Both the position numbers and the translations under genes were made by a program. From a virus (Duplodnaviria; Caudoviricetes): a stretch of 54,480 bases of DNA. This document shows, piece after piece, positions 1 through 54,480 of the stretch. Location of the stretch: positions 1 to 54,480 of the IMG/VR virus record IMGVR_UViG_3300042923_000175; one strand, given 5' to 3'. Each line of letters opens with the position of its first letter. Position 1 is the stretch's first letter. The notes under the pieces are model-generated. The model did not search any database. It worked only from the letters and a program-made list of their open reading frames with translations, and was not told the origin of the DNA.

Positions 1-124
1 TAGAGATGTCTTTTGAACGCGCCTAGGGGTGTACAATATTGCAAGTTTGAAAGGGGTTAAACGCTATTGACTAGGCGCGTTCAAAAGACATCTCTAAGTT
101 TTTACCCCCGGGGAATTTTTAGGG
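1..124. repeat. Terminal direct overlap, identical to 54357-54480 (circular/concatemeric assembly; unit genome ~54,356 bp)
   Basis: Base-by-base identity of the first and last 124 nt. Confidence 0.95.
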
Positions 125-133
125 AGGCACGCG
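125..133 (-). other. Candidate cos site (3' overhang CGCGTGCCT)
   Basis: GC-rich island between the last gene and TerS/HNH. The contig ends exactly adjacent to this 9-mer. Resembles the 9-nt overhang recalled for related RNAP-encoding actinophages (unverified). Confidence 0.5.
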
Positions 134-187
134 ATCAAAGAGGGGGTGTGATTTTCAGGACCCCTCCCCCCGGTATGATTATTTTTT

Positions 188-424
188 TTAATTTGCATAA
201 ACTTTTTTATAAATATTTTGGAAATCATACTTGATTATCTCATCTATTGCTCTTTCAGTTTCAGATTCGTTTTCTTCATCACTTAATTGTTCAGAAGTTT
301 TTGCAATTCTTCCCAACAATCCACAAGTGTTGTAACCTTTAGTGACATCGTACACGAACCATTGGTTGAACTCATCTTGAGGATCATATGGATTATCTAT
401 GGTGGTCAATAGTGCTTTAGCCAT
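188..424 (-). CDS. Small acidic protein translationally coupled to the RNAP gene
   Basis: 78 aa ORF, start overlaps RNAP stop (TAATG), GGAGG SD. Confidence 0.8.
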   Translation of the reverse strand: MAKALLTTIDNPYDPQDEFNQWFVYDVTKGYNTCGLLGRIAKTSEQLSDEENESETERAIDEIIKYDFQNIYKKVYAN

Positions 425-3144
425 TAACTTAATCCTCCTTTCATATAGTTTACAACGGTCGATGTTGATACACCTAAAGCTTTAGCTATCTCAGCAGTAC
501 TATAACCTGACTTGGACATAGCGTTTATCTTGTTAACCTTAGCAGTTGATAGGGCTGTGGTTGATCTAGGTGTAGCCTTCTGTCTTAGTACATCTATGTC
601 AGCATTGTTTATTATCTGTTGCAACTTAGCTTCGCTTATAGCACCAGCTTGAATAGCTTCCCATTCCTTGTCTGTTATCTTTACCAACTCTCTTTTAGCT
701 CCGACTTGGTTTCTAGCAGCAGTCAATGCTTGTTGACTTACCTTCTTTAACTCTCCTTTAGTCATGTCTGGATACTCTTGTTTCTTGGCTTTTATTACAG
801 TGTTAGCTATTACTTGTGCTCGTCTTTCTCTTGGGGCATTCTTAAGAGAGACATTCAGTTTAGCATTTAAAGAATTGACTTCGTTTTTATAATCATTTTT
901 TGCAGTCGCCGAATACTGTATCTTTCCAGTTGACACCATTTCTTTTCTTGCTTGGTTTGCTAAAGACTTCATCTTATTAGCGTAATCAGCATATGCTTCT
1001 TCTTGTGGGGTTCCGCTTGATAATGTACGAGCATCTTTAGTCTCAAACATTTTACTAGACTTTTGTGTTCTTACTTTAGTTTTACCTGAAGCATCAGTGT
1101 ATTCTTGATAATCTTCTTTCCAAGTTTGTTCTCCAGTAGCTGGATCTATAATAGGAGAACCTTTTCGTTTGATAACTTGAGTCTCCGATTTAGCTCTAGA
1201 TAATAAAGTTGAAGCACCACCTGAATGCCACTTCCCTTGATCATCATAATGTCCTTGGTATTTATTCTTTAATGCTGCTATATTGTTATCAACTTCTGAT
1301 TGTTTATAATTAAGTATATGCTTTTCAGCATCTATAACAACCATAGAATGTTTAACAGCCTTTGCTAGTTCATCTTCAGATGCACCTTTTAAAGTCATAT
1401 CGGTTATAAGATTAGAGATCTTACCCATTTCGGTTTGAGTATTCTTCATTCTTCTAAACTCTGTGCCATCAGCAGTATAATAATGTTCAATTCCATCAAG
1501 ATCTTTCTTTGATGTTGCATATTTATATGACTTACTATCAAATCCTTCTAAGCCTTTTAATGGATTAGTAGAAGTTATCTTAACATTCTTACCTGTCGGT
1601 ATAGTTAATACGGTATCCCCATCAAAATCAGCTCCACTTAATCTTTCAGCTACTTTACTAGTTATACCAACGGCATCTTGAGCATTAGAGCCTATAGTAT
1701 TCTTACCATCTTTGTTTTTATTATTAACAGTAAGCACTGGTATTTCAAAAGTGCCTCCATGAGGAAACCTTACTAAGGCAAGTTGTTCTCCATTTTCATA
1801 ATTAGGAGCATATATCTCGTTATCTTTTAATGAATTTATAGGTAATATTACATGATACTTCTGTCTAGGTAAAGCTGCTGCTTGTAGATGAACAGCTGCC
1901 GAATCGCAATCATCAGAAAAGGTTTTTAATAAGGCTTTCTTGACCGTAGGATTGTTTAAAGATTTTATTTCATCAAATTCTGATTGCTTTTCATTCTCAG
2001 ATAAAGATAGTTGTTTCTTAATTAAAGAGAGATTCTGTTTAGCTAGGAATTGAGCTGGTAATTTATCTTTCCATTCAGTCCAGTCACCTTCTTCAGCTCT
2101 CTTGTTTATTAATGATAACTTCTTTTCACCATTTTTATCGGTGTAGTACGATTGTCCACCGGCCTTTATTAGAGAACCAAATGGATTATCCGGATCATCT
2201 TTTATTGGTTTTAAAACTTTTTCCATAGGAGTCCCTGACGGTTTATTAGTATTAAATCTAACATCTACTCCTTTTGGTAAATCGTCAGAATATACTGCCA
2301 TACCTTTAAGATAATGCTTACCGTCAACCATTACTCTTACTTGAGCATAATTTGAATTACCTAATGATAAGTCTTTAACTCCTCTTCGTAATTCGATTAC
2401 TCCATCTTTATCTACTCCACCTTTATCTCCATAATTTATTTCCAAACGTTTACTATCTAAACTAGTTGGGTAATGGAAAGTATCAAAGGTTTCTCCTCCA
2501 TCTCTAGATACATAATTACCTATAGAATTTATTTTAGAGTAATCATAGATATCTTTATGTTCAGTCCCAGGAGGACCTATAACTTTTAAATTAGTTTGTT
2601 GGCCTTTATTGGTAGCTTGAGATATGCCAGCCCCATAAGTTGGGTACCCTTGTAATTCTAAAATATAAAGAGCTTGATTAAGTTTCTCTTTTGAAATTCC
2701 TAATTCTCTTTCTACTCCAGTACCAACATCTATTAAACCTTTTTCATCTATTTGCTTTTTTAAGAAATCAGCAGTTTTAGATGCTTGGTTCATTCTTTCT
2801 TCACTATTTTCATCTAACAATGTTCTAACTGAAGAGTCATTATTAAAACCCATTTGATTAGCTATTTCAGATAACGAATATCCTTTTTCTCTTAAACCTT
2901 TAGCAGTAGCTACATCCAAAGATCTACGTTCTGCTTTAGCTAATGATTTTTGAACTCTAAGTTGAGTAGTGGTTAAACCCATAGTTTCCGCTATGTCTTT
3001 TTCACTCATACCACTTTTTGAAAGTTCTTCTACTCTACTCATAAAGTCTCCACTATGCTGATATGGATCTTTCCCAGAACCCCAGGGATATCTTCCTGAA
3101 CGTTTTGGCATACCATAATGTTCTATAAAATCGTTGTCATTCAT
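424..3144 (-). CDS. Single-chain two-barrel (YonO-like) DNA-dependent RNA polymerase with terminal HTH domains
   Basis: LSGADFDGD catalytic motif, upstream RFPH motif, HTH-like segments at N-term (GMSEKDIAETMG, GYSLSEIANQMG) and C-term (GYSTAEIAKALGVSTSTV). Confidence 0.88.
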   Translation of the reverse strand: MNDNDFIEHYGMPKRSGRYPWGSGKDPYQHSGDFMSRVEELSKSGMSEKDIAETMGLTTTQLRVQKSLAKAERRSLDVATAKGLREKGYSLSEIANQMGFNNDSSVRTLLDENSEERMNQASKTADFLKKQIDEKGLIDVGTGVERELGISKEKLNQALYILELQGYPTYGAGISQATNKGQQTNLKVIGPPGTEHKDIYDYSKINSIGNYVSRDGGETFDTFHYPTSLDSKRLEINYGDKGGVDKDGVIELRRGVKDLSLGNSNYAQVRVMVDGKHYLKGMAVYSDDLPKGVDVRFNTNKPSGTPMEKVLKPIKDDPDNPFGSLIKAGGQSYYTDKNGEKKLSLINKRAEEGDWTEWKDKLPAQFLAKQNLSLIKKQLSLSENEKQSEFDEIKSLNNPTVKKALLKTFSDDCDSAAVHLQAAALPRQKYHVILPINSLKDNEIYAPNYENGEQLALVRFPHGGTFEIPVLTVNNKNKDGKNTIGSNAQDAVGITSKVAERLSGADFDGDTVLTIPTGKNVKITSTNPLKGLEGFDSKSYKYATSKKDLDGIEHYYTADGTEFRRMKNTQTEMGKISNLITDMTLKGASEDELAKAVKHSMVVIDAEKHILNYKQSEVDNNIAALKNKYQGHYDDQGKWHSGGASTLLSRAKSETQVIKRKGSPIIDPATGEQTWKEDYQEYTDASGKTKVRTQKSSKMFETKDARTLSSGTPQEEAYADYANKMKSLANQARKEMVSTGKIQYSATAKNDYKNEVNSLNAKLNVSLKNAPRERRAQVIANTVIKAKKQEYPDMTKGELKKVSQQALTAARNQVGAKRELVKITDKEWEAIQAGAISEAKLQQIINNADIDVLRQKATPRSTTALSTAKVNKINAMSKSGYSTAEIAKALGVSTSTVVNYMKGGLS

Positions 3145-3150
3145 ATGGAG

Positions 3151-3354
3151 TTATCCCCTTTCTATTTCTATTGTGGTTTCTAACATAATTATTTCTCTTT
3201 CAAGTTTTGGAATTCCATTCTCATCATACCAATTTGGTTGATATCCGGTTTGTTTATGATACCATTCTGAATCCCTTTTATATCGCTTTAGCTTGGTTTT
3301 CATCATAAATAGTAATATATATCTTAATATTGTTATGGGCCATTTAAACATCAA
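3151..3354 (-). CDS. Hypothetical protein
   Basis: 67 aa ORF in operon, overlapping upstream stop. Confidence 0.6.
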   Translation of the reverse strand: MMFKWPITILRYILLFMMKTKLKRYKRDSEWYHKQTGYQPNWYDENGIPKLEREIIMLETTIEIERG

Positions 3355-3911
3355 ATATCATCCTCTTTCTTAATTTCATTTATGATTCTATCAAATGTTT
3401 TTATTTTATCCATAATAGGCACTATTTCATCAGCTTCTGGAGCATGTCCAACAACTTCATCATTCTGGTATATCCTAAGTTCTATATCTATCTCAGACGG
3501 CTTAAGTTTATATTCTAAACAAAATAGAGCAGCATATATTAACAGCTGATCAATCTTAGCTGGTATAATGCCGGTCTTTAAATCATGTATCCTTAGTAAT
3601 CCATTTCTAAAACTTATAGCATCGGCAGTACCAAAACAATTATCTGAATAATATAAAACTTTCTCAGGTTTCATTTTAAACCCTATAGCATCGTTAACAT
3701 ATTTGTTTATTGTTTTTTCACTCTTAGGTAATTTTTGTCTTAATTTTATACAAGTAGCAGCGAACTCATGAAGTTCAGTACCTTTTTGAGCGGCTATTGC
3801 TCTATTATAAGCTTCTTTAAGTTTATCTTCGGTATAGTTCAACCAACTATATTTTGATGCTCCTAAATATGCATGCTTATCTTTTAAGTTTGAATGCTCG
3901 TTGAAGTTCAT
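3351..3911 (-). CDS. PD-(D/E)XK exonuclease (Cas4/DUF2800-like)
   Basis: HAYLGAS, GTELH, GTADAI, IHDLKTG, QLLIYA motifs. Confidence 0.8.
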   Translation of the reverse strand: MNFNEHSNLKDKHAYLGASKYSWLNYTEDKLKEAYNRAIAAQKGTELHEFAATCIKLRQKLPKSEKTINKYVNDAIGFKMKPEKVLYYSDNCFGTADAISFRNGLLRIHDLKTGIIPAKIDQLLIYAALFCLEYKLKPSEIDIELRIYQNDEVVGHAPEADEIVPIMDKIKTFDRIINEIKKEDDI

Positions 3912-4185
3912 CTAAAACTACCTCCTCATTTTCTGGATATATAAAACTAGCAAATGACATTTTATTTAATAGTTTTACATAATATTCTTGGTTAGGTCTT
4001 TTAGAAGCTTCTGCGAATTTCTTGCATTCTAAACAAGCCCAATGTTTTTTGTACAAAATTAAAATATCAGGAAATCCCTGAATTTGATTAGCATCATTTT
4101 TAAATACTACAGCGCCTTTAAATAACACTTTAAGTTTCTTTACTAAATCGCTTTGAAATTTACTTTCTGCTTTCATCATTAACAC
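3877..4185 (-). CDS. VRR-NUC / Holliday-junction resolvase-like nuclease
   Basis: ESKFQ...GFPDIL...LECK...RPNQ motif set. Confidence 0.8.
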   Translation of the reverse strand: MLMMKAESKFQSDLVKKLKVLFKGAVVFKNDANQIQGFPDILILYKKHWACLECKKFAEASKRPNQEYYVKLLNKMSFASFIYPENEEVVLDELQRAFKLKR

Positions 4186-4192
4186 CCTCTCT

Positions 4193-4246
4193 TAAAAATA
4201 TAAATAGCTTGTACACCAAAAGCTAAAGGAAATGTACTTTCTCCTC
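4193..4246 (-). ncRNA. Candidate small RNA D (two hairpins, possible kissing loop) or attenuator
   Basis: ORF-less interval between promoter motif and U-tract. Hairpins GAAA-GTACA-TTTC and TAGCTT-TTGGTGTAC-AAGCTA. Confidence 0.35.
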
Positions 4247-4270
4247 ATAAAAGGGCATGTATTTTTCGCG
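4244..4270 (-). promoter_or_regulatory. Phage promoter motif copy 1
   Basis: CGC-N6-TACA-N5-TTTTATGAG. Confidence 0.7.
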
Positions 4271-4278
4271 GGGCAAAA

Positions 4279-4310
4279 TAAAAGAAAGAGACCTTGTATG
4301 TCTCAATCTT
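4279..4310 (-). terminator. Cassette terminator
   Basis: GAGAC-ATACAAG-GTCTC-TTTCTTTT. Confidence 0.7.
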
Positions 4311-4453
4311 TATAATATCAAGTTCATTAATCCGCATATTAAACAAATGAAAATTATAAACACCATCATTAGTATAAAATATAAAATAGTTTTGATAACT
4401 TGACTTATATCTTTATACCCAGCATATAACATTATTAATTCTATTAGTTTCAT
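4310..4453 (-). CDS. 47 aa membrane protein (not in ORF track)
   Basis: GAGGTG SD; MKLIELIMLYAGYKDISQVIKTILYFILMMVFIIFICLICGLMNLIL. Confidence 0.6.
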   Translation of the reverse strand: MKLIELIMLYAGYKDISQVIKTILYFILMMVFIIFICLICGLMNLIL

Positions 4454-4478
4454 ATTATAATCACCTCTTTGTATTTGT

Positions 4479-4510
4479 AAAAGAAAGAGTCTTTGTGTGA
4501 CTCAATCTTT
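4479..4510 (-). terminator. Cassette terminator
   Basis: GAGTC-ACACAAA-GACTC-TTTCTTTT. Confidence 0.7.
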
Positions 4511-4516
4511 ATAATT

Positions 4517-4960
4517 TTATTCTGTTGGTTTAAATCTTCCAAATAAATTTCTAAATGTATTCGAAGTATACGTTCCAGTTTCTTCAAATTGAAATCCTTT
4601 CTTCATCCATGCGTTATAGAATATAATTGGTACTGCAACTTTAGCTACTTCACATCCAACTTTAATCCATCTATCATACTTGAGTTCAACATCAACATTA
4701 CTTTTTATATTTAGCTCTTCCTTTTTTAACTCGACTTCACTGTTATTTTTAATTTCAGCACAGTCAATTTTTCGGGTCTCTAAATGTAAATCATTTTTGA
4801 TTGTCTCATCCTTTTGTAATAGATTAACTAATGTATCGATACGACTAACCCCATTTTTAGCACGATCATTATATCCATCTTCATCAGATTTTAATTGTTT
4901 CAAATTCTCTAATTCCTGTAAAACGTATTCCTCAATTTTACTCTTAATATCTTTATTCAT
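4517..4960 (-). CDS. Hypothetical coiled-coil protein (start refined to 4960)
   Basis: GAAAGGGG SD before ATG 4960; the track start at 4993 is the ATG inside the promoter motif. Confidence 0.75.
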   Translation of the reverse strand: MNKDIKSKIEEYVLQELENLKQLKSDEDGYNDRAKNGVSRIDTLVNLLQKDETIKNDLHLETRKIDCAEIKNNSEVELKKEELNIKSNVDVELKYDRWIKVGCEVAKVAVPIIFYNAWMKKGFQFEETGTYTSNTFRNLFGRFKPTE

Positions 4961-4988
4961 TTTAATTTCCCCTTTCAAAATAAGTTTT

Positions 4989-5015
4989 CTCATAATAGTC
5001 CATGTATTTCTTGTG
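4989..5015 (-). promoter_or_regulatory. Phage promoter motif copy 2 (CAC variant)
   Basis: CAC-N6-TACA-N5-TATTATGAG. Confidence 0.65.
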
Positions 5016-5028
5016 AATTTTAGGGGTT

Positions 5029-5300
5029 GGCCACATGCCCACTTTTATTTGCTAAACTCTTTATATATATTATTTTTTTTATCATAATAAATAAGAGAAA
5101 AAAGTGGGAAAGTGGGCAAAAATACCTACAAATGGCTCAACCATGCGGGTTTGCGGGTTTTACAAAAGTGGGCAAAAAGTGGGCAAAAAGTGGGCAAAGT
5201 GGGCAGAAAATGACCAAAAATCCATATGAAAATTTTCCAAAATCTTATTTTTTTCACAAAAAAGTGGGCATGGACACATTTCGCAAAAATAAAAGTGGGC
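5029..5300. repeat. Iteron-like AAAGTGGG(C) repeat cluster; putative replication origin
   Basis: 8 direct copies (4 tandem at 5164-5204) plus 1 inverted copy at ~5037-5046, around an AT-rich patch, in a non-coding gap. Confidence 0.65.
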
Positions 5301-5330
5301 AAAAAGAAGAGACAAAGTCTCCTCAATCCT
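5301..5330 (-). terminator. Cassette terminator
   Basis: GAGAC-TTT-GTCTC-TTCTTTTT. Confidence 0.6.
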
Positions 5331-6009
5331 AATAAAATTTGTTATTTGTTGGTCTAATGTCAAAGTCTATAACTAATACCGGCTTTGATCTTTCAGTAAG
5401 TTTACTACTGAGCGACAATCTTATAGGCCCATCTTCAAAGAACCATTTCATATCTTCACATATTTCTACGGTTTCTAATCCTAAGAATTCGTAAAATTCA
5501 CTCAATTCGGCATTGTCACCACCGTATATCATATGATTTATATTATCAATAGCGTCTCTTATCTCATCTAAATTACTCTTAAAATATCGTCCAGACAAGG
5601 CATCGTAACAATCTATTTCTCCGTCACCAAATATAATTACGTTCTGTTTAACGTTTTCTTTATTTTGTTCAGTTGTATCACCAAACAATTTAGTCTTATA
5701 TTTACTTAGCTTATCTTCTGATAATTTCAACGCTCCAGCTAACGCTAAGTTACGCTTCATGTTCAAAGTATTAGCTCCAATTATACATGCTACACTACCA
5801 GCCCCAAATATAAATACTGGATAATAATGTTTCAATATAGCCTTATATTTATCTTCCTTAGTTTTATATTTCTCCTTATCAAAATCATGAGTAGCCTTTA
5901 TAGCTAATCCGACAGTTGATATCAAACCAATTACTCCAAGTCCTGTTAGGATTGAAGGTCCATTTTCTCTTATTTGTTCTTCTAATTTGTTTATGATTTC
6001 TATTTTCAT
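5329..6009 (-). CDS. Membrane-anchored paralog family member 1 (DUF6353-like)
   Basis: Two Gly-rich TM segments, YDALSGRYFKS, LSEFYEFLGL; start refined to 6009 by GGAGTG SD. Confidence 0.75.
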   Translation of the reverse strand: MKIEIINKLEEQIRENGPSILTGLGVIGLISTVGLAIKATHDFDKEKYKTKEDKYKAILKHYYPVFIFGAGSVACIIGANTLNMKRNLALAGALKLSEDKLSKYKTKLFGDTTEQNKENVKQNVIIFGDGEIDCYDALSGRYFKSNLDEIRDAIDNINHMIYGGDNAELSEFYEFLGLETVEICEDMKWFFEDGPIRLSLSSKLTERSKPVLVIDFDIRPTNNKFY

Positions 6010-6022
6010 AATTATCACACTC

Positions 6023-6049
6023 CTCATAATATACCATGTATAACTAGCG
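6023..6049 (-). promoter_or_regulatory. Phage promoter motif copy 3
   Basis: CGC-N6-TACA-N5-TATTATGAG. Confidence 0.7.
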
Positions 6050-6055
6050 ATTTAC

Positions 6056-6088
6056 AAAAAGAAAGAGCCTTTGTAAGACTCAATCTTT
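6056..6088 (-). terminator. Cassette terminator
   Basis: GAGTC-TTACAAA-GGCTC-TTTCTTTTT; 25 bp identical to 7444-7468 and 27202-27226. Confidence 0.75.
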
Positions 6089-6094
6089 TTAATT

Positions 6095-6208
6095 TTACGC
6101 TCTTCTCAAATACCTAAGTAATATCCACAACAACCATAATCCTCCGGTGACACTGATTAGAAATAAATCTACAAGAAATTTAACTATTCCATATCCACCA
6201 TTTTTCAT
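6095..6208 (-). CDS. 37 aa membrane peptide (not in ORF track)
   Basis: GAGGAG SD; MKNGGYGIVKFLVDLFLISVTGGLWLLWILLRYLRRA; paralog at 7481-7600. Confidence 0.75.
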   Translation of the reverse strand: MKNGGYGIVKFLVDLFLISVTGGLWLLWILLRYLRRA

Positions 6209-6236
6209 ATTACATTATCTCCTCATACCATTAATA

Positions 6237-6263
6237 TTCATAATAGCATTTGTAATTTTAGCG
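6237..6263 (-). promoter_or_regulatory. Phage promoter motif copy 4
   Basis: CGC-N6-TACA-N5-TATTATGAA. Confidence 0.65.
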
Positions 6264-6439
6264 TATCCTAGGTATATTGTCCTTGATCAGCCTAACAATA
6301 TCTATATCTTCAGGTCCAGCTATTTCATCCAGCATTCTTCTTATATCGTATATTATATTTTTTTCAGCGGGTGTTAAGTTACCAGTTTTTTCAAATTTAG
6401 TTGTTTCTAACTCTACCAATATATGATTCAATTGCCCAT
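6258..6439 (-). pseudogene. Probable ~60 aa gene with 1-bp frameshift after start codon (or TTG start)
   Basis: AAAGGAG SD + ATG GGC AAT TGA; one extra G would join the ATG to an open frame ending at 6258. Confidence 0.35.
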
Positions 6440-6465
6440 TTTAATTAACTCCTTTATTAAAATTG

Positions 6466-7425
6466 TTACAATTCGAAAACTTCCCTTAATTCATCAAATT
6501 TTTTACATCCTACTTCATAAAGATCATTACATTTTTTTAAATCGTTATTAAGATAAGCTATTTGTCTATTAATCTCTTTTACTTTATCTAAATATACATT
6601 TGTTAACGCATCATTCTCGGCATTGATTATCGACACATCACTATAACATTTATCACCGATCTTAACTCCATCTAAATCTTTTATATATTTTCCATATTCC
6701 CCTTTAATCTCTTTATATTCACTAATAACTTTCAATTTAGACTTTTTGTTTTGTGTTTTTTCAGGAATAGTTTTTACAGTTAATCCGCTATCTGAGTTAC
6801 CAATTTCGGAATCATTTATAGTCATGACATTTGGTTCTTTATATTCAATTACTATTTTTCCAGGCATATCATCACCTATCATAATATCCTCCTCAATTAT
6901 TTCTTTTGACTTTATATTTTTATTATTTATTTTTTCCAAACTTTTAACCGCTCTTTGATCATTATTAATTTCTGCTCTACATATTATCCATAAATCTGAT
7001 ATCTCAGCATTAGGTAAATCAAATTCTTTTTTTATAATGCTTATTCCTTTAGCTTTATCTTTTTTTTCACTTATAAATTTCTTAATTCTATTTTTTACCT
7101 TTTCTCTCAATTCCGCATTTTCAATCATATCAAAACCCTCCTCATATCCTTTTTTGTCTAAATATATTTTATAATCAAGTATATACTCGTTGCTTTCTTT
7201 AACAATTTTATTTAAGTCGTTATAATTCATGTATATATTATCATCAATAGCGCTTTTAAAGCATCTATCCATGATCTCAGTAAGTATATTGTCGTTCATC
7301 GAACTTTCCTTTTCTATTAAACTTCCGATAAATATCTTTTTATCTAATGGTAAATTTTCAAACCATTTCTGATTTTTAGTATTATTTCTGTCTAATCTTC
7401 TTTTTTCCGCCCTATCCATCCTCAT
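6466..7425 (-). CDS. Hypothetical protein
   Basis: 319 aa ORF with AAGGGGG SD. Confidence 0.8.
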   Translation of the reverse strand: MRMDRAEKRRLDRNNTKNQKWFENLPLDKKIFIGSLIEKESSMNDNILTEIMDRCFKSAIDDNIYMNYNDLNKIVKESNEYILDYKIYLDKKGYEEGFDMIENAELREKVKNRIKKFISEKKDKAKGISIIKKEFDLPNAEISDLWIICRAEINNDQRAVKSLEKINNKNIKSKEIIEEDIMIGDDMPGKIVIEYKEPNVMTINDSEIGNSDSGLTVKTIPEKTQNKKSKLKVISEYKEIKGEYGKYIKDLDGVKIGDKCYSDVSIINAENDALTNVYLDKVKEINRQIAYLNNDLKKCNDLYEVGCKKFDELREVFEL

Positions 7426-7438
7426 ACCCCCTTAAAAT

Positions 7439-7470
7439 AAAACGAAAGAGCCTTTGTAAGACTCAATCAT
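7439..7470 (-). terminator. Cassette terminator
   Basis: GAGTC-TTACAAA-GGCTC-TTTCGTTTT. Confidence 0.7.
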
Positions 7471-7480
7471 TATTTACACA

Positions 7481-7600
7481 CTAACAACTCCTATTTCTTA
7501 AATATCTTAAAACCACCCATAGCAACCATAATCCGCCAGTGATGTTTATCATAAATAAATCGAATAAGAAATTTAATATCCCATATCTTTTTCTACACAT
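7481..7600 (-). CDS. 39 aa membrane peptide (not in ORF track)
   Basis: GGAGGT SD; MCRKRYGILNFLFDLFMINITGGLWLLWVVLRYLRNRSC; paralog of 6095-6208. Confidence 0.75.
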   Translation of the reverse strand: MCRKRYGILNFLFDLFMINITGGLWLLWVVLRYLRNRSC

Positions 7601-7605
7601 TTATA

Positions 7606-7812
7606 TTACCTCCCAGCTTTCTCCATAATATGTTTAAGACCCATATAAACCCCAAATGGAACATTATCAATATATGATTCAACCTTCTTAGGTCTAATTG
7701 GAATACCCAAACCCTTTGCTGCCATTTCTATTCTTGGACAACTTTCGAAATCATTAATAAAACATAATCTTACTCTAGGACAATTAACACAAGCCTCAGC
7801 CATTTTATTCAT
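7606..7812 (-). CDS. Hypothetical Cys-rich protein
   Basis: 68 aa, CxxC...C...C. Confidence 0.7.
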   Translation of the reverse strand: MNKMAEACVNCPRVRLCFINDFESCPRIEMAAKGLGIPIRPKKVESYIDNVPFGVYMGLKHIMEKAGR

Positions 7813-7826
7813 ATTTATACCCCTCT

Positions 7827-8330
7827 CTATTTACAATTTGTGTCAGTAAATATAACACTCTTAGGACTACATTCAGCTATACTACCATCTTCATATTCCA
7901 CTAAAGCGGTAACATACATTAATACTCCACCTGGTCGTCCACCAACCATAGGCGAAGGAGTTAAGATATCTGATCTAGAACACCATTGATGAAAATATGC
8001 TTTCCTAGTTATCTTTTCACCTTTTACTTCATAATTAACATTGCAAGGTCTTAATCCTAGTTTATCAGCCTTAATTGATGCTGCTATTTCTTTTTTATTA
8101 AAATTATATATGTCGTCAAGAACTGCAAATCTTGCCTGGTCTATAGGTATTTTACTATTGAATGGAATATCATTTAATACACAATATAATTCTATCCAAT
8201 CTAAACCTCCTCTATCCATTATAGTATCTACTGTTTGTCCATGATTACTCATTACTTGTTCTTCATGTTGTTTCACTAAATCATATGGAACTGATTGACC
8301 ATCACTATGCATTATTTTTATTAGTTTCAC
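7827..8330 (-). CDS. Hypothetical protein
   Basis: 167 aa ORF, AGGAGG SD, GTG start. Confidence 0.75.
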   Translation of the reverse strand: MKLIKIMHSDGQSVPYDLVKQHEEQVMSNHGQTVDTIMDRGGLDWIELYCVLNDIPFNSKIPIDQARFAVLDDIYNFNKKEIAASIKADKLGLRPCNVNYEVKGEKITRKAYFHQWCSRSDILTPSPMVGGRPGGVLMYVTALVEYEDGSIAECSPKSVIFTDTNCK

Positions 8331-8331
8331 T

Positions 8332-8550
8332 TTAATATATCCTCCTTTTTCTACCTGAATCAGAATTTATTAATGATATAGGACCTTCTAAAATATATCC
8401 ATTCTCTTTTAGAATTTCCTTTATTTCTTTAGACATTTTATTATATTTACAATCTTCTTTTATACGTTTCTTATGATCGTATTCTTTTTTAATAACTTTA
8501 TCAACCGTAGGATCAACTAATCCGCTACCATTGTGTTCTACATAACTCAT
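8332..8550 (-). CDS. Hypothetical protein (start refined to MSYVEH)
   Basis: GGGGGAGAGG SD before ATG 8550. Confidence 0.65.
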   Translation of the reverse strand: MSYVEHNGSGLVDPTVDKVIKKEYDHKKRIKEDCKYNKMSKEIKEILKENGYILEGPISLINSDSGRKRRIY

Positions 8551-8725
8551 TTCCTCTCCCCCTAGTTTATTATCTTTTCTTACCCATCCAAACACTCTTA
8601 TATTGAGGTTCCCAATTTTTAGATTCTTTTCCTTTTTTATTTTTAGCGGTAAGTGATACCATTAGCGAATGATATTCTTTATCTAATGTACTTTTATATT
8701 TATCTGGATCCATTATACATTCCTC

Positions 8726-9586
8726 CTATATTGCTAACTCAAATTTTAATTGTGGTCCGTAGCATTCGAAGTCCACTAATTTAAAATCGTCAATTGTAAA
8801 GCTATAGAAATCCGTTTTGTCAGTATCTAGTATAAGTCTAGGCTGTTTATTTTCAGCATATCTATCTAACAATTCTTGAGCCTGCCATTCATGTCTATCA
8901 TACATATGCATATTACAAACATTATAAGTGAATAATCCAGGTTCCAACCCAACTGCTTTAGCCACCATCAAATGAAGAGCAAAATATTGTAATCTATTTA
9001 TACCTTCAGATACTACATAGTCTGATGATCTTTGATTCACAAACACATCAAGATATTTACCACGAACATTCCAAACAGTTTCATATACGCAAGGATTTAA
9101 TCCCTCAGATTCAACAAAGTCTGCTTCCTGATACATATTTATTATATGTCTTCTAGAATACGGTTGGGTCTTAAGCCCATTTAATAATTTATTCATCAAG
9201 TCATATTTTTTAATAGTAGCTCCGTATCTAGTTCCTATATTTCTACCGTGAATAGCTCCATCTCTAACTCCAATAGCACTATTATTTACTTCCCATTCGT
9301 CCCACCATTTAATTCCATATTTACTATTTAATAAATTTAGATCATTACTCTGATCTTGGTAAATCCAGAATATCTCTTTTATGGCACTTTGCCAAGCTAA
9401 AGGTCTATAATTAGTTATAGGGTGTTCATATTTAGATATATCATAAGTGTCACACACATTATTAATAAATCTTGTATGCGCAGGAGTTCCATCTTTATAA
9501 TGTGGCCTTACTAATTGTCCTTCAGTGGTATATTCGGAGTTTAATAAGTCTATAAGGTTTCTTCTATAAATTTTATTAGCTTTATA
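8726..9586 (-). CDS. thyA: Thymidylate synthase
   Basis: EIFW, WWDEW, YG, SRRHII, LNPC (catalytic Cys), QRSSD, N..QY, HMYDRH motifs. Confidence 0.92.
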   Translation of the reverse strand, partial: YKANKIYRRNLIDLLNSEYTTEGQLVRPHYKDGTPAHTRFINNVCDTYDISKYEHPITNYRPLAWQSAIKEIFWIYQDQSNDLNLLNSKYGIKWWDEWEVNNSAIGVRDGAIHGRNIGTRYGATIKKYDLMNKLLNGLKTQPYSRRHIINMYQEADFVESEGLNPCVYETVWNVRGKYLDVFVNQRSSDYVVSEGINRLQYFALHLMVAKAVGLEPGLFTYNVCNMHMYDRHEWQAQELLDRYAENKQPRLILDTDKTDFYSFTIDDFKLVDFECYGPQLKFELAI

Positions 9587-9920
9587 CATTACATAACACA
9601 TCCATTTCTTTATTACTATCTTTAATATATTTTAACAAACAATCATAATCCTTGCATTGATTATCTCCTCTAGCGACATAATCTTCCGCTTCAGGATCTA
9701 AACCAAAACAACCTTTATAACGCATTCCTCTAACATATTTAATTTGTTTAGCTCCAACTGGTATGATTAAACATTTTATAAATAAATTAGGAGTAGTGAT
9801 AGTATTAGCATGGAAGTTCCAACTACATTCCATTCCCTCGTTTTTAAGTATCTCTACAAATATCTGAATTTCTAATCTCTCAGTAAATCGTGCCAATATA
9901 GCATCCACATTTTTACTCAT
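9582..9920 (-). CDS. Hypothetical protein
   Basis: ORF with GGAGGT SD before MSKNV. Confidence 0.7.
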   Translation of the reverse strand: MSKNVDAILARFTERLEIQIFVEILKNEGMECSWNFHANTITTPNLFIKCLIIPVGAKQIKYVRGMRYKGCFGLDPEAEDYVARGDNQCKDYDCLLKYIKDSNKEMDVLCNV

Positions 9921-9921
9921 A

Positions 9922-10437
9922 TTATATACCTCCATTAGCTGTTAATTTATCAAACATTTTCTTTAATATATCTTCTACTGTCATTTTAGTTTTATCACTA
10001 AATTTCATAAAAGGTTTATGTTGATTATACCAATCGAATATCTCAAATGGTTTTCCATCTTTCCAGCCAAAAGACCATAAATCGCAAATCATCTCAATTA
10101 TATAATTAAAATCCATATCTAATATAAGTTCACCTTCATTTGAATCATCATTTATCAATACCCAATATTGCCAATGATGTGGGTTTTTATGAATGTGTCT
10201 CAACCAAGCCTTATTAAAATCTTGTTTAGCATAATACGATTGATCATTTCCATAAAAATAATTATCATATGCATAATATTCATCTTCATCTGATTTAGAT
10301 TTATCATGAGCTACACATATTTGTCTTTCCAAAGAACCACTACCAACAACCTCTGGTAAATTTTCAACCAACCAATAATAACCTTTAGCTACATTAGCCT
10401 TATGTTCCTCTAAATATTTATTATATTCTTTACTCAT
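9922..10437 (-). CDS. HD-like metal-dependent phosphohydrolase (DUF5662-like)
   Basis: H...HDKSK...HIHKNPHHWQYW...EMICD. Confidence 0.65.
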   Translation of the reverse strand: MSKEYNKYLEEHKANVAKGYYWLVENLPEVVGSGSLERQICVAHDKSKSDEDEYYAYDNYFYGNDQSYYAKQDFNKAWLRHIHKNPHHWQYWVLINDDSNEGELILDMDFNYIIEMICDLWSFGWKDGKPFEIFDWYNQHKPFMKFSDKTKMTVEDILKKMFDKLTANGGI

Positions 10438-10856
10438 ATTTTTACACGCTCCTTAAAGTTCCTTCCGCTGCATTCAACACAAGGGTAATAACTTTTATTT
10501 ATATCATAATTTGGCGTATTTAAATTAGGAAAAATTCTAACGCGATGCTTGTCACAATATGGGCGCGTATCATTTTTAAAAGCACAATTATAACAATTAG
10601 CAAATTTATCAACTTCAGCAGAAGTTATTGGTTTCCCTTTGGTATTGTCAGAATCCATTATAAATTCGTTTTTGGTTATTTCATGATAATTTACTGCGTT
10701 TTCTTCATTCTTTCCAACAGGCGCTAATTCACCATATTCATTTTCAGCTATAAGAGAACTTCCATAAAAATGTGTTTCTCCAATACCACAGATATATAAT
10801 TTACTTCCGGTTGTATGCTGATAATATTTTCCTAATTCAAATTTAATTCTATTCAT
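10434..10856 (-). CDS. Hypothetical protein with C-terminal Cys cluster
   Basis: 140 aa, GKYYQH-type N-term; CYNC, CDKH, CVEC. Confidence 0.7.
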   Translation of the reverse strand: MNRIKFELGKYYQHTTGSKLYICGIGETHFYGSSLIAENEYGELAPVGKNEENAVNYHEITKNEFIMDSDNTKGKPITSAEVDKFANCYNCAFKNDTRPYCDKHRVRIFPNLNTPNYDINKSYYPCVECSGRNFKERVKI

Positions 10857-10858
10857 AT

Positions 10859-11056
10859 TTATACACTCCTCTTAAATACATTTATTAAATCTTTTTCTGA
10901 ATATATTCCTGGTATTTCCATAGATACTTCTATATGATCTCCGTCAGCTACAACATCAACTATTCCACCTATCCTATTTCCGTCACGGTCTTTAACTGGT
11001 TTACCAAGGTATTGTGATACATCTCCTAAATTTGGTAATATAGTTTTAATTATCAT
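10859..11056 (-). CDS. Hypothetical protein, PRC-barrel-like
   Basis: LGKPVKDRDGNRIGGIVDV. Confidence 0.6.
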   Translation of the reverse strand: MIIKTILPNLGDVSQYLGKPVKDRDGNRIGGIVDVVADGDHIEVSMEIPGIYSEKDLINVFKRSV

Positions 11057-11156
11057 ACATATCTCTCCTCATCATTATAATAATCATACGTAAAGCTCAT
11101 AGCACTTGGTGAATGAACCTTGAATAATCTCATTATTAATAATCTTAACCCCTTCA

Positions 11157-11300
11157 TTATTTAGCCTCCCAAACTTCATCATTTATAATATTAACATAAT
11201 ACTCTTTGTCAAATATTATGATTATGTCACCATCAATGTCTAAACCTTTATTTTCTTGTCTAGCTCTCTTTATTATTAAGTCCTTAAGTTTTGCGTTCAT
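11157..11300 (-). CDS. 47 aa hypothetical (not in ORF track)
   Basis: AGGGGT SD; MNAKLKDLIIKRARQENKGLDIDGD... Confidence 0.55.
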   Translation of the reverse strand: MNAKLKDLIIKRARQENKGLDIDGDIIIIFDKEYYVNIINDEVWEAK

Positions 11301-11317
11301 GTGGTATACCCCTATAT

Positions 11318-11348
11318 AAAAAGTACGAGTCATTGTAAGACCCGCACT
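11318..11348 (-). terminator. Cassette terminator
   Basis: AGTGCGGGTC-TTACAAT-GACTCGTACT-TTTT. Confidence 0.75.
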
Positions 11349-11356
11349 AGTAATTA

Positions 11357-11533
11357 TTATTTGAATATTATATGTTGAAAAGTATCAATAACACCTCTGT
11401 TATAAGATTCACTAACGACCTTCTCAGTTTGTTTAATGCCCGCAACATATCCTAATAGATATATAGCAACCCCTAACGAACCTATAGTCCATAAGCTTCT
11501 CTTATTATCTTGATTTATTTCTTTTTCTTCCAT
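11357..11533 (-). CDS. Small single-TM protein
   Basis: AGGAGTG SD; LWTIGSLGVAIYLLGYVAG. Confidence 0.7.
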   Translation of the reverse strand: MEEKEINQDNKRSLWTIGSLGVAIYLLGYVAGIKQTEKVVSESYNRGVIDTFQHIIFK

Positions 11534-11555
11534 ATTTATCACTCCTATAATATTT

Positions 11556-11582
11556 CTCATAAGAGTGCTTGTAATTTTGGTT
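11556..11582 (-). promoter_or_regulatory. Phage promoter motif copy 5 (lacks CGC)
   Basis: TACA-N5-TCTTATGAG at exact spacing. Confidence 0.55.
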
Positions 11583-11584
11583 TT

Positions 11585-11752
11585 CTAAAATATAGTTTTT
11601 ATAACACTCCATCCTTCATTAGGATTTCTTATATTACCAAATACACTAACTCTTTCTTTAGTGAAATCTGAAATCTCATTTTTACAAGCGTCAAATATAT
11701 TACAAGCCTCAGCTCTAGTACCGTTTTTTAATATTATAATTCTCTTTTTCAT
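11585..11752 (-). CDS. 55 aa hypothetical (not in ORF track)
   Basis: GAGGGTG SD; MKKRIIILKNGTRAEACNIF... Confidence 0.5.
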   Translation of the reverse strand: MKKRIIILKNGTRAEACNIFDACKNEISDFTKERVSVFGNIRNPNEGWSVIKTIF

Positions 11753-11770
11753 TCTCAACACCCTCTCATA

Positions 11771-11992
11771 TTATTTTGTTTTTCTAGTCTGTTCGGATAA
11801 TAAATTGTCAATATATAGGTCTTTACACCCCTCACAGCAAAAATTCCATTCAATGATTTTCTTCTTACGAGTTATTGCTTTCTTAACCACTGGAATATAA
11901 GTATAAACACCACAATATTCGCATCTATATAATCGATCATCAATCTGTAGTAATTCCTTAATTTTATTTTTTATTAACCACCATGGCATCAT
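11771..11992 (-). CDS. Zinc-finger (TRASH/MYM-like) protein
   Basis: CEYC...FCCEGC. Confidence 0.65.
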   Translation of the reverse strand: MMPWWLIKNKIKELLQIDDRLYRCEYCGVYTYIPVVKKAITRKKKIIEWNFCCEGCKDLYIDNLLSEQTRKTK

Positions 11993-12147
11993 CTCACCTT
12001 CTCTTCGAAATTTATCGGTTTATGTGAATCTATATTTGCTGGAGTAGTAAGACACTCATTACAAGGATCTTCAGTCTCTGCAGTTTTAGAGTTTTTACAT
12101 AATGGACAATATTTATCGAAACATACAAATTTAGTATCCGTCTGCAT
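11989..12147 (-). CDS. 52 aa Cys-rich protein (not in ORF track)
   Basis: MQTDTKFVCFDKYCPLCK...DPCNECL...SHKP; GGAGGGG SD. Confidence 0.7.
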   Translation of the reverse strand: MQTDTKFVCFDKYCPLCKNSKTAETEDPCNECLTTPANIDSHKPINFEEKVR

Positions 12148-12633
12148 TTATATTTTCCCCTCCTTTGCCTTCCAACCTACAATTTTAATACTTGGAGTGG
12201 AAGATGAGTATGAAGGAATGTTAGATAACACTATCCACAACCCGTCTTTATACACTGCCTCATATTCGCCACTTGTGGTTCCGCTAAATTTATAGGTTTC
12301 TATCTTAACTATACATCTCTGTCCTTGATATGGCTTTTTAACATTTGGATCAGCCCAATCAGTTACTACATCATTTTTAAATATGTCATTAATATACGAA
12401 CTAAACTCCGTTCTTAAAATTTCTGTATTTACATCTGAAAAGCCTGATTTACCATCACTGCTAAAAGAATATTTGAATTCTCTTTTGTGTATAATATTAG
12501 TTTCATAATACACAACTTTAATATATAATATTTGATATTCAACCCCATATTCTATTTTAGATAATACAATTTTATCGGTGTCGACTAATTTTTCTTTAAT
12601 AATATTATTGGTAATTTCAATAAATTTATTCAT
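12148..12633 (-). CDS. Hypothetical protein with C-terminal DUF551-like domain
   Basis: W....KP..GQRCIV...Y....W...IVGW. Confidence 0.65.
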   Translation of the reverse strand: MNKFIEITNNIIKEKLVDTDKIVLSKIEYGVEYQILYIKVVYYETNIIHKREFKYSFSSDGKSGFSDVNTEILRTEFSSYINDIFKNDVVTDWADPNVKKPYQGQRCIVKIETYKFSGTTSGEYEAVYKDGLWIVLSNIPSYSSSTPSIKIVGWKAKEGKI

Positions 12634-12830
12634 AACAACCCAGCTCCTTAAATAGTTATAAGATCTCTTTCTTGATTTACTGTAGCTACCAAAGACCCAT
12701 CATATCCATATAAATTAACCTCGATTTCATCAACTTCTTCTACTTGAGTTATATCCTCATAAGTCATGATTTCGTAGGTATCATTATTTTTTACAGTTAC
12801 TGTCATAATTCATCATCCTTTCTAAAAAGT

Positions 12831-12860
12831 AAAAGGAAAGAGTCCTTGTAAGACTCTCTA
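12831..12860 (-). terminator. Cassette terminator
   Basis: GAGAGTC-TTACAAG-GACTCTT-TCCTTTT. Confidence 0.7.
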
Positions 12861-13091
12861 CTTCATTTCGGCTTTAATACCAACAAATGTTAATAAGTTT
12901 AAATGTTCTTTGAATTTCTTTAAACAACCTTTTCTTGTAACAAATTTCACTTCAACTACTTCATTGTCAATTCCATTTATCATAACCGGTTCTTCCGATT
13001 CTTTATATGTCTCTGCCAACTTAGCAATCTTAAAATGATCCTCATTCTTAAATCTAGTTATTACTGTTATTTCAATGTTTTTATTAAACAT
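12858..13091 (-). CDS. Hypothetical protein
   Basis: AGGAGTG SD before ATG 13091. Confidence 0.7.
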   Translation of the reverse strand: MFNKNIEITVITRFKNEDHFKIAKLAETYKESEEPVMINGIDNEVVEVKFVTRKGCLKKFKEHLNLLTFVGIKAEMK

Positions 13092-13115
13092 AATAATCAC
13101 TCCTAATATTTATTT

Positions 13116-13142
13116 CTCATAATAGGAGTTGTAATTTTAGCG
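13116..13142 (-). promoter_or_regulatory. Phage promoter motif copy 6
   Basis: CGC-N6-TACA-N5-TATTATGAG. Confidence 0.7.
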
Positions 13143-13149
13143 TAATTGC

Positions 13150-13425
13150 TTATATAGGACGCCAATGGGTTACTTTAGATTTTAAAAAACCCGCCGGTAA
13201 ATCAGTATTATGTATAATCCACATACTAATGTCCTTAGCAAATACTCCATTCACATACCACTTGTTATTTATTTTTTCTAAGTCATCACCAAGTATAGAC
13301 ACAAATGTAAATTCTATTATTAATTCGCATTTCTGTTTATCTTCAGGTAATTCATTATCAATATTAAACCATCCCATATGATTTTCTATTTGTTTGTCGG
13401 ACAATGTCATGCTATCGAATATCAT
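13150..13425 (-). CDS. DUF551-like protein
   Basis: WFNIDNELPE...KVTHWRPI. Confidence 0.65.
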   Translation of the reverse strand: MIFDSMTLSDKQIENHMGWFNIDNELPEDKQKCELIIEFTFVSILGDDLEKINNKWYVNGVFAKDISMWIIHNTDLPAGFLKSKVTHWRPI

Positions 13426-13440
13426 TATTAATCCTTCTTT

Positions 13441-14682
13441 CTATTTAAATTTTGAAGCATATTTACCTTCGTTAAAATTCTTCTTTTCGTATAATGCTCT
13501 TGATATTGCCATATCAATTTTCGATTTACTCTTTAGGTGATAGTAATATAAATCCTTAAATGGCGTATTCAGTCTATCTATTCGGCCTCTAGCCTGTTCT
13601 AGTATCTTATAAGAATAGTTTTGAGAGTAGAATATTATAGCGTCCGTTTTAATACAATTCCATCCTTCAGCTCCAGCATTATATTGTACTAAATATATCC
13701 ATTCTGGAGTTTCTGGGATCGGCTGATGTTTATGACCATTCCATTCTGCAAGTTCAAAAGTAGGGGTTCCGTCATGTCTAAAATGCTCTAATTGACTAAG
13801 CGAATATAAGATGTCTAATTCATAATCAAAATTATAAAATATAATAATCCTTTTATGTTTATGATAAATGTCTATAATATTATTTAATCTGCTTAAATCA
13901 CTATTAACAACTTTTCTTTCTGTATAGCATAGTTCTGCTGCATTTATTATAGGTTCATCTTTATATGGATTCCATCTATTTTTTCTAACATCTGTATATT
14001 TAACTCTAGGATAATCACACCACACATCTATATGATGGGATATAGTTTTACGTTTAAAGTCCATGTCTACTAATATTTTATTTCTTAATCTAATAAGTCT
14101 ATTTGTATTTATATACCTGTCTATTTGAGGAAACTTACTAAAACGTTTATATACTATATGTTCATCATTAAATTGTGTTCTATTTTTATAGAATCCGTTA
14201 GCAATAAACGCAGGAATATAATCAGACCAAGAATCTCCAGGTGTTGCCGATAGTAATATCCATTTGTTAATCTTTGCTATTTTTAGAAATGCTTTAACCC
14301 AGGACCCACTTCCTATAACTCTTTGTTCGTCGAATATAAAGAATGCGTTTTTAACATTCTCATATTTTTTTATGTTGTTCCAACTATCGATAACTATTTT
14401 TTGTTTCTTATATAAACTATATTCAGGTTTACTAGCCATTCTCCAAATAGGTAGTTCTCCATCCCATTCAAGAGTATCTCTTTTTCTAGCTGTTGTTATT
14501 ATATATAAGTCACAAGGCGATTTCATTTTTATTGGTTTATCAGAATATAGATCAGCCCCATTTTCTTTACAAAAATATGCAAGAGAGGTTCTAGATTTAC
14601 CAGAACCAACCCCTCCACATAATATACAACCATTTGACATTTTAGATACTGCATCTAATTGGTAGTCATATAATAGTTTCAC
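13441..14682 (-). CDS. SF2 (SNF2-like) DNA helicase
   Basis: LYDYQ, GVGSGKS, FDEQ, LLSATP, GAEGWN, QARGRIDR. Confidence 0.9.
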   Translation of the reverse strand: MKLLYDYQLDAVSKMSNGCILCGGVGSGKSRTSLAYFCKENGADLYSDKPIKMKSPCDLYIITTARKRDTLEWDGELPIWRMASKPEYSLYKKQKIVIDSWNNIKKYENVKNAFFIFDEQRVIGSGSWVKAFLKIAKINKWILLSATPGDSWSDYIPAFIANGFYKNRTQFNDEHIVYKRFSKFPQIDRYINTNRLIRLRNKILVDMDFKRKTISHHIDVWCDYPRVKYTDVRKNRWNPYKDEPIINAAELCYTERKVVNSDLSRLNNIIDIYHKHKRIIIFYNFDYELDILYSLSQLEHFRHDGTPTFELAEWNGHKHQPIPETPEWIYLVQYNAGAEGWNCIKTDAIIFYSQNYSYKILEQARGRIDRLNTPFKDLYYYHLKSKSKIDMAISRALYEKKNFNEGKYASKFK

Positions 14683-14851
14683 TTTAAATCCTTCTTAAAA
14701 TAATAATCGTCAGTTATCTGTTCAAAATATTTAGATGGATCACCATAGTATTCAAATATTTTATTTAAGGCATCTTTCTTTTCTTGTACTGGAGGACTTA
14801 ATGAAGTTGTAATTGTAATAGATTCTATTTTTTCTTTATCTACCAACATTA

Positions 14852-15343
14852 TCATCTCCTATAACTAAAAGCTTCTACAGGCTCATCATCATAACCATCA
14901 TTATATTTTCTAGCTAGATCATCTTCAACTATAGTTACATATATATTTTTTAAATACGCTTTTCTACCGCTTTTGCCGTTTACTTCCCAATCATAAGGTC
15001 TAATAGTTAAATCGATATTTGCTATTTCCACATAATCTAATGTATCTATACTTTCATCATCTAATTCGACTATATTTCTTTTAGTGACCATGTTAACCCT
15101 AGGTGGATTACCACTATTCATATTAACTGTTACTGGTAAATAATGAACAACCCCCTCATCTTCGTCTCTAGGCTTTAAAGCTTTAATATTCCATCCATCC
15201 TCAATTAATTGCACAGCAAAGTCTGGATCATCTATGACTACAGAAAAGTTTCTATTTCCTTCTTTATTGAATTTGTCTCCAACTCCTGAAAAGTTCCTAA
15301 ATATAATTCTCGCATTTTCTATTATAATATTTTGATTTTTCAT
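14852..15343 (-). CDS. Single-stranded DNA-binding protein (gp2.5-like OB fold)
   Basis: ARIIFRNFSG, acidic C-terminus, position between polymerase and helicase. Confidence 0.7.
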   Translation of the reverse strand: MKNQNIIIENARIIFRNFSGVGDKFNKEGNRNFSVVIDDPDFAVQLIEDGWNIKALKPRDEDEGVVHYLPVTVNMNSGNPPRVNMVTKRNIVELDDESIDTLDYVEIANIDLTIRPYDWEVNGKSGRKAYLKNIYVTIVEDDLARKYNDGYDDEPVEAFSYRR

Positions 15344-15553
15344 TATTATCTCCACCTTTTATTTATTTTTTATTTTCTTCTATCCCCTAATTGGGCTTCT
15401 ATCGATTCTATTTGTTTAGTTAAAACACTCTCTTTTGTATTAATTTCCATAGTAGTGATCCTACGTTGGATTCTAACCTCATCTAATTCCAACTTTAATG
15501 AATATAACTGTGATTTTAGATAATCTTCATCTGATTTCATATAATCAATCCTC

Positions 15554-18500
15554 CTAATTTACAAACTGCTCAAAGTCGCCATATTTTTCAATAGTCTTTA
15601 TAGCATCGTTAACTAATTCATTGTATACTGTTCTGTCTATATATTCTTCTCTATTAAGTTCTTTAACCATATCTGATTCTAACCAATAGTAACCTTTGGT
15701 ACCATTAACAAACCCATATTTCTTATCCCCAGATTTTTTGTCTACTGCTTCCCTTAATAAATTTCCACCATATCCTTTTTTCATAGGACAGAATGAACCA
15801 ACCTTACCTATAAATTGCATATCTTCTGCAGTGACTTGTTCGTTAGGAATGTCAGTATTCATATTTAAATACATACATGAACTTACCGATTTAGTTTCGC
15901 ATAGGTCTTTAAATTCTATTGGTTCTTTACTAAATAGTTTCTTAAATACGTATGGAACTTGAAATTGAGTTCCTGTAGCAGTCCAATCTCCTCCATGATC
16001 ATTACAATCCCCTGGTACATAACCATATAATTCCTTACATTTTTCTGGTGTAGCGTATTTAGCTATATATACAGCATCGTTAACTAAACACATCTTTTCA
16101 TAAGTAGCTTCGTGTTCAAAAGTATAACCATATTTTTTACCAAATTTCATTACATAGTCAATTATTTCAGGAGTAGCATTAGGTATCTTTATAGAATCAG
16201 TTTTAATATGTGCAACTGTAAAACCAAGCGACTCCACTTCTTTCATTAAGTCTATCATAAATAATGCTCCACGTTTAGCAACAATATTATCTTTATTTCT
16301 AACATCTCTAAATGGGTTTTCAAACTGTGCTGATGTCAAACCGTATCCTGAATTTATAGGTGTCTTTAATGCATTTCCTAAGGCTTTAGTTGAGTAAGTT
16401 CCTTCTTTTAGAACCTCAAATAATAAACCATCTAGTAAAGTTTTGATTGTATCAGTATCGTTATGCTTTATAGCTATTCTAGAATTTACAAGGTCCATAA
16501 ATCGTTTAGTAAATTTAGGACCGAATAGGCACTCTGATATCATTGAATGCGGATGCATTGATGCAACATCAAGTAACGCAACGTTAACATGTATTCCCTG
16601 CTTAGCTTTTACGTATCCTCCTTCCCCTACTTCTTCTCCTCTGTAAGTGGACTTACCAAATTCGAACTTATATCCGGGAAAGAAAGGTAATACTGATTTT
16701 TCACCGTTCCAAGCTGTAAACTTAAGCGGTAAAATATTATTTTCTTTTATGAAATCGTACATATGTTTATTAATACTATCGAAAGGTATATTTTTAACAT
16801 CGTTCCAAAAGTCAATCTCATCAGGAATCCAATTTGCATCACCATTAAATTTAGTCATACATTCATGCGGAAAATATACGGCTTTTGACATATCTCGATA
16901 ATTAAATTCATCTTGAGGTTTTTTATTTTTACCAAATACTATTCTAGTAGATAAAGTGTTTGTAGTATCATTTACAGACATTCCTGCCATCTTAGCTAAT
17001 ATTTTTCTAGCGGTCCAGTCATTTTCTAGATAATCAAAAGTAGCCTCAGTTGCTAATACGTCATCGTCACAATACTCTGCTACCATTAACCATTTCTCTT
17101 TTGGTACTGGTTGATCCCATGGTAAACCTAACTCATGATGCTTTAATCCTAATTGTATTTCATATTTCTTTAATGATTGTTTATTAGGAGCAGATGCAAA
17201 GTCATACACATCAGTATATGATAAGTTATAAGCCTCTCCAAAGAATGCATGTTTATCACCAGATATAATTCTTTGTGATAGCTTGTACAATTGTTCATTG
17301 TTATACCCCATCAAACATCCATATAACATATGATTATCATATCTACGACAATTAAAACCAACAAGATTGAATTTTAATAATTCCTCTATTTCTGCAGATT
17401 TAGGGTTTATCATTCTAACTACAGGTTTTCCTTCCCCTCTAATCTTCCAATTTATTAAGAACAGATTTGGGAATACTTCAACATCAAAGAATATAATTTC
17501 ATCCTTCTTGCTAGGCACTGAGTCACTGACCTCTGCTGATTTGAAACTCATTTTATTTACTAACTTAATACAATAATCTGCTTGATGAGTACTGTTAGCG
17601 GCAAATGCCAATATCGAATTTCTCATATCTGTAACATCGTATCCAAAGCCAGCTTTATTAGCATCCTCCAAAATTTTATATATAAAATCTACACTAGGTT
17701 TTGTGCCTTGATGTATTTCCTTGTTTAAATTTTTCTTGATCATTATTCGTAGCATTTTTTCGTTTTTTATAATATTATTATCTATCATATTATCCCCTTT
17801 CTTTAATGGTAGTCCAGAACTTATTTCACTTATAGGAAGATTATTACATTTTGTCAACTTTCTTCTAAGTGATGAATTACCATTATAAACCTTAACTTCA
17901 ACATGTTCATCGTACACCCTACTTAATTTGTTAACATCTCCAGTATAAATATAATGAAGATGTATTCCTGCTCCACTCTTACTTAGTTCTGAATAAGTCT
18001 TTGGCCATTTACTAGCCGCTTCTAAATTCAATTCAAATGATTTGTTACCATTTTTATCTGGTATATCAAAATCTATTACAATATGATTTAATGGCACTTT
18101 CACATAATGCAATTTTTTAGTGTTTATCTGACTTAATTTGGTTCTAACATTATCCCATTTATATGACGGTTTCTCATCTTCAGTAGCTAATTGGGCTTTA
18201 CACTCAGATAAATCAGAGTCTAATATAGACTTTATATTATCCTTAAAATCTATTTGGTATTCTGTGATTATTTTATCTGGTATATCATCATGTTTGTTTT
18301 CTAAAAATATATCTTTTTTAAAGCCAACATATACGTTTCTAACTCTTGTTCCGTCTATAGCGTCCCTTTCTCTAAATTCATTAAAATAGTTTCTAAGTTC
18401 TTCTTTAAATGCTCTCTGAGATAAAGGATATTGTATATTAGAATCAGCACAATAATTTTTATACATCTCCCAACTAGCTTTTAATGTAGTAGAATTATCT

Positions 18501-19597
18501 TTTGAAAACACATAATAAGCATCTAATATAAAATTATAGAAATCATTTGAAGCCCCTAACATATTTATTGGAATATATTTATCATAATAATTAGGGTTGG
18601 CTTCAAATACTTCTTTACAGTGATATGCTATACCACTTAGTTCAAATTTTACATTTGTCATTATATTGTTATATTCAGCCCAATCTAATTTCTTACCTGA
18701 TGGAGACACATCAATAAGTCTTCTTATCAACCCTGACTTAGCATCAGTAATTTTAACTGGCTTATTAGTACCCATAAATAGAAATGCCTTAAATTTTGAA
18801 GCGTAAGTCGATTTAAACTTTTCATTAACGGTCATCAATTCATGAGATACCAAACTATTAAGTCTAGTGTTATCTTCGATTCTTGATAAATCACCATCAT
18901 GTTGTATAGCTATTAATGGGTTACTCTTAAATGCTTCGAGAGCAAACGAATTGCTAGAAGACCCTAATGCTTTAGCATCAAACACTGAATAATAACCGTG
19001 AAACAATTCTTGTATAATGTTTAATATAGTACTCTTACCTGCTCCTGCCGAACCATATAACACCATAAATTTTTGTATATGCTTTGAGTCTCCGGTTATA
19101 ATTGAGCCTATGGCCCATTCTATTTTATGTCTTTCTTCTGGAGTATATAGAGTTCCTATAAGTTTATCAAAACCTGAATATGGTCCTTTCACTAATGGAT
19201 AATCTAATCTTTTACTAGCATATTCTTTTTTATCAGATTCACTATTCGAGAAAATTATTTTTTCATCTAGCGATATATAATTATCTCGCATTTGTTTTTG
19301 ACAATACTTATGCCAGTTATCGATCATTCCTGTTTCTGCATCCCACATGTGTAAAACTTTAATATCAGAATTAAAGGTACTTTTATTTTTTTCGTAATAC
19401 TCATTTAACTCTTTGTCTATCAACATCAAAGCATCGTTTTCATCAGTACACCAAAGACCTTTATTTTCGTTCCAAATTGCGTAAAAATCGCCACCTCTTA
19501 TCATTAAATCAGAACTTTTCTTTATTATAAATTTAGGGTATATCTCTATGCAGCCACGTTTAGTACTCCTAGAAGACACAACTAAAAAGTCAAGCAT
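15554..19597 (-). CDS. Trifunctional replicase: SF3/D5-like helicase + AEP primase + family B DNA polymerase with 3'-5' exonuclease
   Basis: GSAGAGKS Walker A; VIDFD...ELSKSGAGIHLHY; FFDVEVF exo I; LDVASMHP, K..INSGYG, IKTDS polB motifs. Confidence 0.88.
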   Translation of the reverse strand: MLDFLVVSSRSTKRGCIEIYPKFIIKKSSDLMIRGGDFYAIWNENKGLWCTDENDALMLIDKELNEYYEKNKSTFNSDIKVLHMWDAETGMIDNWHKYCQKQMRDNYISLDEKIIFSNSESDKKEYASKRLDYPLVKGPYSGFDKLIGTLYTPEERHKIEWAIGSIITGDSKHIQKFMVLYGSAGAGKSTILNIIQELFHGYYSVFDAKALGSSSNSFALEAFKSNPLIAIQHDGDLSRIEDNTRLNSLVSHELMTVNEKFKSTYASKFKAFLFMGTNKPVKITDAKSGLIRRLIDVSPSGKKLDWAEYNNIMTNVKFELSGIAYHCKEVFEANPNYYDKYIPINMLGASNDFYNFILDAYYVFSKDNSTTLKASWEMYKNYCADSNIQYPLSQRAFKEELRNYFNEFRERDAIDGTRVRNVYVGFKKDIFLENKHDDIPDKIITEYQIDFKDNIKSILDSDLSECKAQLATEDEKPSYKWDNVRTKLSQINTKKLHYVKVPLNHIVIDFDIPDKNGNKSFELNLEAASKWPKTYSELSKSGAGIHLHYIYTGDVNKLSRVYDEHVEVKVYNGNSSLRRKLTKCNNLPISEISSGLPLKKGDNMIDNNIIKNEKMLRIMIKKNLNKEIHQGTKPSVDFIYKILEDANKAGFGYDVTDMRNSILAFAANSTHQADYCIKLVNKMSFKSAEVSDSVPSKKDEIIFFDVEVFPNLFLINWKIRGEGKPVVRMINPKSAEIEELLKFNLVGFNCRRYDNHMLYGCLMGYNNEQLYKLSQRIISGDKHAFFGEAYNLSYTDVYDFASAPNKQSLKKYEIQLGLKHHELGLPWDQPVPKEKWLMVAEYCDDDVLATEATFDYLENDWTARKILAKMAGMSVNDTTNTLSTRIVFGKNKKPQDEFNYRDMSKAVYFPHECMTKFNGDANWIPDEIDFWNDVKNIPFDSINKHMYDFIKENNILPLKFTAWNGEKSVLPFFPGYKFEFGKSTYRGEEVGEGGYVKAKQGIHVNVALLDVASMHPHSMISECLFGPKFTKRFMDLVNSRIAIKHNDTDTIKTLLDGLLFEVLKEGTYSTKALGNALKTPINSGYGLTSAQFENPFRDVRNKDNIVAKRGALFMIDLMKEVESLGFTVAHIKTDSIKIPNATPEIIDYVMKFGKKYGYTFEHEATYEKMCLVNDAVYIAKYATPEKCKELYGYVPGDCNDHGGDWTATGTQFQVPYVFKKLFSKEPIEFKDLCETKSVSSCMYLNMNTDIPNEQVTAEDMQFIGKVGSFCPMKKGYGGNLLREAVDKKSGDKKYGFVNGTKGYYWLESDMVKELNREEYIDRTVYNELVNDAIKTIEKYGDFEQFVN

Positions 19598-19682
19598 ATT
19601 ATACCTCCTTTATTCTGATTCATCGGGTGTTATATTTATCATTTTAACTCCCCCTGCTCCATATTTTATTTAATTATACAAT

Positions 19683-20219
19683 TTATAATGAGTCTAGATA
19701 CCAACACATTTGGTACCATATTTCTACATTTCTCATATCCTTTTTTATACCATCGATAGTAAATAGACCACCTTCCCCATTTCTATTGTATAGTCTATTC
19801 GTAAATCTATCTAATACTATATTAACGTATTTCTCATCAAATCTGGAATCGCTCATTGTGCCTAATCCTAATGAAACGATCATATTCCAAAACCATAATC
19901 CGGTTCTATCTCCGCACTCATCGTCAGTCATTATAGTCTCTTCACATCTTATTGACAAAGCAATCATCATTTCCAACATACTACAATAAGTATGATCTCG
20001 AAATGTTTGTAGCATAATATCATTTGATATATTCATATCGATAGCAAATCTTCGCCTAAGTCCTTTTCCATCTTCAGCTCTATTCTCATCCATTTCCATC
20101 ATAGGCACAAATTCCGAATCATATAGATGACTCATCAATATTGAATATTTTATATTTGACTCATCATCTATTATCTTATTGCATAGCCACTCAAAATAAT
20201 CTTGTTCTATTCTATTCAT
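19683..20219 (-). CDS. Conserved phage protein, unknown function
   Basis: 178 aa, YFEWL...D.NRAEDG..LR...EIWYQM. Confidence 0.8.
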   Translation of the reverse strand: MNRIEQDYFEWLCNKIIDDESNIKYSILMSHLYDSEFVPMMEMDENRAEDGKGLRRRFAIDMNISNDIMLQTFRDHTYCSMLEMMIALSIRCEETIMTDDECGDRTGLWFWNMIVSLGLGTMSDSRFDEKYVNIVLDRFTNRLYNRNGEGGLFTIDGIKKDMRNVEIWYQMCWYLDSL

Positions 20220-20806
20220 TAATCACCATTCCTTTTAACGTAATCACTTTCATCTCTTAATATTTCATAATCAGTTTTTAATCTTTCATTTCTTATATAA
20301 ACCGCATCTTCTTCATATACCCCAAACTGTTCTTTTATTTCTAATATTGACATGCCTAATGTTAATTCTACATCGTCAACTATTTCTTGGTTATCATTAG
20401 ATATGACATCATCTTGATGGTAGTAAAAAGTATCAGTGTCAAACCCTGGTAGAGAAGCAAAATCTTCAGGGGTAACTACAAATGGGGGTCTGTATTCAGG
20501 AGAAGAACTCAACTCTGCATCTTCGTTAACATCTACAGTTGAATACTTACTATAATTTATTATTTTTTTTGCTTTCTCCATTGATTCATCATATTGTTCT
20601 TCGGTAGATTCTTCTTGAATTTTAGCATCTGGATTTTGTATATTTTTATCTGACTCTTTACAAGTAGTTCCTTGCTGATTTTTCATATGAGATCTTAATT
20701 CCTCAACTTCATCTTGTACCATTTCCTCATATTTATTCTTATGGTATACCCAAGATACACCAGCTCCTATAACTAATCCACTAATAAACATTACTATACT
20801 TTTCAT
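20219..20806 (-). CDS. N-terminal TM, acidic protein
   Basis: FISGLVIGAGVSW TM; GGAGG SD. Confidence 0.8.
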   Translation of the reverse strand: MKSIVMFISGLVIGAGVSWVYHKNKYEEMVQDEVEELRSHMKNQQGTTCKESDKNIQNPDAKIQEESTEEQYDESMEKAKKIINYSKYSTVDVNEDAELSSSPEYRPPFVVTPEDFASLPGFDTDTFYYHQDDVISNDNQEIVDDVELTLGMSILEIKEQFGVYEEDAVYIRNERLKTDYEILRDESDYVKRNGD

Positions 20807-20818
20807 ATTTAATTCCTC

Positions 20819-21361
20819 CTATTTATATGTTGAAAAATAATGATTTGCAATTCTAAATGACGGTCTTCCATATTGTCCATAATGGTCCGCTGTAAAGAAT
20901 ACAATATCGTTGTTACTTCTATTTTTAAATTCTTCTATTATCATTTTATTTAGTTCTTTATTACTTTTACATCTATCATATCGTCCATTCCACATCGATG
21001 AAAATTGACTTTTTTGATATATGACATCATGAACATTATTCGGAAAATGTTTAGAATCTACTCTATTAAATATAGTATCAACTACATATATTTTTCCTTC
21101 GAATGGTTCATCTTCAGCTTCAGCCATAACTACTCTAGATATTAGATTTAAATCTTCATCGGTTAGACAATTATCGTAAGATGTAGTTTCTTCATGAACT
21201 TCTGGTTTAACATTTGCTATTTGTTCTACTATCTCAATGTCTTGAGAAACTACAGGCAATGTATAAGACTCGTCAGCCATTCCAATACCTGTAGGATATA
21301 AGAACACACATATAAATGATATTCCAGATATAATTCGTTTTATCAATATTAGTACCCCCAT
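20819..21361 (-). CDS. SleB/CwlJ-like cell wall hydrolase (Hydrolase_2) with signal peptide
   Basis: LISRVVMAEAEDEP..GK..V...IFNRV....FPN....VIYQ..QFS...I.NHYF. Confidence 0.85.
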   Translation of the reverse strand: MGVLILIKRIISGISFICVFLYPTGIGMADESYTLPVVSQDIEIVEQIANVKPEVHEETTSYDNCLTDEDLNLISRVVMAEAEDEPFEGKIYVVDTIFNRVDSKHFPNNVHDVIYQKSQFSSMWNGRYDRCKSNKELNKMIIEEFKNRSNNDIVFFTADHYGQYGRPSFRIANHYFSTYK

Positions 21362-21477
21362 TATTCATAAGGTTCATTCTCTATAGACATCTTAGGTTCC
21401 TTTATATTTTGAAATAACAGGTAAGCATAATCAAACATATCCCGATAAGGATTACCTGACCCATATCCAATTACCTC

Positions 21478-22392
21478 TCACATTTTATCCCAAATATTTC
21501 CATCGACATTAAAGTCTAATAGTATTACTGGTTCATACCCATTAACAAAATCTCTAGAATTTTCTTTTGTTACATCGAATATACCAAAGTCCACATAATT
21601 ATCTCCATCAGGATTTTCTGGATTATAAACCCAACCAACTACTCTACTAGCTTTTGATTCCGGAATTCCCAACATGTTATAAACATCACTAAGGAATAAA
21701 TATCCTTGGGCTACTAACTTATCGTTAGCATATTGTTGTTGTGCTTTAAGAAACATTTTATTATAGTCAGGGTCTTTAGACCATCCATTACAACCATCAT
21801 CATAAAATCTTGCATAATCACTGTAATCTTCCAAACCATTTTTTACAACATCTACAGTTTCTTTTTTAGTCTTTCCATTCTCGTCAACAGTAGTTATTTT
21901 CTCTTTCTTAATCCCGTATCTAAGTTCTCTATCTATATCTTCACCATATCTTTCAACTACATTTTTTCTATATCTATTGAATGATTCAGTAGCAGTAGTT
22001 AAAGCTGCGGCTAATGCGGCATTTCTCTTATTTAATATATTATGTGATTGGATCATAGCTGCTAATGATATCCCCCCTAATATAACAGCAGGAGCATATA
22101 ATTTAGCAATATCCAAAGCTGTTGATGTATATACTATAGCTAAGTCTTTTTTAGCATCTTGTTCTGTATAATCATCATCTCCAGAATCTCTTAAATCATG
22201 GATTTGTTTTATAGTACTTTTCTTACTATCAATAACTGAATTTAATTTCAATGTTGATTTACAAGCTAGTACTCCTGCTCCAATAACTCCAACTGCTCCG
22301 GCGTACATGAATATTTCAGGTGAATATTTTACAGTCTTAAATTTTAATTTATTTAAAGTTAACATCATTTTTTGTTTGTTCATATTAATCAT
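21478..22392 (-). CDS. Membrane-anchored paralog family member 2 (DUF6353-like)
   Basis: SPEI + Gly-rich TM, YAP + second TM, KRNAALAAA, FLSDVYNMLG, VGW. Confidence 0.8.
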   Translation of the reverse strand: MINMNKQKMMLTLNKLKFKTVKYSPEIFMYAGAVGVIGAGVLACKSTLKLNSVIDSKKSTIKQIHDLRDSGDDDYTEQDAKKDLAIVYTSTALDIAKLYAPAVILGGISLAAMIQSHNILNKRNAALAAALTTATESFNRYRKNVVERYGEDIDRELRYGIKKEKITTVDENGKTKKETVDVVKNGLEDYSDYARFYDDGCNGWSKDPDYNKMFLKAQQQYANDKLVAQGYLFLSDVYNMLGIPESKASRVVGWVYNPENPDGDNYVDFGIFDVTKENSRDFVNGYEPVILLDFNVDGNIWDKM

Positions 22393-22409
22393 TTCCTTTC
22401 AAATTTAAA

Positions 22410-22712
22410 TTAACAATTATTTCTACAATGAATTACAATCGGTCTATTTATTCTAATGATAGAATATGGTCTTATTATCTTTACTATCCCATATCTAATT
22501 GCAATCTTTGGTTCTTCTCTTTTGATAAACTCTTTTAATTCGTCTACTATTGGCATTATAGTTTGTTGAAATATAGATGCCACTGTCTCTACAACGTTTG
22601 TACAATATATATTTATTGCCTTTACTACGTTACTAATGGCTTCTCTTTGTGTATCTGTAATTTCAATTCCTTTCAAATATAAAACATGCTCTAATGCTTC
22701 TTGATCATTCAT
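22410..22712 (-). CDS. Hypothetical protein
   Basis: 100 aa ORF, GGAGG SD. Confidence 0.7.
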   Translation of the reverse strand: MNDQEALEHVLYLKGIEITDTQREAISNVVKAINIYCTNVVETVASIFQQTIMPIVDELKEFIKREEPKIAIRYGIVKIIRPYSIIRINRPIVIHCRNNC

Positions 22713-22724
22713 ATTATTAACCTC

Positions 22725-23075
22725 CTAATTCAAAACTATTGCTCTAGGCATTTTTAACATATGTTTACCATATAATGATGTTATGCGTGTGCCTTCAAGA
22801 CTAGTCCAACCTGTTTTATTGTCAGCAAAATCAGTGGATTCGCCAAGCAAATCGTATAGATCCGCTACTGATGCATATCCATAGTCATCAACTATTTTGT
22901 GTAAAGATTCAAAAACTTTATTGGCTTCCTCTAAAGATTCAAAAAGAATGTCATTATTCTTTCTAGGAATTGTTAATTGTTTAGTTAATTTCTTAATCTC
23001 CGATTTTATAAACCACATAGTACCAATAGAGCCCCCTATAACTCCTAATGTTACTAATAATATATCTTTAATCAT
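22725..23075 (-). CDS. TM-anchored partial duplicate of 23100-23709 C-terminal domain
   Basis: YG.ASVADLYDL.G....DNK.GWT...LKMPRAI.LN shared. Confidence 0.8.
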   Translation of the reverse strand: MIKDILLVTLGVIGGSIGTMWFIKSEIKKLTKQLTIPRKNNDILFESLEEANKVFESLHKIVDDYGYASVADLYDLLGESTDFADNKTGWTSLEGTRITSLYGKHMLKMPRAIVLN

Positions 23076-23099
23076 ATCTGTACACCCTTTCTTATAATA

Positions 23100-23708
23100 C
23101 TAATTCAAAGCTATTGCTCTAGGCATTTTTAATAGATATCCATCTCTAACTCTTACATGAGTAGCATTTCTAACATCTGTCCATCCATATTTATTGTCTG
23201 TGTATTGACCACTGATACCTACAAGGTCATATAAATCAGCTACTGAAGCCATTCCATATACATCAATTAATTCATCCAATCTATTAATTACATCCTCTGC
23301 TTCGCCTCTAGTTTCTAATATGATATCGTCATACGAATATCCGGTATTTTTACTAGACCTTCCTCTATCTCTATCACGGTCGTCCCTATCGTAATAAGAT
23401 CTATAAGATACTCTTGAAGCTGATGATTTTCTATCACCTCTTCTCCTTGGCTCTCCACCGTTTAGCATCATAGATATCCCATTTGTTATGGCATCCTCAA
23501 TGGCATTTTTTAATGCTGGTACTAACACATCTTGCATTATATATTCTTTTATATCCATAAAATCTCCAGATAAGAAAGACCCAAAAAATCCATTTTTCTT
23601 CTTGGATTTAACTGTACCTTTTACTATTTTTTCAACCTTTTCTTTCTTGATTTCTCCTTTATCATCAACCTTTTTTGACACCTTAGAGTTCGGTTTATAA
23701 TTATCCAT
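23100..23708 (-). CDS. Conserved phage protein (start refined to MDNYKP)
   Basis: GGAGG SD; RD-rich linker; domain shared with downstream gene. Confidence 0.8.
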   Translation of the reverse strand: MDNYKPNSKVSKKVDDKGEIKKEKVEKIVKGTVKSKKKNGFFGSFLSGDFMDIKEYIMQDVLVPALKNAIEDAITNGISMMLNGGEPRRRGDRKSSASRVSYRSYYDRDDRDRDRGRSSKNTGYSYDDIILETRGEAEDVINRLDELIDVYGMASVADLYDLVGISGQYTDNKYGWTDVRNATHVRVRDGYLLKMPRAIALN

Positions 23709-23750
23709 TATTGTTCCTCCACCATCTATATTTGTACAAATAAAAAAAAC

Positions 23751-23784
23751 AAAAGAATGAGAACTTGTTATAGTTCCCAAACTT
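23751..23784 (-). terminator. Cassette terminator
   Basis: TGGGAACT-ATAACA-AGTTCTCA-TTCTTTT. Confidence 0.7.
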
Positions 23785-23792
23785 CATTAATA

Positions 23793-24080
23793 CTAATTAT
23801 CAGATTCATCATCTACTTCATGAATATTATTTTCTTCAACGTCCACAAACTCCTCTTGTTCAGATTGCTCTTCCATTTTACCTTTAATATTACTCTTTAC
23901 TTTATTAGATATAGCTTTAACTCCTTTGTACCCGAAATAACCAACTGTGGCTACTCCAACTGCAAATACTCCAGCTAATCCATAAGCAATTACGTTTTCC
24001 TTAAAAGTTAATTTATCAGCAGCTTCCTCAACAATCTCAGTTACTGTGTTCTCCATTAATTCTTTATTCATTTCTTCCAT
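23793..24080 (-). CDS. Small single-TM acidic protein
   Basis: GAAAGGGG SD; YGLAGVFAVGVATVGYFGY. Confidence 0.8.
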   Translation of the reverse strand: MEEMNKELMENTVTEIVEEAADKLTFKENVIAYGLAGVFAVGVATVGYFGYKGVKAISNKVKSNIKGKMEEQSEQEEFVDVEENNIHEVDDESDN

Positions 24081-24111
24081 TTTTAATTTCCCCTTTCAAA
24101 TTTAAGTATTT

Positions 24112-24138
24112 CTCATAATAGCACTTGTAAATTCTGCG
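24112..24138 (-). promoter_or_regulatory. Phage promoter motif copy 7
   Basis: CGC-N6-TACA-N5-TATTATGAG. Confidence 0.7.
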
Positions 24139-24141
24139 TAT

Positions 24142-24864
24142 TTAATTGATAGGTACTACATCATAATCTAACACTAAACATGGAACATCATTCTCAGCAA
24201 TTGTAGATGAAAACGACGGTTCTAATTCACCTTCATCAATATGCCAACCAACCTCGCATCCTATTTTTATAGCTGATAGACCTATTTCTGAATAGAAATC
24301 ATTCAAGTCCATTGACATCTCACTTCTAAGTCTTTTATTTATCCAATTGGCGGCTCTCTCGATATCATTGACGCTGCTCTTAAAATATCTTCCAGACATA
24401 TTATCGTATATTAATACATCACCCTTTGAAGTCACTGTAACTTCTTTATTACTAATAGGATCTCTTCTTAATTTTTCCGCTGCAACTTCTCTTTTTATTT
24501 CTTCATATTTTTCAGGATCTACAATATCTCTAACCTTTTCTTTGTAAGTTTTAAACGCTGTTTCACTAACTGTATAAGCAGTTGTTATTGCAGCTATCTT
24601 ATTATTGGTTATATTTCTAGAACATATTATCTGTGCAATACCCAAGCCTGTTAATAGAACAGATGGTATATACAATGGTGTTATAGTCTTAACCTTTTCA
24701 ATGGCCTTATCTTCTTTTTTCTTTTCCATCAACTTGACTGCCTTGGGTGTCTGTCTAATTGCTAATGCTCCACCGCCTAATATACAAGCAACTCCACCTA
24801 CTAATAATAAATCAGATGCATTTTTAGTTAATATATTTTTTACATTTTTACTATATGAATTCAT
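24142..24864 (-). CDS. Membrane-anchored paralog family member 3 (DUF6353-like)
   Basis: Two TMs, TPKA, YIP, YDNMSGRYFKS, LNDFYSEIGL, VGW. Confidence 0.8.
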   Translation of the reverse strand: MNSYSKNVKNILTKNASDLLLVGGVACILGGGALAIRQTPKAVKLMEKKKEDKAIEKVKTITPLYIPSVLLTGLGIAQIICSRNITNNKIAAITTAYTVSETAFKTYKEKVRDIVDPEKYEEIKREVAAEKLRRDPISNKEVTVTSKGDVLIYDNMSGRYFKSSVNDIERAANWINKRLRSEMSMDLNDFYSEIGLSAIKIGCEVGWHIDEGELEPSFSSTIAENDVPCLVLDYDVVPIN

Positions 24865-24890
24865 AATAATATCCTCCCGAATACAAAATT

Positions 24891-24922
24891 AAAAGAAAGA
24901 GTCTTTGATAAGACCCATTCTT
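24891..24922 (-). terminator. Cassette terminator
   Basis: GGGTC-TTATCAAA-GACTC-TTTCTTTT. Confidence 0.7.
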
Positions 24923-25067
24923 ATTTTTTATTAAGATGTTTACTAACTTCCTTTGCAATTTTAAGGTCTAATTTTTTGTCATCTAATATTCCTGTTGCCA
25001 CTTGTAATCCCATTCCGATTACGGTAAAGGCAATACTTGCTATTTTTACAACTTTTTCTGTACCCAT
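24921..25067 (-). CDS. 48 aa membrane/amphipathic protein (start refined to MGTEK)
   Basis: AGGAGTG SD. Confidence 0.7.
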   Translation of the reverse strand: MGTEKVVKIASIAFTVIGMGLQVATGILDDKKLDLKIAKEVSKHLNKK

Positions 25068-25095
25068 AATTATCACTCCTAAATTAATATATTTT

Positions 25096-25122
25096 CTCAT
25101 AATAGTACTTGTAATCCTTGCG
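25096..25122 (-). promoter_or_regulatory. Phage promoter motif copy 8
   Basis: CGC-N6-TACA-N5-TATTATGAG. Confidence 0.7.
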
Positions 25123-25137
25123 CAAAGATTATAAAAC

Positions 25138-25165
25138 AAAAAGAAAGAGCCGAAGCTCGATCTTT
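25138..25165 (-). terminator. Cassette terminator with UUCG tetraloop
   Basis: GAGC-TTCG-GCTC-TTTCTTTTT. Confidence 0.8.
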
Positions 25166-25181
25166 ATAAGTAATAATATTT

Positions 25182-25373
25182 TTATTTTCCTGTCAATGTC
25201 TTTATAATTTTAGCTGATTCCTTTAAGATATTATTAGCTAATGTGCTGTGTGATAATAAAGTGTGTTTACCTTCATCAGCCACTGCTGCGAAGACATACT
25301 CAATTTTATTTTCACCACAAAATTTACTAATTCCTTCTACCATTCCTTCTAAAACTTCCATTTTTTCTTCCAT
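25182..25373 (-). CDS. Small hypothetical protein
   Basis: GGAGGT SD. Confidence 0.7.
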   Translation of the reverse strand: MEEKMEVLEGMVEGISKFCGENKIEYVFAAVADEGKHTLLSHSTLANNILKESAKIIKTLTGK

Positions 25374-25401
25374 TTTCATTACCTCCAAAAATTTATTATT
25401 T

Positions 25402-25428
25402 CTCATAATAGGGCTTGTATATTTTGCG
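25402..25428 (-). promoter_or_regulatory. Phage promoter motif copy 9
   Basis: CGC-N6-TACA-N5-TATTATGAG. Confidence 0.7.
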
Positions 25429-25430
25429 TG

Positions 25431-26156
25431 TTATGAAAACATATCATAATTTACTATTGGTTGATTCGAGTAATTTAGATGATAATATTCACAACCATCA
25501 TCGTCCTCCATTTTACTATGTTCGAAGTCGACCCATGGACTAGTTGTGGATGCTCCATAATATCCATCATATACTGACCAACCAAGATATTCTCCAGCTT
25601 CAGTTTGTTTTATTCCTAGCATTTTATAAAAGTCATTTAATGTAGCATGACCGACTATAGATAATTGTTTGTTAAACATATATTCGGCTTTAAGTACGTT
25701 GTCTATGGTACTAGTAAAGAACTTACAGGTATATTCTTCATAGAATATCTTTTCCCCGGTTCGTTCTATATAAATATCTTTTGGTACGTTTTGTTTAACT
25801 GCTTTCTTTAATATTTCATCTCTAGTTTGAGAATTAGTATTCTCGTCTACACTATTCCTTAGACTACTATATCTATTTTGCACTGCTATTAATGCATTTA
25901 ATAGGGATATCTTTTGATTCATAGTTGTGTAGTCAGAATAGATTATACAAAGCATAGTACTTAAGGCTACTGTTCCTGATGGAATATAACACTTCCAAGT
26001 TTTCTTTATTTTTTCTCTATTATTCATTTTTTCGTCTATTAATTTACACGCCTTAGTAGTATCTTTTATTGCCGTAGCCATCGTTAAGCCAACCCCAACT
26101 ACTGCTGCAAAATTTAATATAAATTGTTTATCCTTTCTTATAAATTTACTTACCAT
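25431..26156 (-). CDS. Membrane-anchored paralog family member 4 (DUF6353-like)
   Basis: TTKA, WKCYIP, FYEEYTCKFFTS, LNDFYKMLGI, LGW; AGGAGG SD before MVSK. Confidence 0.8.
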   Translation of the reverse strand: MVSKFIRKDKQFILNFAAVVGVGLTMATAIKDTTKACKLIDEKMNNREKIKKTWKCYIPSGTVALSTMLCIIYSDYTTMNQKISLLNALIAVQNRYSSLRNSVDENTNSQTRDEILKKAVKQNVPKDIYIERTGEKIFYEEYTCKFFTSTIDNVLKAEYMFNKQLSIVGHATLNDFYKMLGIKQTEAGEYLGWSVYDGYYGASTTSPWVDFEHSKMEDDDGCEYYHLNYSNQPIVNYDMFS

Positions 26157-26157
26157 T

Positions 26158-26367
26158 TTATTTACCTCCTGATATAGAGAATGAAAATGGTTTATCATAC
26201 GAGTCGATTATCTCTTTAGTGGTTTCAATAGATAAAAAATATCCATTTGTAACTTCTATACACCCAACTATAACTCCTATAATTTCTCCTGAACGAGTTA
26301 CGGGTTTATTAATATAATGGTCAATTTTACCCATTTTTGGAATCGTAGTATTATAGTAATATTTCAT
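26158..26367 (-). CDS. Hypothetical protein
   Basis: 69 aa, AGGAGG SD; loosely similar to 10859-11056 (KPV...GE.IG.IV). Confidence 0.7.
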   Translation of the reverse strand: MKYYYNTTIPKMGKIDHYINKPVTRSGEIIGVIVGCIEVTNGYFLSIETTKEIIDSYDKPFSFSISGGK

Positions 26368-26400
26368 ATTTATTCCTCCTTATAAATTTTAATAAAAAAT

Positions 26401-26472
26401 AAAAGAAATAGAAGCAGCACGGTACCGCCGTTTATTAACGGAATCGAACCGTATTTCTGTATTATATTTCTC
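26401..26472 (-). ncRNA. Small RNA A: permuted tRNA-elbow mimic (T-arm then D-like arm)
   Basis: ACGG-TTCGATT-CCGT then ACGG-CGGTA-CCGT, closed by CAG/CTG and AGAAATA/TATTTCT; own promoter motif and U-tract; no ORF. Confidence 0.7.
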
Positions 26473-26496
26473 ATAATAGGCTATGTATTTTTTGCG
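26470..26496 (-). promoter_or_regulatory. Phage promoter motif copy 10
   Basis: CGC-N6-TACA-N5-TATTATGAG. Confidence 0.7.
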
Positions 26497-26499
26497 TAT

Positions 26500-26691
26500 C
26501 TACAATTTTATAGGATTGTTTATTAATTTTATTCTAGCAGTTTGTAATAATCCATGCTCCTTTTTAAATTGATAGCATAGATTACTTTTTGCTTTTTTAT
26601 CGGTGTTCGCATATGTTGCACCTTCCCATTTGTTAGTTATTAATTGACCAAAACTATTCATTACTGGCCCTTCATACATATAATAATTCAT
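26500..26691 (-). CDS. Small basic hypothetical protein
   Basis: Y.YEGPV..FG.....W...T.A....KA.SNL.YQFK. Confidence 0.7.
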   Translation of the reverse strand: MNYYMYEGPVMNSFGQLITNKWEGATYANTDKKAKSNLCYQFKKEHGLLQTARIKLINNPIKL

Positions 26692-26715
26692 TTTAACATC
26701 CCCCATTTATAAACT

Positions 26716-34630: not shown

Positions 34631-35491
34631 TTAATCATCATTTTCCCACCATATCTGATTTATATCACTCGGTTGTGTAATTGATGGGAATATCCTAGCA
34701 TATCTGGTACTTTCGGGTGAATCCAACCATATCAAATTTGGATTGTTAGGGGGTGTAGACCCAACTACAATATTATATCCAGTAAAAGTATCTACTAAAC
34801 CTATCGCTACCCATTCTGTACCGTCCCATCGGCGCTCTATATGATCTTCATTTGTAACTACTGTCCATCCAATTTCCGGAGTTGGATAAGTAGTTAGTAT
34901 ATCACTATAACTATTAACCATCGGTTTATATATTTTCTTAGTTTTATCTACCACATCTGTATAGTTAATAGTGGCATTATTAGTATTTAATGTTGCTTCA
35001 TTAGCGTTATCTATGGACTCGTTTATCTCATTTCTTAAATTACCAAACTGTAATAGACGGTCGTTTTCATTATTAATTCTTTGGGTTTCGTTACTAATTC
35101 TGATATTCTCGTTGTCTATCCTGATATCTTCATTTTGTTGTCTATTTGTTTCATTAGCATTAAAAGTATTTATTCGGTTAAACTCGTCAGTTTCAAAAGT
35201 TGTTTTTCTACTCGCTTCACTATTATTGAAAGTTAGTCTTCTATTATCTTCGTTAGCTTCAAAGGTACTAATTCTAGCTTCCTCATTATTTTTCCTATCG
35301 TTTTCATTATCAATTCTAGTATTCTCATTGTCTATTCTTATTTCTTCATTTCTATCAACTATTGTTTGTCGATCATCAACATTTATAACTTCATTATTAA
35401 TAGCCTCTATTCCACTAGCTAGACTTTCCCTAACATCTTTCCCAAACACCGCAGTTCTTATAGCTGCTATTTTATCATATATATTTGCCAT
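34631..35491 (-). CDS. Baseplate/fibre stem protein with NE..R coiled-coil repeats
   Basis: I..IRTAVFGKDVRES N-term; 7/11-aa E..R repeats. Confidence 0.65.
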   Translation of the reverse strand: MANIYDKIAAIRTAVFGKDVRESLASGIEAINNEVINVDDRQTIVDRNEEIRIDNENTRIDNENDRKNNEEARISTFEANEDNRRLTFNNSEASRKTTFETDEFNRINTFNANETNRQQNEDIRIDNENIRISNETQRINNENDRLLQFGNLRNEINESIDNANEATLNTNNATINYTDVVDKTKKIYKPMVNSYSDILTTYPTPEIGWTVVTNEDHIERRWDGTEWVAIGLVDTFTGYNIVVGSTPPNNPNLIWLDSPESTRYARIFPSITQPSDINQIWWENDD

Positions 35492-35506
35492 TTTGAATTT
35501 ACCTCC

Positions 35507-37210
35507 TTATTCCCAGCCCTTATCTACACTGTATTCATGTATTATTCCAGTAATATACATACGCAACGGTATATCATCTATCTCTAGATCATCTTCATCT
35601 GAAATAGATACTAATCCATTGGCTGTTAACTTATTAACAAATGTGGTTCCATTAATTTTAACATCATCAGCAAAATAAAACCCTTCATAATTTCCAGATG
35701 ATGAATAGTTAGCGAATGTAGTCATAGTAGCCGGGTTATCTGTAGTGCCTAATTTTAATCCTACTTTATTTATATAACATGAAAAATCGTCATCTTTAAT
35801 GGTTATTCCATTTATAGCCGTTATGTCATCAAATGTCCCCCCGTGAGCTGTTATATCATCAAATGTCCCACCATTGGCTTCTATATCATCAAAAGTTCCT
35901 CCTTTGGCTTCTATATCATTATATTTGCCTCCATTTGCTGTGATATCGTTTACTACTATATTTCCGTTCAGATCTATAGAGAATACTTTCTTATTTTGAT
36001 TTTCTATGCTCATACCTTCAGTGGCATTAATAGTTGTCACTACTTTATTATCACTTCGAACTGCTCTTATTCCGAACGCACTACCTATTTGAACATTATT
36101 GTATATACCATTGTTTTGAATACTTGAATTTCGTAGGTCATTTATTTGGGTAGTGATACTTTCTGGTTTATTAGATATTGTTAGTTTTGGGTTATATGGC
36201 TGGATTAAATCTAGGTCCACCTGTACTATTGTATAGATTGAATCTACCCCCATTATAGGGTTTATTATATGAAGACTAGTACCCAATACTAATTGATTAG
36301 CTTTTTGATTTGATAAAAAACTCAAATCTAATGCGTCACACTGTAGAACGTAAGTTGGCTGGGTATGTTTAGAAAGATCAGATATGCAAGTAGACTTTAA
36401 TAATGTTGGATTATCTATATCATTATATTCTACGGTTTTTTCTATAACTCCATAAATATTTTTAGATATCTGATCTTCTATATAATCAACCCCATTATTA
36501 ACGGTTTCTATAGTTAAATTATTAGCGCCTAAAGGTACAATCCTGGTCCCAATTGTAGTGAAATCCTTACTTACTACCATATCTTTCATATTTATCCCTA
36601 ATTCAACACTAACTGTAGTATTACTAAAACTACTAAGCCAATCTAAATATAATAAACCATTATATTCTCTAACTCTTATATTTCCTCCTATGTCATCTCT
36701 GACCAATAGTAATTCGGCTAATGTCGATTTATAAGAACAAGTATGAGTAACATTCATAGATAATTGAATGTTTACATTTCCTACATATATTCGTTTTGAA
36801 CTTTCAACTTTTGAATTATGAACGTTTAACATCTGGTTTAAGAAACCTGAAACTGTGCTGTCAGTAAACGAACTTCCCCTTTGTTTTGTATCATTAAGAT
36901 AACTTAATGCGCCCTCACAGGTTATATCTTTATAAACTGATCCGTCATTGTCCATTTTATCATCTATACTCAATATTCTACCAGTAAATCGTATAGTATT
37001 ATCTCTAAGGTCTATTATCTTTACCTTAGTAGTTAATTCGTACACGTTATGATACCCGGGATTGTTTGTATATAATGAGAAAGATAGTGTATCCACCACT
37101 GATAAACTTTCTTTCATTGGTAATTTACTTACGTGTGGATCATCAGGGTCTGAACTCGGATAATGAACAACTATTTCAACATTATTATTGAATACACTAA
37201 CTTTATACAT
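35507..37210 (-). CDS. Tail tip protein (Tal / prophage endopeptidase-like)
   Basis: F.GR, CEG.LSYL.D, G.NM.D, TRI.PLGA; follows Dit. Confidence 0.8.
   Translation of the reverse strand: MYKVSVFNNNVEIVVHYPSSDPDDPHVSKLPMKESLSVVDTLSFSLYTNNPGYHNVYELTTKVKIIDLRDNTIRFTGRILSIDDKMDNDGSVYKDITCEGALSYLNDTKQRGSSFTDSTVSGFLNQMLNVHNSKVESSKRIYVGNVNIQLSMNVTHTCSYKSTLAELLLVRDDIGGNIRVREYNGLLYLDWLSSFSNTTVSVELGINMKDMVVSKDFTTIGTRIVPLGANNLTIETVNNGVDYIEDQISKNIYGVIEKTVEYNDIDNPTLLKSTCISDLSKHTQPTYVLQCDALDLSFLSNQKANQLVLGTSLHIINPIMGVDSIYTIVQVDLDLIQPYNPKLTISNKPESITTQINDLRNSSIQNNGIYNNVQIGSAFGIRAVRSDNKVVTTINATEGMSIENQNKKVFSIDLNGNIVVNDITANGGKYNDIEAKGGTFDDIEANGGTFDDITAHGGTFDDITAINGITIKDDDFSCYINKVGLKLGTTDNPATMTTFANYSSSGNYEGFYFADDVKINGTTFVNKLTANGLVSISDEDDLEIDDIPLRMYITGIIHEYSVDKGWE
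35817..35950 (-). repeat. In-frame 30-bp tandem repeat (DDI.A.GGTF x~4.5)
   Basis: Visible in DNA and protein. Confidence 0.85.
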
Positions 37211-37929
37211 TACAATTTCTCCTTTCTAAATATAAACTTAATTTTACCTGTTCCGTGTATCTTTAAAATATTATTAGATGGCGAAAGATAAAATCCATAA
37301 GGTTTATTATCCCCTACGATTAGATTATAATATTTTCCATTTTGATCTATATACATGGCAGTGTCGCAATTTATGGTTGGTCTTATCATACGTCCTGGAT
37401 TGTATATGGTTATCTCTTTATAACTTGATATTTGATATTCCATATTTTGTACTATATCTTCTTCAAAATTGAAAGTATCCCATATGTCTGAACCTACATA
37501 ATCTATGGATGATTTAAATGGGTTAGCTACGAATTTAACTGTAAGTATTCCGAAGTCCATTACTTGATCGAATGTGCTTGATTCTTCGACTTCGGCCATA
37601 TAATAATATTCTTTTATATCATCGAATATTAGTTGTTGCTGTCCTACATCTTGCAACCAGTCCAATGTATTCGAATATAGTACTTGTAGTTGCTCTTTAC
37701 TATCTGCAACTAGTCCCAACTCTATTGTTATATTACGTTCTGAATATATAGGTTCGTTATTAGTTCCTATCATACTAAAATCATAACTACCATGCATGAA
37801 CGGAACTGATTCTTTTATTTTCTTTTTGGAGGGTGGTTCTATATTTTTAGAATGCATTACAACATTCATATCATGACTGTGTATATTATTAAATTTAAAA
37901 CCTCTTAATCCAGTCAATAATGGATTCAT
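37210..37929 (-). CDS. Distal tail protein (Dit)
   Basis: F.FN..HS, VPFMHGSYDFS, L.FDD...YY.A, F.ANPF; follows tape measure. Confidence 0.8.
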   Translation of the reverse strand: MNPLLTGLRGFKFNNIHSHDMNVVMHSKNIEPPSKKKIKESVPFMHGSYDFSMIGTNNEPIYSERNITIELGLVADSKEQLQVLYSNTLDWLQDVGQQQLIFDDIKEYYYMAEVEESSTFDQVMDFGILTVKFVANPFKSSIDYVGSDIWDTFNFEEDIVQNMEYQISSYKEITIYNPGRMIRPTINCDTAMYIDQNGKYYNLIVGDNKPYGFYLSPSNNILKIHGTGKIKFIFRKEKL

Positions 37930-40900
37930 ATTCCTCCCACCATCCTTCCACTTATCTTATTTTTATTACCTAACAAATTATCAACGTCATCAATTATATA
38001 TTCAGCAATAGCTCTTCCATTTTGCAATACTAATTGTAAATTTATTGGTTGTTTATTGACTTTATCTGCAATTGGCGAATTATTCTTTGTGTCAGTCTCT
38101 ACATTAGGGTTCGATAATAATTGTCTATTACTTATGCCCTTAGCTGTTTGATTAACAGTGTTTATTGAACCATTAATGTTATAATCGTCTAAATTATCCA
38201 TCATACCATATAGTTGTTTTGCTCCATTTTGAATATTAGATAGATCTATAACAGGAGTTATAACTGGTTGAGAATCAATACCTCCAGACACTATATCTGA
38301 TATGTTAGATATAGCATTCGACATCCCGGATATCGCGCTTGAACCCATATTTGATCCAGCATCTGATACTTTACTTGTATACTTGTGTAGCATGTTTATA
38401 TATCCTAGTGCTGAGAATTTACCTAGTTCTCCAAATTTCCTTGAAGGTGAATGTATATCTAATGCTTTTTTAGCTGCTGCTAGAGCGGATCTTCCTAAAT
38501 CTCCAGCTGCTGCCGCTAATTCTCCAGGAATACTAGTAAGACCTTGTATAAAGCCTTTAACGGCATATACTCCGGCATCTACAAATTTACTACCTAGAGC
38601 CCCTATACCGTCGACTATTGCAGTTACTAAATTATAACAAGCATCCGCTATTGCTCCTGAATTATTTCTAATACCATCGGCCAATCCATTTATGAATGTT
38701 ATAATTAAATTGAAAGCCGCTTCTATTATCTTAGGTAAGTTATCGCTAATCCCGTTTATGAATGCAACCATTATATCTGCAGCGGCTGTTACAAATTTAG
38801 GAACGTTGTCAGCTAGTATTTTCAACATAGCTAATACTATATCTAATACTTTTTGGGTTATTGTTGGAACCCATTTAATTATTGCATCTAAAACCCCAGA
38901 TAAGGTCTGCAAAACACCATCCACTATTTTTGGTATATTTGTAACTATACAGTCTATTATAGCGCCTATTATTGTAGTTATGCATTGTAAAATCTGAGGT
39001 ATGCTATCAGTAAACACTTTAATGAATGCTAATATACCTTCTCCTATTTTTTCCATTATCTGTGGAATTAGTGCCGCCACTCCAGTTATAATAATTCCTA
39101 AAGCTGCAACTACTGCTGTCGCACCTGCAGCGGTTGTTCCGGCTAACAATGTGAACCCAGTAGCTATACCAGTAAGACCAACTCCAACTAGCGCTAATCC
39201 AGCGCCTATACCAAGCATTGATATACCTAATAATGTCATAGCTCCTGCTAAACCTATCATACTAGGTATTATAGGGGTTAATAGTGCTGCAGACACGCCA
39301 AATATAGTTATAGTTGCAGCTAGATCAACTAGGCCTTTCACTATACTCTCCCAACTCATAGCTCCTAATAAAGTTAAAGCGGGAGCTAACATAGCTAACG
39401 CTGATGAGGCTACTAATAACGCTGCTGAACCAGCTAATGAACCAGTCATAGCGTTTAGTCCAATCGCTAATATACCTAATGCTCCACCTAAAGTCACTAA
39501 ACCTTTTGCTATCTCATCCCAAGTCATACCACCCATACTAGATAAGGCCTTCGCTAATATATTTAGCGCGGCTCCTACTATGACTAGACCCGCTGACTTT
39601 GCAATTAAATCGCTAGGTAATAAATTAACAGCTACCGTTATTTCAGTCAAGGCCCCAGCCATAACTATTAATCCTTTTGCTATTGATTCCCATGACATAT
39701 TACCAAAGTCATTCATAGCCGAAGCTAATATTTTCATTGCTCCAGATATTGCTATTAACGCCAATCCTGTTGATATTACACTTTTAGCATTTCCAGTAAG
39801 ATTAGTAAATGCCGATAATTCAGTTAATAAAACTCCTATGCTAACTAAACCTTTACCTATCTCGGACCATGATAAATTCCCAAAATCAGAACATGCAGAT
39901 GCTAATATTTTCATTGCTCCAGCTAGTAATACTATTCCTGCAGCAGTTGTTATTGATTTGCTACTAAATTTAGCAGTGTTTAAGAACAATGAAATTTCAG
40001 TCATTAAACCACCGACACCTACTAATCCTTTAGCTAAACCATTCCAATCTAATTTAGATAAATCTGTGCATGCTGATGCTAATATTTTTATAGCTAAAGC
40101 AAAGGTTATCATACCGGTTGAGCCTTTTATCATATCAGTACTTCCAGATGATAAAATTTTAGAAGACGTAACTAATACGGTAGATATCCCTACTAATCCG
40201 ACTAAGCCTTTTGCTAGACCGTTCCAATCTAATTCTGACAATTTTTTCATAGCACTTGATAGTATCAATATTGATGTTGACATAGCTAACATAACCAAAC
40301 TAGCCTTCGTTACTTTCCCTTTGAAATCTCCTATCATACTATATAATTTCATCGCCACTAATAATTGACCAAATAAAGTTCCTATTGCTGCTAATGAACT
40401 CACTAATTTATCTGAGTCTATCAATGATATAGATACTATTGATGCTGATAATAAAGCCACAGCAGCTGCTATTTTGAGTAGTATACTTGCTTTTAAATTT
40501 TGTTGCCATGTTTCTAAACTTCCTCTAACACTATCTAAGATTGATGATACATTTCCTAGTACGCCTTTAGCGCTTTCTAGTGGATCAGATAAACTTTTAA
40601 GGAACTTATTAACTGCTAGCACCATTCCACCTATTGATGCTGCTCCTATAGCATCAAACAAACCAGTAAAATTAGAATTACTTAAGGCTTTGCTTATTGT
40701 GGACACCATTCCTTCTACTAATTTGCCAATTGCTTCACCTATTTTAGATACAGTATCCCAAATAGATTTAAATATCTCTCCTATTTTACTATCAGCTATA
40801 GATTTACCCATAGTTACAAAAGCCCCACCAACAGTAGTTGCCATATTAGTAGATTCATTACCTATACTCGACATCCTATTTCCTAATACTTCCAAGAATG

Positions 40901-42557
40901 AATGGAGAGATTCGAAACCTGGGAAATCTATTTTCTTTCCTACTGCCGAAATTAAATTACCTATTCCGTTTACGATTAATGTCAATATCGATGCCACGCC
41001 ACTAAAACCGTTTCTAATTCCATAGGCTAATGTGATTAACACATTACTAACTATCCCAGATTCTTTTATAGTTTTATCAAGTGCGGTTAGCCATTCTCCG
41101 AATGATCCTGTAACCCCTAATATGCTGGAACCTAAATTACCAACGCCACTAATGATTATACCAACCGAATCAGCTAGTGCCAAAAATATAGTTTTGCCTA
41201 TATCTAAAATAGCAAACACACCTTTAAATGTTGATTTTAGATTTTGTAGTGAAGTATCACTTAATTTAAAACTATCAATTAGATTTTTTAATCCTTGTGT
41301 TAATGAAAACAACTGCTCAGAAGTTGTTGCTGGAAATATTTCTCTAAAAGCACTGCCTATTGCTGTTACTACATCCATTAAATTATTGAATGCGTCTTTA
41401 AGGGCTTCTATTAAAGTGGTTCTACCACCTAAATCTTTCCATCCTGACAACATTGAGTTACGTGCATTTGACGATTCACTTATCATTCCGCCTAACACAT
41501 TACTAATATTAGTAAATAAATCTTTAGCCTCATCAAAATCACCAAATAATGTTTGCCATGTTTGAGCCCAACCTGAACCAACAGCTTCTTTTAAAGTATC
41601 TAATAATTGAGTAAAAGTCTTTACTTTTGTTGCAGCATCATTAGCCGTCTGACCCATCTTTAATATATCTTTAATTTGTGATTCTGTATAACCTTGAGCT
41701 GCTAATTGTGATTCTGTCATATCTCCTGTGAACTTTTGAAGAGTTGCTAATAAGACGTCAGAGGTTAACCATCCAGTACCATCCTTATCGCTTATCGAAT
41801 CTCTAAACGATTGCGTTTCATCTATAGTTTTACCCATTGTTCTAGCAGTCTCTTTTAGTGCATTTTGAAATATTGCACCACCCATACCTGCATTTACTAC
41901 TGAATTCCAGTCTTGTAAATTAACTTTTCCTGCAGCTAAGGCTTGTGATAATTGATACATGGCTGTTGATGCTTGTTGAGAATTTGATCCTGATAACGCA
42001 GCTAAGTTAGCTATACCTTTTATAGCTGCAGTTGAGGTTTTTAAATCTACACCAGCAGCAGTAAAAGTTCCTATATTTTTAGTCATCTCCGTGAAATTAT
42101 ATATTGTCTTATCTGAATAGGTATTAAGTTCTTGTAAAGAGTCCTTTACTTCATCTAAGGTAGTACCTTTAGTTGATGTGTTGGCTAATATAGTTTGTAT
42201 AGCATTCATTTGGGTTTCGTATTCTTTAAAACCATCAATTATTGGGTCTATGGTTAAAGAAGATACTAAATTCTTACCTGCATCTATAGCGGAATTTGCT
42301 ATATTAGCTAACGCGGTAACGGCTATAACTTGTAATGCTGAAAATTTCACTCTAACTGCTTCCACACCACTAGCTAAACCGTCGAAATTTACTCGTTTTG
42401 CAGAATCACTTATAGAGTCTAAACCTTTTGCAGCGCCATCGAAATTAAGTCCTCTTTTTAAATTATTAATAGAGTTCAAACTAGTACTAACTCCACTCTC
42501 GAATTGTTTGTTATCAAATTTCATCGAGACTATACGTTCATCAATAGAACTACTCAT
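37926..42557 (-). CDS. Tape measure protein
   Basis: 1543 aa, tape_meas domain (L..YSDKT.Y.F), Ala/Gly/Leu helical repeats, IHSPSR. Confidence 0.93.
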   Translation of the reverse strand: MSSSIDERIVSMKFDNKQFESGVSTSLNSINNLKRGLNFDGAAKGLDSISDSAKRVNFDGLASGVEAVRVKFSALQVIAVTALANIANSAIDAGKNLVSSLTIDPIIDGFKEYETQMNAIQTILANTSTKGTTLDEVKDSLQELNTYSDKTIYNFTEMTKNIGTFTAAGVDLKTSTAAIKGIANLAALSGSNSQQASTAMYQLSQALAAGKVNLQDWNSVVNAGMGGAIFQNALKETARTMGKTIDETQSFRDSISDKDGTGWLTSDVLLATLQKFTGDMTESQLAAQGYTESQIKDILKMGQTANDAATKVKTFTQLLDTLKEAVGSGWAQTWQTLFGDFDEAKDLFTNISNVLGGMISESSNARNSMLSGWKDLGGRTTLIEALKDAFNNLMDVVTAIGSAFREIFPATTSEQLFSLTQGLKNLIDSFKLSDTSLQNLKSTFKGVFAILDIGKTIFLALADSVGIIISGVGNLGSSILGVTGSFGEWLTALDKTIKESGIVSNVLITLAYGIRNGFSGVASILTLIVNGIGNLISAVGKKIDFPGFESLHSFLEVLGNRMSSIGNESTNMATTVGGAFVTMGKSIADSKIGEIFKSIWDTVSKIGEAIGKLVEGMVSTISKALSNSNFTGLFDAIGAASIGGMVLAVNKFLKSLSDPLESAKGVLGNVSSILDSVRGSLETWQQNLKASILLKIAAAVALLSASIVSISLIDSDKLVSSLAAIGTLFGQLLVAMKLYSMIGDFKGKVTKASLVMLAMSTSILILSSAMKKLSELDWNGLAKGLVGLVGISTVLVTSSKILSSGSTDMIKGSTGMITFALAIKILASACTDLSKLDWNGLAKGLVGVGGLMTEISLFLNTAKFSSKSITTAAGIVLLAGAMKILASACSDFGNLSWSEIGKGLVSIGVLLTELSAFTNLTGNAKSVISTGLALIAISGAMKILASAMNDFGNMSWESIAKGLIVMAGALTEITVAVNLLPSDLIAKSAGLVIVGAALNILAKALSSMGGMTWDEIAKGLVTLGGALGILAIGLNAMTGSLAGSAALLVASSALAMLAPALTLLGAMSWESIVKGLVDLAATITIFGVSAALLTPIIPSMIGLAGAMTLLGISMLGIGAGLALVGVGLTGIATGFTLLAGTTAAGATAVVAALGIIITGVAALIPQIMEKIGEGILAFIKVFTDSIPQILQCITTIIGAIIDCIVTNIPKIVDGVLQTLSGVLDAIIKWVPTITQKVLDIVLAMLKILADNVPKFVTAAADIMVAFINGISDNLPKIIEAAFNLIITFINGLADGIRNNSGAIADACYNLVTAIVDGIGALGSKFVDAGVYAVKGFIQGLTSIPGELAAAAGDLGRSALAAAKKALDIHSPSRKFGELGKFSALGYINMLHKYTSKVSDAGSNMGSSAISGMSNAISNISDIVSGGIDSQPVITPVIDLSNIQNGAKQLYGMMDNLDDYNINGSINTVNQTAKGISNRQLLSNPNVETDTKNNSPIADKVNKQPINLQLVLQNGRAIAEYIIDDVDNLLGNKNKISGRMVGGI

Positions 42558-42931
42558 ATTTTGTTAACCTCCTCCCATGCCTTATTTGCTATTTTATCAA
42601 ATATAGGTTGAATGGCTGGATTTATATAATCTCTACCTTCTATCCAACCTCCATTTTGAGTTCCGTGACCATATTGTAATATTATGGCTATGGATACCCC
42701 CTCTACAATATTCGAGTTATACCATGATATGGTAGCAGATCCTCTAGAGTTATTTATCTTGTAACTCCAGGAATTTGCAGTTAACCCAGAATCTATAGGT
42801 GTGTTCTCAGATAGAGCAGTTACACCATCTTTGCCAAATTGATCTAGTATTTTACTAATGTCTGTTTTACTAGACTTGGTTAGGAAATTAATAGTCTTTG
42901 AAAAATCTCCATTTTGTTTAAATGATATCAA
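42554..42931 (-). CDS. HK97 gp10-like tail completion protein
   Basis: TP.DSG.TA.SW; LQYGH.T..G....GRDYI.PA. Confidence 0.75.
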   Translation of the reverse strand: MISFKQNGDFSKTINFLTKSSKTDISKILDQFGKDGVTALSENTPIDSGLTANSWSYKINNSRGSATISWYNSNIVEGVSIAIILQYGHGTQNGGWIEGRDYINPAIQPIFDKIANKAWEEVNKI

Positions 42932-42942
42932 CTTTATATCAC

Positions 42943-43482
42943 CTAACCTTTACTCTGTAATTGTTGTCGTCTTTGATTATTGAGTTGCCTGTTTCGATTT
43001 AATAACTCAGATCTCGACATTTTCTTAGGCTTCTCATTTTTCTTAGAACAAACTCTTATCAATGTTAATAATCTATTTAGATGCCATTTTTGGCATTCAA
43101 ATGGTATATTATATGTTATCATCCAGTAATATATTATTTCTGATGTTATTATCTCTTTTGATTTGGTTTTATCATCTTCGTAAAACCAAGTGGCAGACAT
43201 TGGTGCCGCTATATATTTACTAATCTCATCTACATTCTCATTTGTTATATTATTATAAATTTCATTCTTTACATTTTGTGTTATGGTCATACATTTAATA
43301 TAGTCTATAGTTTCTTGTATTGTTTTATTATCTTTGTTTAGAAAAGGTTTATTCCACCTAGATTCCCATTTTGAAATAGAGACAAGGGAATGTTCAACTT
43401 GTATTGTCTGACCTTTAACATTCACAAATTCGTTTTTGTCTCCATCAAATAACTCCATATCTGGTATAACAAGTTGAAGCAT
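42943..43482 (-). CDS. Tail assembly chaperone-like protein
   Basis: Position before TMP; EHSL.S.SKWE, WHLNRL; GGAGG SD. Confidence 0.6.
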   Translation of the reverse strand: MLQLVIPDMELFDGDKNEFVNVKGQTIQVEHSLVSISKWESRWNKPFLNKDNKTIQETIDYIKCMTITQNVKNEIYNNITNENVDEISKYIAAPMSATWFYEDDKTKSKEIITSEIIYYWMITYNIPFECQKWHLNRLLTLIRVCSKKNEKPKKMSRSELLNRNRQLNNQRRQQLQSKG

Positions 43483-43507
43483 ATCACTAATCTCCTCCAT
43501 TCTATAA

Positions 43508-43879
43508 TTATTTTGCTGATACTTGTGGTGGTATTATTCCATTTACAAAGTCTACAGCAGCTTGTGTATTTTGTGATAAATCCATAAATATTATTGAATA
43601 GGCTTCTGTTTCTGAGAATGCAGTTCTTATATCATCATTCTTCATAAATCGTCTACCATCTGGTGATTTCTCGCCATAAGCTTTTAGCACTAGATCTTTA
43701 AATACCTTTATTATTGATGGAGCATCGTTCGCTGCTACTATTTTAGCTATTTGTTCTGCTAATCCTCCAGTAGTTGTCATTTCCATTTCCATAACTTCGG
43801 CTTTAGTTAAATTAAAATAAAAATCCTCAGTTCTTTCCTTATCATTATAATCTGTATATGTTATTGTTTTTTTTAACAT
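43508..43879 (-). CDS. Tail assembly chaperone
   Basis: Position after MTP; YFNLTKAE, AYG.KS.DG..F.K. Confidence 0.65.
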   Translation of the reverse strand: MLKKTITYTDYNDKERTEDFYFNLTKAEVMEMEMTTTGGLAEQIAKIVAANDAPSIIKVFKDLVLKAYGEKSPDGRRFMKNDDIRTAFSETEAYSIIFMDLSQNTQAAVDFVNGIIPPQVSAK

Positions 43880-43908
43880 GTTAACATTCCCCTTTCAACT
43901 TTTTATAA

Positions 43909-44112
43909 TTAATTTCTAGCTATTGAAGCATTCGCCCACATGCTTGCTTCTTCAAGTTTAGTAATAGCTAATGATTTTTCACGGCTATTAGGACATAATT
44001 CTTCTATCAAATATGCTAATTCCTTAGCTTTATTTCTGAGTGCATCATATTTTTCAGGTTGACCTTCTTTAGGATTATGGTATTTAAAGTTGTTCTCTAA
44101 TTGAGCATTCAT
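43909..44112 (-). CDS. Acb2/Tad1-like helical-hairpin protein (candidate signalling-nucleotide sponge)
   Basis: CPNSREKSLAITKLEEASMWANASIA matches the conserved C-terminal helix recalled for Acb2 and Tad1. Confidence 0.7.
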   Translation of the reverse strand: MNAQLENNFKYHNPKEGQPEKYDALRNKAKELAYLIEELCPNSREKSLAITKLEEASMWANASIARN

Positions 44113-44420
44113 TATTTGTTATCTCCTGTCTGGTTATTGACTATACCCTCAATATTAAGAGGTTCTATAGTCTCTTCTAAACTTATATCCTCTATCTTAG
44201 CTCTCTCTTGCAAGTGTGTTCTGTAAATAATCATAGAATTTAACTGATTATCTAATAATTTAACAGTGCATTTCGGCGTAAATGACAACGCACCTTTTCT
44301 ATATTTATCAAGCATAGTATTTAACCCTTCGATTCTATTATCTAACTGGAAATACTCTGCTCTAAATCTTTCTTTAAAATCTTTACTGTTCATCATATCG
44401 ACAGTATCTGAAAGCTTCAT
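44112..44420 (-). CDS. crAss001_48-like helical protein
   Basis: KERF.AEY.QL..R...L...LL..QL..M..Y...L.ER. Confidence 0.6.
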   Translation of the reverse strand: MKLSDTVDMMNSKDFKERFRAEYFQLDNRIEGLNTMLDKYRKGALSFTPKCTVKLLDNQLNSMIIYRTHLQERAKIEDISLEETIEPLNIEGIVNNQTGDNK

Positions 44421-44435
44421 AATTATATTCCTCCT

Positions 44436-44471
44436 AATTAATATAGACCCCCTATAATTAAATAAGGGGTC
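44436..44471 (-). terminator. Hairpin after major tail protein gene
   Basis: GACCCCTTAT...ATAGGGGGTC followed by AT-rich tract. Confidence 0.55.
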
Positions 44472-44484
44472 AGCATTTTGATTT

Positions 44485-45453
44485 TTAAGATGTTGCAGTA
44501 TGGAAGTTGATTATTGTACTAGCAAGTGTTTGGTTGTATATATCTTTAACTCCGTCTACATGCATATAGTACATTGTATTGGCTGCGAAGTGACTAGTTG
44601 GTGTTATAGTTAACACTTTAGCACCAGTATCCCATGCTTTACTAATAGCTATAGGGGTAACTGGTAAAGTACCATCATCTATAGTTATATTATCAACGGC
44701 TATTTTATTATTAAATGTTAAAGTTATAACTCTATCAAGAGCTACAGAGGTAGCATCATCTACAGGACTGCTGCTAACTAAAGCTATTGGGCCTGAAGGA
44801 GTTGGTTGGAATAAAGTCGCAATTTCATCAGGAAGTGGTAACCTTGGTTCATTACTTGTACTTCCATAAATAACATCTTCAAATGCTGATAGTTTGTCAG
44901 CATCAACCTTAGTTGAGTCTATAACTAAAGATGCAGTTGGTTTAAATCCAGTAACTGATACTGGGGTTGTTGTTACATCCCATGAGAAAGTTATTGCTTC
45001 TGGTGAATCATTCACAGTAGCATAATCTTTTTCAGATGGTGATGCCATAGCACCATATATAATATGAATTTTATATCCATAATCAGAACCATCGATATCA
45101 TTTCCTAAAGCTGTTCTATAACATAAACCAAACGTTTTACGTCTTTGTTGACCAACCATAACTCCAGTTTGTAATTCTACAGATCCGTCACATGCTGCAA
45201 ATTCATCAGGATAAGTAAATGCTTCTATAGTAGCACCAAATTCCTCTGTAGACATTAGATTTAAATATTTTATATCATCAGCATATTGTGGATTTGATTC
45301 TGCTCCTGATGGGCTTTCAGTTACTCCTGTCAATCCATTCCAAGCAACACCCTTAGAATATGTTGAATCATTTTGTAAAGGATATAAAACTCCTTTTTGA
45401 ACTCCCGTCTCATATAGACGTTCTCCAGTTTTGTCCCAAATTATTTTAGACAT
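44485..45453 (-). CDS. Major tail protein with C-terminal Ig-like (Big_5) domain
   Basis: YETGV..GVLY, WNGL..V.ESP.GAE...YADD; SSP.D.AT.V......ITLTFN. Confidence 0.88.
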   Translation of the reverse strand: MSKIIWDKTGERLYETGVQKGVLYPLQNDSTYSKGVAWNGLTGVTESPSGAESNPQYADDIKYLNLMSTEEFGATIEAFTYPDEFAACDGSVELQTGVMVGQQRRKTFGLCYRTALGNDIDGSDYGYKIHIIYGAMASPSEKDYATVNDSPEAITFSWDVTTTPVSVTGFKPTASLVIDSTKVDADKLSAFEDVIYGSTSNEPRLPLPDEIATLFQPTPSGPIALVSSSPVDDATSVALDRVITLTFNNKIAVDNITIDDGTLPVTPIAISKAWDTGAKVLTITPTSHFAANTMYYMHVDGVKDIYNQTLASTIINFHTATS

Positions 45454-45465
45454 TTCTGTTCCTCC

Positions 45466-45768
45466 TTAATAATATAAATTAAATGTGTTATGATATATTC
45501 CGTCTTGGATATATGCTCTATCAAATAAACATTTTGGCAACATGGACACTTTATTTACTATGTCGTCATCTGCCATTTTACTCATCACGATTATAGAATA
45601 CCTATTATTTTGTGAATATACCGAATCGTTGGCATATTTATTATCTATTTTATCTCTTGAATATTTTATGCATGGATATTTCATGATCATAGTACTTGGA
45701 GCTTGATAATAAACATTAGGGCCAGCTATAGATATTAATAATTGATGTAAAGCTAATCTATTATCCAT
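45466..45768 (-). CDS. Tail terminator
   Basis: NVYYQAP....MKYPCI.Y; position. Confidence 0.7.
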   Translation of the reverse strand: MDNRLALHQLLISIAGPNVYYQAPSTMIMKYPCIKYSRDKIDNKYANDSVYSQNNRYSIIVMSKMADDDIVNKVSMLPKCLFDRAYIQDGIYHNTFNLYY

Positions 45769-46075
45769 TATATAAACCCCCCATTGATATTATTAATCTA
45801 GGAGGTTTAATATCCACCAAGTTTATATTCCATTTTGAACCCATGAATGTTATATACTTCATAAAAGCCATGTTATCCAACATAAATTTATTAGATACTA
45901 CACTAATATTATTAGATACATTTACACTGCTATTTATTTCTTGTTGATTTACCATTTTTCGATTATCTTTTACAATATCTCCTAAATACTTTTTTTCAGT
46001 TATCGATTCGGTCCATACTCCAGGCTGAGTCTCCTCAGCTAGAGCATAACCTATAACCCCTGAACACTTAGGCAT
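45761..46075 (-). CDS. Head-tail stopper/closure protein
   Basis: Directly after capsid; PGVW...Y.GD...GG.YNG. Confidence 0.65.
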   Translation of the reverse strand: MPKCSGVIGYALAEETQPGVWTESITEKKYLGDIVKDNRKMVNQQEINSSVNVSNNISVVSNKFMLDNMAFMKYITFMGSKWNINLVDIKPPRLIISMGGLYNG

Positions 46076-46085
46076 TTATATGATC

Positions 46086-47846
46086 CTAAGCAGAAACATA
46101 TGATTCAACAGCAATAGCTGAGAAAGGTTTAATTAATGCACCTGAGCATCTAGTTTCTATTAAGTATTTTTGAGCATTGTAATCGATATCGAAATCATCA
46201 AACATATTTACTGCTCCGCCCTTATCAGCACCTATATTATAGTCTGTAAGGTTTACTATTAACCCATTTAAAGTAAGAGTTTTAGTGTCTACAACTCTAG
46301 TTTGACCTTCCATAGCAGGAATTGTAATTATATCAGCAACCCTTAATTTTGATTTTAATTTGTCAACGCTATCATATATGTCTCTACCAGTAGTATCTTT
46401 TATTAAAAGCATACTTGTTAACATATCTTCAGTTGTGTATAATGATGGTTGGCCAGATCCTTTATAATTCTTTCTTGATTTTATTGCAGCTTCGATGAAT
46501 GCATTTGCTTTATCACCATCTGTAGTTAAACCTTTAATGTCATAAGAAGCCTGAACAGTGTATAGAGCTTCATCTTTCCAGATAGGTCTAATGTTCAATT
46601 CATTAATCTTATCATCACTTGAATTAGGTCTTCCATCTCCAATTAATATAGCTCTTGCAATTTCTTCATTAAGCATCATTCTCATTTCAGTCTTTAACCA
46701 AGCTACTACATCAAAGTCAGTTATATCTACAACATCATCTCTATCAAGTTTTTGTTTTTTGTATATTGTAGTTGGACTAGTAGTTCTCTTTAATAATGAG
46801 AATACTTCTTCCTTTTTAAGATTACCTTTAATATAACCTTTAGCTCTTGCATCGTCTTCAGTTATGTCTGCATAAGTTGATTTGATTCTAGAGAAAGGAG
46901 TATGATGAACTGCTGCTAACACCCCATCAACCCAAGTATTTTCTCTTTGAATAAACCCTGGAACATCAGTCACATTTTTATAATCTGGGAATAAGTAATC
47001 TATATTTTCAATACCATGAGCTAACACAGAATCTTTTAAACTTCCATATCTTTTACCGTCTGCTAATATTTCTTGAATCTCACTGTGTGATAATACGTCT
47101 CCTTGATCTTTACCTTCACCTTTATTAAATACATTATGTTTCATTTCTTCTCCACCTTTACCTTTATTTTTTATTGCACTTTGTGACATCTCATCTTTGG
47201 TTTCACTTACTACCTCATCAACAGCAGCCCCAACCATAGCATATACTACATTTTTTTGTTCTTCAGTTAAAGTGTCAAACACCTCCTGTATTGTTTTTCC
47301 TTTATTATCTTCTGGTGCTGGATCGTCTTTCTTTGTTTTATTAGGATCTACCTTCTTATCCATTTCGGCCCCTTTCTTATCTTCTTTTTTATCGGCATGA
47401 TATAGTTCTATTTCTTCTCCGGTGAATAGAACACCTTCTTCATCTCTTATTTGACCATGAACTATAACATCATCTATAAAGGCACCGGGATTAGCTCCAG
47501 CTAAAACAAGTGATACCTCCCTTATTTGACCATGCATAACAAATGCACCTTGCTTTTTTAATTGATTAGCATATATTGATAACGCTACTATATCACCATG
47601 TTCGACCATGTTTTTCGCATTTTGAGCTGATGGAGTAGTGTTAAATGAGCAATAGGCATAAACACCTTCGTCTCTATTCTCAAGCATAGCATGTCCTAAA
47701 ACATTATTGGGATCGTTATGGTCGTGGTTCCATACTAATGGCACAGTTGCCCCACTATTATGTTTGAACGCATCCTTAACTATGGTTAAGCCATCTGAAC
47801 ATTTTAAATCATTCTTTGTGGCCCAACCGCTAAAATCATATTTCAT
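46086..47846 (-). CDS. Prohead protease-scaffold-major capsid fusion (HK97 fold)
   Basis: FSGWA, PLVWNH.H, LSI.A, REVSLV..GANP.A protease; C-terminal ~350 aa capsid domain. Confidence 0.9.
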   Translation of the reverse strand: MKYDFSGWATKNDLKCSDGLTIVKDAFKHNSGATVPLVWNHDHNDPNNVLGHAMLENRDEGVYAYCSFNTTPSAQNAKNMVEHGDIVALSIYANQLKKQGAFVMHGQIREVSLVLAGANPGAFIDDVIVHGQIRDEEGVLFTGEEIELYHADKKEDKKGAEMDKKVDPNKTKKDDPAPEDNKGKTIQEVFDTLTEEQKNVVYAMVGAAVDEVVSETKDEMSQSAIKNKGKGGEEMKHNVFNKGEGKDQGDVLSHSEIQEILADGKRYGSLKDSVLAHGIENIDYLFPDYKNVTDVPGFIQRENTWVDGVLAAVHHTPFSRIKSTYADITEDDARAKGYIKGNLKKEEVFSLLKRTTSPTTIYKKQKLDRDDVVDITDFDVVAWLKTEMRMMLNEEIARAILIGDGRPNSSDDKINELNIRPIWKDEALYTVQASYDIKGLTTDGDKANAFIEAAIKSRKNYKGSGQPSLYTTEDMLTSMLLIKDTTGRDIYDSVDKLKSKLRVADIITIPAMEGQTRVVDTKTLTLNGLIVNLTDYNIGADKGGAVNMFDDFDIDYNAQKYLIETRCSGALIKPFSAIAVESYVSA

Positions 47847-47848
47847 TA

Positions 47849-48727
47849 TTAGTCCTCCTTACTTTTCTTTCGCCCTCTTTTAGACGTTGAATTTCCTGAT
47901 TTACTTTTTCTACCCTTTTTAGGAGCAGTATATTGTGATTTTATTTTGTCATACTCATCCTGATAAACATCTTCATATGAAGAATTTAATGATTTTTTAT
48001 TTTCCGAATACATTTCTCTAGCTGCCTTTATAGCATTTTTTAATTCCCCGGCGACCTGAGTTCTTTCAGTTTTTGCTTCTTCAACATTTTTACTAGATTG
48101 ATTTTTTTTATCGGTTGAGAGTTTTTCTCGCTTAGTTGAAGTGTCTTCTCTAACATCTTCTATTTTATTACTATATTCATCTTTTAAATCTTCTATATCA
48201 GAACTAGAATTTTTATTTACACTATCTTTTTTATTCTTCTTTTCATCAGCTGATAAACTATCATCGTCATTTATTTTCTTAATTTTTCTTTCCTTTGTAT
48301 TTTGTATCTGTTCCTGATCTTGTTTTCTTTCTCTAGCTATAGCGTCTAATTGTTGCTTTTGAGCTTTAGATAGTCCTTCAGAGTCAGTTTTATACTTAGA
48401 ACTTAATGCTTCGCTTAACGCTTTAAGTTTATTGGTGATCGACGTTCTGGTAGCCTCAGCTTTGGTTCTGGCGTTTTCTATATCTATTTCCTTCTGTTTT
48501 GCGTATTCATCGATACGATTCTTTTTCTCGCTAGTTATATTATTTTTAGTAGATGTCCATATCTCTTTACCTTCATCAGTTAGACCACTAGTAGTTCTAC
48601 CCTTTAAATTACGATTTTGCATGTAATACTCATGAGCTTTTTCAGGGTCATAGTATTGAGATGCGTAATGTTTTAATTCTTGATTATCTATAATATCAAA
48701 CAAGTGTTGTATATAATCATGATCCAT
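47849..48727 (-). CDS. Charged coiled-coil protein, candidate internal head protein
   Basis: Between portal and capsid; ELKHY motif; basic tail. Confidence 0.7.
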   Translation of the reverse strand: MDHDYIQHLFDIIDNQELKHYASQYYDPEKAHEYYMQNRNLKGRTTSGLTDEGKEIWTSTKNNITSEKKNRIDEYAKQKEIDIENARTKAEATRTSITNKLKALSEALSSKYKTDSEGLSKAQKQQLDAIARERKQDQEQIQNTKERKIKKINDDDSLSADEKKNKKDSVNKNSSSDIEDLKDEYSNKIEDVREDTSTKREKLSTDKKNQSSKNVEEAKTERTQVAGELKNAIKAAREMYSENKKSLNSSYEDVYQDEYDKIKSQYTAPKKGRKSKSGNSTSKRGRKKSKED

Positions 48728-50054
48728 TGGAATCACCACCAGATACATTTTGAATTATCTTATCTATTTCGCCTTCCAAAGAATCCATAACGTCATTGAA
48801 TATTTTATCTATCTGAGCGTTAACATCCACATTGTTATCGGTTTGAGTTGGGATTGGATTATTATTTGAATCAGGTTGTGGCATGTTAGGATTTTGTAAC
48901 TGATCGGCCTTAGGGTCGGTTGATGGTTGCATACCTATAGCCCCTCTTATCTCATTGGAAGATGCTACTTGATTTCTAATAAATTTATCTGCTATTTCAG
49001 CTAGATTATCAAGGGTTAACATTCTAAAAGGATCCCTAAAGTATTCAATAGAATGACCCTGGGTTCTTGCAGTTTTACTTAAAAACTTCCTCTTCATTTC
49101 GTCGCATATAGCAGCCAATATTGGTTCTACGGTTCTGTTGTAATAGTTCAACATAGTTTTTTCATCAGCTGTCCCATCCAATACACTAGTAGTTATACCC
49201 AACTGGCTATATAGCATACTCGTTAGATATTCTATTTGTGACATTAGATTGTTTTCAACTGGTCTATTTAACTGAGTTATTTTTTCAGTACCATCTATAT
49301 ATCCAATACCGTATTTAGATCCAGATAATTGATCTTCTAAGTCTTTTTTTCTCTTTTCTGCTTCTCTACGTCTAGCATCTGTTTTTATTACATATGGTAA
49401 CTGAATCACCATGTCTAATTTACCAGATGAACTCTGATTATCAACGCTATCCAATAATACTAATTTACGAATTAATCTTTGAAGTGTACTGTTAGGTTCA
49501 TTTATTACAGCATATAATGGATTCTCTATAATACCAATAGTACTTTTAGCCAGTTTTACATCCTCATTAAGTCCAGTCTTGTCATTGTATAGTTCGACTA
49601 GAACATGATCGGGATACCATTCCTTTATCTTTCCAACCCTCATAGTTTCAATATCGACGCTAGCACTATCATTAGGATCTATATTGGTATCTACTGGAAC
49701 TATTGCTATACATCCTTCATCTAGTAATGATAAAACCACATCCTGTATGAAGGCCCTCCCAGTTTGGTCTTTATTAGCCTCAAGAGTTATACAATTATTA
49801 AGATCCGAATTAACATATGATAAGAATCTTCCATTTTCATCTACTTTGCAATGACTTATGTTTATCGCTGCTACATCCATAGATATTCTATTAAATACGG
49901 ATGTGGCTATTGATCGTTCGTTACCTCTTGATAGTCTAGGTCTATCTGGTCTATAGGAACTACTATATCCTCCCGTATATTTATAATTTTCAGTTGGGTC
50001 TCTGTTAGTAAATGCATTCCAAGCATGTTGTAGTCTATCTTTTAAACCCATCAC
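48717..50054 (-). CDS. Portal protein
   Basis: Follows TerL; NRI..DVA, AN.DQT...F, YY.RTVEP, SNEIR. Confidence 0.88.
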   Translation of the reverse strand: MMGLKDRLQHAWNAFTNRDPTENYKYTGGYSSSYRPDRPRLSRGNERSIATSVFNRISMDVAAINISHCKVDENGRFLSYVNSDLNNCITLEANKDQTGRAFIQDVVLSLLDEGCIAIVPVDTNIDPNDSASVDIETMRVGKIKEWYPDHVLVELYNDKTGLNEDVKLAKSTIGIIENPLYAVINEPNSTLQRLIRKLVLLDSVDNQSSSGKLDMVIQLPYVIKTDARRREAEKRKKDLEDQLSGSKYGIGYIDGTEKITQLNRPVENNLMSQIEYLTSMLYSQLGITTSVLDGTADEKTMLNYYNRTVEPILAAICDEMKRKFLSKTARTQGHSIEYFRDPFRMLTLDNLAEIADKFIRNQVASSNEIRGAIGMQPSTDPKADQLQNPNMPQPDSNNNPIPTQTDNNVDVNAQIDKIFNDVMDSLEGEIDKIIQNVSGGDSNGS

Positions 50055-50066
50055 TCACTCTCCCTT

Positions 50067-51812
50067 CTAGAAAGCATCTTTATTATTTGTATAAGCTACA
50101 AAAGCATCCATCATTGCTGATACACAGTCTATTTTCTGCTCGTTTCTTTTTTTCAAAAGTTTTCTATTACCATTTGTGTCTTCTAATGTTATACAATTAC
50201 CCATAGTGAACGACATTAATTCTTCATCAAATAATAACATTCTTTCTTCACTTAAATGTTTTAAATCACCTAGAGGAACAGTTTCAGTCTTAGCCCCTTG
50301 TATAACCTTAACTATTCCAAATGCACCATTCTCAGTTTCCCATCGTTCAACAAAATGTTTGGCATTATAAGGATCATAACCAAAACATCTAACATCGTAC
50401 CCCATATCAACTATGTGATTGTCTAAATCATCATATACTTCATCTATATCAAGTACGGTTCCTTCTAATACTATGAGTGAACCCTCGTCAATAAATTGGT
50501 CATATTTAAATCTCATTGCCGATGGTAATTTTGATAAAGTGAGAGATGTTATATAGGCCCGTGTCTTTATTCCAAAATTGCCATCATTAAATGGAAACAT
50601 AAATGTGAATGCACAGAAATCATCACCTTGTGATAAATCTCCACCCATAGAACATGGTAATTGCCAGAAATCCCGTTTACGATGAGGTATAGTTTCTTCA
50701 TAGGTGAAATAATATGTGTACCCTTCCATGGGTATACCGAAACGTTTAGCTAGTATATCATTCCTAGCGGCAGGCGCATTTTCGGCTCGTTCAACATCAA
50801 GTTGATATGTCTCATAAGATACAGTTTTACCTAAATTAGGGTTCGCCTTTGGCCATAAATCTGGATTATTAATCTCATCGACATTATCAAGTCTATAATA
50901 CCAAATGCTAACATGAGGGTTTATATAATCACCCTTTAGTATATCCATAAGTTCCATTTTAATAGTATCACCTGCACCATTACGAACAGTACCTTCAGAA
51001 CTTATAGCTACTATTAACCAGTCATCTACCTTTGATGCCCCTTGCTCTAACGAACCAACAACATCCTCTCTAATATCTCCAGATAGCCATTCATCGACTG
51101 TAGATATTTTGGGCCTCAACCCTTGAAGTTTATTTATAGACATTGGCTTTATTTCTAATAGCGAACCAGTAAGAAAATTTTCAACACCCTTTTTAGTAGC
51201 ACATAATTTTTGTCTATTAGCTCTACTACCAGTTGTATTTTGTAGCGATCCTTCAGTTAGAAATTTATATAATGGACCTCTACTTTGTATTATAGCAGTT
51301 CTTATTGGGGACATAACTTCTTCTGCTTGCTTCATAGTGGGGGCGGTTGTTATTTGATGGGTCGTCGAAGTATCTACATTCAAGAAATAGTTTTGTATAC
51401 ATGAACCATACATCGATTTCGCAGCCCCTCTAGCTACTATTAGATATTGTTTATTTATCAGTCTTTTTTTAATCCTACGTTTCTCATATCGACCAGCTCC
51501 ATGTCCATTTTCACTAGGAACATAAATGCTTTTCTCAACAAAGTAATACCAGCCGAATATTTGTTCAGCCCACAATTTAAAGGTATCTAATAATTGCATT
51601 GGGGAACCATCTGTTAATGTTAATTCCTCATTACAATATAATATAAATCCTTCAACCGCCTCATCGTCATAGTAGATCCCAGGATTATCTATCAATTCGT
51701 CTATGCGGTTCATCTCCATAGCAATTTCTTTACACACCGGTATTTCTCCACGTATCACAGATTCTCTAAATTGTCCATAGTAAATGGGAACCGCAGTATT
51801 ACTCAGTGTCAT
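50067..51812 (-). CDS. Terminase large subunit
   Basis: VARGAAKS Walker A, VDEW, ISSEG, GGDLSQGDD, YDPYNA, KIDCVSAMMDA. Confidence 0.93.
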   Translation of the reverse strand: MTLSNTAVPIYYGQFRESVIRGEIPVCKEIAMEMNRIDELIDNPGIYYDDEAVEGFILYCNEELTLTDGSPMQLLDTFKLWAEQIFGWYYFVEKSIYVPSENGHGAGRYEKRRIKKRLINKQYLIVARGAAKSMYGSCIQNYFLNVDTSTTHQITTAPTMKQAEEVMSPIRTAIIQSRGPLYKFLTEGSLQNTTGSRANRQKLCATKKGVENFLTGSLLEIKPMSINKLQGLRPKISTVDEWLSGDIREDVVGSLEQGASKVDDWLIVAISSEGTVRNGAGDTIKMELMDILKGDYINPHVSIWYYRLDNVDEINNPDLWPKANPNLGKTVSYETYQLDVERAENAPAARNDILAKRFGIPMEGYTYYFTYEETIPHRKRDFWQLPCSMGGDLSQGDDFCAFTFMFPFNDGNFGIKTRAYITSLTLSKLPSAMRFKYDQFIDEGSLIVLEGTVLDIDEVYDDLDNHIVDMGYDVRCFGYDPYNAKHFVERWETENGAFGIVKVIQGAKTETVPLGDLKHLSEERMLLFDEELMSFTMGNCITLEDTNGNRKLLKKRNEQKIDCVSAMMDAFVAYTNNKDAF

Positions 51813-51825
51813 TCGGGATCACCTA

Positions 51826-52317
51826 CTAACCTTTCAATTTTCTTACAGTATCATATAACATAGCAGCACTTGATGCTACAGCTAATGTAGCCCCCGCAGT
51901 GGATAATATACCTTCTACTTTACTTCTTCCTGATTGTTGTTGTTTAGCATTTATATAATTATTCTCTAGATTCAATCGGTTAGTCAATTGTTTTAAATCA
52001 TCATCGCTTAAATTCTTAGCCTCTTTAAGTGTCTTTTTATTGAACCCGCCTTTATTGACAGCTTGTCCTAAAGATGTGAGATCCTGCCCAGTTTTAGCAG
52101 CCTTACTAACTACATTTGCATTTATTGATTTATGGTGCCCCCACTTCATTCCTTTTATTCCAAAGTGAGCTAAAGCAGCGCCTCTATTTCTAGTGACTAT
52201 TTTTAATGCTTGATGTTCTATAGTATCATTATCTAAATCTATAGTATCATTATCTAAATCTATAGTATCCTCGAAACTACCCATTCTTTCTATAAAATTT
52301 TTATAATCTTTATCCAT
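51826..52317 (-). CDS. HxGxKGMKWG-motif protein, candidate internal virion protein
   Basis: LAHFGIKGMKWG; LSDDDLK....RL.LE..Y; C-terminal amphipathic/TM helix. Confidence 0.75.
   Translation of the reverse strand: MDKDYKNFIERMGSFEDTIDLDNDTIDLDNDTIEHQALKIVTRNRGAALAHFGIKGMKWGHHKSINANVVSKAAKTGQDLTSLGQAVNKGGFNKKTLKEAKNLSDDDLKQLTNRLNLENNYINAKQQQSGRSKVEGILSTAGATLAVASSAAMLYDTVRKLKG
52217..52269 (-). repeat. Perfect 21-bp tandem repeat x2.5 (DTIDLDN)
   Basis: tctatagtatcattatctaaa repeated in frame. Confidence 0.9.
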
Positions 52318-52333
52318 TTTAATCACCTCGCTT

Positions 52334-53233
52334 TTAAGTAGCATCTACAGTTATAGCAAACATTTTACGTTCTTTATCATACTCTAATTTTCTATAAGTT
52401 AATTTATTAGGAGCCAATATTGCTTCCTGATTACTTCTCGTATTAACAAGAGCTTTACCGTCATTTGTTTTACCATCTGCTAATAAACCAGGAGTGCCTT
52501 TACAGTTTATAATCATATACGTATTATAAGTTGAAGCAGCAGTAGGGTTTACAGCTCTCCATGTATCTATAGCGAATAATGGCGACGTACTCGTAGAAAA
52601 GACTCTATTTTCTTTAGCTGATTTACCTGAAAAGTTCTTTGATAATTTGGAGAACATTTCCTCTTTTTCTGTATCGCTCATTGTATCTAATTTCTTAGCT
52701 AAACCATTCATTGAAAATTTCATGTTACAACTACGATAAACCGTTTGATCGTTAACTGAATTTTTTTGAAGCGTTGTTTTAAGCTTTTCAGCTTCTTTTG
52801 CATAATTCTTAGGGTCGCCTATCGCTAAATATCCATTCACACTTCTTGAATATCTAGCTGAATCGGTGTACGTTTTAAGATTTTTTAAATCGTTGGGGTT
52901 TAAGTTATCATATACCGCATTTTTATGTGCAGCTATACCAACGCTTTCTATAGCTTTTAGAGCATTTTTATTGTTTGGTAACACCCCTGTTTTAGCAGTA
53001 GATTCTTTTGTCAAATCTGCTAATAATTTAATATCATCATTAACTTTGTTTACTACTTTACGGGCTTTGTACTTTAATTCCCTAGGGTTTAACTTAGCCC
53101 CTATTTCATAAGCTTTCCTTTCAGCAAGAGTTGCTATTCTGTTAGCAGACGTTTTTATTTGTACTTTATGATGGCCCCATTTCATTCCTTTTACACCGAA
53201 ATGATAAAGTTCATCATTGTATACTGGTCTCAT
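52334..53233 (-). CDS. ADP-ribosyltransferase (R-S-E / VIP2-like) with N-terminal HxGxKGMKWG motif
   Basis: YT....Y...VNGYL; VYRS; FSTSTS; NQEAIL. Confidence 0.72.
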   Translation of the reverse strand: MRPVYNDELYHFGVKGMKWGHHKVQIKTSANRIATLAERKAYEIGAKLNPRELKYKARKVVNKVNDDIKLLADLTKESTAKTGVLPNNKNALKAIESVGIAAHKNAVYDNLNPNDLKNLKTYTDSARYSRSVNGYLAIGDPKNYAKEAEKLKTTLQKNSVNDQTVYRSCNMKFSMNGLAKKLDTMSDTEKEEMFSKLSKNFSGKSAKENRVFSTSTSPLFAIDTWRAVNPTAASTYNTYMIINCKGTPGLLADGKTNDGKALVNTRSNQEAILAPNKLTYRKLEYDKERKMFAITVDAT

Positions 53234-53234
53234 T

Positions 53235-53597
53235 TTACACCTCCAGATTATTAGTTTCTACTGCCAACATCATTCTCCATCCTAGTTCATCAATGCTTTT
53301 ATTTATAGCATCTATAGTTGTTGAATTTGTTGGTGGATCGAATATTAATTTAATCTTAAGGTATAAATAGGTTTTAACACCCTCTAAATTTATAGTGCTA
53401 CTATCGATATAGTCAATCCATTTGTCATCCGCCGATGTTACTATAAACCCATTCTTGGGACCTATCCCCATCTGTGATAGATTTGGAATTGTTGAATTTA
53501 TGTGTATTAGTATATCATTATCGAAACTAATATCGTCAGGATCTATACCTAATAACTTTTTAATAGAGTTTAATATACTACTTTCCAAGTGGATCAC
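53235..53597 (-). CDS. Head-tail adaptor
   Basis: SIL.SIKK.LG......FD.DI..HINS....L.Q.G.G; LK.KL.FDPP. Confidence 0.7.
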   Translation of the reverse strand: MIHLESSILNSIKKLLGIDPDDISFDNDILIHINSTIPNLSQMGIGPKNGFIVTSADDKWIDYIDSSTINLEGVKTYLYLKIKLIFDPPTNSTTIDAINKSIDELGWRMMLAVETNNLEV

Positions 53598-53601
53598 CTC
53601 C

Positions 53602-54015
53602 TTATCTTTTCCAAGGACAAGTATCGCCTCTGTATCTTTCAGTTATTATATTAGGGGACTTATTACCATAATGTATTGCATTATGGGTGTTCAAACAAGT
53701 AGTTATTAGGTAGTTAGGGTTTAATAAATAATCAGTGTCGTTTAAAAGATCATCTCTTGATATTGGGTTCATATGATGTATTATTATTTTCTTATAGATT
53801 TCATATCCATCAACACCAAGGTCGCATCCTAGATCTCTAACTATTATTTCGTCTCTTCTTCTAAGCCATATTGGAGATTTATAAAACACTTGATTTAGGT
53901 ATCTATCAAATCCAAATGTTAAATCTGACACTCTGCCATTCAATTTTAAATATTCATACCTTTCATCAAATGTTTTAATAGTTCTTAATTCGTTATACGT
54001 CCGAATTATTGCCAC
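53602..54015 (-). CDS. HNH endonuclease (packaging-associated)
   Basis: FY.S..W...R..II.RD..C; IHH.NPI; L...NLIT.C..THN.IH. Confidence 0.85.
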   Translation of the reverse strand: MAIIRTYNELRTIKTFDERYEYLKLNGRVSDLTFGFDRYLNQVFYKSPIWLRRRDEIIVRDLGCDLGVDGYEIYKKIIIHHMNPISRDDLLNDTDYLLNPNYLITTCLNTHNAIHYGNKSPNIITERYRGDTCPWKR

Positions 54016-54313
54016 TGTATTTCCTCATAGCTGCTAAAGCATTAGTGTATAATTCTTCTATTACTTTACCAGATTTAATAGCTTCGGTTTTAGCGGTTAT
54101 TAAATCTAAGTTCTTTTTAAGTGTTTCTTTCTCCAACATGTTTGTAGTTGACCCTAGTTTTAGGAAGTGTGATATTACTTGGGACGATGCGGTTCCCTCT
54201 CTTAACTGTTTTTCGGCCAAATCTATGGCCAAAGAAATCAATTGATTTTCTCTAGACTCAGGGGTCAAACCGGGTCTAGACTTTGTAATGCCTTTACCAG
54301 TCTTCTTGGCCAT
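53993..54313 (-). CDS. Putative terminase small subunit
   Basis: First gene after candidate cos; helical 106 aa; positional inference. Confidence 0.5.
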   Translation of the reverse strand: MAKKTGKGITKSRPGLTPESRENQLISLAIDLAEKQLREGTASSQVISHFLKLGSTTNMLEKETLKKNLDLITAKTEAIKSGKVIEELYTNALAAMRKYSGNNSDV

Positions 54314-54352
54314 TTCAATGTTCCTTTCTATTAGTTTTAGTAGTGTTTAATC

Positions 54353-54456
54353 AACTTAGAGATGTCTTTTGAACGCGCCTAGGGGTGTACAATATTGCAA
54401 GTTTGAAAGGGGTTAAACGCTATTGACTAGGCGCGTTCAAAAGACATCTCTAAGTT
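54353..54456. repeat. Perfect 30-bp inverted repeat with 44-nt spacer
   Basis: aacttagagatgtcttttgaacgcgcctag (54353-54382) / ctaggcgcgttcaaaagacatctctaagtt (54427-54456). Confidence 0.95.
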
Positions 54457-54480
54457 TTTACCCCCGGGGAATTTTTAGGG

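Follow-up and report, generated by a model that had tools for sequence, protein, structure and literature searches.

The prohead protease of phage T4 has the consensus (L/I)xE, and Alt is processed by this enzyme, gp21. In phiKZ and SPN3US, the prohead protease consensus is S/A/G-x-E. Virion-packaged RNA polymerases, such as N4 vRNAP and gp66 of crAss-like phages, are made late, injected, and start early transcription. Encapsulin cargo-loading peptides are usually C-terminal and uncleaved, and act without a protease. The MuF (SPP1 gp7-like) carriers of temperate phages, encoded by portal-adjacent genes, are folded portal-binding domains of ~100-300 aa with head-internal cargo that includes ADP-ribosyltransferase toxins. 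We know of no cargo loading in HK97. PMC3012670 describes the capsid-targeting sequence (CTS) of the T4 internal proteins; PMC5694885 and PMC7411985 place virion RNA polymerase subunits among the processed proteins of phiKZ and SPN3US, and a preprint (10.1101/842583) assigns a protein of phages 1706 and FP_oengus to the two-barrel / RdRP-like RNA polymerase class.

The window, i.e. the whole stretch of DNA analysed here (54,480 nucleotides), represents the complete genome, about 54.5 kb in length, of a siphophage from the lineage of Lactococcus phage 1706, Faecalibacterium phage FP_oengus and actinophages (Arthrobacter, Gordonia, Streptomyces and Rhodococcus phages). This lineage is very large: its capsid fusions form more than 8000 clusters at 90% identity, and about 230 of its members, actinophages and lactococcal phages together, are in culture. 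All motif-bearing genes of the window are on the minus strand. An earlier note had proposed that an (L/I)xH motif, common to the capsid precursor and several other proteins, marks packaged cargo for a His-specific protease; every string quoted there is found in the program translations of the window. The motif was not found in the literature searched.

We consider the following mechanism probable. The S78-type protease domain would cleave after His in hydrophobic-x-His sequences (P3 Leu, Ile or Met; P1 His), and cuts at four spacer sites would remove the protease and a scaffold-like part, leaving a 309-residue HK97-fold capsid protein that starts at Gly278. E-L-x-H, continued by an aromatic residue and a short stretch of Gly, Trp and basic residues, constitutes a portable tag, borne by the phage's own YonO-like RNA polymerase and by unrelated proteins whose genes surround those of the terminase and the portal. 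Tagged proteins would enter the procapsid, be trimmed at the His, and leave with the DNA; the delivered RNA polymerase could start transcription, and the delivered ADP-ribosyltransferase could modify a host target. Cleavage after His, the role of the tag as a loading signal, and injection are each steps that we infer.

Protease, spacer and capsid form a single chain encoded by the ORF 46086-47846:

47472..47846, minus strand: prohead protease domain of the Peptidase S78 family, residues 1-125; Pfam PF04586 at 21.9 bits (cut-off 21)
47010..47471, minus strand: spacer or scaffold-like region (residues 126-279), which holds the four conserved hydrophobic-x-His islands
47457-47459, minus strand: spacer site 1, VIVH130 then G; His in 151/151 representatives
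47397-47399, minus strand: spacer site 2, ELYH150 then A; His in 138/151 representatives
47085-47087, minus strand: spacer site 3, VLSH254 then S; His in 135/151 representatives
47016-47018, minus strand: spacer site 4, VLAH277 then G; His in 141/151 representatives
46089..47015, minus strand: HK97-fold major capsid domain, residues 278-586; Pfam PF05065; predicted mature protein of 309 aa

The representatives are distant relatives of the capsid fusion clustered at 50% identity. The protease domain (AF2 pLDDT 84-93) is assigned to Peptidase S78 by the family profile and by a His and a Ser in register with HK97 gp4: in the profile alignment (E 4e-11), H41 pairs with H65 and S90 with S114, which we take to be the catalytic residues of gp4. 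H41 is invariant in all 151 representatives, and both H41 and S90 in a 31-sequence alignment (A1). The capsid domain scores exactly at the PF05065 cut-off (24.2 bits), and its HK97 fold is matched over the whole domain. VIA-align superimposes residues 104..383 of the HK97 mature capsid (1ohg_A) on residues 274..584 of the model (Z 16.4, rmsd 5.8, 264 aligned), and the first ordered residues of the HK97, D3, T5, DT57C, GTA and Mycofy1 capsids map to model residues 271-279. H277/G278, the proposed cut site, falls where processed HK97-fold capsids start. The HK97 capsid protein is cut between K103 and S104 (TFNK103 then S104 in the sequence that we checked); the presumed H277|G278 cut is at the same position, with a hydrophobic P3 in both (TFNK|S, VLAH|G). 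The window has the protease family and the capsid fold of HK97 gp4/gp5 delta-domain maturation, but it differs in joining protease, spacer and capsid in one chain, in P1 His instead of Lys, and in having four conserved sites. The spacer is mostly disordered in the AF2 model (pLDDT < 50 at residues 128-185 and 213-250); two of its sites are in stretches with pLDDT < 50, and the other two at helix ends. In the 151 representatives the columns around the four His residues vary, and the sites have a hydrophobic P3 and a small P1'.

The hydrophobic-x-His opening recurs in four other proteins of the window:

53165..53221, minus strand: class A tag (DUF7211) at the N-terminus of a predicted ADP-ribosyltransferase (ART), residues 5-23, His11; Pfam PF23847, 35.3 bits
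52334..53164, minus strand: predicted ART payload; PF03496 covers residues 107-218, and the motifs YRS, STS and QEAIL are conserved
52126..52176, minus strand: class A tag (DUF7211) inside the 172-aa ORF 51826-52344, residues 57-73, His60; Pfam, 34.7 bits
48611..48685, minus strand: class C tag of a 299-aa Lys/Glu-rich protein (47849-48748), NQELKH27 then YASQYYDPEKAHEYY
3055..3138, minus strand: class B tag at the N-terminus of a YonO-like RNA polymerase (424-3144), DFIEH9 then YGMPKRSGRYPWGSGKDPYQH
424..3054, minus strand: body of the YonO-like single-subunit RNA polymerase, with a DFDGD motif and C-terminal HTH families; phrog_4291

Both class A tags exceed the gathering score (27 bits) of the 25-position DUF7211 model (PF23847), and a genome search placed them at the same positions as the Pfam scan. 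The tag of the ART ORF (52334-53233) reads ...NDELYH11, then FGVKGMKWG. That of the 172-aa ORF, preceded by 56 residues, reads ...AALAH60, then FGIKGMKWG. The C-terminal end of the 172-aa ORF is a hydrophobic stretch. The ART matches PF03496 (E 1.3e-6, 28.3 bits, cut-off 23.4) over only positions 12-125 of the 196 in the model, and its YRS, STS and QEAIL motifs are retained in six of six aligned homologs. Two residues before the Glu of QEAIL stands Asn; in R-S-E ADP-ribosyltransferases the residue two before the catalytic Glu is usually Gln or Glu. The ART had no sequence match in PDB.

The RNA polymerase ORF lies outside 46086..53233, and its DFIEH9 is followed by YGMPKRSGRYPWG. It belongs to the YonO-like two-barrel enzymes by its DFDGD motif and by its match to phrog_4291 (1289 bits, residues 2-902). 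YonO and crAss gp66 share its two-barrel / RdRP-like class. D.DGD is present in six of six orthologs read, and the class B tag in seven of seven. Neither the polymerase nor the 299-aa protein matches any Pfam family at E<=0.01, DUF7211 included; the N-terminus of the Burley RNA polymerase reaches only 14.6 bits against this family, at model positions 5-13. A 12-sequence alignment of class B leaders (A3) aligns with DUF7211 leaders with an hhalign probability of 92.8% (E 4e-7), and therefore class B is a related variant of DUF7211, not a member by the Pfam rule. This class is also found on small non-polymerase ORFs (L036, L037, L040, L041, L058, L062, L071). In the 299-aa protein, NQELKH27 continues as YASQYYDP, and the pattern (E/S)(L/M)xH|Y(A/S/E)SxYYDPxKAHEYY is present in all eight of its database homologs and in L078 and L092. 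Class C has only the E-L-x-H-Y opening in common with DUF7211. Hence the stretch after the His has three variants: HxGxKGMKWG in DUF7211, HYGxPRRSGRYPWGSG in the polymerase, and YASxYYDPxKAHEYY in class C.

A tripeptide of such low information could recur by chance, as [LIVMF]xH is found 88 times across the 82 minus-strand ORFs of the window, and one further example named in the earlier note, in the portal protein, is poorly conserved:

50025..50033, minus strand: doubtful site L8-Q9-H10 at the N-terminus of the portal protein (ORF 48717-50054), RLQH then AWNAF

Of 55 distinct portal N-termini only 37 have this His, and the remaining 18 have Asn (9), Lys (4), Arg (3), Gln (1) or Ser (1), so the portal example is not supported in the form given. 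The recurrence itself is well above chance. In 1000 residue shuffles of the six motif-bearing proteins named above, [LIVMF]xH occurred 9.98 +/- 2.71 times against 22 observed, and [LIVMF]xH[GSA] 2.13 times against 10 observed; not one shuffle reached either count. The six proteins had been chosen post hoc in the earlier note, and the independent test is therefore provided by the comparative data. Among all 82 minus-strand ORFs of at least 50 aa, [LIVMF]xH[FYWH][GA] is found four times (shuffle mean 0.15, none reaching 4), namely in the RNA polymerase, the 299-aa ORF, the 172-aa ORF and the ART. As the spacer His residues are conserved among 151 distant representatives and the motif is covered by a Pfam family, a chance likeness is extremely improbable.

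Across the lineage, the tag behaves as a portable module on unrelated head-module proteins, and to this extent the proposal of a shared tag stands, its portal example being the weak part. DUF7211 is present in five of five related phage genomes (16 matches, 14 above the cut-off). Regular expressions applied to plus-strand ORFs of 80 IMG/VR loci located 139 canonical and 15 variant tags, of which 153 of 154 lie upstream of the capsid gene (477 kb scanned upstream and 572 kb downstream, plus strand only). The search pattern presupposes P1 His and P2' Gly in part; in a recount that dropped the His requirement, all 139 cores had His two residues ahead of the first Gly. P3 is Leu in 120 of 132 tags. 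The tag His has a median position of residue 15 and is within the first 35 residues in 142 of 154 cases, and the 4 to ~40 residues ahead of it are poorly conserved beyond P5. Most tagged ORFs (128/141) match DUF7211 alone in Pfam; other domains found on them are GNAT, a glutamine-deamidase toxin domain and, in the window, ART, while tagged proteins of actinophages carry 'hydrolase' and 'acetyltransferase' labels. A short N-terminal signal on unrelated proteins encoded with head genes is the arrangement of the T4 CTS (IPI-III and Alt), which gp21 removes from fast-evolving proteins that are packed and injected. The likeness extends to a predicted ADP-ribosyltransferase as one of the payloads and, putatively, to a signal that ends in a P3-hydrophobic/P1-specific protease site, as found in the capsid and scaffold proteins too. 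On the other hand, P1 is His and not Glu, the protease is of the S78 (HK97) type, fused to the capsid, with no separate scaffolding core, and the lineage comprises siphophages of Gram-positive bacteria. The MuF carriers are folded domains, while the presumed carrier in the window is a peptide of 20-25 aa, and MuF families had no match in the ten head-module proteins scanned.

The tag is also found inside larger precursors. Three of 150 distant relatives have a DUF7211 tag at or next to site 2 of their capsid polyprotein (new here). In P0209 the order is S78 (5-125), DUF7211 (158-178, E 8e-11) and capsid (519-757), and in P0186 and P0187 the tag is in the spacer, with its His in the column of H150 of the window. 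Three related loci have portal-tag-cargo fusions (new here): L018 encodes a portal-DUF7211-GNAT fusion, and in L019 and L079 the portal is joined to a protein of the 299-aa type with the class C tag at the junction. These arrangements bear on an explanation that involves no proteolysis, in which DUF7211 is a working module that binds, for example, DNA, the cell wall or the membrane, and the spacer His residues have a scaffold function, e.g. as a pH or metal switch. The tag is indeed rich in basic and aromatic residues (KGMKWGVRR), many of the proteins that bear it are themselves small and basic, the C-terminal end of the 172-aa ORF is hydrophobic, and cargo and capsid sites do not co-vary. However, the tag is placed strongly N-terminally or at junctions, its His coincides with spacer site 2 in P0186 and P0187, H277 matches the start of processed HK97-fold capsids, and three distinct downstream motifs have only the E-L-x-H-aromatic opening in common. 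We thus regard a non-proteolytic role as very unlikely.

The core that the earlier note saw in both cargo and capsid is shared in part. The hydrophobic-x-His opening is the same, and the tag itself occurs in three polyprotein spacers, but the P' side differs. In cargo tags, P1' is His, Tyr, Phe or Trp in 127 of 132 and P2' is Gly, whereas at capsid sites P1' is Gly, Ser, Ala or Asp, with a P2' that is mostly acidic in the first three sites and Ile in the fourth (28/48); a single pocket would therefore need to take both. Within genomes, co-variation of cargo and capsid sites was not detected in 48 dereplicated loci (1.60 vs null 1.54 +/- 0.055, p=0.13). The best-conserved half of the tag is C-terminal to the His and extends 10-20 residues past it. 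This half would thus remain on the cargo after the presumed cut, unlike the removable leader of the T4 kind. This suggests that the tag has a further role beyond loading, because it is kept in polyproteins, where loading requires no signal.

A rival reading makes the tag a docking peptide inside the procapsid, bound either by the protease domain, as a pseudo-substrate, or by the HK97-fold shell, as encapsulin cargo-loading peptides are; the cargo N-terminus would then stay intact and only the capsid spacer would be cleaved. In favor of it are the conserved stretch past the His, the aromatic-Gly P1'/P2' of cargo against the small P1' and mostly acidic P2' of the capsid, and the variable length (4 to ~40 residues) and weak conservation past P5 of the sequence before the His. 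The capsid domain, moreover, has encapsulin shells as structural neighbours (Z 14-16); in encapsulins, a short peptide brings unrelated proteins into an HK97-fold shell. Against docking, the tag is retained at portal-cargo and protease-cargo-capsid junctions, where docking is needless and release requires a cut, and the tag His is invariant (139/139) and follows the Leu-x that is also seen before the spacer His residues. Docking with uncut cargo is accordingly unlikely in our view.

Returning to loading with trimming, the Leu-x-His common to the tags and to the disposable capsid spacer indicates, at the level of sequence, that tagged proteins are probably loaded in the head and trimmed there. 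Their packaging is likely because tags are found in capsid polyproteins and in portal-tag-cargo fusions, and because of the annotation of Lactococcus phage 1706. In this phage orf7 carries two tags, and orf75, the ortholog of the RNA polymerase, bears one of class B; the authors' GenBank record EU081845 annotates both as 'structural protein' (new here; an annotation line only). The window enzyme differs from the N4 and crAss polymerases in that the evidence for its packaging is the 1706 annotation plus the tag, in its siphovirus particle, and in its size of ~900 aa. PhiKZ and SPN3US process many head and ejection proteins at one consensus site, as the window phage would under the proposed mechanism, but they are myophages with a multisubunit virion RNA polymerase and without DUF7211.

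A more specific reading, which we put forward tentatively, is a two-part peptide code. E-L-x-His might represent a new P1-His specificity of an assemblin-fold prohead protease, and the retained second part might serve loading or portal exit, with the YonO-type RNA polymerase packed and injected together with fast-changing effectors. If so, the effector set would include an ADP-ribosyltransferase, a glutamine deamidase, an acetyltransferase and many uncharacterised proteins, cargo could also be supplied in cis within the capsid or portal precursor, and ~25 added residues would suffice to load any protein in these heads.

In a set of 50,697 phage records, the tag, the protease-capsid fusion and the polymerase turn up in the same genera, a co-occurrence that common descent alone could explain. 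Two or three tags are present in a single chain in P0123, L022, L067, L070 and L094.

The window, 54,480 bases long with direct terminal repeats, represents a complete virus genome, and its minus strand holds all sizeable ORFs. Its relatives by protein similarity are Lactococcus phage 1706 and Faecalibacterium phage FP_oengus, and by the same measure hundreds of Arthrobacter, Gordonia, Streptomyces, Rhodococcus, Curtobacterium and Microbacterium phages belong to its lineage, which is described in 10.1101/842583. No near-identical DNA was found among cultured phages in the phage collection searched.

Genes of the window considered in the analysis
53993-54313, minus strand, small ORF, head module
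53602-54015, minus strand, ORF without a Pfam match, in the position of the annotated HNH endonuclease of relatives
53235-53597, minus strand, connector protein (PF24829)
52334-53233, minus strand, predicted ADP-ribosyltransferase (ART), head module
51826-52344, minus strand, 172-aa protein, head module
50067-51812, minus strand, large terminase, head module
48717-50054, minus strand, portal, head module
47849-48748, minus strand, 299-aa Lys/Glu-rich protein, head module
46086-47846, minus strand, protease-capsid fusion, head module; tail genes come next
424-3144, minus strand, YonO-like RNA polymerase of 906 aa with a DFDGD loop, last gene

The portal gene and the 299-aa ORF overlap by 32 nt (48717-48748) in different frames.

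The earlier note proposed that a short (L/I)xH motif is shared by the cleavage sites of the capsid precursor and by four proteins loaded into the head: ART, the 172-aa protein, the RNA polymerase and the 299-aa protein, here called cargo proteins. Every string quoted in its support was found in the window translations, and the numbering was checked. In the six named proteins hydrophobic-x-His occurs 22 times, compared with 9.98 +/- 2.71 in residue shuffles, and hydrophobic-x-His-small 10 times, compared with 2.13, the observed counts never being reached by shuffling; the six proteins were picked post hoc, so comparison with relatives is the stronger test. The stricter pattern hydrophobic-x-His-aromatic-Gly/Ala occurs four times in the 82 minus-strand ORFs, each time in one of the four proposed cargo proteins. 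The RLQH of the portal, also claimed as a site, did not hold: His is present in only 37 of 55 relatives, which rules out a required site, and this motif is not counted.

The tag corresponds to the Pfam family DUF7211, which scores over its cut-off both at the N-terminus of ART and at residues 57-73 of the 172-aa ORF. One to five copies were found in each of five related cultured phages (5/5), all flanking terminase and portal genes. The 80 IMG/VR loci fetched via the capsid fusion, scanned for plus-strand ORFs only, yielded 139 tags of the canonical form (H-x-G-x-x-G-x-x-W-G) and 15 of the polymerase type (H-Y-G-x-P-R-R-S-G-R-Y-P-W-G). Among these plus-strand ORFs, 153 of the 154 tags lie upstream of the capsid gene, despite more downstream sequence having been scanned. 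The tag consensus is (D/N)-E-L-(Y/A/M/E)-H-(H/Y/F/W)-G-(V/I)-(K/L)-G-M-K-W-G-V-R-R, and a search without the His condition returned His two residues ahead of the first Gly in 139/139 cores. One sample, biased toward NDELYHFGVKGMKWG by the word index, served for examples only.

The polymerase-type tag was present on all seven polymerase orthologs read (7/7), with His 8-43 residues from the start, and in several loci on small non-polymerase proteins as well. Its profile aligns with that of 71 DUF7211 leaders (hhalign probability 92.8%, E 4e-7) with one four-residue insertion. The variant of the 299-aa protein, E-L-x-H-Y-(A/S)-S-x-Y-Y-D-P-x-K-A-H-E-Y-Y, is kept in 8/8 database homologs and in two loci. 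All three variants share E-L-x-His followed by an aromatic residue. A role as an N-degron, in which a new aromatic N-terminus would serve as a timer, was dropped, P1' being His in 61/132 tags. Our literature searches found no paper on DUF7211 or on the 'KGMKWG' motif, and those for virion proteomics of the window lineage gave nothing usable (P318 was unrelated).

The tag is typically N-terminal: in 142 of the 154 tags its His lies no further than residue 35 of the predicted ORF (median position 15). Pfam assigns DUF7211 to 128 of 141 distinct tagged ORFs and other families to only three, namely one GNAT acetyltransferase and two glutamine-deamidase toxins; annotated tagged proteins of actinophages include 'acetyltransferase' and 'hydrolase'. 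The payloads are thus mutually unrelated and mostly of no assigned family, some being enzyme- or toxin-like, and judging by their sequences this mix is the profile that would be expected of injected effectors. In the window ART the motifs Arg, Ser-Thr-Ser and Glu are conserved, the Pfam match spanning part of the model only, and tblastn found no match to this protein in phages. The papain-fold glutamine-deamidase toxin domain (PF15644) is found in the tagged ORFs L055:3781-4734 and L066:2688-3488. The 501-aa tagged protein P0123 carries DUF7211 three times (with the core Gly at positions 10, 337 and 430) and by its sequence could be likened to a string of cargo units. In the 172-aa ORF, the 56 residues ahead of the tag contain tandemly repeated sequence (two copies of DTIDLDN followed by DTIEH), and the hydrophobic stretch GILSTAGATLAVASSAAMLY at the C-terminus is a possible membrane helix.

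The N-terminal 125 residues of the protease-capsid fusion form an S78 protease, in which H41 and S90 align with H65 and S114 of HK97 gp4; H52/S112 was accordingly rejected as the catalytic pair. In the AlphaFold2 model (mean pLDDT 74.9) there are a folded protease (1-125), disordered regions (128-185 and 213-250), and helices (186-220, 254-267 and 270-276); the HK97-fold domain starts at approximately residue 280. We compared the spacer of the window with that of 150 representatives, obtained from 1711 matches by clustering at 50% identity (151 sequences in all). It is variable except for four His islands: H130 is kept in 151/151 sequences, H150 in 138, H254 in 135 and H277 in 141. All four have Leu/Ile/Met/Val/Phe at P3 and Gly/Ser/Ala/Asp at P1', and the same was found in the 80 loci. 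A general catalytic role of H130 was rejected, as HK97 gp4 has no His there and the residue lies just outside the fold, where pLDDT is below 50.

Structural alignment places Ser104, with which the mature HK97 capsid protein begins, at model residue 274, and in other processed capsids the ordered part begins at positions equivalent to residues 271-279, so that a cut at H277↓G278 would be the equivalent of K103↓S104 in HK97. Such a cut would leave a capsid protein of 309 residues. The T4 protease recognizes (L/I)-x-E and herpesvirus assemblin (V/L)-x-A↓S, both with a hydrophobic P3 and a specific P1, and the HK97 site T-F-N-K↓S has the same two features; by analogy with these three, hydrophobic-x-His would fit the habit of the protease fold. 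PDB sequence searches with the fusion and ART gave chance-level matches only, and Foldseek found no close solved relative (identities 8-18%).

In 3 of the 150 representatives the canonical tag is found inside the capsid polyprotein, right after the protease domain. The fusion P0209 consists of S78 (5-125), DUF7211 (158-178, E 8e-11), an insert of ~340 residues and the capsid domain (519-757). P0186 and P0187 have the same build, and since their tag His falls in the alignment column of window H150, the tag in these proteins is spacer site 2. The tag also marks the junction in three in-frame portal fusions from related loci, portal-DUF7211-GNAT (L018:1536-3323) and portal joined to a 299-aa-type protein (L019:7196-9448 and L079:403-2637), and two or three tags were seen within single chains. 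On sequence grounds, a signal repeated at every natural polyprotein junction looks like a protease site, and HK97-type shell maturation must involve the loss of everything ahead of the capsid N-arm. Cis arrangements need no loading signal, hence the second half of the tag, being retained, must have another function, for example in primed-side recognition by the protease, in exit or in the mature protein itself. Two further fusions, P0267 (945 aa) and P0310 (944 aa), begin with an extension of ~200 residues that precedes the protease domain and has hydrophobic-x-His sites near its end; these extensions may be N-terminal cis cargo.

Evidence for packaging comes from phage 1706, in whose GenBank record by the original authors (EU081845) orf7 and orf75 are labelled 'structural protein'. 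The former bears two tags, and the latter is the RNA polymerase ortholog with the polymerase-type tag. In RefSeq NC_010576.1, orf75 was renamed from 'structural protein' (EU081845.1) to 'RNA-dependent RNA polymerase', so that the reference record no longer points to the polymerase being part of the virion. In four permuted contigs (L031, L044, L051 and L063) the polymerase gene is directly upstream of the head module, a placement that would be consistent with late expression. Among 50,697 phage records, tag, fusion and polymerase occur in the same genera (for example Arthrobacter 95/95/95, Gordonia 55/55/55, Streptomyces 51/54/54), a pattern for which shared descent is as good an explanation as shared function. 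Within genomes, cargo and capsid sites showed no significant co-variation (p=0.13), and the primed side is aromatic-Gly in cargo versus small-acidic in the capsid. Overall, the proposal that a His-specific protease processes both capsid and cargo is partly supported: the tagged proteins are likely to be packaged, and the sequence patterns make cleavage after His plausible.

The arrangement resembles the T4 capsid-targeting sequence and prohead protease gp21, where, according to PMC3012670, a short signal is all that the varied internal proteins have in common. Another likeness is to phiKZ-like phages, whose head proteins are processed. It differs in the P1 residue, the protease family, the fusion of the protease to the capsid, the conserved part after the cut and the phage type.

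Little is understood of how siphophages that infect Gram-positive bacteria load and inject proteins. The 20-25-residue DUF7211 tag gains a concrete, testable role, linking three separately annotated things: the protease-capsid fusion, the orphan YonO-like RNA polymerase and a set of head-module genes annotated as 'hypothetical'. Cultured relatives are available in harmless hosts (Lactococcus lactis, Arthrobacter, Gordonia and Streptomyces). If correct, the proposal would explain self-started transcription by phages of this lineage, define a His-specific prohead protease, make hundreds of small unassigned proteins candidate injected effectors or anti-defence proteins, and offer an easy way to package foreign proteins in phage heads.

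Several other features of the genome were observed. Four DUF6353 paralogs (5329-6027, 21478-22392, 24142-24864 and 25431-26198, minus strand; E 8e-40 to 7e-75) are spread across its non-structural half. The endolysin (28366-29172, minus strand) combines choline-binding repeats at its N-terminus with a lysozyme domain, which hints at a host with choline-bearing cell-wall polymers. A 455-aa ORF (39001-40368, plus strand) is antisense to the 1543-aa tape-measure gene and is most likely not a gene but a by-product of the coding strand, which is repetitive and rich in Ala/Gly/Leu.
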